A stretch of 64,000 nt of DNA from positions 22,280 through 86,279 of the forward strand of contig CAYFPJ010000003.1 of NCBI GenBank assembly GCA_964344965.1, in the 5' to 3' direction. The position numbers and the translations under genes are program-made. Shown here in pieces: positions 1-64,000 of the stretch. The stretch is from an uncultured Gammaproteobacteria bacterium. GTDB lineage: Bacteria > Patescibacteriota > Patescibacteriia > Magasanikbacterales > UBA922. How positions within the stretch are numbered: the first letter of the stretch is position 1; each line of letters begins with the position of its first letter. The notes beneath the pieces were generated by a model that did no database searches, was not told where the DNA came from, and was given only the letters and a program-made list of their open reading frames with translations.

Positions 1-2
1 TC

Positions 3-857
3 CAGACAGACGTGGCTGTCAACCTGGTCATCAATGGTAGTAAAGGTGACTTCTCCATTCAGCCTGGAGAAGTTATGAATACTAGTGTGATAGTCAAAAA
101 TTCTGGCAGTGAATCTCTCACAAATGCCAAACTTAGACTAATGTTTGATGCTCCATCTTACAATAATATCAATATGATGCGCTGGGCTGCTGTGGAAGAT
201 AGTTTTGATGGTAGCATAGTGGGAGAACAGCTTAGTCCTCAGCGTCGTCGAGGTGTGATCACTTGGAATTCATCTCATATTCCAGATTTGGCTCAAGTAG
301 ACCCTGATGAGGAGATCATTGTTGATGTTCATCTACCAATCAAAAATGGACAAGAAGTAGACCTGACTCAATATAGTGTTCATGACGTCGTTGTCGCTGC
401 TGATTTGCAATATGGAGATGATGAAAAAGAGACTGTCAGTTCCAATCCAATTAAACTTATCATCAATTCAGATACTGATTTTGAAGTACGTGATGATGTC
501 AGTAATAATTTTGCTGGCCAGACAGTACATACCATGACTTGGCTAGTGACCAATTCTTTCCATGAGTTAGAAGGTATTGAAGTAGCTACAGATTTGTATG
601 GTGATATTTTCTTTGATCCCGAGGAGGCTGTAGTCCCGGCCGGTAAGTTGGAATATTCTGAAGAGGATCAGCGATTGATCTGGAAGATAGATAAGATGCC
701 GACAAGTGTTGATGTCCTTGCGTTACAATTGCCAGTAGTCATCCAAGAAGACAATCCTTCTCAAACTCAGCTCACTTCCGTTATTTCATTCAAGGCACTT
801 GATACTATTACTGGTGAAGAGATTATTTTGGTGGGGGATAAGGTGTTGCTTGAATAA
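3..857 (+). CDS. hypothetical protein, 5'-truncated; the ORF is open to the window start, so this is the C-terminal part of a larger protein
   Basis: The reading frame has no stop back to position 3. A hairpin plus T-run terminator follows the stop. No recognisable motif. Confidence 0.5.
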   Translation, partial: QTDVAVNLVINGSKGDFSIQPGEVMNTSVIVKNSGSESLTNAKLRLMFDAPSYNNINMMRWAAVEDSFDGSIVGEQLSPQRRRGVITWNSSHIPDLAQVDPDEEIIVDVHLPIKNGQEVDLTQYSVHDVVVAADLQYGDDEKETVSSNPIKLIINSDTDFEVRDDVSNNFAGQTVHTMTWLVTNSFHELEGIEVATDLYGDIFFDPEEAVVPAGKLEYSEEDQRLIWKIDKMPTSVDVLALQLPVVIQEDNPSQTQLTSVISFKALDTITGEEIILVGDKVLLE

Positions 858-904
858 GCAAGATAAGCAGATTAGGCAGAGTAAGCAGAATAAGTTTTGA
901 ATAT

Positions 905-938
905 AAAAAAACTCTCGCTTTTGGTGAGAGTTTTTTAT
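905..938. terminator. bidirectional intrinsic terminator (A-run, hairpin CTCTCGC/GTGAGAG, T-run)
   Basis: aaaaaactctcgcttttggtgagagtttttt seen directly. It sits between the + strand ORF and the minus-strand tRNAs. Confidence 0.6.
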
Positions 939-950
939 TATATATAAAAG

Positions 951-1022
951 TGCCCCCGGCAGGAATCGAACCCACATCAACGGTTCCGAAGACCGTTGTG
1001 TTATCCATTACACCACAGGGGC
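951..1022 (-). tRNA. tRNA-Arg (anticodon TCG). Cloverleaf folded by hand: acceptor GCCCCTG/CGGGGGC, anticodon loop CTTCGGA, T-loop TTCGATT. CCA is not encoded.
   Basis: Manual fold of the reverse complement. U33 and purine-37 are present. Confidence 0.7.
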
Positions 1023-1098
1023 CTAAAAAGCACGAGACAAGAGACACATATCACACGAGAAATTTGTGTTTTGTGATACGTGACTCGTGTTTCGTGCT

Positions 1099-1174
1099 TT
1101 GGTGCGCCGTGGAGGGCTCGAACCTCCGACCGTTGGCTTAAGAGGCCACTGCTCTACCAGCTGAGCTAACGGCG
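1099..1174 (-). tRNA. tRNA-Lys (anticodon CTT), CCA encoded
   Basis: Manual fold: acceptor GCGCCGT/ACGGCGC, D-arm GCTC..GAGC, anticodon loop CTCTTAA, T-arm GGAGG TTCGAGC CCTCC, 3' ACCA. Confidence 0.8.
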
Positions 1175-1195
1175 CATGATTTGAACTATGAAAAT

Positions 1196-1309
1196 TAATC
1201 GTCATTGCGAGGAGCGACGAAGGAGCGACGTGGCAATCTCATCGTTTTTACTCAAGACCATGAGATTGCCACGTCGTTTCGCTGCGCTCCACTCCTCGCA
1301 ATGACGATT
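1196..1309. repeat. long imperfect palindrome (~115 bp) between rnc and tRNA-Lys
   Basis: The arms aatcgtcattgcgaggag...gcaatctcatc and gatgagattgc...ctcctcgcaatgacgatt are reverse complements with a diverged centre. Confidence 0.6.
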
Positions 1310-1324
1310 TAGTTTTGCTTACTT

Positions 1325-2065
1325 TCATCTCTCCAGTATCTCAATCTTCGGTCCTTTCCAGCCCTTTACTTTCAAAGCCGCTTCGGCAGCAGATACTTGA
1401 GCTTCTTGCTTGCTACCGCCTTTGCCCTGGGCCACCTCTTCTTTTCCTAGATATACTCCAATTACAAATTGCTTGTCATGGTCTGGACCATCTTCTGATA
1501 ATACTTTGTAAGTAGGGGTTACTCCTACCACTTCTTGGGCCGATTCTTGGAACCTAGATTTTGGATCCATCCATAGTCCTAGTTCTAGCACTTCTGGTAA
1601 TTTGGTGATGATCCATCTGGTGATAAATTGCTTGGCAATATCCCAGCCTTGATCTATGTAAATTGCGCCAATCAGAGCTTCGATAGCATTGGCTAGGATG
1701 TACTCTCTTGCTTTGCTGTTGGTGTCTTTTGACTCACCGTGACTCAAAAATAGATATTCATCCAACTCAATTTCGTTGGCAACCTGGGCACACATTTTTG
1801 CATTGACTAGAGCTGCTCGCCAGTTGGTTAGTTCACCCTCTGGATTTAAATATTGTTCAAACAAGAATTCAGTGACTACCAACTCCAAGACAGCATCTCC
1901 CAAAAATTCAAGACGTTCATTGTGGGCCAGAGAGAAATCTCTGTTTTCATTTAGAAAAGAGCGATGAACAAAAGCTTGGACTAGATGATTTTTATTTTCG
2001 AATTTTATACCCAATTTTTCTTCTAGTTTGGGGAAGTTTTTTTCTTCGTATTCTGGTATTGACAT
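1325..2065 (-). CDS. rnc: ribonuclease III
   Basis: RNase III signature ERLEFLGDAVLELVV, plus a C-terminal dsRBD-like region (GKGGSKQEAQVSAAEAAL). Confidence 0.9.
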   Translation of the reverse strand: MSIPEYEEKNFPKLEEKLGIKFENKNHLVQAFVHRSFLNENRDFSLAHNERLEFLGDAVLELVVTEFLFEQYLNPEGELTNWRAALVNAKMCAQVANEIELDEYLFLSHGESKDTNSKAREYILANAIEALIGAIYIDQGWDIAKQFITRWIITKLPEVLELGLWMDPKSRFQESAQEVVGVTPTYKVLSEDGPDHDKQFVIGVYLGKEEVAQGKGGSKQEAQVSAAEAALKVKGWKGPKIEILER

Positions 2066-2141
2066 AGCTTTTTATTTTGTCACCAGTCTGCATATTTCAG
2101 TAATCAAGATCAGACTAGAATACTGGAAGTTGGAGACTGAA

Positions 2142-2573
2142 TTAGTTACTTTCTTCTTTTTGTAAATCATTATATATCGAACCAAGGATGCCGTTGACAA
2201 ATTTACCAGATGATTGCCCGCCGTATGTCTTGGCCACCTCTATCGCTTCGTTAATAGCTACTTTTGCTGGAATTTGATCATTGAAGTTTAATTCGTAGAC
2301 TCCAATTCGCAAAATATTCCTATCTACGAGGGCCATCTGATCGAAAGGCCAATTTGGGGCGTATTTGGTAATTATTTTATCAATTTTTTTGATATTTTTT
2401 AGCACTTCGTCAACTGTATCGCGGATATATTTTTCTTCTTTTTCTAGACCGATACCAAATTCTGCCATGTTTTGGTCTACAATGGCTGGGATTGCTGCAG
2501 TGGGCTTATTTTTGAAATCCCATTGATACAACGTCTGCATGACAATTGATCTGGCCAGGTGTCTATTTGGCAT
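2142..2573 (-). CDS. nusB: transcription antitermination factor NusB
   Basis: N-terminal [14 protein letters not shown] motif typical of NusB. ~140 aa. Located immediately upstream of rnc. Confidence 0.75.
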
Positions 2574-2576
2574 ATT

Positions 2577-2795
2577 CTAACTAAGTGGTTTGGTGTGGAT
2601 TGCACGTCTGGCCTTTCTTTTTTCAACATTTATTACCTTTCTTCCTTTGTACTCTCCACAGTGTGGGCAAGCTATGTGAGGGAGAATTACTTTTTTGCAG
2701 TTTGAACAAGAAGTTGTTCCTCTTTTTTTGAGAGCAAAGTGTGATGCTCGTTGTTTTTTTGAACTTTTGGTTCTTCTTTGTGATGGTAGACCCAT
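2577..2795 (-). CDS. rpmF: 50S ribosomal protein L32
   Basis: Basic N-terminus (SQRRTKSSKKQRASH) and CxxC...CPHCG zinc ribbon. ~70 aa. Confidence 0.75.
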   Translation of the reverse strand: MGLPSQRRTKSSKKQRASHFALKKRGTTSCSNCKKVILPHIACPHCGEYKGRKVINVEKRKARRAIHTKPLS

Positions 2796-2899
2796 ATATT
2801 TAGAATGTTACAATAATCAAATTTGTGTACTCCAAAGCTGTTGTTCTGGAAAACTGAAGCCAATTATAGCTTATTTTTGATAAAAAATCAAGAGCAGGG

Positions 2900-3949
2900 G
2901 TGTGTAAGACCTATATCGTTGCAAATTTCGCTGATTTTAGCTACAATATTGGCATGGAAGTCAAAAATTGCCAAAATAAAAATGATTGGGAAAAATCCCT
3001 CAATTCAGCTACTCATCACGAATTTTTGCAGTCTTGGGAGTGGGGGGAGTTCCAGAAATCTGCTGGCAAAGAGGTTTTGCGTCTTCAGGTCTGGGATGGT
3101 AGTGATGTCGTTGGTCAAATGCAGGGTTTTGTGCATAATCTTGGTTTGAGGATGAGGTATTTGTATGTACCTAGGATCAATGATCAGCGATCAACGATCA
3201 GCGATCAGGTTTTGAATTATATTAGAGATAAATTCATATTTGCTAGAATTGAACCGGCAGGGGAGTTTGAAGTTAGTGGTGAATTTAATTTTGAAAAAAT
3301 AAAATGTCGTCAGCCACAAAATACATTGATTCTTGATATTACAAAATCAGCAGAAGAATTGTTGGCTGATATGCACAGCAAGACTCGCTACAATATTCGT
3401 CTGGCTGAGAAAAAAGGAGTGGAGATTCGGAATGAAAAAAATATAGATGTCTTTTGGAAACTAAATCAAGAAACTACTGACAGGAATAAATTCAAAAGTC
3501 ATGATAAGAAATATTATGCTAAAATGCTCGAGATGGATATTGCTTATCAGCTGACTGCATATTATGAAGACACTGCAATAGCATCTTACATTTTGATAAA
3601 ACATGGCGATACACTGATTTACTTGCATGGCACTTCATCAAGCCAACATCGTAATGTCATGGCTCCATATCTGTTGCAGTGGGAAGCGATAAAATTTGGT
3701 CAAGAACAAAAATGTAAATATTATGATTTTTGGGGGATTGCCAAGACCGTTTCAGAATCTGGAGAAGGAGTAAAATGTTTTAACAATTTTTGTTGGCAAG
3801 AAGACCACCGATTGGCGGGAGTGACGAGATTTAAAGTTGGGTTTGGTGGAAAAGTGAAGTCATATCCAGATGCAGTGGACGTTATATTTGGCAAGACAAG
3901 GTTTATGGTTTATCAGAGTTTGAGGAAAGTAAGAAAAATTTTTACATAA
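2900..3949 (+). CDS. FemAB-family peptidoglycan bridge aminoacyltransferase (putative); an alternative start at 2954 (MEVKN) is possible
   Basis: Size (~330-350 aa) and motifs (FLQSWEWGEF, YYDFWGI) resemble FemX/FemAB GNAT-fold transferases. Recognised from memory, not searched. Confidence 0.4.
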   Translation: MCKTYIVANFADFSYNIGMEVKNCQNKNDWEKSLNSATHHEFLQSWEWGEFQKSAGKEVLRLQVWDGSDVVGQMQGFVHNLGLRMRYLYVPRINDQRSTISDQVLNYIRDKFIFARIEPAGEFEVSGEFNFEKIKCRQPQNTLILDITKSAEELLADMHSKTRYNIRLAEKKGVEIRNEKNIDVFWKLNQETTDRNKFKSHDKKYYAKMLEMDIAYQLTAYYEDTAIASYILIKHGDTLIYLHGTSSSQHRNVMAPYLLQWEAIKFGQEQKCKYYDFWGIAKTVSESGEGVKCFNNFCWQEDHRLAGVTRFKVGFGGKVKSYPDAVDVIFGKTRFMVYQSLRKVRKIFT

Positions 3950-4042
3950 CACGTAACATAGAACATGAAACACATACAATTATTCTTTGTTTCATGTTCC
4001 ATGATCTATGTTCTATGTTATATGTTATATGGTACATGATCT

Positions 4043-4621
4043 ATGAAAAAATCCTGGAGCCACAAATTATTTCTCAAAATTAACAAGCAAGTTGGTTGTA
4101 GACCTTGGCTAGACAGGCTGATGTTTTTTTGTGCTCAGTGGTTGATATATGTTTTGGTGGTCGTCGTGCTATTGTGGGGATTTTTTATATTACCTGACAT
4201 GTCTTCGAGCCTCCTTTATCAGTTTGTTGGGCTGCTTCTGACAGCAATAATTTTTGCAGAGATAGGTAGTTATATTACCGCTCTGTTGTGGAGACATCCT
4301 CGTCCGATAATCGAACTTCCAGATATAAAATTACTTTTGCCGACTGTGCAGACTTGGAAATCTTTCCCATCAGATCACACCATTATTTCTTTCACTATTG
4401 CTCTGGTGGTTGGGGGATTTGTGGGCTTTAATCTCTTTTTCATCTTTTTATTCTTGTCTGCATCTCTAGTTGCTGTTGCCAGGATTTATGTGGGAGTGCA
4501 CTATCCACGTGATATATTAGGTGGGATTGTCTTTGCTGTTGTTTTTTCTCATCTTGCTCCAATTTTTTTAGAAAATATTACTCAACCGATTTTTAGTTTG
4601 GTAAAACAATTATTTTTATGA
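4043..4621 (+). CDS. PAP2-family phosphatase (undecaprenyl-pyrophosphate phosphatase-like), polytopic membrane protein
   Basis: PAP2 motifs PSDH(T) and ...ARIYVGVHYPRDILGG (SRxxxxxHxxxD-like). Multiple TM segments. Confidence 0.7.
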   Translation: MKKSWSHKLFLKINKQVGCRPWLDRLMFFCAQWLIYVLVVVVLLWGFFILPDMSSSLLYQFVGLLLTAIIFAEIGSYITALLWRHPRPIIELPDIKLLLPTVQTWKSFPSDHTIISFTIALVVGGFVGFNLFFIFLFLSASLVAVARIYVGVHYPRDILGGIVFAVVFSHLAPIFLENITQPIFSLVKQLFL

Positions 4622-5310
4622 ATTTAGTGATACTTTGTGGCGGACTATCCACCAGATTAGGAAAAATAACAAAAGATATACCGAAGATTCTTTTGCCGAT
4701 TGCTGGGCAGACTGTTTTGGATTGGCAGTTGAAGATGTTTGCAGATTTGGACATAGAAGAAGTTGTGTTTGCCGCCGGTCACTTGTCTCATGTGCTGGAA
4801 GAGCATATTGGTGACGAGTATACAGGATACAAAATAAAATACGTAGTCGAGGACAAAAAATTGGGGACAGGTGGGGCTATCAAAAATGCACTCAAATTTG
4901 TAAAACGTCCTAGTGAGCCGACTATCATTTTCAATGGTGATGTTTTGACAACAGCAGACTTGTCAGATATGGTTGATAAGTTGCCAGAGGATAGTGACGG
5001 TATTATTTTAGCTTCTCGTGTCGAAGATGCTTCTACCTACGGTACTCTTATATACGATGAAAAATTCCACTTGAAAAGTTTTCAAGAAAAAAATCCGGAA
5101 CAAGTTCCAGGATATATCAATGGTGGGATTTACATTTTTAATCCTCAGATAAAAAAATATTTTCCAGATAGTGACGTCTTCAGTATAGAACATGATGTAT
5201 TCCCAAATGTAGAAAATTTGTATGTCTACCAGGCCGACTCTCTTTGGATAGATGTAGGAGTGCCAGAGAGGTTGGAATGGGCGAGGGAGAATTGGAATAA
5301 AGATTTATAA
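4618..5310 (+). CDS. sugar-phosphate nucleotidyltransferase (NTP-transferase family)
   Basis: N-terminal LCGGLSTRL (GxGxR signature). Overlaps the upstream stop (ATGA), consistent with translational coupling. Confidence 0.7.
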   Translation: MNLVILCGGLSTRLGKITKDIPKILLPIAGQTVLDWQLKMFADLDIEEVVFAAGHLSHVLEEHIGDEYTGYKIKYVVEDKKLGTGGAIKNALKFVKRPSEPTIIFNGDVLTTADLSDMVDKLPEDSDGIILASRVEDASTYGTLIYDEKFHLKSFQEKNPEQVPGYINGGIYIFNPQIKKYFPDSDVFSIEHDVFPNVENLYVYQADSLWIDVGVPERLEWARENWNKDL

Positions 5311-5313
5311 ATT

Positions 5314-6360
5314 ATGAAGCAAAAAAAACCAACAAAAATAATTATATCCATTTTGATTTTTTGTATTGTCATTGGAGTTTGGTTTGTCTATACAGAACTG
5401 TACACAGCTGAAGCTCAGCGTGTTGAGAAAGTAAATTTTCAAATCAATCCAGGTGAGTCGGTCAGTATCTTGGCCGAGCGACTAGAAGAACAAGTGATAC
5501 GTAATGCATGGCTATTCAAAAAATATATTGTTTTCAAAGGAATCGATCGAGAGATCAGGCAAGGTAATTTCGAGGTCACTTCTCCAATCACTTTGTCTCG
5601 TGTGGTACAGTCTCTTGCCAATCCTAGTGTTAGCGAACAGACCATCACTATTTTACCTGGTTGGAGTTTGCGAGAAATTGCTGAGTATTTTGAAGAAGAA
5701 GGTGTTGTCAGTTCCACAGATTTTGATCTGGTAGTTGGTAAGCCAGCCTATAATTATAAAGTGTCAAAAGATAAAATGGTGGATCTAGAACTTGATCATA
5801 AAGTCGTCGAAGATAAGCCCTGGTATGTGAGCTATGAAGGATACCTGGCGCCAGATACTTACCGTATTTTTAAGAATGCTTCAGTAGAAGATATCTTAAA
5901 TAAGCTTGTTGGTCACCTGGACAGTCAATTTACTGAAGAAATGTATAGGGACATTGAAAAGTCTGGCCGAACAGTTTTCGAGGTGATTACTATGGCCAGT
6001 GTGGTGGAGAGAGAGGTAAGATCAAAAGAAGACAAAGCAAGGGTGGCAGATATTTTTTGGCGTCGCTATGATCTGAACTGGGCCCTTCAGGCTGATTCCA
6101 CTGTTCATTATGCTGTTGGTACCAGTGGAGATGTGTTTACAACCCAAGCTGATAGGGAATCCTTGTCTCCATGGAATACTTACAAATATCCAGGCTTGCC
6201 TCAAGGTCCTATCTCTAGTCCAAGCCTCGAAACCATAAAAGCGACTATCTATCCTGAAGCAAACAAAGATTGGTATTTCCTCACTGATCTTGAGGGTGAG
6301 GTGCATTATGCCAAGACTTTGGAAGGGCATAATTTGAATGTGCAGAAGTATTTGCGGTGA
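5314..6360 (+). CDS. mltG: endolytic murein transglycosylase MltG/YceG family
   Basis: N-terminal TM helix. ~340 aa. Conserved ...MASVVEREV... block typical of YceG-like proteins. Confidence 0.65.
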   Translation: MKQKKPTKIIISILIFCIVIGVWFVYTELYTAEAQRVEKVNFQINPGESVSILAERLEEQVIRNAWLFKKYIVFKGIDREIRQGNFEVTSPITLSRVVQSLANPSVSEQTITILPGWSLREIAEYFEEEGVVSSTDFDLVVGKPAYNYKVSKDKMVDLELDHKVVEDKPWYVSYEGYLAPDTYRIFKNASVEDILNKLVGHLDSQFTEEMYRDIEKSGRTVFEVITMASVVEREVRSKEDKARVADIFWRRYDLNWALQADSTVHYAVGTSGDVFTTQADRESLSPWNTYKYPGLPQGPISSPSLETIKATIYPEANKDWYFLTDLEGEVHYAKTLEGHNLNVQKYLR

Positions 6361-6384
6361 GAGTTAGTTTTTTAAGGGGGTGCT

Positions 6385-6759
6385 ATGGCAAATGTTACAA
6401 AACAATTGATCATTGATCGTTCCAGATATCTTAGAAAAAATCAGACTAGAGCAGAGAAGAAATTTTGGCGGTATGTTCGAAAGAAACAACTAGCTGGTTT
6501 AAAATTTTTGAGACAACACCCACTCTTACTAGATGTGAGTGGTAAGAAAATATTTTTTATAGCTGATTTTTATTGTGATGAATATAAATTGATAGTTGAG
6601 ATAGATGGTGGTATCCACGAACTACAAAAAGATTATGATGAGAGGAGAACTCTTGTTTTAGATGAAACCGGGTTTAGAATAATTAGATTTAGTAATAAAG
6701 AAATTTTTGGTGATATCGATAGAGTGTTAGAAAAAATTAAAAAATTTATTGAATTATAG
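6385..6759 (+). CDS. DUF559 endonuclease-domain protein (Vsr-like fold)
   Basis: ~120 aa. Motifs RAEKKFWRYVRK, ADFYCDEYKLIVEIDGGIH and RRTLVLDETGFRIIRF are typical of the DUF559 family. Confidence 0.6.
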   Translation: MANVTKQLIIDRSRYLRKNQTRAEKKFWRYVRKKQLAGLKFLRQHPLLLDVSGKKIFFIADFYCDEYKLIVEIDGGIHELQKDYDERRTLVLDETGFRIIRFSNKEIFGDIDRVLEKIKKFIEL

Positions 6760-6779
6760 TTGGTTTTATGCGAGTACGA

Positions 6780-6899
6780 CGCAACCCACCCTCTGTCTCC
6801 CTCCCTTAAAAAGGGAGGGAGGACGAGATAAGTAGTCTGTACTATTTAGTACGTTCCTCCTCCCTTCAAAAAGGGAGGAGGACAGGAGGTGGGTTGCGT
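6780..6899. repeat. composite palindromic element, family B copy 1 (outer stem cgcaacccacc/ggtgggttgcg enclosing two CCTCCC...GGGAGG hairpins)
   Basis: Seen directly. Its reverse complement is near-identical to 36580-36696. Confidence 0.7.
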
Positions 6900-6920
6900 T
6901 GTTTCCACTACTAAAGTTTT

Positions 6921-7988
6921 ATGAAAACAAAAGACTTCAACTACAACTTACCACAAGAACTAATCGCTCAAAAATCAGCAGAGCCGCGTGATAGCTCGCG
7001 TCTTATGGTGGTGAATAAGAAAAATAAAAAAATAGAGCACAAAGTTTTTACAGATATTGTTGATTATTTTAAAGCAGGAGATCTATTGATTTGGAATAAT
7101 TCTAAAGTTTTCAAAGCTCGTTTGTTTGGTAGATTACTTTCGGCAGAAGGACAAGAACTTCGTGGTCATGATGACCCGGTTGAGATTTTTCTTGTTCGTC
7201 CGATGGAAAACATAGGTGTGTGGAAAGTACTTGCTAGGCCTGGGAAACATGTTCGTGTGGGTACAAAAATAGAGTTTGCAGAAGATTTTTATTGCGAAGC
7301 AATCATCAAAGAGCGAGATGGTACGATTCTTGTCCAATTTCCAGATGGTCAAGACATGGTTCGAGAGAAAGCAAATAAGTATGGGCATATCCCGATTCCA
7401 CCTTATGTAAAAGATGAGCCACATGAGTTGGAAATATATCAGACTACGTATTCCAATGATGATAAAGAGGGTTCAGTGGCAGCCCCTACTGCTGGTTTTC
7501 ATTTCACTCCAGAGCTAATTGAAAAATTGAAAAAGAAAGGAGTGGAATTTGCAGAAGTCACTCTGCATGTGGGGCTTGGGACTTTTTTGCCTATAAAATC
7601 AGAGCGAGTAGAAGATCACACTATGCATAGCGAGTGGGTGGAGGTGAGTGAAGAGACTGCAGAGAAAATAAATCTTGCTAAATCAGAAGGACGTCGAGTT
7701 GTGGCTGTTGGTACTACTAGTGTCAGAACACTGGAAGGAGTCGCTATGTTTGGAGATCACAATAAGGTGAGTGGGTATACCGGCGATATAGATATCTTCA
7801 TCAAACCTGGGTTTGAGTTTCAGATTGTTGACGCTATGATCACCAATTTTCATTTACCTAAGTCGACACTTCTCATGTTGGTTTCAGCTTTTGCCGGTGA
7901 TCGGGAATTTATGCTTGGGTGTTATAAAAATGCTGTAGAAGAGAAGTATCGTTTTTATAGTTTTGGGGATGGGATGATTATTCATTAG
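6921..7988 (+). CDS. queA: S-adenosylmethionine:tRNA ribosyltransferase-isomerase
   Basis: N-terminus FNYNLPQELIAQKSAEPRDSSRLMVV is typical of QueA. ~350 aa. Confidence 0.85.
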   Translation: MKTKDFNYNLPQELIAQKSAEPRDSSRLMVVNKKNKKIEHKVFTDIVDYFKAGDLLIWNNSKVFKARLFGRLLSAEGQELRGHDDPVEIFLVRPMENIGVWKVLARPGKHVRVGTKIEFAEDFYCEAIIKERDGTILVQFPDGQDMVREKANKYGHIPIPPYVKDEPHELEIYQTTYSNDDKEGSVAAPTAGFHFTPELIEKLKKKGVEFAEVTLHVGLGTFLPIKSERVEDHTMHSEWVEVSEETAEKINLAKSEGRRVVAVGTTSVRTLEGVAMFGDHNKVSGYTGDIDIFIKPGFEFQIVDAMITNFHLPKSTLLMLVSAFAGDREFMLGCYKNAVEEKYRFYSFGDGMIIH

Positions 7989-8033
7989 GTGTTTAGGCTC
8001 TAGGTTATTAAACTTTACTACAAAGAATAATTT

Positions 8034-8621
8034 ATGAAAAATAAAAAGCCGTTGTTAATTGTAGTTGATTACCAAAACGATTTTGTCGACCAAAGAAGTA
8101 AGATTGCAAAAAAATTAGGAATTGACTTGAGCGCATGTAGAAAAATATTTCCTGTAATACAAAAGTTAATTGAAAAATGGCATATAGATAAACATCCTGT
8201 TTTATTTTTACTAAATGACTACAGTAGTAATAATTACAAAGGAGAATATAAAAAACACAGATCAAAAACTGCTTATGGCGATACTGCTATCGAAGGAACA
8301 TGGGGGCATGAATTGTACAATATTAAAATGAGTAAAAATGATAAGTCTATTGTAAAAAATTTTCCAAACGGATTTGCAAATACAGATCTTGAAGAAGTTA
8401 TAAAAAAAATAAAACCAACATCTATATATTTTGTTGGCGTAAATACTGATGTATGTGTCTTTCATACCGCTTTTCATGCTTCCTTTTTAGGTTATAAAAT
8501 ATTTGTAGTAGAAGATGGTACCGCAACATCAAATAACAAAATGAAAAATATATTTTTGGATTATTTACATGACATTGCAGGAGTACATATTATAAAAAGC
8601 AAACTCATTCTTAAAAAATAA
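8034..8621 (+). CDS. isochorismatase-family cysteine hydrolase (nicotinamidase-like)
   Basis: LLIVVDYQNDF motif and ~190 aa size. Confidence 0.55.
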   Translation: MKNKKPLLIVVDYQNDFVDQRSKIAKKLGIDLSACRKIFPVIQKLIEKWHIDKHPVLFLLNDYSSNNYKGEYKKHRSKTAYGDTAIEGTWGHELYNIKMSKNDKSIVKNFPNGFANTDLEEVIKKIKPTSIYFVGVNTDVCVFHTAFHASFLGYKIFVVEDGTATSNNKMKNIFLDYLHDIAGVHIIKSKLILKK

Positions 8622-8626
8622 TTTTT

Positions 8627-9433
8627 ATGGCACGAGAAGATGTAAGAATTCTGTATGCTTCTGAGGCTGCAGACCAGTGGGGCCCAAAAACAATGGAGCA
8701 TGCTTCTGGAATTTGGGGGCGTGATCCAATGCTTAAATATTTGAGAGATGATATTATACAAGAAGGTGACAGAGTCGTAGATTTTGGCTGCGGTCAAGGA
8801 TACCCAACAATGCGGGTTGCAGAAATGGTTGGAGATTCTGGTAGGATTGTTGGTGTTGACTATAGTAGAAGTCAATTGGGCTTAGGTGATGAACAGTCCC
8901 CACTTCACGAAAGATATGGTTCGCCAGATAATGTTGAATTTAGACAAGGTGATGTGAAAAGAGCCCCACTTACTTCCGACTCTATGGATAAAGGTGTTTC
9001 TTTTATGGTCCTCCATAATTTAGAAATATCTGAAGTCAGGCTAGTATTCAAAGAAATGGCAAGAGTTCTAAAAGATGGAGGAAAAGCGGTATTTTTAACA
9101 ATGCATCCGGAAGTGCTTGATTCTGAGCCTTGGGATTTAGATTTTTGGAAATATGACGATGAGGATATAGAGACATACAGAGCCGCGGATGATAAAGAAG
9201 GTGTAAAAGTAAGAGGTACTGTTCAAAATGTATCTGGTGGAGAAAAAAAAGTAACCATGTATAACCACACACGTCAAAATATTATGGAAGCAATACAAGA
9301 TGCCCAACTTAATTTAATTTCGGAGATACCTCTTTTTGTTGATGAAAAAACCGCGAAAGAAAAGTTTGGTTCAGAGTCAACAAAAAAAGTTCCAAATAAA
9401 CCAGTTTTTTGGATGATTACTGTCGAGAAATAA
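8627..9433 (+). CDS. class I SAM-dependent methyltransferase
   Basis: Motif I VVDFGCGQGYPT. Confidence 0.65.
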   Translation: MAREDVRILYASEAADQWGPKTMEHASGIWGRDPMLKYLRDDIIQEGDRVVDFGCGQGYPTMRVAEMVGDSGRIVGVDYSRSQLGLGDEQSPLHERYGSPDNVEFRQGDVKRAPLTSDSMDKGVSFMVLHNLEISEVRLVFKEMARVLKDGGKAVFLTMHPEVLDSEPWDLDFWKYDDEDIETYRAADDKEGVKVRGTVQNVSGGEKKVTMYNHTRQNIMEAIQDAQLNLISEIPLFVDEKTAKEKFGSESTKKVPNKPVFWMITVEK

Positions 9434-9457
9434 ATTTTTGTCTAGTGTCTAAATATA

Positions 9458-9532
9458 AAAAAACACCACCCTTCCTCCTAATTTGCATTCAAATATCTTT
9501 GGATGCAAATCTGTGAGTGGGTGGTGTTTTTC
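9458..9532. terminator. long nested hairpin (acaccaccc...gggtggtgt with an inner ttgcat...atgcaa) followed by a T-run; terminator for the methyltransferase gene
   Basis: Inverted repeats seen directly. Confidence 0.45.
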
Positions 9533-9580
9533 CCCTCTTCCCACCACCCGAGTCTGGCTCGGGGGTGGTTGGGGGGGGTT

Positions 9581-9736
9581 TTATTTTTTTCGACACCTCC
9601 TTTTGTCGTACCACACAGCGTAACGGAGTTGGGCGTACCTGACGCCCTCCTCCGCCACGAACAGGACGAGGCCGACAGCCGTTATGGCTGCGGCCACGGA
9701 GAAAGCTGCTGCCTTCTTCGCGACGCTATCGCTCAT
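9581..9736 (-). CDS. GC-rich mini-gene encoding a 51-aa single-TM peptide (MSDSVAKKAAAFSVAAAITAVGLVLFVAEEGVRYAQLRYAVWYDKRRCRKK); the ORF track omitted it because it is under 60 aa
   Basis: Translated by hand. Strong SD (AGGAAGAGGA) 6 nt upstream, a candidate -35/-10 upstream, and a GC hairpin plus T-run downstream. Local GC is far above the genome background. Confidence 0.3.
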   Translation of the reverse strand: MSDSVAKKAAAFSVAAAITAVGLVLFVAEEGVRYAQLRYAVWYDKRRCRKK

Positions 9737-9820
9737 TCCTCTTCCTGGGCTGGTTGGTTCGCTGACTTCGTGCCAGCGACATTGGTGCAGTATATCATTT
9801 GTGCATTTTTTTCAACAGTA

Positions 9821-9848
9821 AAAAAACCGAGTTGAGCTCGGTTTTTTG
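9821..9848. terminator. bidirectional terminator hairpin CCGAG-ttgag-CTCGG flanked by A- and T-runs
   Basis: Seen directly. Sits at the 3' end of the minus-strand transporter gene. Confidence 0.55.
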
Positions 9849-9862
9849 ATAATTTTATTTTA

Positions 9863-10531
9863 TTATTTGGTAGCAATCGGATTGAAGTCAGTATCTTTAT
9901 CAAAGTAATCTATTTCTTCTTTTTTCTTTAGCCAATTGACTACACGATAAGTCACTGGCAGCAAGACTACTTCTAGAAGGATTTTGAAAACATAGTTGGT
10001 GATCCAGATAGTCCAGAGGAGACTCCATGGCAAGATACCAGCAAAAGCAATCAATAAGAATACAGTAGTATCAAAGAACTGTCCGACAAAAGTAGACCCA
10101 ATGGCACGAAACCAGAATCTTTTACCATCCATCTTTACTTTCAGCTTAGCAAGAACGTAGCTGTTCATGAATTCACCAAGTAAGTAAGCAGCGAGACTAC
10201 CGAGGACTATACGTGGCACTACTCCGAGAATGGCATTGTAAGAATCTTGTAATCCCCAGATTGGATCTGCTGGCAGCATGCCAACTAGCCAGAAGGTGAG
10301 GACCATCAAGAGATTCATCGCAAATCCGATCCAGATGACACGGCGAGTACGAGCATAGCCATAGACTTCGGTCAAAATATCTCCAAAGATGTAGGCAAGA
10401 GGAAAGAGGATCAGTCCACCATCGAAGCTCATCCCATTCAAAATGGCGATTTTTGTGCTGGCTATGTTAGAAAGCACTAGAATTACAGCAAATGCTGCTG
10501 TGAGGAGGTCAAGATGTTTGAAACGGGGCAT
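9863..10531 (-). CDS. queuosine-precursor transporter, YhhQ/DUF165 family
   Basis: Polytopic membrane protein of ~220 aa with FPLAYIFGDILTEVYGY, characteristic of the YhhQ family. Located next to queuosine genes. Confidence 0.6.
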   Translation of the reverse strand: MPRFKHLDLLTAAFAVILVLSNIASTKIAILNGMSFDGGLILFPLAYIFGDILTEVYGYARTRRVIWIGFAMNLLMVLTFWLVGMLPADPIWGLQDSYNAILGVVPRIVLGSLAAYLLGEFMNSYVLAKLKVKMDGKRFWFRAIGSTFVGQFFDTTVFLLIAFAGILPWSLLWTIWITNYVFKILLEVVLLPVTYRVVNWLKKKEEIDYFDKDTDFNPIATK

Positions 10532-10615
10532 AGGGATTAAGTATTAATATTGTGTAGAGCAGTATTTGTCCTGCAGGACAAATATCATATTTGGTATTTT
10601 TACTTTAAAAAGTTG

Positions 10616-10948
10616 TTATCTAGAAGATCTCTGCGCTACTTTTGTTGCTATGTCTGCCACAACTGTTCTAAAAATCCCATGAAGCATACTTTCACCATCT
10701 TCGTTGAGCAATATCGGCCGCATAAATTCAATCTCCAATTTTTTCATTATAGATGGATCCCCTTTAGTTTGTATTAAGGCTGTTACTGCTGTATCAATTA
10801 TTTCATTAAAAACTTCATTTCCTACTTCCTTATTAGGTTTAGAACCGTGTACTACTGTAACATCATTTTGAAAACGATCTTTAAGTTCACTAAACTTGGT
10901 TGATACTTCTTGTACTACTCTTTTTTCATGTCCAAATTCTCTGTCCAT
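10616..10948 (-). CDS. hypothetical protein (~110 aa). The ORF-track extension to 10990 reads into repeat A, so the likely start is MDREF
   Basis: The first 14 codons of the tracked ORF are encoded by the repeat (atgcaagcatcgagg...). No motif recognised. Confidence 0.35.
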   Translation of the reverse strand: MDREFGHEKRVVQEVSTKFSELKDRFQNDVTVVHGSKPNKEVGNEVFNEIIDTAVTALIQTKGDPSIMKKLEIEFMRPILLNEDGESMLHGIFRTVVADIATKVAQRSSR

Positions 10949-10955
10949 AATTTTA

Positions 10956-11102
10956 AATCTTAAAGTGGTTTTATTCCTCGATGCTTGCATCGAAAAGGTG
11001 AAGGCTGATATTGGCCGAAATAAATATTTACTGCCAATACCCCGTAGCTCTGCTACGGGGATGGCCAGATTAAATCTTACTTAAACCAAATTTACTTTTA
11101 TT
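10956..11102. repeat. 145-bp dispersed repeat, family A copy 1 (diverged copy)
   Basis: About 85-90% identical to copies at 11502-11646 and 38941-39085. The CCCCGYAGC..GCTRCGGGG hairpin is kept by compensatory substitutions. Confidence 0.8.
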
Positions 11103-11201
11103 CTTAAATTATTGAAATTATACCATGATTGACAAGTTTTGTAAATCTACATTAAAATATTAAAGTCCGATATAATTTTGTCTTTTTACCATCTGTATAA
11201 T

Positions 11202-11483
11202 TTATGTTTTAATATACTTTAAATCTTCTTCACTTATGCGAAAGCCTCCATTCTCTCCAATTCTTTTCTTAATATAATTTTCATAATCTTCATCTGTGAG
11301 TGCTTGTTTAGCAATTTTTTGAGCTTCATTTGCTATTACCATCATTGATTTTTCTTGAGCTGCTCTTGCAAAGGATCTGCCAAAGAGTCCTATATCAAGT
11401 CTGATCTGTGTTTCTCTATCTTTATAAAAATCAATACGTCTTTGGAGTTTTTGTTTTTCTTCGTCGTTTCTTGTTTTTTTCAT
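11202..11483 (-). CDS. hypothetical small protein (93 aa), charged/helical
   Basis: ORF only. Flanked on both sides by family A repeats. Confidence 0.35.
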   Translation of the reverse strand: MKKTRNDEEKQKLQRRIDFYKDRETQIRLDIGLFGRSFARAAQEKSMMVIANEAQKIAKQALTDEDYENYIKKRIGENGGFRISEEDLKYIKT

Positions 11484-11501
11484 TTTTGTATTTATTTTTT
11501 T

Positions 11502-11646
11502 AATCTTTAAGCGGTTTTATTCCTCGATGCTTGCATCGAAAAAGTGAAAACTAACATTGGTTGAAATAAGATTTTCTGCCAATACCCCGCAGCTTGCTGC
11601 GGGGATGGCCCGATGAAGTCTTACTTAAACCAAATTTACTTTTATT
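11502..11646. repeat. 145-bp dispersed repeat, family A copy 2
   Basis: Near-identical to 38941-39085. It overlaps the last 20 codons of the 473-aa ORF. Confidence 0.85.
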
Positions 11647-12972
11647 TTTTGTCGCACAATCGTCCAATTCAATCTTTAATATCTCTGCTAAGCCGTCGAT
11701 GCATGACTCAATGGTATCACATCTATGTGAAGGTGCTCCGCGTAATGTCCAGCCAAAATCTATTAATCCTTCTTCTAGTTCATATCTTTTATTATCAACG
11801 ACAGTTATATTTTCTTTTTCACCTACATAGCTTAACATTACCTCCTCCCCTGCCCTCAAAGCATCAAAAGCTCTCCTTTCGGTCAGGTCGAGTTTGAAAG
11901 GAGAATCATCAAAAATTTTCTCTCTCGCGCTTTGTTTTTGCTCATCACTAATCACGAAATTGTTTTTTATGATGTCTTCTGGAGAGACACGATCTCCTTT
12001 TTTTATTTTCCCATCGTGTTCAATTTCTAATTTGTAAAAATGAGAATCTGCTGTCTGTAGATAGACTGGCATGTCTTGCCTATTGGCGTAAACTGTCAAG
12101 TTGTGTGCGTGGGAAAGGACTTCTTCTCTGTCCTTGCCATACGTATCTGTTGCAATGGTAGTCCAAGTTGGATTTAAAAGATCTTCGTGCACATATATAC
12201 CAGCAATACTTGGATCAGATATGATAATTTCGTTGTAATCACCGTCTTGTTTTTGTGTGATTGCTGTTGATATTTCTTTTTCAATATCTTCGGGATCTAG
12301 GTATCCTGACATTCGTGCTGTTCCTCTGGCACTTGCACCTGCATCATGTCTATTTGCATTTTTTACTACACCGCCATTTAGTAAAACCCCCATTTTATAA
12401 AATGTTTTATCTTTGGTTTCCGGGTCATCTCTGACACTGCTAGTTGAAATTTCAGGGGCAAGTCCAATAAGTACAGAGAGCCGTTCTTTCCACGTTGCTT
12501 CTTTTAACATAACAGTATTTGCTCTTGTTTTAGTAGCTGCAAAGCCATGAGTCAAAAATATATTATATTTTTTGATTACTTCTTTTACATCGTATGTCTT
12601 ATGACTCTTTTCACGCTTTTCTGTGGTTAGAAGTTCAAGTTCAGACGCCATGACGTCTGTTCTATCCATTCCAGATGATACTCTTGTTACTTCATTAAAT
12701 TCTGTCTCTAATTCTAACAAGGTTTTTCTCTCTCTTTCAAGATCTTTAGATAGTTTGCGTATCTTAAAATAGTTTAATATTTCACCTAAAATTTTTATTT
12801 TTAATAGAGTAATCCTTTGCTCAAGATTTTCAATGTCCCTTCGTATTTGTTCAGAAAGTTTTTTGTCTCTTTCGTCTTTAGTATCTTTCCCTGTTCTCCC
12901 CATGACAGATTCCATACCATTTTTTAATTCTCTAGACGATATATGTGTATCTTGTGTAAGATTTTTATCCAT
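11551..12972 (-). CDS. hypothetical protein (473 aa): N-terminal coiled coil plus a globular C-terminal domain. Its C-terminal 20 aa are encoded by repeat A
   Basis: Long ORF immediately downstream of tgt (4-bp spacer), probably co-transcribed. No motif recognised. Confidence 0.45.
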   Translation of the reverse strand: MDKNLTQDTHISSRELKNGMESVMGRTGKDTKDERDKKLSEQIRRDIENLEQRITLLKIKILGEILNYFKIRKLSKDLERERKTLLELETEFNEVTRVSSGMDRTDVMASELELLTTEKREKSHKTYDVKEVIKKYNIFLTHGFAATKTRANTVMLKEATWKERLSVLIGLAPEISTSSVRDDPETKDKTFYKMGVLLNGGVVKNANRHDAGASARGTARMSGYLDPEDIEKEISTAITQKQDGDYNEIIISDPSIAGIYVHEDLLNPTWTTIATDTYGKDREEVLSHAHNLTVYANRQDMPVYLQTADSHFYKLEIEHDGKIKKGDRVSPEDIIKNNFVISDEQKQSAREKIFDDSPFKLDLTERRAFDALRAGEEVMLSYVGEKENITVVDNKRYELEEGLIDFGWTLRGAPSHRCDTIESCIDGLAEILKIELDDCATKNKSKFGLSKTSSGHPRSKLRGIGRKSYFNQC

Positions 12973-12978
12973 ATTATT

Positions 12979-14325
12979 TTATTGTGTCCACTCTTTCTTC
13001 ATTTCTAAAAATTTATTTTCTCGAATTTTTTCTCGGACCCTTTTCATCAAGTTTAACATAAAATGTAGATTGTGTATTGTGGCTAGTCTATAGGCGAGCA
13101 TTTCTCCTGCTTTGAACAGGTGATGGAGGTATTGACGAGAATGGTTTTGGCAAGTGAAGCAGGTGCAAGTTGGGTCGATTGGGTTGGGATCATTGCGGTG
13201 TTTTGTGTTGCGGATGTTGAGGGTATATTTTTTTTCTTTCAACGAAGAACCCCCCTTTATCCCCCCTACAAGGGGGGAAATATAGAGAGTACCATTTCTG
13301 GCGATGCGGGTGGGGGAGACGCAGTCGAACATGTCGACGCCGCGTTCGACAACTTCGAAGAGGTCTAGCGGAGAGTGTCCTACTCCCATAGTGTAGTGAG
13401 GTTTTTCTTTGGGAATTATAGGATTGACCCAGTCAAGGATTTGTTTGGTTGCCTCCATATTGTAACCAACACTTTCTCCACCAATGGCAATGCCATCAAA
13501 ATCAAGTGATGAAATGAATTTTGCGCTTTCTTCACGGAGATGTTTGTGATTGGCGCCTTGGATTATGCCAAAGAGAAATTTTTTATGAGTTGCAGACCCA
13601 AGAGACCCCTCCCGCACTCGCTTCGCTCGTGTCGACCTCCCCTCAGAGGGGAGGTTAACTCGCTGTAGTTTGGTATGTTCGATAAGACAGCGGCGAGCCC
13701 AGTCGTGAGTTCTTTCCATTGCTTTTTTTGTATATTTTTCATTAGCATCATCTGGGGTACATTCGTCAAAAGCCATGATGATGTCTGCTCCAATCTTGTG
13801 CTGTATATTTATTGCTTCTTCTGGAGTGAAGCGGTGTGTCGATCCGTCTATGTGGGAACGGAATGTGACACCGTCGTTGTCTATTTTGACTAGTTTTGTT
13901 TGATTGTTGGTTTGTGTTGGTGGGGTGTTACTCGATTCCAGCGAAGACCCCTCCCGCACTCGTTTCGCTCGTGTCGACCTCCCCTTATAGGGGGGGTTAT
14001 TTACTTGCTTTCTTACTTTTTCCTTACCAAGAGAGAACACCTGAAAGCCTCCTGAATCTGTTAGGACCGGCCGATCCCAGTTCATGAATTTATGGATTCC
14101 TCCAGAATCGGCAATTAGATTTTCTCCGGGTCGAAGATGAAGATGGTAAGTGTTGGCAAGAATGATTTGAGCGTCAATATTTTTCAAATCTTCGTTATCA
14201 AGAGATTTGACGGTGGCTTGGGTTCCGACTGGCATGAAGATCGGTGTTTCAACATCACCATGATCAGTATGGAGTATTCCTGTTCTTGCTAGACAGTTTT
14301 TTTCTTGATGTGTTATTTCAAACAT
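12979..14325 (-). CDS. tgt: queuine tRNA-ribosyltransferase, with three in-frame repeat-derived insertions (448 aa against ~370-385 typical)
   Basis: Tgt blocks FMPVGTQATVK, LTDSGGFQVFSL, IMAFDEC, GIAIGG, MFDCV and zinc site CxC..C are all present. Confidence 0.85.
   Translation of the reverse strand: MFEITHQEKNCLARTGILHTDHGDVETPIFMPVGTQATVKSLDNEDLKNIDAQIILANTYHLHLRPGENLIADSGGIHKFMNWDRPVLTDSGGFQVFSLGKEKVRKQVNNPPYKGRSTRAKRVREGSSLESSNTPPTQTNNQTKLVKIDNDGVTFRSHIDGSTHRFTPEEAINIQHKIGADIIMAFDECTPDDANEKYTKKAMERTHDWARRCLIEHTKLQRVNLPSEGRSTRAKRVREGSLGSATHKKFLFGIIQGANHKHLREESAKFISSLDFDGIAIGGESVGYNMEATKQILDWVNPIIPKEKPHYTMGVGHSPLDLFEVVERGVDMFDCVSPTRIARNGTLYISPLVGGIKGGSSLKEKKYTLNIRNTKHRNDPNPIDPTCTCFTCQNHSRQYLHHLFKAGEMLAYRLATIHNLHFMLNLMKRVREKIRENKFLEMKKEWTQ
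13246..13282. repeat. GC hairpin micro-repeat (CCCCCC-tacaa-GGGGGG) inserted in frame in tgt (encodes PLVGGIKGGSS)
   Basis: Same hairpin type as 49689-49709 and 37897-37917. Absent from the Tgt alignment recalled from memory. Confidence 0.6.
13604..13660. repeat. GC-rich palindromic element (agacccctcccgcactcg..gtcgacctcccct-cag-aggggagg) in frame in tgt (encodes SEGRSTRAKRVREGS)
   Basis: ~93% identical to 13944-14000. Related to the intergenic copies at 37979-38010 and 49789-49820. Confidence 0.7.
13944..14000. repeat. GC-rich palindromic element, second in-frame copy in tgt (encodes KGRSTRAKRVREGS)
   Basis: Direct sequence comparison with 13604-13660. Confidence 0.7.
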
Positions 14326-14502
14326 ATGTATGATTCTAATCTACAAATTTTATCCGAATCCTTCGACTTTGTTCAGGACAGGTTCTACAGAAAGTACAAA
14401 TTTACGAATATATTGGAGTTTAGCTTATTTTAGGATAATTTTCAATCTTTTGCTTTTGCATCGCAAATTGCTAGATTATCAAATTGTTGTTAACATATCT
14501 TT

Positions 14503-15315
14503 ATGAAGAGGAAAGATTACACTCTATTTAATCTACTTTGTCTATTTTTGATAGTATTTTTTGGTGTTGGTACATATTATGTTTGGCAAAATGGTGAGCC
14601 AATCGACTATACAAAGCAAGTGGCAGATGTCCCTACTATTGCTTATCAAGACAGTACTTTAGCATCTAAACACTTAAACACCTCAACACCTAATCAAGTC
14701 GGCACTTTGGACATTGATCAGCCTAACGAGATTAATACAGACAAAAGTTCTTTACCAACAGAAATAAATTTGGAGGTTCCATTTACATCTCAAGCACCAG
14801 AAAAAAATTGGGATCAGCCGTGGCAAGATGCCTGCGAGGAGGCGGCGGTACTTATGCTTGATGCTTATTATAATAATTATGGACTAAGTGTGTTGTCAGC
14901 CAAAGATGAAATTTTGAAAATGGTAAATTGGCAAGAAGAGCTTGGATGGGGAAGAAGTATCCCTATTGAGAAAGTAGAAAAGCTTGTCGAAGAGTTTAAG
15001 ACTCAAGATTTAAGATTTAAGATTATTACCAACCCCACTGTCCAAGAAATAAAAAGATATATTGCCAGTGGGCATCCTGTGCTAGCTGTCGCTTCTGGTA
15101 AAAAGCTACCTAATCCGCATTTCCGGAACGATGGGCCAGAATATCACGCTCTCATTATTCGTGGGTACACGGAAGATAGTTTTATTACCAATGACCCAGG
15201 TACTCAGTTTGGCAAAAATTTTCAATACAAGTATAATGATCTCATAAATGCCATCCACGATTGGAATGACGGAGACGTAGAATCTGGTCAGAGAGTCATA
15301 TTGGTGGCGGAGTGA
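14503..15315 (+). CDS. membrane-anchored C39-like (papain-fold) peptidase domain protein (putative)
   Basis: N-terminal TM. The QAPEKNWDQPWQDACEEAAVLML block resembles the Peptidase_C39_2 catalytic Cys region, and a His lies near the C-terminus. Confidence 0.4.
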   Translation: MKRKDYTLFNLLCLFLIVFFGVGTYYVWQNGEPIDYTKQVADVPTIAYQDSTLASKHLNTSTPNQVGTLDIDQPNEINTDKSSLPTEINLEVPFTSQAPEKNWDQPWQDACEEAAVLMLDAYYNNYGLSVLSAKDEILKMVNWQEELGWGRSIPIEKVEKLVEEFKTQDLRFKIITNPTVQEIKRYIASGHPVLAVASGKKLPNPHFRNDGPEYHALIIRGYTEDSFITNDPGTQFGKNFQYKYNDLINAIHDWNDGDVESGQRVILVAE

Positions 15316-15438
15316 GGTTTGCCTGTCCGGCGTAGCTTTCTTGTCCTTCGTAGTTCTAACAAAGGGGGTAGCGAAGCCGGAGAACGGTGGTGATGTGGAT
15401 GGTGGTCGAAAAGTTATATTAGTAATTGATAAATAAAT

Positions 15439-15948
15439 ATGACTAGAAAAAAATTAGGAAGAGATGGTGTGCATAAGGAATGGTTGGCTAATCTACCAGA
15501 GAGACATCGACTCACTGATTTACAGGATGATTTGACGAACAGTTATTGGAGAAGTAGAAGGATTCACCATTTTGGTCGTGAAGGTGATGATGGTTATTTG
15601 AGCGGCGAAGCTAAGAAGAAAGGTTGGCTTGATGAAAATGGTAGCCTGACGAGAGAAGGAGCTTTGGAAATACTACGAAGACAAGATGAGGAGAGAGAAA
15701 AAGCCCTGAAAGATGCAAACAAAAAGAAACAAAAAAAAGGTGCAGAAACAAAACAACCATCTAGGGGAGATGTCATCAGACGGTTATTGGAAAGTTTTGG
15801 TATAAAGAAAGCAAGAGTTAGAAGAAACAGGAAGAAGGATAATGGTTATACAATTTCAATTCCAGATATGGATGTTAATTTCACCATAGGCTCTAATGTT
15901 CCCGACGATAGATTAGAGGAAGAAATTCAGAGACATCTACCTCAGTAA
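15439..15948 (+). CDS. hypothetical basic/charged protein
   Basis: ORF only. Confidence 0.35.
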   Translation: MTRKKLGRDGVHKEWLANLPERHRLTDLQDDLTNSYWRSRRIHHFGREGDDGYLSGEAKKKGWLDENGSLTREGALEILRRQDEEREKALKDANKKKQKKGAETKQPSRGDVIRRLLESFGIKKARVRRNRKKDNGYTISIPDMDVNFTIGSNVPDDRLEEEIQRHLPQ

Positions 15949-16005
15949 ACCCTGGGTTGTCACAGAATATTTTTCAAATCGTTATAATAACATGAAAATC
16001 CAGCT

Positions 16006-16557
16006 ATGCATGATGCTGAGGAAATAAAAAATTTGCTAAATAGAGCAAAAAATGGAGACAAAGAGGCTTTCGGGACAGTCTACGAGTCTTATTTTACCCA
16101 AATTTATCGTTATATCTATTTTCGAGTGAAAAACAAAGAACTAGCTGAGGATTTGGTTCAAACTGTATTTATCAGAATTTTTGTAAATCTAGATTCTTTC
16201 AATCCAAAATATCCCCGCGCCTATTTTTTTACAGTAGCCAAAAATATTATCACTGATCACTGGCGAAAGAAGAAAGATATTTCATTTGACGAGACAGATG
16301 GTGTTTTTACCAATATTATGGCAGAAGGCGATGATCCTCTAGAGCAAGTAGAAAAACAAGAAAAACAAGAAAAAATTCACCAAGCACTCCAGACCCTACC
16401 AGAAGATCAAAAAGAAGCTCTTTCTCTCAGATTTATCCACCAATTTTCCAACCAAGAAATTTCTGAAGTGATGGAAAAGAAAGAGCCTGCAGTGCGACAA
16501 CTACAATCAAGGGGAATAAAAAAACTTCGTCAACATTTTAAAACAGTCGCCATATGA
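16006..16557 (+). CDS. RNA polymerase sigma factor, ECF (sigma-70 group 4) family
   Basis: Region 2 (YRYIYFRVKNKELAEDLVQTVFIRIF) and region 4 (LPEDQKEALSLRFIHQFSNQEISEVM) motifs. Confidence 0.8.
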   Translation: MHDAEEIKNLLNRAKNGDKEAFGTVYESYFTQIYRYIYFRVKNKELAEDLVQTVFIRIFVNLDSFNPKYPRAYFFTVAKNIITDHWRKKKDISFDETDGVFTNIMAEGDDPLEQVEKQEKQEKIHQALQTLPEDQKEALSLRFIHQFSNQEISEVMEKKEPAVRQLQSRGIKKLRQHFKTVAI

Positions 16558-17249
16558 ACAAATTAGATGACACAATTGAGGAAAAAGTTTTGGGTATGAT
16601 TTCTTCTGGAAAAAGTCATGAGGAAATTTTGTCGTCTTTTGTCAATGAAAGGTCTAAGGTGGAAGGTATTTTGGGAACCATAAATAGCCTAGAAGATTTT
16701 GTGGGCCCAAGCCCGGACCCTTCTTTATTGCAGGCGGCTATAGTAGAGGTAAATAAGCAGACTGTCACAAAAATGACAGAATCACGTTTAAACAATTCAG
16801 AACAAGCGCGCCTAAATAGAAGTTCTTTCATTAATTCATTAAATCAAATATTCTCTATGAGAAAATCATTTGCGTTTGCTGGCAGTGGCCTAGTCGCTAT
16901 TCTCCTTGTAGTAGGTCTCTGGTCACTGATCAGCCAAAATAGCAACACGTCATTAGTCTCGTTACCAGAATTAGAGCAGAATATTGCTTCAGAGATAGAT
17001 TCTCTAGATTCAGATCTAGAGGAATTAGACTCTTTTTTGGTGGCAGAGATAGATCTAGAATCAGATCTACTAGCATTGGCTGATTTGGAATCAGTCAGTC
17101 CAGAAGGAGTCACCTCTGGTATAGCAGATTTGGCTAGTGAGGTAGAGGCAGATCTAGACAGTCTGTTGGAGGATTTAGAAGAGTTAGAAGGATTTGAAAA
17201 TGAATCTACAGGTGATGTCGATACAGAGCTTGGAGAGTTATTTTCATAA
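16554..17249 (+). CDS. putative anti-sigma factor (single TM, acidic repetitive C-terminus)
   Basis: ATGA overlap with the sigma-factor gene. TM segment FAFAGSGLVAILLVVGLW. Confidence 0.4.
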   Translation: MNKLDDTIEEKVLGMISSGKSHEEILSSFVNERSKVEGILGTINSLEDFVGPSPDPSLLQAAIVEVNKQTVTKMTESRLNNSEQARLNRSSFINSLNQIFSMRKSFAFAGSGLVAILLVVGLWSLISQNSNTSLVSLPELEQNIASEIDSLDSDLEELDSFLVAEIDLESDLLALADLESVSPEGVTSGIADLASEVEADLDSLLEDLEELEGFENESTGDVDTELGELFS

Positions 17250-17280
17250 AGTTATCAATTAAATAATTATTAATATTATT

Positions 17281-18168
17281 ATGACTAAAAAAATATTTAT
17301 CGCTAGCCTCTTGTCTGCATTCATTTTCAGCTCATTTGCTGGCAGTGTCAGTGCTGTAGAGGCTCCTCAGGACGATCGCTTGGATCGATCTAGGTTTATC
17401 CACAGTGAAAAGGCAGAGGAATTAAAAGAAGCTGAAGCTCGTGCCAGAGGTCTTCATATCAAAATTGGACAAGAGCAAAAAGACGCAGTTGATAGGGTGT
17501 TATCCCCTCAAGATGATCGTCTAGACCGCAGACGCTATCTCAATGCCAAGTCTCAGTACCAAAATACAGTACAAGAGTACAGACTCTCTAAAGATCAATT
17601 GTTGGAAGCAAGAGAGCGCTATCTCAACTCAAAAGATGAAGACAAAAGACAAGAATTACAAGAAAGAATAGTTAATTATCTAAGTAAGACTGTCGAGTCT
17701 CTGGTGCACAGATTGAACCGCATCAAGGTGTGGGTCAGTGGTAATCAAAAAATCAGTGCTAATGCTAAAGCCGACATTTTAGATGATCTAGACAATGAAA
17801 TTGCTTATCTCAACAACTTGGTTGCCAACTCTGATGATAAGTCTATCCAAGAGTTACAAGAGATTGCAAATACAGTAAAAAATCGTTTGACCAACTATAA
17901 CGAAATAGTAAGAAACGTTGTAAATAAAGCCAAGAGCTCTCAGATTGATAATGCCTGGACAAAAGTGAATAATTTGTTTGATCGTCTTGTGAGCCATGTC
18001 AACAAGTTCGAAGAAAAAGGTCTTGATGTGTCTACAGCAAGAGAAATGCTGGCTAGCGTGCAAGAAAAATTGTCAGGTGAAAAAACCAGAGAAGCAGTTT
18101 TGGAAGCTTACAAAGAACTACGTATTTTGGCCAACCACCTAAAGAGTGTGGCATCTTCCAATCAATAA
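17281..18168 (+). CDS. secreted coiled-coil protein (signal peptide)
   Basis: Signal peptide MTKKIFIASLLSAFIFSSFAGSVSA. Heptad-like charged repeats. Confidence 0.4.
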   Translation: MTKKIFIASLLSAFIFSSFAGSVSAVEAPQDDRLDRSRFIHSEKAEELKEAEARARGLHIKIGQEQKDAVDRVLSPQDDRLDRRRYLNAKSQYQNTVQEYRLSKDQLLEARERYLNSKDEDKRQELQERIVNYLSKTVESLVHRLNRIKVWVSGNQKISANAKADILDDLDNEIAYLNNLVANSDDKSIQELQEIANTVKNRLTNYNEIVRNVVNKAKSSQIDNAWTKVNNLFDRLVSHVNKFEEKGLDVSTAREMLASVQEKLSGEKTREAVLEAYKELRILANHLKSVASSNQ

Positions 18169-18173
18169 TTAGC

Positions 18174-19610
18174 TTGTTAATTTCAAAAAAATCTTCCTAC
18201 TTCGGAAGATTTTTTTGTTATCCATTACTATGTTATAATAAGCATAAATATATGCCAAAAAAACAAACCACATTTGATAAAGCCTACATTGTCACAGTAG
18301 ACATGGGTTATGGCCACCAAAGAGCAGTTCACCCTCTAAAGGATATTGCTGCTTGTCCTGTAGATTGGAAAGGTGTGGATATCATCACTGCCAATAATTA
18401 TGCTGGGATACCAAAGAGTGATCGTCGTAAATGGGAAAGCGGAAGGAAAATTTACGAGAAAATTTCTAGGATGAAAAAATTACCATTGATTGGTAAACAT
18501 ATTTTTGGAGTCATGGATCATATTCAAAGAATAGAACCATTTTACCCCAAAAGAGATCTTTCTAACCCTACATTGCAGGTCAAGCAGATTTATAAAATGA
18601 TAAAAGGGGGGTGGGGCAGGCACTTGATAGAGGAATTGAACAAAAATCCTTTACCTTATGTTACTTCTTTTTTTACCACTGCTTTTTTTGCAGAAGAACA
18701 TGGTTATAAAGGAGAAATATATTGTCTTTGCACTGACACAGATATCAGTAGAGCCTGGGTGCCAATCGATCCCAAGAAGAGTAGGATAAAATATTTTGCC
18801 CCCAACAAAAGAGTTAAGCATCGTCTTGAATTATATGGTGTGAGATCGAAAAATATTTTTATTACTGGTTTTCCTTTGCCAAAAGAGAATATTGGCCCTA
18901 AATTAAAAGTTTTGAAGGAAGATCTGGGGGCAAGAATTTGCAACCTTGATCCAGAAGGAAGATATCAAGAAAAGTATTCCGCAACTCTAAATCATTATCT
19001 GGGAAAGAAATATTGTGACGTCGCTATCCATCGCCCTTTGACCATTACCTTTGCTGTAGGTGGAGCAGGTGCCCAACGAGAAATCGGAGAGACTATCTTA
19101 AATAGTTTGCACAAATTGATTGTTAAGAAAAAAATAAAATTGAATCTCGTGGCTGGTTCTCGTAATGATGTCTATCGTTTTTATGAAGCAGTAGTCCGAT
19201 CACTTTGTTTGGAGAAGAGGTGTGGTGATTCAATAAACATAATTTATGACGAAGATAAAATAAAATATTTTTCTAAATTTAACCAAGCTTTACGCACGAC
19301 AGATATCTTATGGACCAAGCCCAGTGAGCTTTCTTTTTATGCAGGCTTGGCACTACCTATCATAATGGCACCAACAGTTGGTTCGCAGGAGGATTTCAAC
19401 AAACAATGGCTCATGTCAATTGGTGCTGGAGTTCCTCAGCCAGATCCTAAGTATACTCATGAATGGCTTCCTGATTGGCTTTCTTCTGGTTGGCTGGCAC
19501 AGGCTGCTGTAGAAGGTTTCTTGGATGCTCCTCGTAATGGTGCTTATCATATTGAAGATATAGTACTTCGAGGTAAGAAAAGTGAGATTGAGGATATGCA
19601 TCTTTTGTAA
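18174..19610 (+). CDS. GT-B glycosyltransferase, MGDG-synthase/MurG-like (putative); the likely start is 18252 (MPKKQ)
   Basis: VTVDMGYGHQRA resembles the GxGH N-terminal motif of GT28 enzymes. A later FAVGGAGAQ block also fits. Confidence 0.35.
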   Translation: MLISKKSSYFGRFFCYPLLCYNKHKYMPKKQTTFDKAYIVTVDMGYGHQRAVHPLKDIAACPVDWKGVDIITANNYAGIPKSDRRKWESGRKIYEKISRMKKLPLIGKHIFGVMDHIQRIEPFYPKRDLSNPTLQVKQIYKMIKGGWGRHLIEELNKNPLPYVTSFFTTAFFAEEHGYKGEIYCLCTDTDISRAWVPIDPKKSRIKYFAPNKRVKHRLELYGVRSKNIFITGFPLPKENIGPKLKVLKEDLGARICNLDPEGRYQEKYSATLNHYLGKKYCDVAIHRPLTITFAVGGAGAQREIGETILNSLHKLIVKKKIKLNLVAGSRNDVYRFYEAVVRSLCLEKRCGDSINIIYDEDKIKYFSKFNQALRTTDILWTKPSELSFYAGLALPIIMAPTVGSQEDFNKQWLMSIGAGVPQPDPKYTHEWLPDWLSSGWLAQAAVEGFLDAPRNGAYHIEDIVLRGKKSEIEDMHLL

Positions 19611-19639
19611 TTTTCAATTTGAAATTTACAATTTTTAAA

Positions 19640-20250
19640 CAATTTAAAATTTAAAGACCCCCCCGTGGGATTAAATCCCCAGCTTTTAGGCTGATCTTTC
19701 AAGTCCAGGCATCCTGTGATAGTATGTCCGTATATGAAATACGAAAGAAAATCCTCCCATACCATATACGATCATAAGTACCACATATGCTGGATTACCA
19801 AGTATCGCTACCAGGTACTAAAAGGTCAGGTTGCCATTAGATTACGTGAATTAATCAAACAAGTTTGTAAGCAACAAAGCGTTGAGATTATCGAGGGTCA
19901 CGTCCGCCCAGAACACGTCCACCTATTCGTCTCAGTACCTCCACACATCTCCATCAGCAAGCTGATGCAACTAGTCAAAGGACGAACAGGCAGAAAGATG
20001 CTCCAGGAATTTGAAGAGCTTCGCAAGCGATACTATGGCGGACACCTTTGGACAAGAGGATTCTACTCTGCCACTTCAGGTAATGTAACCGACGAAACCA
20101 TCCAACAATACGTACATAGCCAAGACAAGAAAGAAATGAAAGATGACGAAACATTCCAAGTAACAGAGTAATCGTACTTTAGTGTCATTCATGACAAATT
20201 CCCACAGATTCTTTCGGCTTTAGCCGATAGTGGTTCAAATTAAAATTAAA
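19640..20250 (+). mobile_element. IS200/IS605-family insertion sequence (tnpA only); boundaries approximate
   Basis: Y1/HUH transposase gene, with subterminal hairpin-capable sequences on both sides. Confidence 0.6.
19716..20171 (+). CDS. tnpA: IS200-type transposase TnpA (Y1 HUH); the likely true start is 19734 (MKYERK)
   Basis: HICWITKYRY, HVHLFVSVPP (HUH) and the catalytic YY...G region. ~140 aa. Confidence 0.85.
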   Translation: MIVCPYMKYERKSSHTIYDHKYHICWITKYRYQVLKGQVAIRLRELIKQVCKQQSVEIIEGHVRPEHVHLFVSVPPHISISKLMQLVKGRTGRKMLQEFEELRKRYYGGHLWTRGFYSATSGNVTDETIQQYVHSQDKKEMKDDETFQVTE

Positions 20251-20266
20251 AATTCCCAATTTTTTT

Positions 20267-21175
20267 ATGCTGTGGTTCTTCATAGCCCTATTAGGATATT
20301 TTTTTCTCGCTCTGACATTTATCCTCGACAAGCTAATCCTCACCAAGTCACTTGGTAAGCCGGTGGTCTATACTTTTTATTCCACCATTTTCATGTTTGG
20401 TGCTCTTTTAGCTCTACCTTTTGGAGTAGAATTTCTCAGTGGGATGGACTGGTGGTGGGCGATTGTTTCTGGGGTTGGGTTTGGTCTTGGTCTTTGGACT
20501 TTATTCAAGGCCGTGAAAATTGGGGAGGCCTCACATATCAATCCTTTTAATGGTGCTGTAGTGACAATTGTCACCTATCTTTTTTCCTCTCATTTTGTGG
20601 GAGAATCTCTCAGCAGCTTACAAATTTCTGGAATTGTTATTTTGATTTTTGCTTCACTCTTGCTGTCATTTGAAAAATCCAAAAAGCATAGTGGATTTCA
20701 TATTGGTTTTGTTTGGGCTATTATTTCGGGAATATTTTTTGCCATGTCCCACGTTAGTGCTAAGTATCTCTATGAACTATATCCATTCCTCACTGGTTTT
20801 GTATGGACGCGTGCTACTACTGGTCTAGTAGGACTTTTTGTTTTATTTTTTCCTTCGGTCCGGGCCACTTTGAAAAAGAAAGAACAAACCAAGAGATCAG
20901 AAAAAAAGAGAAAGAAAACTATCACTCTTGTTGTCAGCACAAAATTATTGGCAGTATTAGCAGTGATCTTGATTCAGTTTGCTGCTGCCATCGGTTCAGT
21001 TTCTCTTGTTATTGCTCTTAGCGGACTGCAGTACGCTCTCATGTTTGTCATGATTTACTTACTTACCAAGTTTGCTCCCAAAGTTTTCAAAGAATACTTT
21101 ACTAAACGTGAATTGACAGTGCAGTGGGTGGCAATTTTTCTTGTAGTTGTTGGTTCGGCGATGTTTGTATTGTAG
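20267..21175 (+). CDS. polytopic membrane protein (DMT/EamA-like, 10 TM) (putative)
   Basis: Hydrophobicity pattern only. Confidence 0.35.
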   Translation: MLWFFIALLGYFFLALTFILDKLILTKSLGKPVVYTFYSTIFMFGALLALPFGVEFLSGMDWWWAIVSGVGFGLGLWTLFKAVKIGEASHINPFNGAVVTIVTYLFSSHFVGESLSSLQISGIVILIFASLLLSFEKSKKHSGFHIGFVWAIISGIFFAMSHVSAKYLYELYPFLTGFVWTRATTGLVGLFVLFFPSVRATLKKKEQTKRSEKKRKKTITLVVSTKLLAVLAVILIQFAAAIGSVSLVIALSGLQYALMFVMIYLLTKFAPKVFKEYFTKRELTVQWVAIFLVVVGSAMFVL

Positions 21176-21203
21176 GAATTATGAATCAGGAATTATGAAT
21201 TAT
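21176..21203. repeat. left inverted repeat (ggaattatgaatcaggaattatgaatta) of the pair bracketing the four-helix-bundle gene
   Basis: It is the reverse complement of 21574-21601. A third related copy lies at 35112-35139. Confidence 0.6.
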
Positions 21204-21578
21204 TATGGAGGAAAAATTAAAAGTTTTACAGACCTACATGCTTGGAAGGAGGGTCATAGACTTGTTCTTATGATTTATGAAAGTGTTAAGTTTTTTCCAA
21301 AAGAAGAATTGTTTGGTCTCGTTAGTCAAATGAAAAGAAGTTCAGTTTCTGTGACATCAAATATTTCTGAGGGATTTAGTAGAAGTTCTTATAAAGATAA
21401 ATTAAGGTTTTACTTTATGTCACTTTCTTCGATTAGTGAACTGCAAAATCAAATTTTGATAGCTCGAGATGTGGGATATATCACTACAAAAAAATTTCAA
21501 GAATTAGCAACACAAAGTATAAAAGTACACAAAATAACTAATGGCTTGATAAAGAAAACAAAAACATATATATCATAA
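21195..21578 (+). CDS. four-helix-bundle protein (TIGR02436-like, the 23S rRNA intervening-sequence protein family)
   Basis: FTDLHAWKEGHRLVLMIYE...SQMKRSSVSVTSNISEGFSR is the family signature. AGGA RBS upstream of the ATG at 21195. Confidence 0.65.
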   Translation: MNYYGGKIKSFTDLHAWKEGHRLVLMIYESVKFFPKEELFGLVSQMKRSSVSVTSNISEGFSRSSYKDKLRFYFMSLSSISELQNQILIARDVGYITTKKFQELATQSIKVHKITNGLIKKTKTYIS

Positions 21579-21601
21579 TTCCTTATTCCTGATTCATAAT
21601 T
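21574..21601. repeat. right inverted repeat (ataattccttattcctgattcataattc)
   Basis: Seen directly. Confidence 0.6.
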
Positions 21602-21606
21602 CTTTT

Positions 21607-22602
21607 ATGAAATTCCTAAAACTCATATTCATAATAATTCTCATTTTGTTTACACTGTGGATAATCTCCTATCTCTTCAGTCACAAAAAATTTCCAGTTG
21701 AATATGGTATAAGCTTCAATCATCATCATGCGCAGTCTCTTGGATTTGATTGGCAGGAAGTCTATATGGAAATACTGGAGGATTTACAGCCAAAGCATAT
21801 TAGGATTGCAGCCATGTGGAGTGAGGTAGAGAATAAAAAAGGTGAATACAATTTTGCCAATGTTGACTGGATGATGGATAGAGCAGGAGTGAACGGTGCA
21901 AAAGTGGTGTTGGTAGTAGGCCAAAAAGCTCCGCGTTGGCCAGAGTGTCATGTGCCAGTATGGCTGGAGAGATATGATGACGTGGATTCATCTGCGTATT
22001 TGATAGATTATGTGGCTGCAGTTGTGAATCGTTACAAAGATCACCCGGCACTTGATATTTGGCAAATAGAGAATGAACCATATATCCGATTCAAATTTGG
22101 TGAGTGTGAAGGGTATAGGGAAGATTTGGTTAAAAAAGAGATAGATTTGGTAAGAGAACTGGATCCAGATCATAAAATCATTTTGACTGATAGTGGTGAG
22201 ATGTCTACCTGGCGTCAATCCAGCAAGTATGGTGATATTTTGGGGACTACTATGTATAGGATAGTGCGCACTCCTAGTGGGAAAATATTTAATTATAATT
22301 GGCTCCCTTCTGGATTTTATCGTCTAAAAGCTAAGATTTGGAAAAAGGATTATAATCATTTTTTTGTATCTGAACTCCAGGCTGAGCCGTGGTTTGGTGA
22401 TGCCGATCCAGTAGACACTTCAGTGGAAAAAATGGAAGAGACAATGAACATCGATCGTCTGCAAGTGCACATGGATTATGCTGAAACTGTGGGCGCCTCT
22501 CGCGTCTATCTGTGGGGGGTGGAGTGGTGGTATCTTATGAAGGAAAATTTTGCAGACAATAGCTATTGGGAGGCGGTAAAAAGTAAGATTGGCGAATCTT
22601 GA
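21607..22602 (+). CDS. glycoside hydrolase, clan GH-A (GH5-like TIM barrel), N-terminal TM anchor
   Basis: WQIENEPY (catalytic NEP motif), WSEVE...GEYNF and ELQAEPW blocks. Confidence 0.5.
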   Translation: MKFLKLIFIIILILFTLWIISYLFSHKKFPVEYGISFNHHHAQSLGFDWQEVYMEILEDLQPKHIRIAAMWSEVENKKGEYNFANVDWMMDRAGVNGAKVVLVVGQKAPRWPECHVPVWLERYDDVDSSAYLIDYVAAVVNRYKDHPALDIWQIENEPYIRFKFGECEGYREDLVKKEIDLVRELDPDHKIILTDSGEMSTWRQSSKYGDILGTTMYRIVRTPSGKIFNYNWLPSGFYRLKAKIWKKDYNHFFVSELQAEPWFGDADPVDTSVEKMEETMNIDRLQVHMDYAETVGASRVYLWGVEWWYLMKENFADNSYWEAVKSKIGES

Positions 22603-22757
22603 AATTTTTTAGGGTAAATTTTTCATCTGTGATATACTAATATTGTTAGTTAATCCATAGCAAGCGTCCCATAAGAAGCATCGGATGTGCTGACTAAATA
22701 TAAAGTAAAATTTATTCATACTTTGTCTTTTTGACGAGGTGTTTAACTATATAATAT

Positions 22758-23006
22758 ATGAAATGTGGAACAAATTGTTGTACAGGGTCAAAGGTTGGCT
22801 TTGCCCTAGTAATGATCGGCGCTCTCAATTGGGGTCTTGTCGGTTTGGGTGGATTTTTTGGAGGAGATTGGAACGTGGTGAATCTCCTTTTGGGTAGTGT
22901 AGAGTGGCTGGAGTCTCTTGTGTACCTACTAGTAGGACTTTCTGCTGTGATGATGCTTGTGGGTTGCAAATGCAAAAAGTGCAAGGCGGCGCCTAAAGCT
23001 GAATAA
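22758..23006 (+). CDS. DUF378-family small membrane protein
   Basis: ALVMIGALNWGLVGLGGFF is the DUF378 signature. Terminator hairpin at 23025-23051. Confidence 0.65.
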   Translation: MKCGTNCCTGSKVGFALVMIGALNWGLVGLGGFFGGDWNVVNLLLGSVEWLESLVYLLVGLSAVMMLVGCKCKKCKAAPKAE

Positions 23007-23024
23007 TTTAGCTTGCAAACACAG

Positions 23025-23051
23025 AAAGGACGGCTTCGGTCGTCTTTTTTG
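23025..23051 (+). terminator. intrinsic terminator (GGACGGC-ttcg-GTCGTC plus T-run)
   Basis: Seen directly. Confidence 0.6.
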
Positions 23052-23071
23052 TCCCATAGGCTCTAAAAAAT

Positions 23072-23779
23072 ATGAAAAAATTACAACTTTTGAGATCTAT
23101 TCGTGATGAATTGGAACAAAACAAGGAATTGGTTTACAAAAATGGTGTAACCAGATATCTTAAAGAAGATGTAAATCCAATCGGAGTACGCATGCCAAAA
23201 GTGCGCAGAATTGCCAAAAAATATTTTCCAAAAGATCTAAATAAAAAAGAAATTTTTGAACTTTGTGAGCAGTTACTTGAGAAGAGAACGATGGAGGAGA
23301 CATTTATTGCTTTTGCTTGGGTTCGTAGAATTGAAGATAATTTGGTGATTACAGATTTTGCCAGGTTAGAAAGATGGCTAAAAAAATATGTAGACAATTG
23401 GGCTTTTTGTGATGATTTTTGTACCCATGCCTTTGGCTCTTTTATTTTGCAGTTTCCAAGCCTTATTCCAAGGGTAAAAAAATGGACAAAATCAAAAAAT
23501 CGGTGGCTTAGACGTGCTTCAGCAGTAATCTTTATTCATGCCATCAAAAAGAAAGCATATCTAAAGCATATCTTTGAGATTGCTGATATTTTACTCCTAG
23601 ATCGGGATGATCTAGTCCAAAAGGGGTACGGCTGGGCTCTAAAAGAAGCTAGTAATAAATATCCAGCAAAGGTGTTTGCATTTGTGATGAAAAGAAAAAA
23701 ACAAATGCCAAGGACAGCATTGCGGTATGCCATTGAAAAATATCCTCAGGAAATGAGGAAAGAAGCTATGAAAAAATAG
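23072..23779 (+). CDS. DNA alkylation repair protein (AlkC/AlkD-like HEAT-repeat family)
   Basis: Overall similarity to the PF08713 family (…GVRMPKVRRIAKKYF…WAFCDDFC…). Recalled from memory. Confidence 0.5.
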   Translation: MKKLQLLRSIRDELEQNKELVYKNGVTRYLKEDVNPIGVRMPKVRRIAKKYFPKDLNKKEIFELCEQLLEKRTMEETFIAFAWVRRIEDNLVITDFARLERWLKKYVDNWAFCDDFCTHAFGSFILQFPSLIPRVKKWTKSKNRWLRRASAVIFIHAIKKKAYLKHIFEIADILLLDRDDLVQKGYGWALKEASNKYPAKVFAFVMKRKKQMPRTALRYAIEKYPQEMRKEAMKK

Positions 23780-23859
23780 CTAATTTTAGCCAAATTTTCA
23801 TGAAGTCTTATTTACTCCCGTTTTTTTGTCACAATAGTGGATTTTGACCGTTAAAATAC

Positions 23860-23888
23860 TTGACAAAAGTTCCAATTTGGTGTATCTT
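23860..23888 (+). promoter_or_regulatory. sigma70-like promoter (TTGACA, 17 nt, TATCTT) upstream of the subtilisin gene
   Basis: Hexamer match and spacing seen directly. Confidence 0.4.
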
Positions 23889-23925
23889 GGTATATCAATT
23901 GATTTTTAAATAATTTAGCAAAATT

Positions 23926-26496
23926 ATGCATTTTTATTACAAAAAAATATTACGAAAAACTGGCTTGTCACTAGCAGCTGTCTTGCTTGTGATGATGACT
24001 TTTGTCCCTTCTTATGCTGTGTACGCAGATGAGAGACGCGGTGACACAAGATCAGATTCATCAAATAGTAGATCTTCTGAAAGATCCACCGAAGTTCGTT
24101 CTGAAAGTAGGTCTGAGCAAACAAGATCTTCTGAATCAAGTAGCTCAAACAGAAAGTCTACTTCTTTAAGACCTACTACAAATTCTTCTTCAGTCAGTTC
24201 TAGACCAGTGTTTGACAAAATTATCAGAGAGCAGTTTGCTGAGTCAAAAATGGAAAATATTGAAAAAAAATTACCTTACACACAAGGTGAGGTTTTGGTA
24301 AAATTTAGAAAAAATAAAATTAATTTAAAACAAGTTACAGGAATAAAGGATGCCAATACTTTTTCTAATCTTCGTAACTTAGAAAATAAGAGAAACATTC
24401 GTAATAGTAATATTTCTATCATGAAAACAACTGGTGACGAATCAGTTGAGCAGTTGATTGACAGATTGAAGAGCGATGCAAATGTCGAGTATGTAGAGCC
24501 AAATTATGTTCATCCTTGGTCTGCAAATGTCCCAGATGATACTGCTTTTGGTAGTTTGTGGGGCATGAATAATGATGGTGATACAGATATAGACGCACCC
24601 GAGGCTTGGGATATTTTTACAGGTAGTTCTGATATGGTCGTGGCTGTGTTAGACTCTGGTGTGGGTTACAACCATCCTGACCTAAAAGCTAATATGTGGG
24701 ATGGTACAGATTGTAAAGACCAGTTTGGTAGTCAGAGCACCTGCCCTTTTCATGGTTGGGATTTTATCAACGATGACAACAATCCGGTGGATGATCATGG
24801 ACATGGAACTCATGTGGCTGGTACTATCGGTGCCGTAGGGAATAATGCTAGTGGTGTAGTTGGAGTGAATTGGGATGTTCAGATGATGGCTCTGAAAGTT
24901 GGTGATGTGCTTGGTGCTGTGACTGGTGACATAGTTTCTGCTATTGATTTTGCAATTGAGAATGATGTTTATATTATCAATGCTAGTTTTGGTGGTTACT
25001 CTTTTTCACAAGCTGAGTATGATGCTATTAGTAAGTTTCAAGATTTTGGTGGCTTGTTTGTGACTGCAGCTGGTAATTTTGGAATTGATAATGAAGTCAT
25101 GCCGTATTATCCGTGTAGTTATGATCTGGATAATATTATTTGTGTAGCTGCTACAGATGAGACAGATGATTTGGCTTATTTTTCAAACTATGGGTTCAAC
25201 TCTGTAGATGTTGCAGCTCCAGGGCAATCTATTTTAAGTACTATTGTTTTTCCAAAAATAGAACTTGATGAATCTTTTAGAAATGGTTTGCCTGCTGGTT
25301 TTGAATCCAATGGTGATTGGGATTTTACTACAGATAATGGATTGTGGAGTGATATTACTTTTCCGTATAGTCCAAATAGTCATTTCACCCTCCAATCTCC
25401 TACTATGGATTTGTCTGGTGTTGATACTGCGAGTGTGCGTTTTAGTAGTATTTGTGATACAGAATATACAGATCCGGCGGGAGAGTCTGATTATATGGTG
25501 CTTGATCTAGCGAAAGACGGCATTAATTTTGATTATGAATTGGCTAGATTGAATTCTTATTCTATTCTCAATTCTTTTGCCAATGCTACAGAATTTTCTT
25601 TAACTATACCAGATGATTATTTCACTGATAATTTAAAGCTTCGAATCAGCTGGATTTCTGATGGTGATGATGATTTCGGGGACTTTGGTTCTGGTTGTCT
25701 TATTGCAGATATGAGGTTGGCTAGCTCTGAAGACGGTTTATCTGGACAGAATTACTACAGCAGCGGTACTTCTATGGCTGCTCCTCATGTTGCTGGGTTG
25801 GCTGCATTGATCAAAGGGTACAATCCAGAACTTACTTCTGCTGAAATTAAAGAAATTATTGTCAGTAGTGTAGATCCTATTGTTGCCTTAGAAGGTGATG
25901 TCTTGTACGAGGGTAGAATAAATGCTCACAGTGCGCTATTGGCAGCTGAAGGTAGTCATATTGTATCTGGTTATCTATTTTTTGGTGAAGAAGTGTTGGG
26001 AGATGTCTCTATTTCTCTTGAAGATAGTCAAGGACTAGAGGTCGCTAATACTTTGACAGATGAAAATGGATTTTATCAGTTTGAGGATGTCCCTACTGGT
26101 GAAGACTATAGTGTTATAGCTTCTTTAGTCAATGATGATACTTCTGAAGGAATAAATATTGCAGATGCATTTGTAATCAAGGCTTCGATTGGTAATGAAG
26201 AACTAGTCTTTGGTGATGACGGGTATAAGTGTATTGCGGCTGATGTAAATCAAGATGGTACTACCATAATTGACGATGCTTTTTTTGCAAAAGCTTATGC
26301 AGGACGAGGTGATCTTATGACTGCTTTGTTACTCCCACAATGGCTGTTTTTTGAAGATGTTCTAGGACTATCTTGTAGTGATAGTGTCCCAGGCACAGTT
26401 TTAAATATTGAAAATCTTTCTACCGACTCAGAAGACAACAATTTCCGGGCTGTGAGAGTCGGCGATGTGTTTGATGATTCAGCACCTTTAAATTAA
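23926..26496 (+). CDS. secreted subtilisin-like serine protease (S8), with an RS-rich low-complexity N-terminal region and a large C-terminal extension
   Basis: Catalytic triad blocks VAVLDSGV (Asp), HGTHVAGTIGA (His) and GTSMAAPHVAG (Ser). Signal peptide present. Confidence 0.85.
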   Translation: MHFYYKKILRKTGLSLAAVLLVMMTFVPSYAVYADERRGDTRSDSSNSRSSERSTEVRSESRSEQTRSSESSSSNRKSTSLRPTTNSSSVSSRPVFDKIIREQFAESKMENIEKKLPYTQGEVLVKFRKNKINLKQVTGIKDANTFSNLRNLENKRNIRNSNISIMKTTGDESVEQLIDRLKSDANVEYVEPNYVHPWSANVPDDTAFGSLWGMNNDGDTDIDAPEAWDIFTGSSDMVVAVLDSGVGYNHPDLKANMWDGTDCKDQFGSQSTCPFHGWDFINDDNNPVDDHGHGTHVAGTIGAVGNNASGVVGVNWDVQMMALKVGDVLGAVTGDIVSAIDFAIENDVYIINASFGGYSFSQAEYDAISKFQDFGGLFVTAAGNFGIDNEVMPYYPCSYDLDNIICVAATDETDDLAYFSNYGFNSVDVAAPGQSILSTIVFPKIELDESFRNGLPAGFESNGDWDFTTDNGLWSDITFPYSPNSHFTLQSPTMDLSGVDTASVRFSSICDTEYTDPAGESDYMVLDLAKDGINFDYELARLNSYSILNSFANATEFSLTIPDDYFTDNLKLRISWISDGDDDFGDFGSGCLIADMRLASSEDGLSGQNYYSSGTSMAAPHVAGLAALIKGYNPELTSAEIKEIIVSSVDPIVALEGDVLYEGRINAHSALLAAEGSHIVSGYLFFGEEVLGDVSISLEDSQGLEVANTLTDENGFYQFEDVPTGEDYSVIASLVNDDTSEGINIADAFVIKASIGNEELVFGDDGYKCIAADVNQDGTTIIDDAFFAKAYAGRGDLMTALLLPQWLFFEDVLGLSCSDSVPGTVLNIENLSTDSEDNNFRAVRVGDVFDDSAPLN

Positions 26497-26529
26497 TTAA
26501 AATTTTACAAAATAATTTAATTTACATTT

Positions 26530-29500
26530 ATGAAAAAAAGATACTTTGAGAGGGTGAAAAAAGCGATTAGCAGCTTTCTGGTATTTTCGATGTTGCTTCT
26601 TACTGCTGGTCCAGCAGTAGTAAGTGCGGCCACTAGTTTGGTGACCTATACTTTGCCAGATGTGACAATCGATCTCAGTGAAGGTGATAGCGATGTCACT
26701 ATACCTCTGACTGTCGAAGGATTTGAAGATATTTTGGGCGGACAATTATCTATAAATTACGACAGCACAGTTTTGGATTTTTCAGAAAATACTGATGAAG
26801 CAGTGCTAGGCCTAACTATCACAGATGGTGATGGTGTCTTGACTTTGGTCTGGGGTGATTTGGTGAATTTGGAAACTTCCACTATCGTTGATGGTGGTGT
26901 ACTTACCAATCTCGTCTTTGATATTCTTGGTGAAGATGGTGATAGTACTGAATTGGGAATAGTAGATCCACTTGCTTCTGTCGCAACACAACCTTTTCCA
27001 GATGCTCCAGAAATAATTTTACCAAGTGCTATTGCTACTGCTTCTGTAGACGGATCAGTTGTTTTGGAAGATAGTACTCTTGGTGCAGATGATATAGAGC
27101 AAGTTTCTTTGACATTTACCAACTTGAATGACAACGACGAAATTGAGCTCGGCGACACTCTTCAGTTTACAATGCAGTTTATGGTAGAGGATGGGCAAGG
27201 AGGATTTGTATACATCCCTGCTGAATTGCCTTTTCCAGATGGGATCGGTCTTAAGCTAACAAATTTCACTGAAGGTGTGACCAAGGTGTTGGATATGTCT
27301 TCCTCTCTTACTTTGGATTCTGACGTGTTTTCATATCTACTTGGATTAGATGATGATGGCTCTGACCTTACAATTGGTGAATATCGTGTTAGTCTCACTG
27401 GTACCCAGTCTGGTAATTTTCTTGCAGGTACGTTTAATTTGATCATCGATGAACCCCCTTATCCAGTAAGTAGTTTTCCAGAAGATGGTTCAATTGATGT
27501 CTTGATTGATAGCGAGCTGTATATTGATTTTTCTGAAGCAGTTGACACTTCTACTGTAGATTCAGACTCAGTTCAATTGCGACCGTTCTCAGATACCAAT
27601 GGTGATGATAAGGTTTCTGTAAGTTTTGAGTTTGAAGAAGGTGATACTAGAGTTGTTTTGGGATTAGGCGAAGTTTTGGATTATGATACCCAATACTACT
27701 TTTTTGTCGGTAGTACTGTAGAAGATCTCAAAGGTAATAGTGTGGGGACAGAAAATGCTTGGTATGGGTCTGATAAAGAAGATCATGAGTTCACTACCAT
27801 AAGTGAGCCAGATGTGATTGCTCCTGTAGGCACTGTTAGTTATTCTACAGAAGACGCCACCAATGATGATGTGGTGGCTACACTTAGCCTAGATGACCCA
27901 GAAGCAATAGTGACCAATAACAATGGATTATTCACATACACATTCACAGAAAACGGCTCCTTCACATTTGAGTTTGAAGACTTGGCTGGAAACAGTGCCA
28001 CTGCTGTTGCTGAAGTCAATAATATTGATAAAGTTGCTCCAGTTATTACTTTGAACGGGGAATCTGAGATCACTCTTGTTTTGGGGGCTACATATGTAGA
28101 GGAGGGGGCCACAGCTGCGGATGATGTCTTTTTGGGAGAGATGGAGATAGACATTGGTGGTGATGTGGTTGATACAGACATAATTGGAACTTATATTGTT
28201 ACATACAATACTTCTGATAATGCAGGAAATAATGCTGAAGAAGTGACTAGAACAGTTAATGTGGTAGAAGCGTTTCCAATCGGAGACCTTGAGCTTCTTT
28301 CTCCTGATCAAGTTTATCCTGGAGAAGATGTGATTGTGCAGACAGCCTATGATTTTTCAGGACAGGGTAATTATACCGTTTTCGATGACGGATCGTTCAT
28401 TGTGAAGGTGTTTGGTCAGGATGAATTTGGGGAGTATACCGAAGAGATATCAGCTGTTGTGTCTAACTATAGTAATCCCATAAATTTTGATTTTATAGGA
28501 AAACAATTTGTCGTTTCTGAAGATCTCTTTGATCCTGGAATGTACAAAGTATCTCTTATCAAAATCGATGGTCAAGTAGAAAACGACGCTGTATATTTTG
28601 AAGTTTTAGAACCACTCCCAATTGGTGAACTAGAGCTCTTGTCTTCTGCAGAGGTATTTTATGGTGAAGATATCGAACTTCTTACTTCTTATGATTTCAC
28701 AGAACAAGGAAATTATTCACCTGCTCATGACGGATCTTTCACTATTGAGGTATTCGGTCAAGATGAATTTGATGAGTACACAGAAGAGGTATTGATTGAT
28801 ATTTTTGTAAATGGTGGTCCAGGAGAAAGAGCGTTTACTGTTACTGAAGACCTCTTCGACCCTGGCATGTACAAAGTTTCTTTGGTTCAGAATGTTACTA
28901 ACATAGAAAACGACTCTGTATATTTTGAAGTTTTGGAGCCACTGCCTATCGGTGATTTGGAAATGCTATCTCCTGCCGAGTTGGAATATGGTGAAGACGT
29001 CGAACTTCTTACTTCTTATGACTTTGCTCAGCAAGGAAATTATTCACCTTCCCACGATGGCTCGTTTACCCTCAAGGTATTCGGTCAAGATGGTACTGGT
29101 GAATACACAGAAGAAGTGTCGGTTGATATATTCATAAATGGTGGTGCGGGAGAAAAAGGATTTACAGTAACAGAAGATCTATTTGATCCTGGTATGTACA
29201 AAGTTTCTCTTATTCAAATCAGTGGTCAGGTAGAAAATGATGCTGTGTATTTTGAAGTTGTTGACGACATTGCTCCTATTGGAACTATTACTTACTCTAC
29301 TACTGAGCTTACCAATCAAGATGTGGTAGCAACTCTTAGTGCAAATGAAGATATTATTATCACAAACAATGAGGGTTCGGATACATACACATTCACAGAA
29401 AATGATAATTTTGTATTCAAATTTGAAGATCTAGCTGGAAACACTGCTACGGCAATTGCTGAGGTGAATAATATTGATAAAGTTGCCCCAGTAATTGTAT

Positions 29501-31179
29501 TTAGTGATGGTACTGGAAATGATGTTACTCTTGAAGCTGGAGTAGATAGTTTTGATCCAGAAACTCAGACAGATGCCACTGACGACGCTTCTGACGTAAG
29601 TGTGTCTGTCTCTGGTTCTGTAGACACAAATGTCCTCGGTGACTATGAGATAACATATACTGCAGAAGACGGAGCTGGAAATACAGCAACTCTTGTCCAG
29701 ACTGTTCATGTGGTTGATACTATAGATCCTGTTGTCACATTGAATGGAGATTCAGAAGTTACCATTACAACTGGTGATGACTATGAAGAATTGGGTGCTA
29801 CAGCGATAGATAGCTTTGAGGGCGATCTCGATGTGACAATTACTTTGCCAGACGATTTTGATACTGACACTGCAGGGGTTTATGAAATAACTTATAGTGC
29901 AGAAGATTCTACTGGTAATAGAACTCAGGTAGTCAGAACTGTAACTGTAGAAGATCCTGACACAGAGGCTCCTGTTATTACACTGAACGGTGAATCTTCT
30001 ATTACTCTGACTGTGGGAGATACTTATACAGAAGAAGGTGCCACAGCCGCTGATAACCGTGACACTGTAGAAGTGATAATTGGTGGTGATACTGTCGATA
30101 CTTCCACTGTCGGTGTCTACATTGTGACTTACAATGCAACTGACGAATCTGGTAATGTAGCTGACGAAGTTACCAGGACAGTAACTGTAGAAGCCGCTCC
30201 AACTCCAGTTTCATCTGGCGGTGGGGGAGGTGGAGGTGGTCCTATTACCAAAGCTTATAAGCCGGCTGATTTAGGGATTGATTTTCTAGAAGATACTCTT
30301 GATTTGGAAGCTGATAATGTAGAGTTACAACTCTCAGCAGACAGCAAAGCTAGCCAAATGGCTATCAGTGAAAATGAAAATTTCAGTGGTGTAATCTGGC
30401 AAGATTTCTCAGAGTCATTGACTTGGGATTTGGAAGACGGAGTGAGTGGTGATGTGACAGTATATGCCAAGTTCAGAACTGGTAAAGGGGAAGTAAGCAG
30501 TGTTGTTTCAGATACTATTACAATCAATCCATTCGTACCACAAGTTTTGGGTGAGAAGATTACTGATTGTCCTCTAGACATTGGTAGTGCTTACAAGCAT
30601 CCTGGACATAGTGGTGTCTGGTTTATTACCACCGATGAATTTGATGCAGAGAATACCAGCTGTGCTCGCCGAGCTTTCAAGAATGCAGATATTTATGATT
30701 CATATGGCTTGGTGCGTTGGAGTGATGTCAATGTGGTCTCTCAATCAGAATTGGAAGAAGTCGTAGAGCACACCATTCCATTCATCGAATGGGGGACTGA
30801 ACGTACTTATCTTCACGGAGATTTGGTGAAGACTCCAAGTGATAGTAAGGTCTATATGCTTCTAGATGGTAAGAAGCATCCAATATCCTCTGGAGAAGTG
30901 TTCAAGGATCTTGGTCTAGAGTGGAGCTCTATCGTCGATGTATCCAGTGATGTTCTTGTGAGTTATCCTACAGGATCAGAGATCGATGGTATTGGTTCTC
31001 TGCCAGAAGGAACACTTTTCATGTACGAAGGTGCTCCAGAAGTATATAAGCTAGAAGATGGTAAGCAAAGAAAGATAAAGGATACTACAGCATTCAAAGC
31101 AAATGGATTTAGCTGGGCTGGTGTAGTAGTTCTCCCTGCTGATCATACACCATTTACAACTGGTGAAGAGATTCAGTAA
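26530..31179 (+). CDS. very large secreted surface protein (1549 aa) with DUF5011/Ig-like domains and three internal ~110-aa tandem repeats
   Basis: Signal peptide. Repeated TLNGxSxxTxxxGxxYxExGATAxD blocks (DUF5011-like). Poly-Gly linker. Confidence 0.65.
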   Translation: MKKRYFERVKKAISSFLVFSMLLLTAGPAVVSAATSLVTYTLPDVTIDLSEGDSDVTIPLTVEGFEDILGGQLSINYDSTVLDFSENTDEAVLGLTITDGDGVLTLVWGDLVNLETSTIVDGGVLTNLVFDILGEDGDSTELGIVDPLASVATQPFPDAPEIILPSAIATASVDGSVVLEDSTLGADDIEQVSLTFTNLNDNDEIELGDTLQFTMQFMVEDGQGGFVYIPAELPFPDGIGLKLTNFTEGVTKVLDMSSSLTLDSDVFSYLLGLDDDGSDLTIGEYRVSLTGTQSGNFLAGTFNLIIDEPPYPVSSFPEDGSIDVLIDSELYIDFSEAVDTSTVDSDSVQLRPFSDTNGDDKVSVSFEFEEGDTRVVLGLGEVLDYDTQYYFFVGSTVEDLKGNSVGTENAWYGSDKEDHEFTTISEPDVIAPVGTVSYSTEDATNDDVVATLSLDDPEAIVTNNNGLFTYTFTENGSFTFEFEDLAGNSATAVAEVNNIDKVAPVITLNGESEITLVLGATYVEEGATAADDVFLGEMEIDIGGDVVDTDIIGTYIVTYNTSDNAGNNAEEVTRTVNVVEAFPIGDLELLSPDQVYPGEDVIVQTAYDFSGQGNYTVFDDGSFIVKVFGQDEFGEYTEEISAVVSNYSNPINFDFIGKQFVVSEDLFDPGMYKVSLIKIDGQVENDAVYFEVLEPLPIGELELLSSAEVFYGEDIELLTSYDFTEQGNYSPAHDGSFTIEVFGQDEFDEYTEEVLIDIFVNGGPGERAFTVTEDLFDPGMYKVSLVQNVTNIENDSVYFEVLEPLPIGDLEMLSPAELEYGEDVELLTSYDFAQQGNYSPSHDGSFTLKVFGQDGTGEYTEEVSVDIFINGGAGEKGFTVTEDLFDPGMYKVSLIQISGQVENDAVYFEVVDDIAPIGTITYSTTELTNQDVVATLSANEDIIITNNEGSDTYTFTENDNFVFKFEDLAGNTATAIAEVNNIDKVAPVIVFSDGTGNDVTLEAGVDSFDPETQTDATDDASDVSVSVSGSVDTNVLGDYEITYTAEDGAGNTATLVQTVHVVDTIDPVVTLNGDSEVTITTGDDYEELGATAIDSFEGDLDVTITLPDDFDTDTAGVYEITYSAEDSTGNRTQVVRTVTVEDPDTEAPVITLNGESSITLTVGDTYTEEGATAADNRDTVEVIIGGDTVDTSTVGVYIVTYNATDESGNVADEVTRTVTVEAAPTPVSSGGGGGGGGPITKAYKPADLGIDFLEDTLDLEADNVELQLSADSKASQMAISENENFSGVIWQDFSESLTWDLEDGVSGDVTVYAKFRTGKGEVSSVVSDTITINPFVPQVLGEKITDCPLDIGSAYKHPGHSGVWFITTDEFDAENTSCARRAFKNADIYDSYGLVRWSDVNVVSQSELEEVVEHTIPFIEWGTERTYLHGDLVKTPSDSKVYMLLDGKKHPISSGEVFKDLGLEWSSIVDVSSDVLVSYPTGSEIDGIGSLPEGTLFMYEGAPEVYKLEDGKQRKIKDTTAFKANGFSWAGVVVLPADHTPFTTGEEIQ
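28270..29262 (+). repeat. three tandem ~325-bp intragenic repeats (units beginning PIGxLExLSx...)
   Basis: Units 28270-28610, 28611-28939 and 28940-29262 are ~75-85% identical at the protein level. Confidence 0.7.
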
Positions 31180-31203
31180 ACAAGTCTTCATTTTATCCTA
31201 AAC

Positions 31204-31228
31204 AAAAGCCAGCATTAGCTGGCTTTTG
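31204..31228 (+). terminator. intrinsic terminator (AAGCCAGC-atta-GCTGGCTT plus T-run)
   Basis: Seen directly. Confidence 0.65.
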
Positions 31229-31278
31229 GGGGATAAAAATGATATTATGTTAGTTACAGATTACTAGTTACCAATAAT

Positions 31279-32652
31279 ATGCGTAAACATCTTCACAATT
31301 TTTTCATACCACATGAGGGTAATGATTATCATCCGCATATTTTGCATACCAAGCGTGCTTTCTTTTATAGCACTGCTTTTTTGATTACAAAAATTATTGT
31401 GGTAGGTTTTGCTCTCTTGTTGCCAGCTCAAGTTTTTGTCATTCCAGATGTACTACAGCAGCAGCAATCTGAGATTGTTGCTCTTACCAACCAGGTTCGT
31501 GAGAGTAGAGGAGTGCAAGTGCTAGAACAAGAAGGAAAATTATTTACCTCCTCCCAACATAAGGCTGATGATATGGGTCTGCATAGTTACTTCAGCCACA
31601 CTAGTCCCAATGGAGAAAAGTTGGCTGATTTTCTTATAAAATCTGGATATGATTATGAGGCTGCTGGTGAGAATTTGGCTGTCGGATTTAGTAGTGCCGA
31701 GGAGCTCATCGATGCCTGGATAGCCAGTCCTACACATTACAATAATTTGATAGATACTGATTTTCAGGAATTTGGAGTTGGTCTTACTGCTGGTAGCTAC
31801 GAAGGGCATCCAGTTGTGTATGTGGCCAGTCACTTCGGTAGTCCAAAATCTTTGCCTGAGGTGGAAGTTGCTGCTGAAATTATACCAGAGCCTGTAGAGG
31901 ATGTTCCTTCAGTTGATCTTGAGCCAGGGGTGGTAGAAGAAATAGTTGAACAGCCTGTAGAAACAATACCAGATCCGGTAGAGCTACCTTTGGCAACAGA
32001 AGAGATTGTAGAAGTGGTAGAAAAAGTGGAAGAATCAGAGTTGGTAGAAGATTTGGAAAATACCGAAGATGTTAGCCCATTTTTGACCAGTGTTATAAGT
32101 CAGCCAAAAGAGGAGGAGCAAGAGGTGGAATATCAACCGATAGAGTATGATGAAAGAGAGTCTTACTTGCTTTGGAGAGATGTGGGTGAGTCTGTTGAAG
32201 TGAGAGCAGTGGCTTACTTGCTTGGTGATGTCACCAGCGCCGGAGTGAAAGTGGCTGGTGAAACTATAGAATTGTCTCCGGATGAGAGTTATGGTGTCTA
32301 TACTGGTTCTGTGCTCGTAGGACAATCTTCTGACGAATTGTTTAGAGTGGTGTTGACACCGCAGGTTGATGTTCTTGGGGAAGATGGTAGTGTCTTGCAA
32401 GAAGATATAAGATGGCAAGAACCTAAGATCGTCAGTCCAACACCAGTAGAAAAATATACTCAGTCCAAGAAATTTCTTGGCTCCATCACATCTATTTTTG
32501 ATATCTCTAGAGACATATATCTCTTCTTTGCCATGTTCTTTGCTATAGTGCTGTTCATGAATGTGTTGATTGAATTTAAGAAACAGCACCATCACGTCAC
32601 AGTCCAAACTTGCGGGATGATCTTACTTCTTATTTCTTTGTGGATGGTTTAG
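31279..32652 (+). CDS. CAP/SCP (YkwD-like) domain protein with N- and C-terminal TM segments and an acidic linker
   Basis: HTSPNGEKLADFL...GENLAVGF...AWIASPTHYNNLIDTDFQEFGVGL are the CAP-domain motifs. Confidence 0.6.
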   Translation: MRKHLHNFFIPHEGNDYHPHILHTKRAFFYSTAFLITKIIVVGFALLLPAQVFVIPDVLQQQQSEIVALTNQVRESRGVQVLEQEGKLFTSSQHKADDMGLHSYFSHTSPNGEKLADFLIKSGYDYEAAGENLAVGFSSAEELIDAWIASPTHYNNLIDTDFQEFGVGLTAGSYEGHPVVYVASHFGSPKSLPEVEVAAEIIPEPVEDVPSVDLEPGVVEEIVEQPVETIPDPVELPLATEEIVEVVEKVEESELVEDLENTEDVSPFLTSVISQPKEEEQEVEYQPIEYDERESYLLWRDVGESVEVRAVAYLLGDVTSAGVKVAGETIELSPDESYGVYTGSVLVGQSSDELFRVVLTPQVDVLGEDGSVLQEDIRWQEPKIVSPTPVEKYTQSKKFLGSITSIFDISRDIYLFFAMFFAIVLFMNVLIEFKKQHHHVTVQTCGMILLLISLWMV

Positions 32653-32696
32653 CTGGGCGACTGACTACTGTCGACAGACTACAGTCTTTGTAAAAT

Positions 32697-32736
32697 AATA
32701 GCCCCAAGTTCTATTAGGAATTTGGGGTTTTTTTTG
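32697..32736 (+). terminator. intrinsic terminator (CCCCAAGTTC..GAATTTGGGG plus T-run)
   Basis: Seen directly. Confidence 0.6.
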
Positions 32737-32744
32737 TTATGATA

Positions 32745-32885
32745 TATACAATCCGTATCTAATCCGACCTCGTTCCTCGGTACGGGACGAGGGGTTGGTT
32801 TAACCTGCCTGCCGGCAGGCAGGTTCTCCGAGGCTCGCCTAGGAAAAATGGGTCCAGGGCTTGCCCTGAGGTTCATACCTTTGAT
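32745..32885 (+). other. GC-rich multi-hairpin element in the 5' region of the amino-acid permease gene (candidate structured leader/ncRNA, or another GC-hairpin repeat cluster)
   Basis: Hairpins CCTCG..CGAGG, AACCTGCCTGC-cgg-CAGGCAGGTT and CAGGGC-ttg-CCCTG. Far higher GC than the surroundings. Confidence 0.25.
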
Positions 32886-32926
32886 TAGCCAGGTATATAA
32901 AAACCTATAACCTAATACCTAAAAAT

Positions 32927-34105
32927 ATGTCTAGTAAAAAACACGATGCTCCACTAGAGCAGCACCACGGTATCTTCCGTCGCCAGTTATCTATGTGGGA
33001 GTCTGTCGCACTCATTGTCAGCGGTACGATTGGGGCTGGAGTACTTGGAATTCCTTATGCTGTTGCTAAGGTGGGAGTGAAGATCGGCCTCTTGTATATT
33101 GTAGTGCTCGGTGCTCTTATGATTGGCCTCAATTTGTTTTTGGGTGAGGTTACTATTCGCACCAAACAAAAACTCCAATTATCTGGATTGGCCAAAAAGT
33201 ATCTTGGTACTGCTGGAGAATATCTGATGACAACAATTTTTTATTTGAGCGTCATTGGGACCATGGTGGTATATATTATCGGAGGAGGACATTCTCTTGA
33301 GGCTCTTTTTGGCGGCTCCAACGTGATGTGGAGTGTTGTATTTTTTGCTATTGGCACTTTACTTATTGCCATCGGGATGAGGACTGTGAAGACTGTAGAA
33401 TTGTTTTTGACGATGGCTTTGCTTTTTGTTGTCTTGCTGATAGCTGCTTGGAGTACGCCACATATCTCTACCGCCCATCTCGAAGTTTATGATATGGCTT
33501 ATTTGTTTTTTCCTTATGGAGTAATCCTGTTTGCTTTCTCAGGTGCCACGGCCATACCTGAAGCTCACACTCTTCTTGCCAATAAGGAGTTATCTTTCAA
33601 AAAAGCAATTATAATTTCTGGTGTTATTAGTATTTTTGTTTACGCCCTCTTTGCGGTGATGGTAGTGGGAGTGACTGGGTGGGGGACGACAGAGATAGCC
33701 ACTATTGGGCTTGGTCAGTCTGTCGGTCCGATGATGACTGTATTTGGCAATATCTTTGCTATTCTCGCTATGGGGACTAGCTATTTGCTTGTCGGACTGT
33801 CTCTTCGTGATTCGATGACTTGGGACTTCAAGGTACCTCGTCATTTATCGACATTTTTGATATCTGCCATCCCATTTACTATTTTTATTTTGGGAATCAG
33901 GCAGTTTATCACAGCGATAGATTTTGTAGGAGGAGTATTTGTCAGTCTACAGATGCTTCTTATCATTCTTATTTACTGGCGAGCTAAGCATGTTGGTGAT
34001 GTCAAGCCAAGTAAGTACCAGTTGCATCATGTTTGGTTTTTGATCGGACTTTTGGTGTTGGCTTTCAGTATTGGGGCGATGCATAGTGTGTGGAAGTTGT
34101 TTTGA
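32927..34105 (+). CDS. APC-superfamily amino-acid permease (aromatic amino acid/Trp-Tyr permease-like)
   Basis: 11-12 TM segments. N-terminal SMWESVALIVSGTIGAGVLGIPYAVA is typical of this family. Confidence 0.65.
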   Translation: MSSKKHDAPLEQHHGIFRRQLSMWESVALIVSGTIGAGVLGIPYAVAKVGVKIGLLYIVVLGALMIGLNLFLGEVTIRTKQKLQLSGLAKKYLGTAGEYLMTTIFYLSVIGTMVVYIIGGGHSLEALFGGSNVMWSVVFFAIGTLLIAIGMRTVKTVELFLTMALLFVVLLIAAWSTPHISTAHLEVYDMAYLFFPYGVILFAFSGATAIPEAHTLLANKELSFKKAIIISGVISIFVYALFAVMVVGVTGWGTTEIATIGLGQSVGPMMTVFGNIFAILAMGTSYLLVGLSLRDSMTWDFKVPRHLSTFLISAIPFTIFILGIRQFITAIDFVGGVFVSLQMLLIILIYWRAKHVGDVKPSKYQLHHVWFLIGLLVLAFSIGAMHSVWKLF

Positions 34106-34140
34106 GTAATGCTTAGTAATGCTAATGACACGAATATTGT

Positions 34141-34722
34141 TTGGATAACACGAATATCTTTATGGATGAGATAATCAATAAGGCAAGAAAACTAGCTCTA
34201 CGAGAGTCAAAGGAAGGAGTGAGACCATTGTTTGGGATCGCAAATAAATTTGGACAAAAATTGGCAGAACAATTTGGTGCAGACAAAGACATTGTCATGC
34301 TAGGGACACTGTTTATGGATATCAAGCGTAAACAAGCCCAAGAAGAAGGTAGGATAGACGAACATATCCAAATGGGATTGGAGGTAGCACATGAATTTTT
34401 TGGACCATTGCAAGAAATTTCTAAAGAAGGAAAAGAAAAAATTTATAATTGTATAGCAGCACATCATGGAGATATTCCTTTCACCTGTCTTGAAGCTGAG
34501 GTTTGTGCTAATGCTGATTGCTACAAATTTTTACATCCCAAGGGGATTTTTATTTTTTTAAGAATTTTGACTGAAAGAGGAAAAAGTCTAGAAGAATCTC
34601 TAAACTATCTTGAAGAGAAGATGGATGAGAAGTGGAAGACGTTGTCTCTAGATGCTTGTAAAGAAGAGTTGTCAGGATATTATCACGATTTTAAAAGGTA
34701 TATAGCTTTGGCGAAAAATTAG
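34141..34722 (+). CDS. HD-domain-like protein (putative, possibly degenerate metal site)
   Basis: A weak HD-like arrangement (LGTLFMDIKR, AHEFF, IAAHHGD). Low confidence. Confidence 0.25.
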   Translation: MDNTNIFMDEIINKARKLALRESKEGVRPLFGIANKFGQKLAEQFGADKDIVMLGTLFMDIKRKQAQEEGRIDEHIQMGLEVAHEFFGPLQEISKEGKEKIYNCIAAHHGDIPFTCLEAEVCANADCYKFLHPKGIFIFLRILTERGKSLEESLNYLEEKMDEKWKTLSLDACKEELSGYYHDFKRYIALAKN

Positions 34723-34809
34723 GATTCCTTCCGAGAGGCGAGCTACCACAGATTTTGCTACCAAATTTCTACTGTACTGCCTTTCGGCAGTAATCCTTTG
34801 AAAGAAAAT

Positions 34810-34837
34810 AAAAACCCAGCCACTCGGCTGGATTTTT
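34810..34837. terminator. bidirectional terminator aaaacccAGCCactcGGCTggattttt (copy 1)
   Basis: An identical 27-nt sequence recurs at 35079-35107. Confidence 0.6.
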
Positions 34838-35078
34838 GTATTTCTCTGCAAGGAAATAAAGTGTGTTAGTAAGTTCTCTCTCCTTTTGGGAGAGAGGCAG
34901 ATAGAGGTCTTTGTCGTCTCTGTAAGTTTTATTTACAATTTCTTGATAAGTTCTGTTCTTAAAGTGCGAGACCTCAACCTGTCCTTCTCCTACGAGGAGA
35001 AGGAACGTGCTATGTTATTTTTCACTATGCTTTATTCTGCATGCTACAATATTTTCATAAGTAATCTGGTGGGAATAA

Positions 35079-35107
35079 CAAAACCCAGCCACTCGGCTGG
35101 ATTTTTT
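35079..35107. terminator. bidirectional terminator, identical copy 2 (serves clpP on the minus strand)
   Basis: Seen directly. Confidence 0.6.
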
Positions 35108-35165
35108 TAATCATAATTCTTTATTCCTGATTCATTATTCTACATTCCAAATTCTACATTCAAAA

Positions 35166-35759
35166 TCACTCAATCACCTTATCCACCAATCCATATTTCA
35201 CCGCCTCTTTGGCAGTCATGAAGTGATCACGATCAGCATCTTGTTCCACTTTTTCAACACTCTGACCACTGTGTTTTGCAAGAATGGTATTCAATCTTTT
35301 TTTCATTTTGACAATTCTTTCGGCATGGATCTGAATATCACTAGCTTGACCCTGAGTGCCGCCCATCACTTGGTGGATCATCACCTCACTATTTGGTAGA
35401 CAAAATCTCTTGCCTTTTTCACCAGCAGCGAGGAGGACAGAGCCCATGCTAGCTGCCATGCCGACACAGATGGTCGAGACATGAGGCTTGATATATTGCA
35501 TGGTATCGTAGATAGCCATACCAGCAGTGACAGAACCTCCTGGAGAATTTATATAGAGCTTGATATCTTTGTCTGGGTCTTGGTTTTCGAGGAAGAGAAA
35601 CTGAGCAATGATGGTATTGGCCACACTGTCGTTTATGGCTGTGCCTAGGAAAATAATCCTGTCTTTCAAGAGACGAGAATAGATATCATAGGCTCGCTCA
35701 CCATGGGTAGATTTTTCGATTACAGTGGGGATGAGGTATTGGGAAGTTGGGGTTGTCAT
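35166..35759 (-). CDS. clpP: ATP-dependent Clp protease proteolytic subunit
   Basis: Catalytic Ser block GMAASMGS, His block MIHQ, and [12 protein letters not shown]. Confidence 0.9.
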
Positions 35760-36044
35760 AGTAATATTGTTAATTTATGAAGGGTATTTTAGCAGAAAAT
35801 ATGGGGTTTGTGAATAGGGAATAAATTGTTAAATGGTCAAATTGTTGTATTGCTGTATTGTTGGTTTATCTTTGGTAATTCTCTCAAAGAGGGCTGTTTT
35901 TTCTACTACTATTGACTAAGTGGTAGTTTTTATGTATACTTGGGGCGATTTATTTAGGAAATTGCTAAATAGTTATATTGTTGTAGGACTGTCATATTCT
36001 GAATAAAACAGTGTAACAATTTAACAATATAACAATTTTAAAAT

Positions 36045-36524
36045 ATGAACTTCGAAGGAATTTATGAAAAAACAATTGTCATCGTCAAACCAGATGGAGT
36101 CCAGCGTGGTTTGGTGGGGGAAGTTACTAAACGCCTAGAGACCAAGGGTCTCAAAGTGGTAGGCCTCAAGATGATGATCCTCAGTGAAGACAAACTTCGC
36201 GAACATTATGCTCATCATGTTGAAAAACCTTTTTATCCAGGACTAGAGAAATTTATGCGCTCTTGCCCAGTAGCAGTAATTTGCGTAGAGGGTAAAGGAG
36301 CAGTGGATGCAGTTCGTCTGGTTGCTGGCGTTACTCATGCTGGTCAAGCAGACGGTGGTACGATCCGTGGTGATCTGGCTATGGGAATGTGTAATGTTGT
36401 GCATTGCTCTGATTCAGTAGACTCTGCCAAAGCTGAGGTAGCTAGATTTTTTGAAGAATCAGAAATCTTTGACTACGATAAGACTGACTACTTGCATGTG
36501 TATATGGATGATGAGAGGGAATAA
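36045..36524 (+). CDS. ndk: nucleoside diphosphate kinase
   Basis: TIVIVKPDGVQRGLVGEV, active-site His block NVVHCSDS. ~150 aa. Confidence 0.9.
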   Translation: MNFEGIYEKTIVIVKPDGVQRGLVGEVTKRLETKGLKVVGLKMMILSEDKLREHYAHHVEKPFYPGLEKFMRSCPVAVICVEGKGAVDAVRLVAGVTHAGQADGGTIRGDLAMGMCNVVHCSDSVDSAKAEVARFFEESEIFDYDKTDYLHVYMDDERE

Positions 36525-36541
36525 AATTTACCAATGATACT

Positions 36542-36572
36542 AAAAACTCCTGCTGATTGTGGGAGTTTTTTT
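36542..36572 (+). terminator. terminator ACTCC-tgctgattgtg-GGAGT plus T-run; a near-identical copy lies at 37856-37887
   Basis: Seen directly. Confidence 0.55.
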
Positions 36573-36579
36573 ACTACCA

Positions 36580-36696
36580 CGCAACCCACCTCCTGTCCTC
36601 CTCCCTTAAAAAAGGAGGAGGAACTTGCTGAATAGTAAATACTTATTAGAACGTCCTCCCTCCCTAATAAGGGAGGGAGACAGAGGGTGGGTTGCG
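36580..36696. repeat. composite palindromic element, family B copy 2 (inverted orientation relative to copy 1)
   Basis: cgcaacccacc...ggtgggttgcg outer stem with CCTCCTCCC/GGAGGAGG and CCTCCCTCCC/GGGAGGGAG inner hairpins. Confidence 0.7.
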
Positions 36697-36800
36697 TGAT
36701 AGCATCAAAATCCCTTGCAACACCCTCTTCTCCATGTGGACAACTTTCTTGACAGTACTATCCTATAGGTCTAAACTAAAAATAGATTATATTAATCAAT

Positions 36801-36974
36801 ATGTTTAATTTCACACATATCACAAACCTCTTTATTAACTCCCTTATTAAGGACTGTGGTTTTGTTTTGCCAGTAGGTGTGGTGAATACAGCCAATACAG
36901 TGGTATATCTGGGAGGAGAGGGGTGTGGATGTGGACAAAATTGTAATTGCGAGGGGGGCTGCAATTGCGGTTAA
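36801..36974 (+). CDS. small Cys/Gly-rich protein, 57 aa (MFNFTHITNLFINSLIKDCGFVLPVGVVNTANTVVYLGGEGCGCGQNCNCEGGCNCG); the ORF track omitted it because it is under 60 aa
   Basis: Hand translation. A terminator hairpin follows immediately (36991-37022). The C-terminal 20 residues contain 7 Cys in CxC/GC motifs. Confidence 0.35.
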   Translation: MFNFTHITNLFINSLIKDCGFVLPVGVVNTANTVVYLGGEGCGCGQNCNCEGGCNCG

Positions 36975-37544
36975 CTAGGTTCAAATAGCATTACACATCC
37001 CGGTAAAATGGGATGTTTTTTATTAGAGATTAAGTACATTTGTAGATAATAGCAGGAACCCTCTCCCCTCGGCCTGAGCTCGGGACGAAGGCCAACTCCC
37101 CCTACTAGGGGGAGGGAAATATCGGATGATCGAGGTTTGCAAGGCTGATTAAGCTATGTAGACCTTGGTTACTTCGGTAGCCTAACCTATTGACAAATGA
37201 CCTGGATACTGGTAAGTATTCAGCAAGGTTGTGGGATTTTTAAGGAATGTTGGTCTGATATTCCTTTGAAATTTCTATAACCTTTGAATCATTTGTCATT
37301 TCCCCTCGTTCTTTCCAAGGAGAAATAAGCAGCATATGAATGCACATGTTCCCCACAAACGGTGGATTAGGCGTTGATGATTTCAAGCCGGGCGGAGGTC
37401 TTTGGTAGATTATTATAATAATCTCTAAAGATCACCGTCTGGCCGAGAAATTTTTCAAAGCCGGGCACCTTGGGGCCTCGCCCCGAAACCTAAGGGGTCA
37501 TCTCGGCCCCGCATTCGGGGCATTCGCTCCAAGGAGAGAGGTCC

Positions 37545-37829
37545 ATGACCTCCGACTTCAGCACCACCACCGCCACCACCGCCACCACCGCCACGGATCC
37601 AGTGGATCCGAGAGAGACCGCCGACCCTGACACCGTCAGGGGATGGAGATCCTGGTCCGCCTCAACCGAGGAGGGAGCCGGCGTCGCCGGCAGCGGTCTT
37701 GGCCCAGCTAGGGTCGTGGTAGGGGTGGGGGAGCGTGTGAGTTCCCCGAGATGTAGGTCGTTCGCGACCTGTCTATCTCGGGCGTCATTTCGTATGCTGC
37801 CCCACCTCTCTTGTTCATTTAAGTTTTAA
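37545..37829 (+). CDS. small ORF in a ~400-bp GC-rich patch (94 aa, starts MTSDFSTTTATTATTATDPVDP); doubtful
   Basis: Strong SD AAGGAGAG 6 nt before the ATG. Contains an (ACCACCGCC)x3 microsatellite. GC content is far above background. Confidence 0.2.
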   Translation: MTSDFSTTTATTATTATDPVDPRETADPDTVRGWRSWSASTEEGAGVAGSGLGPARVVVGVGERVSSPRCRSFATCLSRASFRMLPHLSCSFKF

Positions 37830-38077
37830 GTGGGTAGAAGAGGCGGATGATTTTGAAAGACTCCTACTGATTGTGGGAGTTTTTTGTATGAAAAAATTCT
37901 CCCCCTCTTAGGGGGAGTTAGAGGAGGTTCGTTGTAATGAGATTATCTGTCATTATGTCAGTCTTATAAAATTGGTATGCACCCCTCCCAGCCTCCCCTA
38001 AAAGGGGAGGAGATATTTTGTCTTGTTAAAAAACACAATTTGAAAACACCCCTCATCTCTGATAAAGTATTCACTAT

Positions 38078-38941
38078 ATGAATCATGACCTCTTCAAACC
38101 AACTCATCTCAAAGAACTCTGTCAAAAATACGATCTCACGCCATCGAAAAAATATGGACAAAACTACTTGATCTCTGACGCTCCGATCAAAAAAATGATT
38201 GAGGCAGCTGACGTAAAAAAGACCGATATTATAGTAGAGATCGGTCCAGGTTTTGGAGTGCTTACTTTTGCTCTAGCAGAAGGAGCGGGTAAAGTTTTCA
38301 CATTTGAGATAGAAAGGAAACTAGAAGAGTATTGGGATGATGTTTTGGGAGATGGAGACAAGGAGATAAGTAGAGATAATAATATAGAGATAATTTGGGG
38401 CAATGCTTTGAAAAGTCTTAAATCTTATGTCTTAAATCTTAAGTCTGGATACAAAGTGATTGCAAACTTGCCATACCAGATTACTTCCAATGCTTTGAGG
38501 ATAATTTTGGAGGCAGAAAATAAGCCAGAATCTGTGACTGTGATGGTCCAGAAGGAGGTGGCAGAAAGAATTGTGGCGAAGCCAGGGGATATGAGCCTAC
38601 TTGCTGTTTCAGTGCAATATTATGGTGGACCAAAGATTGTTTGTAAGGTTCCGAGTGGATCATTTTGGCCTAGTCCGAAAGTGGATTCAGCGGTATTGTA
38701 TATAGACACCTCAACACCTAAACACTTTAACACTTTTTCTGATGATGATTTTTTTAAAGTTGTGCGGGCGGGATTTGCAAATAAGCGCAAACAACTGTGG
38801 CGAAATATTAGTGATGGATTGAAGATTGATAGGGGAGAGGTGAAAGAAGTCTTGAAGAATGTCGTTGGTAATGAAAAAGCACGAGCGCAGGAATTGAGTG
38901 TAGAGGAATGGAGAGAGGTGGTATCGACACTAAATAGTTAA
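38078..38941 (+). CDS. rsmA: 16S rRNA (adenine1518/1519-N6)-dimethyltransferase
   Basis: YGQNYLISDAPIKKMIEAA, SAM-binding VEIGPGFGVLT, and NLPYQITS. Confidence 0.85.
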   Translation: MNHDLFKPTHLKELCQKYDLTPSKKYGQNYLISDAPIKKMIEAADVKKTDIIVEIGPGFGVLTFALAEGAGKVFTFEIERKLEEYWDDVLGDGDKEISRDNNIEIIWGNALKSLKSYVLNLKSGYKVIANLPYQITSNALRIILEAENKPESVTVMVQKEVAERIVAKPGDMSLLAVSVQYYGGPKIVCKVPSGSFWPSPKVDSAVLYIDTSTPKHFNTFSDDDFFKVVRAGFANKRKQLWRNISDGLKIDRGEVKEVLKNVVGNEKARAQELSVEEWREVVSTLNS

Positions 38942-39085
38942 ATCTTTAAGCGGTTTTATTCCTCGATGCTTGCATCGAAAAAGTGAAAACTAACATTGGT
39001 TGAAATAAGATTTTCTGCCAATACCCCGCAGCTTGCTGCGGGGATGGCCCGATGAAGTCTTACTTAAACCAAATTTACTTTTATT
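38941..39085. repeat. 145-bp dispersed repeat, family A copy 3 (abuts the rsmA stop codon)
   Basis: Near-identical to 11502-11646. Confidence 0.85.
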
Positions 39086-39092
39086 GTACGAA

Positions 39093-39165
39093 ATTACGAA
39101 CAGTATGAAATGTACGAACAAGTATTTCGCAACTTTCGTACTGTTCGTAATTTCGTACATTTCAG
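39093..39165. repeat. long perfect hairpin (gtacgaaattacgaacagta ... tactgttcgtaatttcgtac), followed by a small terminator hairpin at 39180-39207
   Basis: Seen directly. Confidence 0.5.
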
Positions 39166-39235
39166 TTATCCACGAAAAACACCGACAAAAATTGTCGGTT
39201 TTTCTATTTTTCTGCTATAATATTAGCAATATTTT

Positions 39236-40039
39236 ATGAATATCGATCCTCCACAACAGGGTCTTTCTGCTGGGCAAAAGACAGGGTTTATCTTTTTGCT
39301 CGTTTTTGGTTTTTTGGCTGTTGGATTGGGGTTTGTACAGATGCGCAATAATATTTTTGGACCATTTTTTGTCTCTCCTGGTTCTCAGGCTATTGACCAG
39401 GCCCAGGTGGCTTTTGATCAGACAGTCCGTCTCCAGAGTATCGACACAGATCAAGATGGGATAAAAGATTTTGAAGAATTGACATTTTATCATACTAGTC
39501 CCTTCCTACCAGATACAGACTCAGATGGTCTTAGTGATCAAGAAGAGATAGATGCCGGCACTGATCCACTGTGTCCAGAAGGTCGTGACTGTAGTACGGC
39601 AGAGTTTGTCCCAAACACAGAAACAGAGGTTGAGGACGTGTCCCTCACTCCTGTCGGAGGAGATGCTGTGGGATCTATCGGTGAAGGTTTCAATCCAGGA
39701 TTACAAATGCAACAGCTTTTGGGAGATCCGACCCAGTTGCGTGCCATGCTTCTTTCCACAGGACAATTTACCGAAGCTCAACTAGACGCCATTGACGACG
39801 AAGCACTATCCCAGATGGCTGCCAATGTCATCCAAAAAGGAGCCCCCTCAAATATCAATCTTGGCACAGGTTCAGAAGCTGGTAGTACAGTTTCGACAGA
39901 TTTGACAGAATTGCTAGATGATCCTGACAAGCTGCGTCAGGCCCTAATCGACACAGGAAATATATCAACAGCTGACCTCGAAAAAATAGATGACGATATG
40001 CTAGCGGAAATTGCCAAAGAAGTGTTGCTAGGGAATTAG
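39236..40039 (+). CDS. membrane-anchored acidic protein with thrombospondin-type-3-like Ca-binding Asp repeats
   Basis: N-terminal TM. DTDQDGIKDFEE and DTDSDGLSDQEE motifs. Confidence 0.35.
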   Translation: MNIDPPQQGLSAGQKTGFIFLLVFGFLAVGLGFVQMRNNIFGPFFVSPGSQAIDQAQVAFDQTVRLQSIDTDQDGIKDFEELTFYHTSPFLPDTDSDGLSDQEEIDAGTDPLCPEGRDCSTAEFVPNTETEVEDVSLTPVGGDAVGSIGEGFNPGLQMQQLLGDPTQLRAMLLSTGQFTEAQLDAIDDEALSQMAANVIQKGAPSNINLGTGSEAGSTVSTDLTELLDDPDKLRQALIDTGNISTADLEKIDDDMLAEIAKEVLLGN

Positions 40040-40128
40040 GTTTTAGGTGTTTAGGTGATTAGTTATTTTAGACTAAATCACCATAACCTAATAACCTATA
40101 CTACCTAAATTTACCTAAAACCTAAACT

Positions 40129-43100
40129 ATGTTCTGGGACAAAGATAGGAAAAGAAAATTTTTTACACTAACTGCTCTTACTATTTTTGTTAGTTTCAAT
40201 GTTTTTGTTTTCACTATTTTTCCGTCCAGTGTTGTACATGCTGCTGCAGCTGCTCCGGTAGCAGAAGTGGAGAGTGCCCCTCAAAAAGAAAAAGCTATAG
40301 AAGATAAAATTATCGAAGGAGTGTTGTCGGCTCTTATGGGTTCTCTAGTTAATTTTACCTCACACTTCATGAGGACTCTTGCTTATGATACTGCAGTCTA
40401 TATTGCGTCTGGTGGTAAAGGTGAAGGTTCTCTTATTTTTGAAAAACCATTTGATGAGTATTTGCTCGGTGTGACTGGTGATTCGGCTGGAGCAGCTATC
40501 GATGCTCTTGGTGAGGAGTGGGGGCTAGATCTCTGTGCTCCTCCAAGTCTTGATCTCCAGGCTGGTTTGAAAGTAGGTCTTAGTGAAATATATGATGCTA
40601 CTGATCTAGAGATTGGTAATTATACAGATCAGGCCCAATCTTATGCCGAAGGTGTGAGTTTCGGGGATGGACCTACTGGACGTCCTCAATCTAGCTGTAC
40701 TTTCAACGAGTTGAAAGGGAATTGGTTTGATGAAGATGGAAACTTGAAAGCACCAGAAGTGAATATCGACATGGCTGCAGACTTTGCAGCAGATGTAGAT
40801 GTCACTGAGACAGATTTTGGCTACATGCTTGGAGCCATAGAAAAAGTAGACCGTCTAGAAGCTCACCAGGAAGAGTCTGCATCTTTGGAGAGATTGGCTG
40901 GCGAAGGATTTAAGGCAGTGACTGACCTGATAAGTGGGGAGATTAAGACTCCACCAACAATTGTAGAAGAAGAAGCTACTGCTCTTACTGGCAAGCACCA
41001 GGGTGAGCAAAATGCCGAACAGATTGCTGGCATGTATGCTTCTGAACTGTGGCAGATAATTCCTATGTCTGCTTCAGTATTTCTCAATACTCTTACTTCT
41101 GAATTATTGAATAGAGTGTTTACCAAAGGTCTTGTGCCTGCTGGTCCACCACCAGGATCTTTTGATTTCTATGGAGTGTCTGCTTTGCTTGGCAAAAGAA
41201 AGGCAGCTGAAAGAGCCTTTAGTTTTCTGACTGTCAATAATCCTACCAAGAGTTTGGAAAATTATGATATAACAGCCTTCTATGCCTCATGCCCCAATCC
41301 CGATAATCCTGGTATTAACGAGTGTGTGATCAATAGTGATTTTAAGACAATTATCGACATTGCTTCCAATGGGCGACCTTTGACAATTTATCAGGCTATT
41401 TTTGAAGAAGAGTTAATTGATGAAAACACCCAGCTCATCTCTCCTCGTAGGACTTCTGACAATGAGAGTCCTGACTGTCGCAACAAAGGATTTTGTCATT
41501 CCAATGTCCAAAAGCTAAGAAAGGCGAGAGTATTGCCACTAGGTTTTGAAATTGCCACTCTTCGTTCAGATCCAGACAATCCTTGGACCATTGGTGAAGT
41601 GGTAAAAGGTTTTGAAGACTGTACCGTTGAAAATGGAGAAGTAATACTTGATAGCAACAAACCATTTTGTCATCTCATAGATCCAAACTGGGTTATCCGT
41701 GCTCCAGAGGCTCGCTGTGAAGCGTTTGTTGACAATCCTATCTTGCAAGTAGAGAATTCTCCAAAGAGAAAAAATGAATGTGCCGACATATCTACTTGTA
41801 TCACCGAAGATCCTAATGGCTCTTGTTCGAATGATGATTATTTTGCATATTGTACCAAGGAGTCCAATGTCTGGCATTTGCCGGGCGATAGTTGTCCTGC
41901 AGAGTATGTAACTTGTCAAAACTTTTTCAACGAGACAACTAAAGAAAACGTATCGTATCTCTCTCGGACTCTAGACTACGGTAGTTGTGATGTCGATTCA
42001 GTGGGCTGTAGTGCTTATAGCGTAGAAAAGATCAATGGAGAGTGGGTCGGTACTGCTAGTGATGATTACCAAATAGGGTACAAATCTATCGGCAGAAACC
42101 AGGTGATAAATTTCAATGAAAAAATCACAGCTGGAGGCACCAAACAAAATTCTAGTTGTTCTCCAGAAAATGATGGTTGTACACTATTTTATTCTGCCGA
42201 AAGAATAGTCAATACTCTTAGTTTTGCCAAAGACGTGGATGGTAATTATATAAAAGATCAAAATGATCAGCTCTACCTCAAAAAAGCTCCATATTATTTG
42301 GGATGTTATGACACAGACCTAGATACACCAGAGATAGAATGGCCAACCACCTTACAGCAAGTCACAAATAATATTGACGGTGACTCAGAGTGTTCCAATT
42401 TTGCCCAGGTGTGTGTCGAAGAAGAGATCGGCTGTGATCTATATACACCGATCAATGGTGGTGCTGGTGTGCCTGGCGTAGTTGGAAATAATATTTGTCA
42501 TGAAAATTGTGTTGGATATGAGACTTTCCAGCAAGAAGCCACCAACTTTGAATCTTCCGATTACCCACTCTATTTCATCCCCAAAAATGGTGACCAGTGC
42601 AACCTGGCGTATGAAGGTTGTGATGAATTTACCAATATTGACGCTGTCTCTGCCGGCGGAGAAGGTCTAGAGTACTACACATATATAAAGAGATGTGAGA
42701 AGCCAGAAGGAGAAAACAGCAATGTCTACTATTCTTGGGAAGGTTCTGGTACTGAAGGATATGTGTTGAAAGTTCACAATTTGGCTCGTGTCGGTACTGA
42801 AGATGCTAGCTACATCTCATCTCTTGGTATTGACCTAGAAATAAAAAATACTTTCACGGCTGATTCACCAGCATATATTGATGATACAGTAGAGATTCTA
42901 GAAGAAAACTATGCCAAATGTAATGAAGACTTGTACAACAATCTAGTGAACAATATTCCTGGCGTAGATCATGCTGATGAAGACTGTCGAGCTCTATATG
43001 GGACCGATGGTAGTATTTATTATAGAATTTTGGCAGACACTGTCACTGTCTCAGAGGCTTGTCACCCACTTAGAAAATCTGAGTCTAGACTTGAAGTCGA

Positions 43101-46100
43101 TCTCGATATAGACCAGTCTCAGTGCCTAAAGAAAAAAGGAATTTGGGGTTCTGTAGAGGTGGATGGAGATAGTATTACTGCTTGTCAGAGATGCTATGCT
43201 GGTGGAGAATGGAACGAAGATAGTGAATCATGTATCTACCATGCCATCGATGCGGTCGGTGAGTCTACTTCTTGTCCAGCTGAGTTCAATGGCTGTCGAG
43301 CGTATAGTGGCAATGCTGCCAATAATGTGGAATCGGTATTTGGTGGTACAGAAACTTTTGAAGTGTTTGATGCTGGTGATGCTGATGCTCTCAATAATGC
43401 CAAAGAAGGTTGGTCTCCACAATCACTGAAGGTAAGTCCTGAGTCTCTCCAGGTTGGGGGATATTCTTTGGAAATTGATGTCGACTTGGCGAACAAGATT
43501 ATTCTTTCTGACAATGTGAAGACTAATACATCTTATGAGCTGTCTTTCTGGGCTAGAGGAGTGACCCAAAATGTAGATATTTACTTACAGCAAGGAAATA
43601 ATACTTGGTCACTTACGCTAGACCCACTACTTGATATCGAACAAGGTGTTTCTATTGGTTCTACCTGGAAAAAATATCAAGTAGGCCCTGTCCAGTTTAA
43701 TGGATCAGAGGATGAAGATATGTTCTTGGTCTTTGATCGTTCCGATAGTCTCAATAAAGGAATTTATTATATTGATAATATAGAGCTTTTCCGAGTGGAT
43801 GAAAAAGAATACCTCATAAAAAATTCATGGAAAACACCAGAAGGATATGATGCGCCTGAAATATGTTTTGATCCAGGACAAAATCCAGCTGGTCCATTCC
43901 CTGGAGCAGATCTTGGTTGTCAGGAATATAGCAGCATTCTTTCTCCAGAACTAGTATATACAACAGGATTTGAATCTCTTTGTCGAGAAGAGGCGGTCGG
44001 GTGTCAGCCAGTCTATGATACCTACAACACTCTCGAAGGTGATGATGCCGAGTACACCCAAGTATTCCACGCCAAATGTGTCAACGGTACTTATCAGTCT
44101 GCCATTGGTCAGGATGTTTTTGCTCAGACAGTAATTGGAGAAAAAATTGTGGGCCAGCCTGTGACTTGTAGTCAGGAAGTGGCTGGCCAGACTTATGAGT
44201 GTGTGATTGGCTCTGGTCAAGATCATTGTTATATTGATGAACCAGTCGTGATTCCTTCCCCAGGTTGGATTTTTGGTGGTACCAAGACCACTGGAGAATT
44301 ATTGATTAAGGAGACTCCAGATGAATCAGGCAATCCAGATGCAGGTGATGAAGGCCTGTTCTTGGTAATTGATAATTCTAGCATCCTTATTCCAGCCGAC
44401 ACTCCAGATGATTCTCCGCTTTTCCTCACCAATAGTCCAGAATCACGATGTCTGGAGGATAATCCAGAACTTGGTTGTCAGAAGGTTGCTCTTGAGGATC
44501 AAATTTTGCCAGATGATGACAATCCTGGTTCTTATAATTTTCATGAGAATTTTGTTATAAATAATCCAGATAATTATCTCGGCACAGATGGTACTATTTG
44601 CTTAGAAGAGCAATTGGCTTGTGGTAGATTTTCTTTCGAAGGTCAGACTGCTTATTTCAAAGACCCACTCCTCAATGGGCATAAGTTCTGTCAATACTTG
44701 CCAGAGACTACTATCAATGGTAGTGAGCTTAGTGGATGGTTTTTGCAGGATGGTATCGGCAGATGTAGTGTCAATGATGGTTCTGGTGCAGAAGGAGAGC
44801 TTTGTCTTGAAGATTCGGAGTGTGGAGCAGGTAACATTTGTCTCACAGAAGAGAGGATTCCTTGTTATCCTGACTATCTAGATGATTTTGCCAGTTATGG
44901 ACTGTGGTCCAATGGTGCTCCAGAATATGATGGTTTTGTGGGACTTTGTGAGCCACAGTATCATACTTGTACAGAATTTTTGGATCCTATGGATGTGAAT
45001 GATAATCATCCGGATGGTAAGCCATATTATATTCTTGATAATGACAACTTGGATTTGAATAATGAGTGTGGTGGGCAGGTCAGTCTGCGAGAGGGTTGTG
45101 TCTTGTTTGATCAGACAGACAATCCAAGTAAGATTTATAATACTGCACTTACCTATGCCGAGAGTGAAGAAAAAGCCAAAGGTGGATTTGGAACTGTCTT
45201 TGAAAGTTTGGTCCCGCCATTATCAGACACAGACAACCCAGCCAACAACAATGCCAATAGGATTTTGAAAGTAGACCGTGATAGGCAGTGTAGTGAGTGG
45301 TTGGAGTGTAAGTCTTTTGTACCTTTTGAGCTAGAAAATGGTCGAGATGCCAAATTGTGCTACGAGCTTCGATCTTGTGATGAGACAGATGGAAACAATT
45401 GTACCAATTGGGTGACTAGAGATGTGAATGATATTTCTGATGATTTTCTTGATTATGATAAATATATAAATCGTGACACTTCTTGGTATGGTGATGGGGA
45501 TTATAGCGGATATTCTTTGTTTGAAAGTTATCAGATTGGCGACTTTGCTGGTGTTGATATTCCAGAGGATATCTTTTTTGGAGATGATGATGAGCAAGTT
45601 TACAACGATGAAGGTGTGGATGTAAAAAATTATTATCTAGTCTATAGAATCCCGAATAGTTATTTTGAATTTCCTCTCTACTCTGATCAGGCTTGTCCTG
45701 GTGATGCGACTGACTGGATTACTACTTGTGGGCCAGATGACAAGGCTAGGTGTGTGCAAGGGAAGTGTGTATTGCCTATTTCGGGAGATGATTTCCCAGG
45801 AAGTATTAATCAAGCAGATTATATTCAGAAATTGGCAGAAAAGGTGGGTTCATCCGAGTGTAAAGCTCCTTCCTCTGACCAGAGTCCACTACCAACTACT
45901 GTCGCCATCCTAAATGACAATGCCAAAAATGGGGCTCTCTTTGGTGACAATGAAGAAGCTCTAGTTCGATATGATTTCAATGAGTGGAAGAGTGGTTATA
46001 AAAATACCAATGTCTGCCAAGATGGGGAATGTGCTTGTGAGTATGTGGAACTGACTTATGGTGATTTGGCCAATACATCTGACTTCTGGTCTTTGTCTGC

Positions 46101-53583: not shown

Positions 53584-56500
53584 GCTGCTTATATTTTTAG
53601 TACTACCGACAGCAGTCGTTGCTTCAATAATATTCAAACTCCCTTTCCAAGAAGGTGAGTATAGGGTTTTAACCAGGGGTTATGGTGTGCAGACTCATGT
53701 CGGCAAAGATGTGTATGCATTAGATTTTGCACTTGATGGCTGTGATTCTTGGAATAGGCCAGTAGTGGCGTTCATGGGTGGTACTGTAAGTAAGGTAGAC
53801 ACTGGCCATAAGCATGGGGAGAAAAATAGTTACGGAAACCAGGTGTTAATAGAGCATGAAGATAATTTGGTAAGTAGGTATGCTCACTTAAATGAGGTGT
53901 TGGTTGATGTTGGTAATGAAATTAAGCAAGGAGAGATTTTAGGAAGAGAAGGTAATACAGGGAGTGTTTGGGGCTCTGCATGTAAAGAACACCCCGGAAC
54001 ACATCTTCATTTTGTTGTATACAAGAGGGATGATTTTGGTAACCTCGCTCCTTACAAACCAGAGCCCATGTCTGGTTATCAAAATTTTACACCCGGAAAA
54101 TGGTACCAATCTGACAATAAAATTCAGGAAGAAAATAAAGAAGAGCCAACAGAACCTCCACAAACAAAACCACAAAAAAATCCTTCCTTTTTTGAAAAAA
54201 TAAAAGATTTTTTTAAAGATATTTTTTATGGAGATGATAATGAGGTAGAGACAGAAGTAGAAGAAGAAATAGTTTCAGAGGAAAATGATTTGGGTGATAG
54301 CTTGGAAAAAACTTATAATGTTTCCATCTTAAACACCCCTGCCTCTGCAGAAGTGGACAAAGATACTGCAGAATATCAGGTAGTGGTAAAAATAAAAAAT
54401 ACCAGTGATATTACAATAAAAAAAGAAGAATTCTCGGTCAACATTGTAGGTGAGCCATATCAATACACAGATTATTATCACCCCTCTTGGCTGACAAAGA
54501 GAAGGCCTGCACATCTCGACCAGAGCGAGATTGAACCTGGACAAAATGGTACTTTTTCATTTCTCATTTCGGTCCCCCCGGAACCTGGAAAACACAATTT
54601 TCAATTACAAATTGTCCGTCAAGAAGGCAGTCAGTTTTTTCAAGTTGGCGGTCAGTTTTTTGACCTAAACATACAGAAACAAGAAGAACAAAAAATAGAG
54701 GAAGAAAACGTGGAAGAAGTACTTGGTGAGAAAATATATCAAGAGGAAAGTGAAGGAGTGGTGGAGAAGGCCAAAGAAATAATTGAAGACGTCAGTGACA
54801 CAGTAGAAGAAATAATAGAAGATTTTGTCGAAGTATTGCCCCCATTTTTTTATGGAGGCGGGTCTTCTCAAACAGAGGGGAGTGAAAATGTGGAAGAGCA
54901 AGAGGAGGATGCTGTCGAAGACGATAATCCAGAAGATAGCATCCCTCATATCACAATCACCAATCCGGCTGGCTTGGAAGTGTTTACCAATAATCAGATC
55001 TTAACCATCGAAGGAACTAGGAGCGCTGAAGATGTGGATATTTATATCAATGGAGTGCCAAATTCAGTATCATTTTCTTCTGGCACAAACTGGTCTACAG
55101 AGATGAATTTGGAAGAAGGAGAAAATATTTTTGAAATTTGGGGAGAAGATAGTGATGAGAATAAGACTGCCGTTTTTTCTTTTTTGGTTGTTTTAGATAC
55201 TACATCTCCGACAGTTCCCACTATAGACATCATACAGACTAACTTTGTCACTCCCACACTTCAAGTGAGCTGGTCTAGCACAGATGATGGAGTCGGGGTG
55301 AGTAGCTACGATGTGGAGTATAAAATTGGCAATGAAGATTGGAGTAGTTTATTTTTACACACCACCACAACAGAGAGTGAAATACAAGTCGAACAACAGC
55401 AAGAATATTTTTTTAGAGCTAGAGCTAGAGATGTATTGGAGAATATTTCTGAATGGAGTGGTGACGAAGACAGTGTTTTCTTTGCTGACTGGACAAAAGA
55501 TGTAGTCATCAACGAGGTGGCTTGGATGGGTACCTCTGCTGTAAAAAATCTATCCAACGACTGTACAAAAAATGAGTGGTTGGAATTGTACAACGGTACT
55601 GCAGAGAATATCAATTTGGATTCTTGGGCACTGGGTATACTCTCTCCAAATGGAGATGTCCAAACCATTGAATTATCTGGAAGCATCTTGCCAGAAGATT
55701 ATTATTTGATCGTGAGGAAGCTCGGTAAGAGGCAAGCTCTGAAAAATATTGAAATTGGTCAAATTTTTGAATCAATTGACATTCCTAACAATGGTGGAAG
55801 TCTGGTACTGAAAGATGAATCTGGAAATATCATAGATGAAGTCGACTTTTCCACTGGATGGCCTGGAGGGTCTGTCAGCTCTGGGCCAAATAATAATTTT
55901 TATCAACCAATGTCGCGGGTCTCTCCCAATGCGCCTGGAAGTTTGTCGTCAAATTGGGGTACCAGCTCTCACTTATCAATGTTTGGTTCGACTGATAACT
56001 GTGGAGAGCTATTTGGTAGTCCTGGTAAAAAAAATAATCAACTTTGGCTACTAAAAAATTTACCATTTTATTATGCTGACTTTTTTGAAAATGGAGAAAT
56101 GGTTCTTGAGGAAAAACATAGTCCTTATGTCTTAGACTATGGTACAGAAGTGCCGGTCGGGAAAATGATGAAAATAAATCCCGGAGTGACAGTGGTAGGT
56201 GCAGGTCCGGATGCTTATTTGCGAGTCACTGGTGATCTGTCTGTAAATGGTACAAGTGAGAAGCCGGTAGTTTTTACTTCAGCTCGAGATTTAGATTATG
56301 GAGATTGGAATTTGCCAAATTTTGACCAAGAAGATCCTCGGCCTGGAGATTGGTCACGAATCGAGGTCGAAGAAGGTGGTAGTATCCATATTGACCATGC
56401 AGAATTTTTGTATGGAGGATATCCTTTCAAAAAAGGGAATGATTGGGTCTATGGACTCAAAGAGCTTTCTCAAGTGATTAGAGTGTCTTCGGCAAATGCA

Positions 56501-57439
56501 GATATTAGTAATTCTAAATTTTTGTACAATTATGAATATGATCTCGAACCATACTATAATTCTGTTGTATGGGTCGATACACAAAAAGGTGAGCCTTCTA
56601 TAATAGATTTTGACAACAATATCTTTGACTCAGGATATGTGGCGATAAACTTGTGGGGTCAAAACAATGGTTTGGAAATAAATTCTACAATTACAAATAA
56701 TATTATTCAAAATTTTTCTAGTCCAGAAGGCCCCCTTAAATTCATTCATAATTCGCCAACATTAATAGATAATACATTTTTAAATAACATTTTTGATGGT
56801 ATTTCTGGAGGACATATTTTGGTGAGTGATGCGCAGACAATGGACCCAAGTTTTTCACATATTTATGATGAAATAGAGATATTAGACTCTGGCAGCTTGA
56901 TCATTCCGGCTGGTACTGAACTGTATATTCGTGTTGGAGGAGGTATAATAAATAGTGGTTTTTTAAATTTTAGCGGCACCAATATTGCTCCTATCAACAT
57001 ATCTGGCTATGGTGGAAGTTGGGGTAACATGACTACTGATGGAGGTGTGCTTTCGGCAAATTATTTGAATATGAAAGGAGGAAGTGGAGCTGAGGGGATG
57101 CTTATTTTGGAAAATCAATCTGTAGCCAACATTGAGAATAGTCAGCTTATGGATTCAAGTAGGCCGGGGATTATCTTGCAAAGCACAGGGAGTGAGATTA
57201 ATTTGAAAAATACAACAGTGGGCTGGAGTACACCTCTGGCAGCAGATGCACCAGATAGTTGGACAACGACTGGGATAGAAATGTTTGGTGGAAGTTTGAG
57301 TTTGGACAATGTCACTCTACAAGAGATGACAAATGGGATAATTGGCTATGATGGGGCTATCGCTACTATGATCAATATGTCCAGCAGCAGTTTTATAAAT
57401 ATTAGTGAATTGGATTGGTGGCCTGATGACCTGCTGTAG
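53543..57439 (+). CDS. large secreted multidomain protein: N-terminal M23 (LytM-like) metallopeptidase, an Ig/Fn3-like region, a lamin-tail domain, and C-terminal right-handed beta-helix repeats
   Basis: M23 motifs HVGKDVYALDF...GNQVLIEHEDNLVSRYAHL...GTHLHFVV. LTD motif VVINEVAWMG...NEWLELYNGTAENINLDSW. NNIIQNF-type beta-helix repeats. Confidence 0.65.
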   Translation: MKLSKKLLKARVAKLLIFLVLPTAVVASIIFKLPFQEGEYRVLTRGYGVQTHVGKDVYALDFALDGCDSWNRPVVAFMGGTVSKVDTGHKHGEKNSYGNQVLIEHEDNLVSRYAHLNEVLVDVGNEIKQGEILGREGNTGSVWGSACKEHPGTHLHFVVYKRDDFGNLAPYKPEPMSGYQNFTPGKWYQSDNKIQEENKEEPTEPPQTKPQKNPSFFEKIKDFFKDIFYGDDNEVETEVEEEIVSEENDLGDSLEKTYNVSILNTPASAEVDKDTAEYQVVVKIKNTSDITIKKEEFSVNIVGEPYQYTDYYHPSWLTKRRPAHLDQSEIEPGQNGTFSFLISVPPEPGKHNFQLQIVRQEGSQFFQVGGQFFDLNIQKQEEQKIEEENVEEVLGEKIYQEESEGVVEKAKEIIEDVSDTVEEIIEDFVEVLPPFFYGGGSSQTEGSENVEEQEEDAVEDDNPEDSIPHITITNPAGLEVFTNNQILTIEGTRSAEDVDIYINGVPNSVSFSSGTNWSTEMNLEEGENIFEIWGEDSDENKTAVFSFLVVLDTTSPTVPTIDIIQTNFVTPTLQVSWSSTDDGVGVSSYDVEYKIGNEDWSSLFLHTTTTESEIQVEQQQEYFFRARARDVLENISEWSGDEDSVFFADWTKDVVINEVAWMGTSAVKNLSNDCTKNEWLELYNGTAENINLDSWALGILSPNGDVQTIELSGSILPEDYYLIVRKLGKRQALKNIEIGQIFESIDIPNNGGSLVLKDESGNIIDEVDFSTGWPGGSVSSGPNNNFYQPMSRVSPNAPGSLSSNWGTSSHLSMFGSTDNCGELFGSPGKKNNQLWLLKNLPFYYADFFENGEMVLEEKHSPYVLDYGTEVPVGKMMKINPGVTVVGAGPDAYLRVTGDLSVNGTSEKPVVFTSARDLDYGDWNLPNFDQEDPRPGDWSRIEVEEGGSIHIDHAEFLYGGYPFKKGNDWVYGLKELSQVIRVSSANADISNSKFLYNYEYDLEPYYNSVVWVDTQKGEPSIIDFDNNIFDSGYVAINLWGQNNGLEINSTITNNIIQNFSSPEGPLKFIHNSPTLIDNTFLNNIFDGISGGHILVSDAQTMDPSFSHIYDEIEILDSGSLIIPAGTELYIRVGGGIINSGFLNFSGTNIAPINISGYGGSWGNMTTDGGVLSANYLNMKGGSGAEGMLILENQSVANIENSQLMDSSRPGIILQSTGSEINLKNTTVGWSTPLAADAPDSWTTTGIEMFGGSLSLDNVTLQEMTNGIIGYDGAIATMINMSSSSFINISELDWWPDDLL

Positions 57440-57578
57440 TCACCAAAATGACTAAAAAATACGTCTAAAAGCGTATTTTTTGTGCACAATTTTTATTGTT
57501 AAGTAAGTAAAAAAAGGGTATAATTAAACAAAGTAAGAACTCATATCAAGTTTTTCAAACCCACCAAAATATTAACTT

Positions 57579-57704
57579 ACGAGTAGTGTGAATTAAAATT
57601 GATATTTTCCTTATTTTAGCAAAATATGAATTTTCCGCATATCTATTTTCTAAAAATATTTAGCTAAATTAAGCCAAACGAGTCTAATTCACACTACTCG
57701 TTAA
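57579..57704. mobile_element. 126-bp element with 17-bp terminal inverted repeats (ACGAGTAGTGTGAATTA ... TAATTCACACTACTCGT), copy 1
   Basis: 100% identical to 62363-62488 in direct orientation. Perfect TIRs and no coding capacity. Confidence 0.65.
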
Positions 57705-57721
57705 TTAGTGATTAGAAAAAT

Positions 57722-57757
57722 AAAAACATCCTAATAGATATTGGGATGTTTTTTTAG
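57722..57757 (+). terminator. terminator ACATCC-taatagatatt-GGGATGT plus T-run
   Basis: Seen directly. Confidence 0.5.
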
Positions 57758-57769
57758 AACTTACATCAT

Positions 57770-57876
57770 TCAGTCGGAAATATATATCTTTGACTTGGCG
57801 CCAACTCAGGATCGCAAGCAGCGGCGCTCAAGTCAAAGATATATATTTTTTCCTAAAGCTCAAACGTATAAGTCCT
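57770..57876. repeat. 107-bp hairpin element D, copy A (left flank of the GC island)
   Basis: ~75-80% identical to 58769-58876. The internal hairpin is kept by compensatory changes (gacttg/caagtc against gtcttg/caagac). Confidence 0.65.
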
Positions 57877-57986
57877 ATTTTTTTTGAGAAAGGAATCTTT
57901 CCAGAATTGGAAGAGCGGACCTGTGGGAGGGTCCGCTCGTTGTTCGCCGCCGCCCGCCTCCGGAGAGGCAGGCGACGACAGGCAAT

Positions 57987-58715
57987 TCAATCGACGAAGG
58001 GGGTGCGGTGGCACCACTCCTTCGTCGAAAGCTGGACGTCGCCGTCCTTCCCCGTCACCTGACGGGTCTGGACGAGACACCCGTCCTCGCCGAGGAAGGT
58101 CTCGTAGACCTCCTCGGCGAGGACCGTTTCAAATTCGTCGAGGTAGGTGAGGATTACCCTCACCGGGAGCTCGGCCTGGAGGCCGAACTCGCCCTGGAGG
58201 AGCGCCTCGCTCCCCCAGACCTCGACGAGCCACTGCTCGTCGTGTGGGGTGGCGTGGAACTCTACCACGCCGTCCCACAGCCCCACAGCGTTGGCGAAGG
58301 GGCCCTCCACCTCGACCGTGGGGTCGTCGTCGACCCCGACATTTGGAGACTCGGGCAGTGCCCGAGTCTCCGCTGCCAGGGGGGGGTGGCCAGTGACCGC
58401 CCCCTCGTTGGTTGCCCCCGCCACCTTGGCGGGGGCTTCTGTCGCGACCGGCCCCTCGATTGGGGCCGAGTCACACCCCCCCGCCCAAAGGGCGAGGAGG
58501 ACCGCCGCCAGAATGGCGGCGGGGCGGCGCTCAATCCACCGGCCGGTGGAGAGCGCCGAGGCACGGGTGTGTCGCACCCGTCCTCCTTCCCCTTGCGGGG
58601 GGTGTGTGGAGCTCCCGCCATCATCCCCCGTGGATGATGGCAGTTGCTCCGGTAATGAGAAGCGCTTTTTTTGCAAAGATATTCTCAATACCGGAGCAGG
58701 AGAGTCTCCATTCAT
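57987..58715 (-). CDS. secreted/lipoprotein-like acidic protein in a ~65% GC island (signal ...AAILAAVLLALWAGGC)
   Basis: Signal peptide plus Cys. GC hairpin just downstream. All six frames are open in this island, so the frame is chosen by protein-likeness. Confidence 0.35.
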   Translation of the reverse strand: MNGDSPAPVLRISLQKKRFSLPEQLPSSTGDDGGSSTHPPQGEGGRVRHTRASALSTGRWIERRPAAILAAVLLALWAGGCDSAPIEGPVATEAPAKVAGATNEGAVTGHPPLAAETRALPESPNVGVDDDPTVEVEGPFANAVGLWDGVVEFHATPHDEQWLVEVWGSEALLQGEFGLQAELPVRVILTYLDEFETVLAEEVYETFLGEDGCLVQTRQVTGKDGDVQLSTKEWCHRTPFVD

Positions 58716-58768
58716 TTATTCTAGTGAATTTTTGTATCCACAAAGAAAAATCTTAGGACTTACGCCTT

Positions 58769-58876
58769 TCAGTCGGAGATATATCCCTTTGTCTTGGCGC
58801 TAACTGAAAGTCGCAAGCACTAGCGCTCAAGACAAAGGGATGTATTTCCTCCTTATAGCTCAAAGGCGTAAGTCCT
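58769..58876. repeat. 107-bp hairpin element D, copy B (right flank of the GC island)
   Basis: Direct comparison with copy A. Confidence 0.65.
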
Positions 58877-59297
58877 GAATCTTTAGAAGATGTCTGTACG
58901 TATCAAAGATTCATTTTTGTAGATACAAATCTACCAATGATATTAGTTACTTTCATTGATTTAACAAAAGTATTTTTTCGCTGTGAAATTCTCCGCCAAC
59001 TGGCGGATCAGACAATCTTCGCTTCAAAAATACTTTTGTTAAATCAATTGGGGAAAATAATTGCCTTGAATTACGAAAACCTGCCTTGAGAGCGAATAAA
59101 TAAAAGTTATATTCCTCCCCCGCCTTCGGCGGGGGAGGAATATTTCTCTTTTTTCTTCGCAGCAAGTTTAGCTTCGTAATCCAAAGTAATTAATATCATT
59201 GGTAAATCCACCAAGAGTTATCAAGGCCCAATTATCCATTATCTAGTATCTCTCAAAAAATATAGTTTTGTCAAGATATGACTAGATAATTGCCCTA

Positions 59298-62177
59298 TTA
59301 TAAACGAGATGTTTCATGATAGCGGACAGATTTGTCCACTCTTAAAATTTTTTCATTTCTACTATTTTCTAACACATCTCCGATATATGATGGAGTAGAA
59401 AATACATCACTATAGAAGTCAAAAAAATCTGGTTCAATAATCAATCTTAGATCATCGAAAATCACTGCTCCACTGTCTTGGGCAGACAAGTCTTCATCAG
59501 TCATCATCATTACTTTTATAGAAGCTGTATTGTCTGGGATTTTTTTGTTTTTGGCAAACAGTTGGACTTTTTCGGGATTGCTCCCTGGCACATAAAAGAT
59601 TTTGTACATTTCATTTATTACTACGCCGGCATCATCCAAAAATTGGATTTTCAATACAGGATCGAGATTGCTCGGCCCACTTTTCACTTTGGCTTCTAGA
59701 TTGGCCGACAGCCAGCCAAAATTCACCTCTGGAATATCAAGACAATCCAGAGAAACCTCTTGACTTAGACTACCCCCTTTATATATCTGGAAGTGGGGAT
59801 TTCCGCCAAAGTCAAATAAGCCAACTTTTTTTAGATCATTGGCCTGCCATGATGACAAGTCATTGTCTTTTGCTCCCGGATTCAAGAGATTGGACGACGA
59901 AGGATAAGTGACTGAAGCCCTGACAGAATTATAGTTGACAGGATCAATTGTAACGGCACTTTCAGTGCCAACCAAAGTCTCTGCAGGATCAAATGTCCCT
60001 TTGGCATACCATTGTATTGCCATGTCTGTCTCTTCTATCTCTGCATCAAGTTCAATTGGGATCTTGGCGAGATAATTCCCAGACCATGGAAGAGGATCAA
60101 GAGTAATGGTGTTAAGTTTTAATTTGTTTCTACATGTTGCATCAAAGGTCATCGTTCGGAGACCTTTGGTTTCTTCATTGAAATATTTTGCCAAATTTAA
60201 TTCTGCTTGGATTGGTCTACTTTTCAAAAAGTATTCGATGTCATCAATTTTTTGTTGCCAAGTTTTTTTCCAATCACTAGCACTTTTATCAGACTCTTCA
60301 AAGGGAATAATCCATTTTTCAGCTTGTTTCTCTATCTCTGGATCTATTTTTTGAGCTAGTTCTTCTAGGAGGGGAATCGTATTTTTTGATTTGAAATGAG
60401 TATTCAAAAGATCAAGATAACGATTGATGAATTGATGACGAAATGTTTCATTATCCATCATCTTATCTAGGACAAAACCAAATAGAGATGGGGCTGGGCC
60501 TTGCCAGTCCACACCACTAAGCACTTCATCAATTTTATTTTGATTAATGGCATTATTGACTCCCACCTGTGCACCAAAAGTAGAGTCTCCATCTTTCAGT
60601 ACCCAGTGCCAAACATCATGAGAGCTTTCTGTTGATTGCCAAAATTTTATATTGTTGCCAGGCCAATCATTGTTGGATACAAATATGTTCAAGATTGCAT
60701 AGTCTATAATATTTTCTACATCAACATTATTTTTAATAAAAGAATAAGCAGATCCAGAATCCATGTCATATTCATTGAGAGCATAAAAAAATTCTTCAAA
60801 ATTTTCATTATGAAATACTCCAATCTCTTCATCTTCTCCAAACTCGACGCTATCTTTGTCAACATTATGATTTGACTCCACATAGTATTGATCTATTCTC
60901 TCTCGGAGATTGTAAATACCATAGTATTCTCCATTTACAAATAGAGAAACAGGTATATATTCTTGATTATCTACATTCAACCCTCTACCAAGCACATTTA
61001 AGAGAGGATCATTGAGGTGACTAGCTATTGCAGGAGACGCAAAACTACTTTGACTACCACTGCGAAGGACTAGTCTTTTGAAAGTATCAATATTTTTTTC
61101 TGGAAAAAATTGGTATTCAAAATTATCAGTCCCATATTTTTCTCTTGCATAAAGGCGAAATGAACCTGGTGGCACATCTGAAAATTTTGCAATACCATTT
61201 CTTTTCATTCCGACATTTGCCCGCAATATTGGCTCTCCAGTGGGTGAAAAATACTCAAAATAACCCTGATGTTCATATACATTTTGGTTGGTAGTGTCCA
61301 AGACTCCTTTTGCGCCAAACAAATCATGATCTGTGGATATAATAGATACAATAGGAAGGGTAGATTGTTCATTGAAAAAAAATGTCCGATTTACGACTTG
61401 ACTGGCTCCGCCATTTTCGTCAAATGCTTTGGCACGTATGACCATGGTATCGGTGCCATTGATAGGCTGGGTGTAAAATATGCCGGATTTATCTGGAATA
61501 GAGCCATCAAGTGTATAGCGAATTTCCAAATCCAAATTTATCTCGTTATTTTCTGATATCGCTAGCAGCCCCACCCAAAAAGGATTGTATTGGATGCTGC
61601 TTGTATCTGAAAACAAAGGAGAAAGCAAGATTTGACTTTCAGCGTTTTCTTCTGCCGGTGTGGGAATGGCAAATGTCGACCAGGTATTGCCTCCGGCAAG
61701 TCTGCCGTATGAGATGTCTACAGGCAACTGATCAAAGTATACTTCATCGATGAGAGTGATTCCTGCTGGGTTATAAATACCGACATATTCACCATCTGCA
61801 TCTAATTTGAATTTTAGTTCATTAGGGTATGGGGGACTATCTCCATTGGCCCACAAGATGCGATATTCATGAGGCCCTATGTCCGGAGTATCGGATGGAA
61901 TCATGGTCTTGTCTGGATTTTCTGGATCGTCTGTAATCAGGAGATTGGCGATGGTGATCGGCTTGTCTGTAGGGTTGTACAACTCTATCCAATCTGAATA
62001 ACCTGTGACAGGGTGCTCTAAGGTATTGCCATTGGCAGACATTAGTTCATTTATTACCAAATCTTGCAATTCTCCTTTCACTTGTAACGGAAAAAACACC
62101 AATCCGATGAAGAATATCAACATGCTTATTTTTTTACCTATGTATAGGCAATATTTTGTCTTTTTGTTTAGATGCAT
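59298..62177 (-). CDS. secreted lamin-tail-domain plus CotH-family protein (959 aa)
   Basis: Signal-anchor. LTD block LVINELMSANGN...SDWIELYNPTDKPITIANL. The central region resembles the CotH kinase-like family. Recalled from memory. Confidence 0.6.
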   Translation of the reverse strand: MHLNKKTKYCLYIGKKISMLIFFIGLVFFPLQVKGELQDLVINELMSANGNTLEHPVTGYSDWIELYNPTDKPITIANLLITDDPENPDKTMIPSDTPDIGPHEYRILWANGDSPPYPNELKFKLDADGEYVGIYNPAGITLIDEVYFDQLPVDISYGRLAGGNTWSTFAIPTPAEENAESQILLSPLFSDTSSIQYNPFWVGLLAISENNEINLDLEIRYTLDGSIPDKSGIFYTQPINGTDTMVIRAKAFDENGGASQVVNRTFFFNEQSTLPIVSIISTDHDLFGAKGVLDTTNQNVYEHQGYFEYFSPTGEPILRANVGMKRNGIAKFSDVPPGSFRLYAREKYGTDNFEYQFFPEKNIDTFKRLVLRSGSQSSFASPAIASHLNDPLLNVLGRGLNVDNQEYIPVSLFVNGEYYGIYNLRERIDQYYVESNHNVDKDSVEFGEDEEIGVFHNENFEEFFYALNEYDMDSGSAYSFIKNNVDVENIIDYAILNIFVSNNDWPGNNIKFWQSTESSHDVWHWVLKDGDSTFGAQVGVNNAINQNKIDEVLSGVDWQGPAPSLFGFVLDKMMDNETFRHQFINRYLDLLNTHFKSKNTIPLLEELAQKIDPEIEKQAEKWIIPFEESDKSASDWKKTWQQKIDDIEYFLKSRPIQAELNLAKYFNEETKGLRTMTFDATCRNKLKLNTITLDPLPWSGNYLAKIPIELDAEIEETDMAIQWYAKGTFDPAETLVGTESAVTIDPVNYNSVRASVTYPSSSNLLNPGAKDNDLSSWQANDLKKVGLFDFGGNPHFQIYKGGSLSQEVSLDCLDIPEVNFGWLSANLEAKVKSGPSNLDPVLKIQFLDDAGVVINEMYKIFYVPGSNPEKVQLFAKNKKIPDNTASIKVMMMTDEDLSAQDSGAVIFDDLRLIIEPDFFDFYSDVFSTPSYIGDVLENSRNEKILRVDKSVRYHETSRL

Positions 62178-62362
62178 AAATTTGTCTGTTTTATTTCTAT
62201 ATGATAAAATATACTACATATTGAGTGATAAATAAACAACTCATTATACATATGAAATTGGGTTTTGTCAAGATGCTCGAAAAAATAAAGGAGGAGCAGT
62301 CTTTTTTGGTATTGTATAAAAAATTACCATCCTCCTCTTAATTTTTAGGAGATAGAATATTT

Positions 62363-62488
62363 AACGAGTAGTGTGAATTAAAATTGATATTTTCCTTATT
62401 TTAGCAAAATATGAATTTTCCGCATATCTATTTTCTAAAAATATTTAGCTAAATTAAGCCAAACGAGTCTAATTCACACTACTCGTTA
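62363..62488. mobile_element. 126-bp element with terminal inverted repeats, copy 2 (identical to 57579-57704)
   Basis: Identity seen directly. Confidence 0.65.
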
Positions 62489-62527
62489 TTTAACAAAAAG
62501 CTATATCCATCAGAACATTTGGTTAAT

Positions 62528-64000: not shown

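What the first reader, a model, noticed from the sequence alone, without database searches (positions are those of the whole stretch)
57579..62488. Two 100%-identical 126-bp elements with terminal inverted repeats, in direct orientation, bracketing 4.66 kb
The elements at 57579-57704 and 62363-62488 are identical over 126 bp and carry perfect 17-bp TIRs (ACGAGTAGTGTGAATTA). They have no coding capacity, so they look like MITEs.
Between them lie the GC-rich cassette 2 with its own hairpin flanks and the LTD-CotH gene.
The perfect identity implies recent transposition or gene conversion. The direct-repeat geometry creates a deletion/excision-prone composite unit.
Basis: seen in the sequence. Interest (0 to 1): 0.6.

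Follow-up and report, generated by a model that had tools for sequence, protein, structure and literature searches.

The report
Identical small non-coding transposon copies (MITE)
Two identical 123-bp non-coding mobile elements (MITEs) lie in the gaps on either side of a surface-protein gene in an uncultured Patescibacteria (CPR) genome; this is an ordinary kind of bacterial repeat, new only for this group and with no transposase identified yet.

Summary
The element is 123 bp (57579-57701 and 62364-62486). Exact identity runs 125 bp, and the 17-bp terminal inverted repeats (TIRs) are perfect. Both copies are in direct orientation, intergenic and non-coding.

The MITE reading is well supported:
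- A third 100%-identical copy lies next to an SSF transporter gene on other contigs of the same population.
- Copy 2 is flanked by a perfect direct duplication, TATTTA.
- Metagenomes hold at least three further subfamilies of 127-223-bp non-coding palindromic elements. They have the same 17-bp ends, unrelated interiors and the same TAnTTA flanking duplications.

Independent assemblies of four or five sequencing runs reproduce three of the four junctions, so it is not an assembly duplication.

The "composite unit" idea is not supported. Copy 2 has its own duplication, the outer flanks do not match, and no deletion variant was seen. Two ENA contigs join copy 2 to a different neighbour. The branch point is exactly one k-mer long, so this may be a graph artefact rather than recombination.

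No autonomous IS with these ends was found in about 185,000 species genomes or 241 million metagenome contigs. Verdict: a new member of a known kind, of low to moderate interest.

The parts
57579..57701 (+). MITE copy 1 (123 bp). TIRs at 57579-57595 and 57685-57701. It lies 140 nt downstream of the stop of the 1298-aa M23-peptidase/LTD gene (53543-57439).
   Evidence: junctions also in L004, L001, L002, L012 and L103
62364..62486 (+). MITE copy 2 (123 bp, 100% identical, same orientation). TIRs at 62364-62380 and 62470-62486. It lies between the divergent LTD-CotH gene and a large beta-helix-type secreted-protein gene.
   Evidence: left junction also in L001, L002 and L003
62358..62363 (.). 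Left copy of the target-site duplication of copy 2 (TATTTA).
   Evidence: sequence; comparison across the family
62487..62492 (.). Right copy of the target-site duplication of copy 2 (TATTTA).
   Evidence: sequence
57573..57578 (.). Left flank of copy 1 (TAACTT). It matches the right flank at only 4 of 6 positions, so the duplication is either decayed or rearranged.
   Evidence: sequence
57702..57707 (.). Right flank of copy 1 (TAATTA), which fits the family target consensus TAnTTA.
   Evidence: sequence
57702..62363 (.). Bracketed 4,662-bp segment. This is context, not part of the element. It holds: palindromic repeat H1 (57757-57875); a 58-74% GC island with a 242-aa ORF (57987-58715, minus strand); palindromic repeat H2 (58752-58880); a 134-bp palindrome (58935-59068); a bidirectional terminator (59109-59143); the LTD-CotH gene (59298-62177, minus strand); and its consensus promoter (62271-62243).

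Best explanation
The two sequences are copies of a miniature inverted-repeat transposable element: a 123-bp non-autonomous, non-coding DNA transposon.

- **Host.** An uncultured Patescibacteria/CPR bacterium, with closest relatives among Candidatus Parcubacteria and Magasanikbacteria.
- **Mechanism (inferred).** A transposase supplied in trans binds the conserved 17-bp ends (ACGAGTAGTGTGAATTA). It inserts the element into AT-rich intergenic targets of the form TAnTTA. Staggered cleavage and repair then duplicate 4-6 bp of the target.
- **This locus.** Each copy inserted, or at least copy 2 did, independently into an intergenic gap. The bracketing of the GC-rich island and the CotH gene is a by-product, not a functional unit.
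- **Likely consequences (inferred).** The copies give 125 bp of perfect homology for recombination. Any transcript that reads through a copy acquires a 17-bp perfect stem within a -36 kcal/mol hairpin. This is the kind of structure RNase III cuts in Correia-containing mRNAs, and the window encodes RNase III.

Shown: anatomy, copy number, flanking duplications, and the family with shared ends. Inferred: the transposase, the mechanism of mobilisation, and any effect on neighbouring genes.
For: - **TIR and chance.** Perfect 17-bp TIRs at four sites, against 0.22 expected.
- **Copies.** 125 bp of exact identity between two copies 4.8 kb apart.
- **Basic MITE traits.** No ORF, 27% GC, intergenic; long-hairpin fold with z about -8.
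- **Third copy.** A 100%-identical copy abuts the 3' end of an SSF-transporter gene on ENA contigs L001/L110. In the NCBI assembly that gene sits on a different, 36-kb contig.
- **Assembly behaviour.** Assemblies of several runs break exactly at the element, as expected for a dispersed repeat.
- **Duplication at copy 2.** Perfect 6-bp direct duplication TATTTA.
- **Family elsewhere.** The exact TIR recurs in JGI metagenome contigs as the ends of 127-, 189-, 198- and 223-bp non-coding palindromic elements with unrelated interiors. These are L015/L026/L104, L013/L018, L016 and L038, plus truncated copies L022, L028, L029 and L039.
- **Family flanks.** TACTTA|TACTTA, TGCTTA|TACTTA and TAATTA|GAATTA. 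The one variable position covaries in 5 of 6 elements, with an exact permutation probability of 12/720 (about 0.017) worked out by hand from the flank letters listed.
- **Fit to the definition.** These features match the published structural definition of prokaryotic MITEs: under 500 bp, TIRs of 4-30 bp, flanking direct repeats in young copies, AT-rich, intergenic, and stable stem-loops. 'Type II' MITEs share only the TIRs (PMC10969869).
Against: - **No partner found.** No autonomous element with these ends turned up.
  - Exact-TIR scans of GTDB species genomes, JGI metagenome contigs and IMG/VR gave no pair of ends 0.7-4 kb apart.
  - No transposase ORF lies inside any single hit.
  - The only transposase in the window is an IS200-like Y1 enzyme whose flanks are unrelated.
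- **Duplication statistics are modest.** Both flanks follow a strong consensus, and the permutation test on summed matches gives p = 0.056.
  - Copy 1 has 4 of 6 matching flank positions and L016 has 1 of 6.
  - A 2-bp TA duplication (IS630-like) fits 4 of 6 elements and cannot be excluded.
- **No empty site.** No presence/absence polymorphism was found. Relatives at about 78% protein identity are too diverged for this test.
- **One unconfirmed junction.** The element-2R junction is not confirmed by an independent contig.
Confidence: 0.8

Rival explanations
1. Composite mobile unit. The two copies act together as the ends of a 4.9-kb compound transposon, or mark a segment that is regularly excised. 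This unit would have brought in or would move the GC-rich cassette and the CotH gene.
For: - Each copy has both ends, so the outer ends of the pair form a valid inverted pair.
- MITE-flanked cargo, including integrons and resistance genes, is documented in the literature (PMC10969869).
- The segment contains a compositionally foreign island of up to 74% GC.
- Contig L002 is exactly the segment bounded by the two copies, although that is also what a repeat-induced assembly break produces.
Against: - Copy 2 has its own perfect duplication on both of its sides.
- The outer flanks TAACTT and TATTTA agree at only 3 of 6 positions.
- CotH has host-like composition, with GC3 of 0.32.
- The GC island has its own, different flanking palindromes H1/H2.
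- The segment was not found in any other genomic context.
- No deletion joint appears among six contigs carrying the upstream gene.
Confidence: 0.05
2. REPIN- or PATE-like element. The hairpin repeat would be moved as single-stranded DNA by a Y1 (HUH) transposase such as a RAYT or an IS200/IS605 TnpA, not by a DDE transposase.
For: - The window encodes an IS200-like Y1 transposase at 19716-20171, E = 1.9e-41.
- The element folds into one long hairpin.
- The TIR contains GTAG, the tetranucleotide conserved at REP ends (my own knowledge; also mentioned for QMITE2 in PMC10969869).
Against: - The Y1 gene's flanks carry their own small hairpins and nothing like the TIR. The TIR with up to 3 mismatches occurs nowhere else in the window.
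- The 17-mer is not itself a hairpin, as a REP unit must be.
- Y1 transposition makes no target duplication, yet direct duplications flank several family members.
Confidence: 0.05
3. Integron-type attC sites (VCR-like). These would be about 123-bp imperfect palindromes in direct orientation that bracket cassettes and are recombined by an integron integrase.
For: - The size (123 bp), imperfect palindromy and direct orientation around ORF-containing segments resemble Vibrio VCR arrays (my own knowledge).
- The ends read ...AAC|GAG...CTC|GTT..., which recalls the AAC/GTT of the R''/R' core sites.
Against: - The flanks are direct, not inverted, repeats of each other. They read TATTTA on both sides, whereas R''/R' must be complementary.
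- GTTATTT and GTTAATT do not fit GTTRRRY.
- The 17-bp stem is perfect, without the extrahelical bases attC sites need.
- The same 17-mer sequence is conserved between unrelated interiors and organisms, whereas attC sites conserve structure rather than sequence.
- No tyrosine recombinase was found among the window's ORFs that were scanned or pre-annotated.
- The third copy lies next to housekeeping genes.
Confidence: 0.02
4. A functional structured RNA or regulatory module (small RNA, terminator or insulator) kept identical by selection or gene conversion, rather than a mobile element.
For: - The predicted structure is very stable.
- Copy 1 lies between a promoter-like site (57496-57524) and a hairpin followed by a T-run at about 57726-57756 (my reading of the sequence). 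It could therefore be part of a short transcript.
Against: - No Rfam family matches, even at E <= 1, apart from hairpin noise.
- The interiors of family members are unrelated and only the 17-bp ends are conserved. That is the opposite of what selection on an RNA would give.
- The flanking contexts of the three copies differ: the 3' end of one gene, a divergent promoter region, and the 3' end of the SSF gene.
- No T-run follows the hairpin.
Confidence: 0.04
5. Assembly duplication: a repeat wrongly placed twice by the assembler.
For: - The element-2R junction occurs only in the window.
- Two ENA contigs (L001 and one similar) join copy 2 to the SSF gene instead.
Against: - Three of the four junctions are reproduced at 100% identity by two assemblers in four or five runs.
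- The flanks of the three copies are all different.
- Copy 2 in the window's arrangement has a perfect duplication.
- L110 ends, and L002 begins, with the same 127-mer (TTA + element + T). This is exactly the k-mer size, so the alternative joint can be explained by an unresolvable graph vertex.
Confidence: 0.02

Closest known systems
Correia repeat-enclosed elements (CREE/NEMIS) of Neisseria
   Same: - Short non-coding elements with TIRs, found in many near-identical intergenic copies.
- Their transcripts form stem-loops that RNase III cuts.
- They can carry promoters (PMC10969869).
- No transposase is known for them (my own knowledge), as is the case here.
   Different: - The sequences are unrelated. 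There is only a short TAGTG..ATTAA resemblance in the TIR, recalled from memory and possibly due to chance.
- Correia TIRs are about 26 bp and duplicate TA (my own knowledge), whereas this element has 17-bp TIRs and a (TA)nTTA duplication.
- The host here is a CPR bacterium, and only 3 copies have been seen so far.
ERIC/IRU elements of enterobacteria (127-bp imperfect palindromes)
   Same: Almost the same size; imperfect palindromes; intergenic; affect mRNA stability when co-transcribed (PMC10969869, PMC2229807).
   Different: No sequence similarity. ERIC copies are old and diverged, whereas these are 100% identical. The terminal sequences and the host phylum differ.
MITECca01 of the Cardinium endosymbiont (derived from ISCca4, IS982 family)
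   Same: A MITE discovered by manual curation in a small, host-dependent bacterial genome. It is defined by the inverted repeats it shares with an IS (PMC9769881).
   Different: For MITECca01 the parental IS is present and identified, whereas here none was found. It is about 240 bp against 123 bp. That IS982 ends begin with 'AC' and give 3-9-bp duplications is only my recollection and was not tested.
RUP of Streptococcus pneumoniae and other IS630-type MITEs
   Same: About 100-bp TIR elements thought to be mobilised in trans. A TA dinucleotide flanks most ends of the present family: 5 of 6 left ends and 5 of 6 right ends.
   Different: The duplication here extends beyond TA, with the variable third position covarying. 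No IS630-like partner was found.
REPINs mobilised by RAYTs
   Same: Hairpin-forming, non-coding, dispersed repeats of about 100 nt (PMC3116915).
   Different: REPINs are pairs of REP hairpins without target duplications, and they are tied to a RAYT flanked by the same REPs. None of these holds here.
Integron attC sites (e.g. Vibrio cholerae repeats)
   Same: About 120-bp imperfect palindromes in direct orientation around gene-containing segments.
   Different: The core sites are not complementary, there is no integrase, the stem is perfect, and sequence rather than structure is conserved at the ends (see the rival explanation).

Membership tests
Prokaryotic MITE | Short length (<500 bp) and no transposase or other ORF | tested here: met
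   123 bp; longest stop-free stretch 27 codons
Prokaryotic MITE | Terminal inverted repeats (about 4-30 bp) | tested here: met
   Perfect 17-bp TIR; four sites against 0.22 expected
Prokaryotic MITE | Flanking direct repeats (target-site duplication) in young copies | tested here: met
   Copy 2 TATTTA|TATTTA and L013 TACTTA|TACTTA are perfect. L038 and L015 match at 5 of 6, copy 1 at 4 of 6, and L016 at 1 of 6. The variable position covaries in 5 of 6 (about p 0.017, worked out by hand from the flank letters). The summed-match permutation test gives p 0.056. The duplication length (4-6 bp against 2 bp TA) is not settled.
Prokaryotic MITE | Several copies dispersed at unrelated sites | tested here: met
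   Three 100%-identical copies with three different contexts. The total copy number in the genome is unknown.
Prokaryotic MITE | AT-rich, inserted in AT-rich intergenic DNA, with a transcript that can form a stable stem-loop | tested here: met
   27% GC; all copies intergenic; folding energy about -36 kcal/mol, z -8
Prokaryotic MITE | An autonomous IS with matching ends that can supply transposase in trans | tested here: inconclusive
   No IS with the exact 17-mer was found in GTDB species genomes, JGI contigs or IMG/VR, and no transposase ORF lies next to the single hits. Ends with mismatches, and the rest of this genome, could not be searched.
Prokaryotic MITE | Insertion polymorphism (filled and empty sites between strains) | not testable with these tools
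   All retrieved contigs of the population carry the element. The nearest relatives (about 78% protein identity) are too diverged.
IS630/Tc1-mariner-type MITE | TA target duplicated on both sides | tested here: inconclusive
   TA|element|TA holds in 4 of 6 complete elements. The direct match extends to 6 bp in 2 elements and to 5 of 6 positions in 2 more.
REPIN / RAYT system | REP unit that is itself a hairpin, a RAYT gene flanked by the same REPs, and no target duplication | tested here: not met
   The 17-mer has no internal hairpin. The flanks of the Y1 gene at 19716-20171 are unrelated. Duplications are present.
Integron attC | Complementary R'' (RYYYAAC) and R' (GTTRRRY) core sites, extrahelical bases, and an associated IntI integrase | tested here: not met
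   The flanks are direct, not complementary. GTTATTT and GTTAATT do not fit the core site. The stem is a perfect 17 bp. No recombinase appears among the ORFs scanned or pre-annotated.
Known RNA families (Rfam 15) | Match at or near a family's gathering score | tested here: not met
   Only two tRNAs in the window reach gathering score. Over the element, only miRNA-hairpin noise far below threshold.

The most novel reading that the evidence does not exclude
The 17-bp terminus marks a Patescibacteria-wide family of non-autonomous elements moved by a transposase that has not yet been recognised. No IS with these ends exists in about 185,000 species genomes or 241 million metagenome contigs. On this reading, pairs of such palindromic elements (this MITE, and the H1/H2 repeats around the 74%-GC gene) would be the vehicles that import and reshuffle compositionally foreign cassettes and surface-protein genes in these reduced genomes. 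The alternative CotH-element-SSF joint seen in two assemblies would then be a live example.
Probability: 0.12. Interest if true: 0.55.

Novelty: new member of a known kind. Interest (0 to 1): 0.25.

Why it matters
MITEs are a textbook class of bacterial repeat, so the existence of one is not surprising. Three things give this case modest value.

- **New host group.** I found no description of MITEs in CPR/Patescibacteria in the searchable literature. These small genomes are usually treated as poor in mobile DNA, yet this window alone carries at least four families of palindromic or structured repeats.
- **A usable handle.** The same 17-bp end on unrelated interiors in several metagenomes defines a 'type II' MITE family. 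It gives a concrete sequence with which to fish for its transposase.
- **A practical warning.** The copies are exactly where short-read assemblies of this population break or mis-join. That matters for anyone interpreting synteny or 'islands' in such MAGs.

Tried and rejected
- **Exact-TIR scans.** GTDB genomes gave 7 single chance hits and IMG/VR gave none; a 14-mer gave 58 chance hits. JGI contigs gave 28 loci, of which about 12 are real family members.
- **Transposase next to single hits.** Inward ORFs at every single hit were inspected. They are a glycosyltransferase, gamma-glutamyltranspeptidase, a methyltransferase, DHPS and others, with no transposase among them.
- **BLAST of the element.** Plasmids gave no match; phages gave only sub-significant AT-rich matches.
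- **Literature.** A search for the TIR string and for the project accession found nothing.
- **Rfam.** Searches at gathering score and at E <= 1 gave no family.
- **Confirming the element-2R junction.** The downstream gene runs off the window. A homology search with its first 491 residues returned only a 38%-identical Magasanikbacteria protein.
- **Other flank of copy X.** The exact SSF protein was not returned by the homology search.
- **Empty site.** Downstream of SSF, relatives have ordinary terminators and are too diverged to serve as empty sites.
- **IS200-like gene as mobiliser.** Considered and rejected because its flanks are unrelated.
- **attC reading.** Considered and rejected because the flanks are direct rather than complementary.
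- **Promoter inside copy 2.** I considered whether the downstream gene's promoter must lie inside copy 2. I dropped the idea because a TTG start at about 62644, with a typical signal peptide, leaves room for the promoter-like site at 62582-62611.

Full report
**1. The observation**

The window has two copies of a 123-bp sequence, at 57579-57701 and 62364-62486, in the same orientation. The exact identity run is 125 bp (57579-57703 = 62364-62488).

Each copy begins with ACGAGTAGTGTGAATTA and ends with its exact reverse complement. With up to three mismatches this 17-mer occurs only at these four places in 64 kb, against 0.22 expected, and no shuffle reached four.

The element is 27% GC and has no open frame longer than 27 codons. 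It is an imperfect palindrome throughout, folding at -35.6 and -37.8 kcal/mol on the two strands, z about -8 and -7. The inner segment is 4,662 bp.

**2. Surroundings**

The window is ordinary bacterial chromosome. It carries RNase III, FemAB, YceG, QueA, TGT, ClpP, NDK, KsgA and two tRNAs, interspersed with very large secreted proteins. The nearest homologues of two proteins come from Candidatus Parcubacteria and Magasanikbacteria, so the host is a CPR/Patescibacteria bacterium.

- Copy 1 lies 140 nt after the stop of a 1298-aa M23-peptidase/LTD gene.
- Copy 2 lies between the divergent 959-aa LTD-CotH gene and a beta-helix-type secreted protein that runs off the window. The consensus promoter of CotH (TTGACA-17-TATAAT, 62271-62243) is outside the element.
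- The bracketed segment also holds the following:
  - a GC island of up to 74% GC, flanked by its own pair of palindromic direct repeats, H1 and H2;
  - a further 134-bp palindrome;
  - a bidirectional terminator.

**3. Not an assembly artefact, and at least three copies**

Look-ups by exact protein returned MEGAHIT (k=127) and Logan contigs from runs ERR2281800, -02, -03 and -04 that are 100% identical to the window.

- L004 runs from the upstream gene through the whole of copy 1.
- L002 is exactly the stretch between the two copies.
- L003, L012 and L103 end inside a copy.

This is the behaviour of a dispersed repeat.

L001 and L110 carry a third, 100%-identical copy immediately after an SSF-transporter gene (Exo_endo_phos-LGT-TPK-SSF block). 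That block is not in the window, and in the NCBI assembly it lies on a separate 36-kb contig.

L001, and one similar contig not shown, joins this SSF flank to the CotH side of copy 2. L110 ends, and L002 starts, with the same 127-mer: TTA + element + T, window 62361-62487. That is exactly the k-mer size, so copy 2 and the SSF copy share an unresolvable graph vertex. The alternative joint may therefore be a mis-resolution. It could also be a real recombinant, and I could not decide between the two. The window's own element-to-beta-helix junction is not confirmed by an independent contig, but it is the arrangement that gives a perfect flanking duplication.

**4. A family with the same ends**

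The exact 17-mer gave only single chance hits in one genome per GTDB species and none in viral contigs. In JGI metagenome contigs it gave 28 loci. About a dozen of these, mostly from five related samples, are non-coding elements bounded by the 17-mer and an inverted partner with 0-3 mismatches:

| Loci | Length |
|---|---|
| L015 = L026 = L104-L109 | 127 bp |
| L013 = L018 | 189 bp |
| L016 (perfect TIRs) | 198 bp |
| L038 | 223 bp |

There are also truncated or contig-end copies: L022, L028, L029, L039, and a second copy on L026/L104.

Their interiors are unrelated to the window's element and to each other apart from GC-rich hairpin modules. Conservation stops at position 17. They sit between ordinary genes (an exonuclease, a ferredoxin reductase, an Rrf2 regulator, a peroxiredoxin-like protein) and no transposase lies between or beside them. 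Contig GC ranges from 35% to 52%, so more than one organism carries the family. Conserved ends with free interiors is the pattern expected for elements recognised by one transposase, the 'type II' MITEs of PMC10969869.

**5. Target duplication**

The six bases outside the six complete elements:

| Element | Left flank | Right flank | Matches |
|---|---|---|---|
| copy 2 | TATTTA | TATTTA | 6/6 |
| L013 | TACTTA | TACTTA | 6/6 |
| L038 | TGCTTA | TACTTA | 5/6 |
| L015 | TAATTA | GAATTA | 5/6 |
| copy 1 | TAACTT | TAATTA | 4/6 |
| L016 | GTGCTA | TAAATC | 1/6 |

- The flanks are direct, not inverted, repeats. They share a consensus TAnTTA, and the only free position covaries in five of six elements. 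An exact count worked out by hand from the flank letters gives 12 of 720 permutations, about 0.017.
- Because of the strong consensus, a permutation test on total matches is only marginal (p = 0.056).
- If the right-hand TA is counted as part of the element, a 4-bp duplication nTTA is perfect in four of six.
- A plain TA duplication also fits four of six.

I conclude that a staggered-cut (DDE-type) insertion into a TAnTTA-like target is the best reading. The duplication is most likely 4-6 bp, with the length not settled. Copy 1 and L016 may have lost their duplications by recombination between copies.

**6. How it most likely works**

- Shown: anatomy, copy number, duplications, and the family.
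- Inferred: a transposase supplied in trans binds the 17-bp ends and inserts the element into AT-rich intergenic targets.
- Consequences, inferred from what is documented for other MITEs (PMC10969869): the copies are substrates for homologous recombination, and read-through transcripts acquire a long perfect stem. RNase III cleaves such stems in Correia-containing mRNAs, and the window encodes an RNase III.
- I found no convincing promoter inside the element. The downstream gene may start at a TTG near 62644, preceded by its own promoter-like site.

**7. The composite-unit idea**

Copy 2 has its own duplication on both of its sides, so it inserted alone. The outer flanks of the pair agree at 3 of 6 positions. 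CotH has host composition, with GC3 of 0.32. The GC island has separate flanking repeats. No recombinase is in the segment. None of six contigs with the upstream gene shows a deletion joint. Deletion between 125-bp direct repeats is possible in principle, but I saw no sign of it.

**8. Rivals**

- **REPIN/RAYT or IS200-type mobilisation.** The window does encode an IS200-like Y1 transposase. Its flanks are unrelated to the TIR, the 17-mer is not a hairpin, and Y1 transposition leaves no duplication.
- **Integron attC (VCR-like).** Size and geometry fit, but the flanks are direct rather than complementary, the core-site consensus is not met, the stem is perfect, and there is no integrase.
- **Structured RNA.** No Rfam match, and conservation is restricted to the ends.
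- **Assembly duplication.** Excluded for three of the four junctions by independent assemblies.

**9. Comparison with known systems**

The element meets every structural criterion of a prokaryotic MITE listed in PMC10969869. One is missing, an identified parental IS, and insertion polymorphism could not be tested.

In size and palindromy it is closest to ERIC (127 bp). In being an orphan with perfect copies it is closest to Correia elements. MITECca01 of Cardinium is a parallel case in a reduced genome, but there the IS982-family parent is present (PMC9769881). My recollection that IS982 ends start with AC and give 3-9-bp duplications is a lead only. A text search found no paper describing MITEs in the Candidate Phyla Radiation.

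**10. Verdict**

This is a real feature, correctly recognised as a MITE. It is a new member of a known kind. The composite reading is not supported. Interest is low to moderate. It rests on the shared-end family in CPR metagenomes, the missing transposase, and the practical effect on assemblies.

Noticed in passing
window 57870-58711 (also 9509-9805, 37419-37836, 49871-50446): GC-rich islands of 58-74% GC in a roughly 38% GC genome. The 58-kb island carries a 242-aa ORF (57987-58715, minus strand) with a coding-like GC1/GC2/GC3 of 0.72-0.76/0.49-0.50/0.79-0.84 (whole ORF to GC-rich core). Its only relative among 1.8 billion representative proteins is a 198-aa protein (P0147, 38-39% identity, E 3e-6). 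That protein comes from related CPR contigs, where the gene has normal 38% GC. The island DNA is identical in four or five independent run assemblies, so it is not a chimera.
   Followed up: partly
window 57757-57875 (H1) and 58752-58880 (H2): Two roughly 120-nt palindromic elements, 78% identical and in direct orientation, immediately flank the GC-rich island. The consensus hairpin has 39 pairs, and 5 of them are kept through changes on both sides between the two copies. No other copy occurs in the window.
   Followed up: partly
window 10951-11105, 11497-11649, 38936-39088; L001/L110 1-138: A roughly 150-nt repeat with two GC-rich hairpins, in three copies (85-99% identical). It also forms the other end of the SSF contigs, so assemblies break at it too. 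It folds well (z -4.5 and -6) but matches no Rfam family.
   Followed up: partly
window 6779-6900 and 36576-36697: A roughly 122-nt G-rich palindromic repeat, ACGCAACCCACC...GGTGGGTTGCGT, with internal GGGAGG/CCTCCC hairpins. There are two copies, inverted relative to each other, with no obvious target duplication.
   Followed up: partly
window 19716-20171 (+): IS200-like Y1 transposase gene (PF01797, E 1.9e-41) packed between two genes, with its own small flanking hairpins. It is the only transposase seen in the window.
   Followed up: partly
window 58935-59068: A 134-bp imperfect palindrome with 43-nt arms (79% complementary) between H2 and the CotH terminator. It may be another small repeat family.
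   Followed up: no
window 13603-13657 and 13945-13999, inside the TGT gene (12979-14325, minus strand): A duplicated 55-nt GC-rich repeat (93% identical) lies inside the tRNA-guanine transglycosylase ORF. The Pfam match to this ORF is split into two stretches, which suggests an in-frame insertion.
   Followed up: no
L001 4233-4400 versus window 62486-62500: Two ENA contigs join the CotH side of copy 2 to the 3' end of an SSF-transporter gene instead of to the beta-helix gene seen in the window. This is either a MITE-mediated rearrangement in the population or a k=127 graph mis-join.
   Followed up: partly
L026 91-217 and 2230-2318 (= L104 3381-3507 and 5520-5618): In a different organism (35% GC), two copies of a 127-bp family member with the same ends lie in inverted orientation around three ordinary genes. 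Pairs bracketing genes are therefore simply what dense intergenic insertion produces.
   Followed up: yes
window about 51.6-52.8 kb (L004 8070-9220): AbiEii-like toxin and PhdYeFM-type antitoxin genes lie next to the 50-kb GC-rich island.
   Followed up: no

What the first reader, a model, noticed from the sequence alone, without database searches (positions are those of the whole stretch)
57770..58876. GC-rich cassette 2 (secreted/lipoprotein-like gene) bracketed by diverged 107-bp hairpin direct repeats with compensatory stem changes
The ~890-bp ~65% GC segment (57877-58768) encodes on the minus strand a 242-aa secreted/lipoprotein-like acidic protein. It is flanked by two copies of a 107-bp element (57770-57876 and 58769-58876) that are only ~75-80% identical. 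The copies retain a long internal hairpin through paired substitutions (gacttg/caagtc against gtcttg/caagac, and atatatc/gatatat against atccc/gggat).
Structure-conserving, sequence-divergent flanks are the hallmark of recombination sites such as integron attC sites or IS200/IS605-like hairpin ends. A gene cassette bounded by such sites would be a mobile module of a kind not described for this lineage.
Basis: partly seen in the sequence, partly recalled or inferred. Interest (0 to 1): 0.7.

Follow-up and report, generated by a model that had tools for sequence, protein, structure and literature searches.

The report
Foreign GC-rich lipoprotein gene between hairpin repeats
A small, very GC-rich gene for a secreted lipoprotein-like protein sits in an AT-rich bacterial chromosome between two diverged copies of a hairpin-forming repeat; it looks like an imported gene that landed in a repeat-rich gap, and nothing shows that the hairpins act as recombination sites.

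Summary
Two direct copies of a ~122-nt hairpin element (57756-57877 and 58755-58877; 95/123 identical) bracket an ~800-bp block of 67-70% GC in a 39.6% GC chromosome. Five stem pairs differ by compensatory double changes. Contigs from four sequencing runs and two assemblers span both junctions at 100% identity, so it is not a chimera.

The recombination-site reading is not supported:
- There are no attC core motifs.
- The window has no integrase. Its only HUH transposase, an IS200 38 kb away, has unrelated ends.
- A covariance model finds only these two hairpin copies.
- A second GC-rich module (49905-50470) lacks these hairpins.
- The intergenic DNA is crowded with unrelated long palindromes.

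The block is a self-contained unit: structured leader, lipoprotein-like ORF (most likely 196 aa from a GTG start), and GC-rich 3' hairpins. Both modules share a gap-free, covarying three-way-junction leader (8 compensatory pairs, none broken) that matches no Rfam family. The protein's only homologue is an AT-rich gene beside homologues of the same neighbouring genes in another bacterium.

Best reading: a recently imported high-GC gene module between two resident palindromic repeats. The donor and the insertion mechanism are unknown.

The parts
57756..57877 (+). Hairpin repeat, left copy (hpL). It is partly degenerate in the outer stem. The repeat unit extends over 57754-57887.
   Evidence: Alignment and repeat finder. 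Fold -39.9 kcal/mol, z -7.0. Covariance model R1 scores 144 bits. Pair census.
58755..58877 (+). Hairpin repeat, right copy (hpR). It is a nearly perfect 50-pair hairpin. The repeat unit extends over 58753-58887, and it is nested inside a further inverted repeat (58731-58754 with 58906-58929).
   Evidence: I2, I10, I12; -73.1 kcal/mol, z -12.4. R1 scores 151.7 bits. 46 Watson-Crick plus 4 G-T pairs.
57900..58715 (-). GC-rich module 2 as a whole: 66.7% GC overall, 69.6% in the core, with sharp composition boundaries.
   Evidence: Spanned by contigs from four runs.
58578..58712 (-). Structured 5' leader: a three-way junction (P1, long P2, P3) followed by a C-run/G-run hairpin that abuts the GGAGG ribosome-binding site. 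The core 58603-58711 aligns without gaps to the module-1 leader.
   Evidence: Fold -67.8 kcal/mol, z -6.7. 31 shared pairs, 8 changed on both sides, 0 broken; slid controls give 0-4. No Rfam family. R2 scores 120.5 bits.
57987..58577 (-). ORF for a 196-aa acidic, lipoprotein-like secreted protein (GTG start; signal peptide ...AAVLLALWAGGC). The longer 242-aa reading starts at the ATG at 58715.
   Evidence: GC by codon position 0.75/0.48/0.85; pI 4.4; codon usage unlike the host's. Sole homologue is P0002. The model shows a C-terminal eight-strand beta domain.
57886..57986 (-). 3' untranslated region: two GC-rich hairpins (16 and 9 pairs) enclosed by a GAAUUG/CAAUUC stem. This is the likely terminator and RNA-stabilising structure.
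   Evidence: Fold -58.8 kcal/mol, z -7.5.
58716..58754 (-). AT-rich spacer between hpR and the leader. It holds a -10-like TAGAAT (58723-58718) but no consensus promoter. Positions 58731-58754 also form the outer arm of the inverted repeat around hpR.
   Evidence: Sequence. The promoter scan found nothing here. I10.
57579..57707 (+). 129-nt hairpin element, copy A. A 99%-identical direct copy lies at 62364-62492, so the pair brackets the CotH gene plus module 2. Short-read contigs break here.
   Evidence: D5; I6.
62364..62492 (+). 129-nt hairpin element, copy B.
   Evidence: D5. In L001 this copy is joined to different genes.
59298..62177 (-). Neighbouring CotH/lamin-tail-domain surface protein gene. 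Its homologue sits next to the AT-rich homologue of the module-2 protein in another bacterium.
   Evidence: Pfam. 38% identity to the gene downstream of P0002. Bidirectional terminator at 59109-59143.
49905..50470 (-). GC-rich module 1, the sister element. It comprises a leader (50323-50465), a 120-aa lipoprotein-like ORF (49960-50322) and a 3' hairpin (49910-49940). It is not flanked by the hpL/hpR family.
   Evidence: (GC by codon position 0.74/0.57/0.83). The protein has no homologue.

Best explanation
The ~800-bp GC-rich block is a recently imported, self-contained gene module from an unidentified high-GC donor. It consists of a structured 5' leader, an ORF for a small acidic lipoprotein-like surface protein, and GC-rich 3' hairpins.

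It sits in the 1.86-kb gap between two convergent surface-protein genes. That gap is a patchwork of unrelated long palindromic repeats. The two flanking hairpins are two neighbouring, old copies of one resident AT-rich palindromic repeat of the MITE/REPIN type. The module landed between them.

The hairpins' paired substitutions would come from a constraint on hairpin formation, or from the two arms evolving in concert. They would not come from service as cassette recombination sites.

The module's expression is probably controlled by its leader. There, a C-run/G-run hairpin next to the ribosome-binding site lies downstream of a conserved three-way junction.

Shown: the anatomy, the foreign coding composition, the shared covarying leader, the reality of the junctions, and the absence of integron or IS200/IS605 hallmarks. 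Inferred: the direction and recency of transfer, insertion by non-site-specific means, and the regulatory role of the leader.
For: Foreign composition:
- 69.6% GC core against 39.6% for the window, with sharp edges.
- GC3 of 0.85, with CTC/GCC/GGG/GAG/GTC/CCC codon preferences opposite to the host's, and an Ala/Val/Gly/Pro-rich protein.
- A and T, and C and G, are balanced, so there is no strand-specific mutational signature.

Real junctions: contigs from four runs and two assemblers span both at 100% identity.

A family of modules: module 1 (49905-50470) has the same build. Its leader aligns to the module-2 leader without gaps over 109 nt at 53% identity. Of 31 shared pairs, 8 are compensatory and none is broken. 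The two ORFs are unrelated.

Hairpins look resident and older than the insert:
- They are 39-47% GC.
- They are 22% diverged, and hpL is decaying, while the ORF still has GC3 of 0.85. A duplication made at insertion is therefore unlikely (inference).

Palindromes are everywhere in the intergenic DNA: the 129-nt element, the 58929-59207 composite, 1191-1315, 36566-36710, 6776-6902, 49676-49826, 37895-38012, and in-frame copies inside tgt.

No site-specific machinery or motifs were found.
Against: - No donor was found. The protein's only homologue among 1.84 billion representatives is an AT-rich gene (P0002) in another AT-rich bacterium. That gene lies beside homologues of the same two neighbours, the CotH-like gene and a large surface protein. 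This is awkward for a random import from an unrelated high-GC organism.
- A pair of the same hairpin exactly bracketing the insert, with similar 22-40 nt AT-rich spacers on each side, is a coincidence under this model.
- Only 64 kb of one genome could be examined, so the claim that the repeat is a dispersed resident family is not demonstrated.
- No cassette-free allele was seen.
Confidence: 0.5

Rival explanations
1. The hairpins are site-specific recombination sites, attC-like or hairpin ends recognised by an HUH or tyrosine recombinase as folded single strands. The cassette plus one hairpin would then be a mobile unit that inserted at a resident hairpin.
For: - Direct orientation, size within the attC range (122 nt), conserved structure with diverged sequence, and a conserved apical loop (ACT..TCGCAAGCA).
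- The insert is foreign in composition.
- An IS200-type Y1 transposase gene exists in the window.
Against: - No RYYYAAC or GTTRRRY motifs.
- No integrase in 64 kb.
- The IS200 copy has its own short, unrelated hairpin ends and lies 38 kb away.
- Only two copies, even by covariance model.
- Module 1 has the same leader but lacks these hairpins.
- The hairpins have host-like GC, unlike the cargo.
- No hits to the hairpin core in species-representative genomes or viral contigs, and only chance hits in JGI metagenomes.
Confidence: 0.12
2. The GC-rich modules are themselves a family of small mobile or RNA-mediated elements. The conserved three-way-junction 'leader' would be the functional end, for example a recognition structure for a trans-acting recombinase or reverse transcriptase. 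The modules would carry different surface-lipoprotein cargo between related bacteria, and the flanking hairpins would be incidental.
For: - Two modules with unrelated cargo share a colinear, covarying leader.
- The GC-rich block begins at the leader's first helix and ends just after the 3' hairpins, so it has the shape of a transcript.
- The module-2 cargo belongs to a family otherwise seen only in a related AT-rich bacterium at the matching locus.
Against: - Only two instances are known.
- The leader pattern has no match in species-representative genomes, viral contigs or JGI metagenomes.
- No reverse transcriptase or recombinase is nearby.
- A ribosome-binding-site hairpin directly after the junction fits an ordinary cis-regulatory 5' UTR.
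Confidence: 0.12
3. The gene is native: a relative of P0002 that stayed in the CotH locus and became GC-rich in place through some local GC-driving process.
For: - Homology to an AT-rich gene flanked by homologues of the same two neighbours.
- No high-GC homologue exists anywhere in the protein collections.
Against: - Edges are sharp within 30 nt.
- Codon usage and amino-acid composition are fully shifted.
- Third positions against P0002 are saturated and show no clear transition-only signal.
- There is no strand asymmetry.
- The gene lies on the other side of CotH from P0002's position.
- No mechanism known to me makes an isolated 800-bp patch 70% GC (own knowledge).
Confidence: 0.05
4. Assembly chimera: high-GC DNA from another organism was mis-joined into the contig.
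For: Extreme composition contrast. The source is a metagenome-assembled contig.
Against: - Four runs and two assemblers give identical contigs across both junctions.
- A second module with a homologous leader lies 8 kb away, and its ORF is also found on an independent Logan contig.
Confidence: 0.02

Closest known systems
Integron gene cassettes with attC sites, including integrase-less attC clusters (CALINs)
   Same: A short gene bracketed by direct copies of imperfect palindromes of about 120 nt. Their structure is conserved better than their sequence, and the cargo is compositionally foreign.
   Different: There are no R''/R' core motifs, no IntI and no attI, and only one bracketed gene. The hairpins have host composition. 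The sister module lacks them. The cargo carries its own structured leader and terminators, which is not typical of promoterless cassettes.
REP/REPIN elements with RAYT transposases, and bacterial MITEs (for example Correia, RUP, ERIC and Rickettsia palindromic elements)
   Same: Non-coding, AT-rich, hairpin-forming intergenic repeats of 100-150 nt with terminal inverted repeats. The arms co-vary. Several unrelated families crowd the intergenic DNA of the same genome, and some copies sit in frame inside a gene (tgt), as Rickettsia palindromic elements do.
   Different: Only two copies were seen and no target-site duplication could be established. No RAYT flanked by this repeat was found; the window's Y1 transposase looks like an ordinary IS200.
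IS200/IS605-family ends and their palindrome-associated derivatives (PATEs)
   Same: Hairpins acted on as single strands by an HUH Y1 transposase, and a Y1 transposase gene is present in the window.
   Different: In my understanding, IS200/IS605 ends are short subterminal hairpins that differ between the left and right end and flank tnpA and/or tnpB. Here the flanks are 122-nt direct repeats around an unrelated lipoprotein gene, and they share no sequence with the IS200 copy's ends.
Small horizontally acquired genomic islets
   Same: Sharp compositional discontinuity, alien codon usage, location between convergent genes, and surface-protein cargo.
   Different: No donor, integrase, or tRNA/tmRNA attachment site was identified. 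The module is unusually small (0.6-0.8 kb). It recurs with a conserved structured leader. Its only homologue is an AT-rich gene at the matching locus of another bacterium.

Membership tests
Integron cassette / attC site | Conserved core sites R'' (RYYYAAC) and R' (GTTRRRY) at the base of the hairpin | tested here: not met
   A regex on both strands of hpL and hpR with 20 nt of flank, and of both leaders, gave no match.
Integron cassette / attC site | IntI tyrosine recombinase (with attI and Pc) next to the array; may be absent in CALINs | tested here: not met
   Pfam scans of the window's ORFs of 120 aa or more found no integrase domain. The other 28 kb of the 92-kb source contig was not available.
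Integron cassette / attC site | At least two attC-like imperfect palindromes of 57-141 nt, in direct orientation, separated by cassettes | tested here: inconclusive
   Two 122-nt hairpins lie 1 kb apart in direct orientation. There are only two, with one cassette. No attC covariance model was available here.
IS200/IS605 element or PATE | Short subterminal hairpins at the left and right ends flanking tnpA (Y1 HUH) and/or tnpB, or ends matching those of a resident IS | tested here: not met
   There is no tnpA or tnpB between the hairpins. The resident IS200 (19716-20171) has different, short end hairpins. R1 does not hit its ends.
REPIN/RAYT system | Tens to hundreds of copies per genome and a single-copy RAYT gene flanked by the same repeat | not testable with these tools
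   Only a 64-kb window was available, and it holds two copies. The source genome is absent from the searchable DNA collections.
MITE | Terminal inverted repeats, no coding capacity, size 50-500 nt | tested here: met
   Terminal inverted repeats TTAGGACTTACGCC / GGCGTAAGTCCTGAA. The 122-nt hairpin has no credible ORF.
MITE | Target-site duplication and multiple dispersed copies | tested here: inconclusive
   A TA flank is possible for hpL, but hpR has TA...TG. Only two adjacent copies are known.
Horizontally acquired islet | Composition and codon usage deviate from the host's, with sharp boundaries | tested here: met
Horizontally acquired islet | Absent from the orthologous site in close relatives, and a donor lineage can be identified | tested here: inconclusive
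   There are no close strains; the window's proteins are in singleton 90% clusters. The related locus (L007-L012) ends before the region downstream of CotH. No donor was found.
Known cis-regulatory RNA (any Rfam family) for the leader | Match to an Rfam covariance model | tested here: not met
   There is no gathering-score hit. In E-value mode only chance-level microRNA and sRNA matches appear.

The most novel reading that the evidence does not exclude
The GC-rich modules are a previously undescribed class of very small gene-shuttling elements in streamlined, AT-rich (probably candidate-phyla-radiation) bacteria. Each would consist of a conserved three-way-junction structure, a surface lipoprotein gene and terminal hairpins. 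They would move between lineages of very different GC content and settle at hairpin repeats in surface-protein loci. The structured ends, the flanking hairpins, or both would be the recognition sites of a trans-acting enzyme.
Probability: 0.12. Interest if true: 0.8.

Novelty: new variant of a known kind. Interest (0 to 1): 0.5.

Why it matters
If the ordinary reading holds, this is a clean example of very small, un-ameliorated foreign surface-protein genes being taken up by an AT-rich, probably symbiotic bacterium. It also shows how palindrome-rich gaps between convergent genes tolerate such insertions.

Three features go beyond the ordinary:
- Sister modules recur; at least two share the leader, and two further small GC-rich islands lie in the same 64 kb.
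- The modules share a strongly covarying three-way-junction leader with no Rfam match, which is a candidate new regulatory or mobility RNA.
- The cargo's only relative is an AT-rich gene at the matching locus of another bacterium.

Together these raise the question of where these bacteria obtain or exchange surface lipoproteins, and by what route. The question becomes testable once the full genome and the reads are examined.

Tried and rejected
- **Hairpin core in public DNA:** the pattern (CTTGGCGCNAACTNNNNNTCGCAAGCA and a shorter form) gave 0 hits in species-representative genomes and 0 in viral contigs. It gave 24 hits in JGI metagenomes, all chance matches in high-GC DNA without any hairpin context.
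- **Leader pattern in public DNA:** 0 hits in genomes, viral contigs and metagenomes.
- **Rfam:** nothing for the hairpins or leaders.
- **Covariance models R1 and R2:** run on the window and on related loci, they found no further copies. The weak hits are unrelated long hairpins.
- **Protein searches for the cargo:**
  - Pfam, NCBIfam and PHROGs gave nothing.
  - The word-indexed search found only the protein itself.
  - The profile search added nothing beyond P0002.
  - Module 1's protein has no homologue.
- **Possible donors:** blastn of the cassette against plasmids and phages gave no match.
- **Transition-only hypermutation (A to G, T to C) of a P0002-like ancestor:** third positions are saturated and the test is uninformative.
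- **Adenine-specific, retroelement-type mutagenesis:** rejected, because A and T, and C and G, are balanced on the sense strand.
- **Cassette-free allele or close strains:** every contig carrying the neighbouring genes has the cassette, and the window's proteins have no 90%-identity cluster mates.
- **Walking beyond the window:** the tool refuses proteins that are not encoded in the window, and contigs carrying window genes stay inside it.
- **Literature:** searches for the project accession and for integrons or palindromic repeats in this group found nothing relevant.
Full report
**1. What is at the coordinates**

The window is a bacterial chromosome of 39.6% GC. It encodes RNase III, NusB, QueA, Tgt, ClpP, Ndk and KsgA. 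It also encodes many very large surface proteins with lamin-tail, CotH, Ig-like and beta-helix domains. This gene content suggests a candidate-phyla-radiation bacterium; that is my inference and was not tested.

The finding lies in the 1.86-kb gap between two convergent genes. One is an M23-peptidase/lamin-tail protein (53543..57439, +). The other is a CotH/lamin-tail protein (59298..62177, -).

Two direct copies of a hairpin-forming element are present:
- Repeat units 57754-57887 and 58753-58887.
- Hairpins proper 57756-57877 (hpL) and 58755-58877 (hpR).
- 95/123 positions identical; the longest identical run is 10 nt.

Each copy folds into a single long hairpin far more stable than shuffled controls (z -7.0 and -12.4). 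On hpR's 50-pair hairpin, five pairs differ on both sides yet stay paired, and several more stay paired through G-T. hpR is nearly perfect. hpL has lost pairing in its outer stem (3 mismatches and 3 A-C).

**2. The block between the hairpins**

The block runs from 57900 to 58715. Its GC is 66.7% overall and 69.6% in the core, with edges sharp to within about 30 nt. Read on the minus strand it is a complete expression unit:
- **Leader (58578-58712).** It folds into a three-way junction, followed by a C-run/G-run hairpin that abuts a GGAGG ribosome-binding site.
- **ORF.** The 242-aa reading from the ATG at 58715 overlaps the leader. The more likely start is the GTG at 58577, 7 nt after GGAGG, giving 196 aa. 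One public assembly calls the gene this way. The product starts with a signal peptide that ends in a cysteine (AAVLLALWAGGC) and is acidic (pI 4.4).
- **3' end (57886-57986).** Two GC-rich hairpins are enclosed by a short closing stem (z -7.5).

GC by codon position is 0.75/0.48/0.85. Codon preferences (CTC, GCC, GGG, GAG, GTC, CCC) are opposite to those of the neighbouring host genes. This is a real gene that evolved under high-GC pressure.

**3. It is not an assembly artefact**

Contigs from runs ERR2281800, -02, -03 and -04 of project PRJEB17505 span hpL, the block and hpR at 100% identity. They were assembled by MEGAHIT (ENA) and by Logan. These short-read contigs break at a different repeat, a 129-nt hairpin element. 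Two 99%-identical direct copies of it (57579-57707 and 62364-62492) bracket CotH plus the block.

**4. A sister module and a shared structured leader**

A second GC-rich island (49905-50470, 67% GC) has the same build:
- leader 50323-50465;
- a 120-aa lipoprotein-like ORF at 49960-50322 (MRLIVAIAAALVLGAAC...);
- a 3' GC hairpin at 49910-49940.

The two ORFs are unrelated. The two leaders, however, align without a single gap over 109 nt at 53% identity and fold alike. Of 31 shared base pairs, 20 are unchanged, 3 differ on one side and 8 differ on both sides. None is broken. Sliding the 3' partners by 1-3 columns gives 0-4 double changes and only 39-58% of cells paired. Helix P3 alone carries six compensatory pairs. 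G-U pairs in P2 of the module-1 leader form only on the ORF's strand, which points to RNA (sequence).

No Rfam family matches. A covariance model of the leader finds only these two copies in the window.

Two smaller GC-rich islands exist: about 37440-37800, and a 50-codon membrane-peptide ORF at 9597-9747. Neither has this leader.

**5. Test of the recombination-site interpretation**

- Neither hairpin, nor either leader, contains the attC core motifs RYYYAAC or GTTRRRY on either strand.
- Pfam scans of the window's ORFs of 120 aa or more show no tyrosine recombinase.
- One HUH enzyme is present, an IS200-type Y1 transposase at 19716-20171 (E 1.9e-41). It is a compact IS200 copy with its own short end hairpins, unrelated in sequence, and lies 38 kb away.
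- The hairpin family has only these two copies in 64 kb. This holds for a pattern search with mismatches and for a covariance model run without filters. The next hits are unrelated long hairpins, such as 1198-1310.
- Module 1, which shares the leader and so presumably the origin, is not flanked by this hairpin. It abuts other palindrome families.
- The hairpins have host-like composition (39-47% GC), unlike the cargo.
- Their 22% divergence, with one copy decaying, contrasts with the un-ameliorated GC3 of the ORF. The two copies therefore probably predate the insert and are not a duplication made by it (inference).
- Differences between the copies are spread evenly, with no crossover-like mosaic.

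The compensatory pattern is real, but it does not by itself indicate a recombination site. It is also expected for any palindromic repeat that must fold. Examples are a single-stranded transposition intermediate, a transcript hairpin, or an element whose two arms are copied from one another.

The window's intergenic DNA is full of such elements from several unrelated families. Two copies of a 55-nt palindromic repeat even sit in frame inside tgt.

**6. Where the cargo comes from**

The 196-aa protein has no Pfam, NCBIfam or PHROG match. The word-indexed search of 5.8 billion proteins found no homologue.

A full HMMER scan of 1.84 billion representatives found one true relative, P0002. It is 198 aa, with E 1.7e-6 and 38% identity over the C-terminal 100 residues. 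The conserved motif is FAN..G.WD....F.A.P.D...LVE.WG..A.L.GE.G.Q..LP, and two cysteines are also conserved. A profile search added nothing further.

P0002 is an ordinary AT-rich gene (38% GC, GC3 0.32). It is tightly packed between other genes in contigs from several unrelated metagenomes. Its downstream neighbour is a homologue of the window's CotH protein, matching from residue 2 onward at 38% identity (E 8e-32). The divergent upstream neighbour is a homologue of the large surface protein that starts near 62.6-62.7 kb in the window and runs off its end (36% identity).

So the same three families are neighbours in both genomes. In the window, however, the P0002-family gene lies on the other side of CotH, beyond CotH's terminator (59109-59143), and it is GC-rich. 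No high-GC homologue, plasmid match or phage match was found.

The predicted structure shows a C-terminal eight-strand beta domain (pLDDT 66-84) with no significant structural neighbour.

**7. Interpretation**

The sharp edges, shifted codon and amino-acid usage, balanced base composition and saturated third positions argue for long residence in a high-GC genome followed by recent import. They argue against in-place conversion.

The shared leader says that both modules came from the same kind of source. I therefore favour this reading (about 0.5): a foreign lipoprotein gene module that landed between two neighbouring copies of a resident palindromic repeat, in a gap where insertions are tolerated.

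The matching-locus homologue and the missing donor are not explained by this reading. They keep three alternatives open:
- The modules are a small mobile family delimited by their own structures (0.12).
- The hairpins are genuine recombination sites (0.12).
- The gene is native and was recoded in place (0.05).

A chimera is very unlikely (0.02).

**8. Limits**

- Only 64 kb of a 92-kb contig was available.
- The genome is not in the searchable DNA collections.
- No close strains exist in the protein collection.
- Genome-wide hairpin counts, empty sites and circular forms could not be examined.

Noticed in passing
window 49905-50470 (-): A second GC-rich module (67% GC). It has a 120-aa lipoprotein-like ORF with no homologue, and a leader that is colinear and covarying with the module-2 leader. 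This leader is a candidate new structured RNA motif with no Rfam match.
   Followed up: yes
window 50844-50920 (+): A 77-nt tRNA-like gene with an encoded CCA end, a G3-U70-type acceptor stem and a T-arm (GGGGTTCAACTCCCC). It matches only the two ends of the Rfam tmRNA model (21.4 bits, below the gathering score), is not called by ARAGORN, and folds as a cloverleaf (z -3.5). It lies about 370 nt from GC-rich module 1, and a TTGCAG...TATACT promoter-like site lies just upstream.
   Followed up: partly
window 13603-13657 and 13945-13999, inside tgt (12979..14325, -): Two 93%-identical copies of a 55-nt GC-rich palindromic repeat (AGACCCCTCCC...CCTCCCCT.A.AGGGGAGG) sit in frame inside the queuine tRNA-ribosyltransferase gene. 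The Pfam TGT match is split into two stretches. This recalls the Rickettsia palindromic elements that insert into coding sequence.
   Followed up: partly
window 57579-57707 and 62364-62492; locus L001 1-4363: A 129-nt hairpin element in two 99%-identical direct copies brackets CotH plus module 2. In one public assembly (L001) the copy upstream of CotH is joined to different genes (phosphatase, Lgt, TPK, SSF transporter). This means either a third copy elsewhere, a rearrangement, or a mis-join at a repeat barely longer than the k-mer.
   Followed up: partly
window 9597-9747 (-): A mini GC-rich island encoding a roughly 50-aa hydrophobic peptide (MSDSVAKKAAAFSVAAAITAVGLVLFVAEEG...). It has an AT-rich promoter-like site, a GC-rich 5' hairpin, and GC-rich palindromes downstream. 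It may be a small toxin-like or membrane peptide of foreign composition.
   Followed up: no
window 37440-37800 (+): A GC-rich island (56-65% GC) between ndk and ksgA. It has a structured start, an AAGGAGAGAGG ribosome-binding site and a 94-codon ORF (MTSDFSTTTATTATTAT...). There is no clear coding signature in GC by codon position, and it has no leader of the module 1/2 type. It lies next to a roughly 120-150-nt palindromic element (37895-38012), a relative of which (49676-49826) also abuts module 1.
   Followed up: partly
window 19716-20171 (+): A compact IS200-type element: a Y1 HUH transposase of 151 aa (Pfam E 1.9e-41) with short hairpins on either side, and no tnpB.
   Followed up: partly
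window 21147-21578 (+): A four-helix-bundle protein of the 23S-rRNA-intervening-sequence / bAvd-like family (Pfam E 1.9e-32). No reverse transcriptase is visible in the window.
   Followed up: no
window 1191-1315 (+), next to tRNA-Lys and tRNA-Arg (950-1175): A nearly perfect 113-nt hairpin (AATCGTCATTGCGAGGAGCGACG...), unrelated to hpL/hpR. Short-read contigs of this genome also break here.
   Followed up: no
loci L007-L012 (P0002 locus in another bacterium): P0002 is preceded by a 193-aa secreted protein of unknown family and followed by a CotH/lamin-tail gene. The identical protein recurs in metagenomes from several unrelated projects (ENA and JGI), so that organism is widespread.
   Followed up: partly
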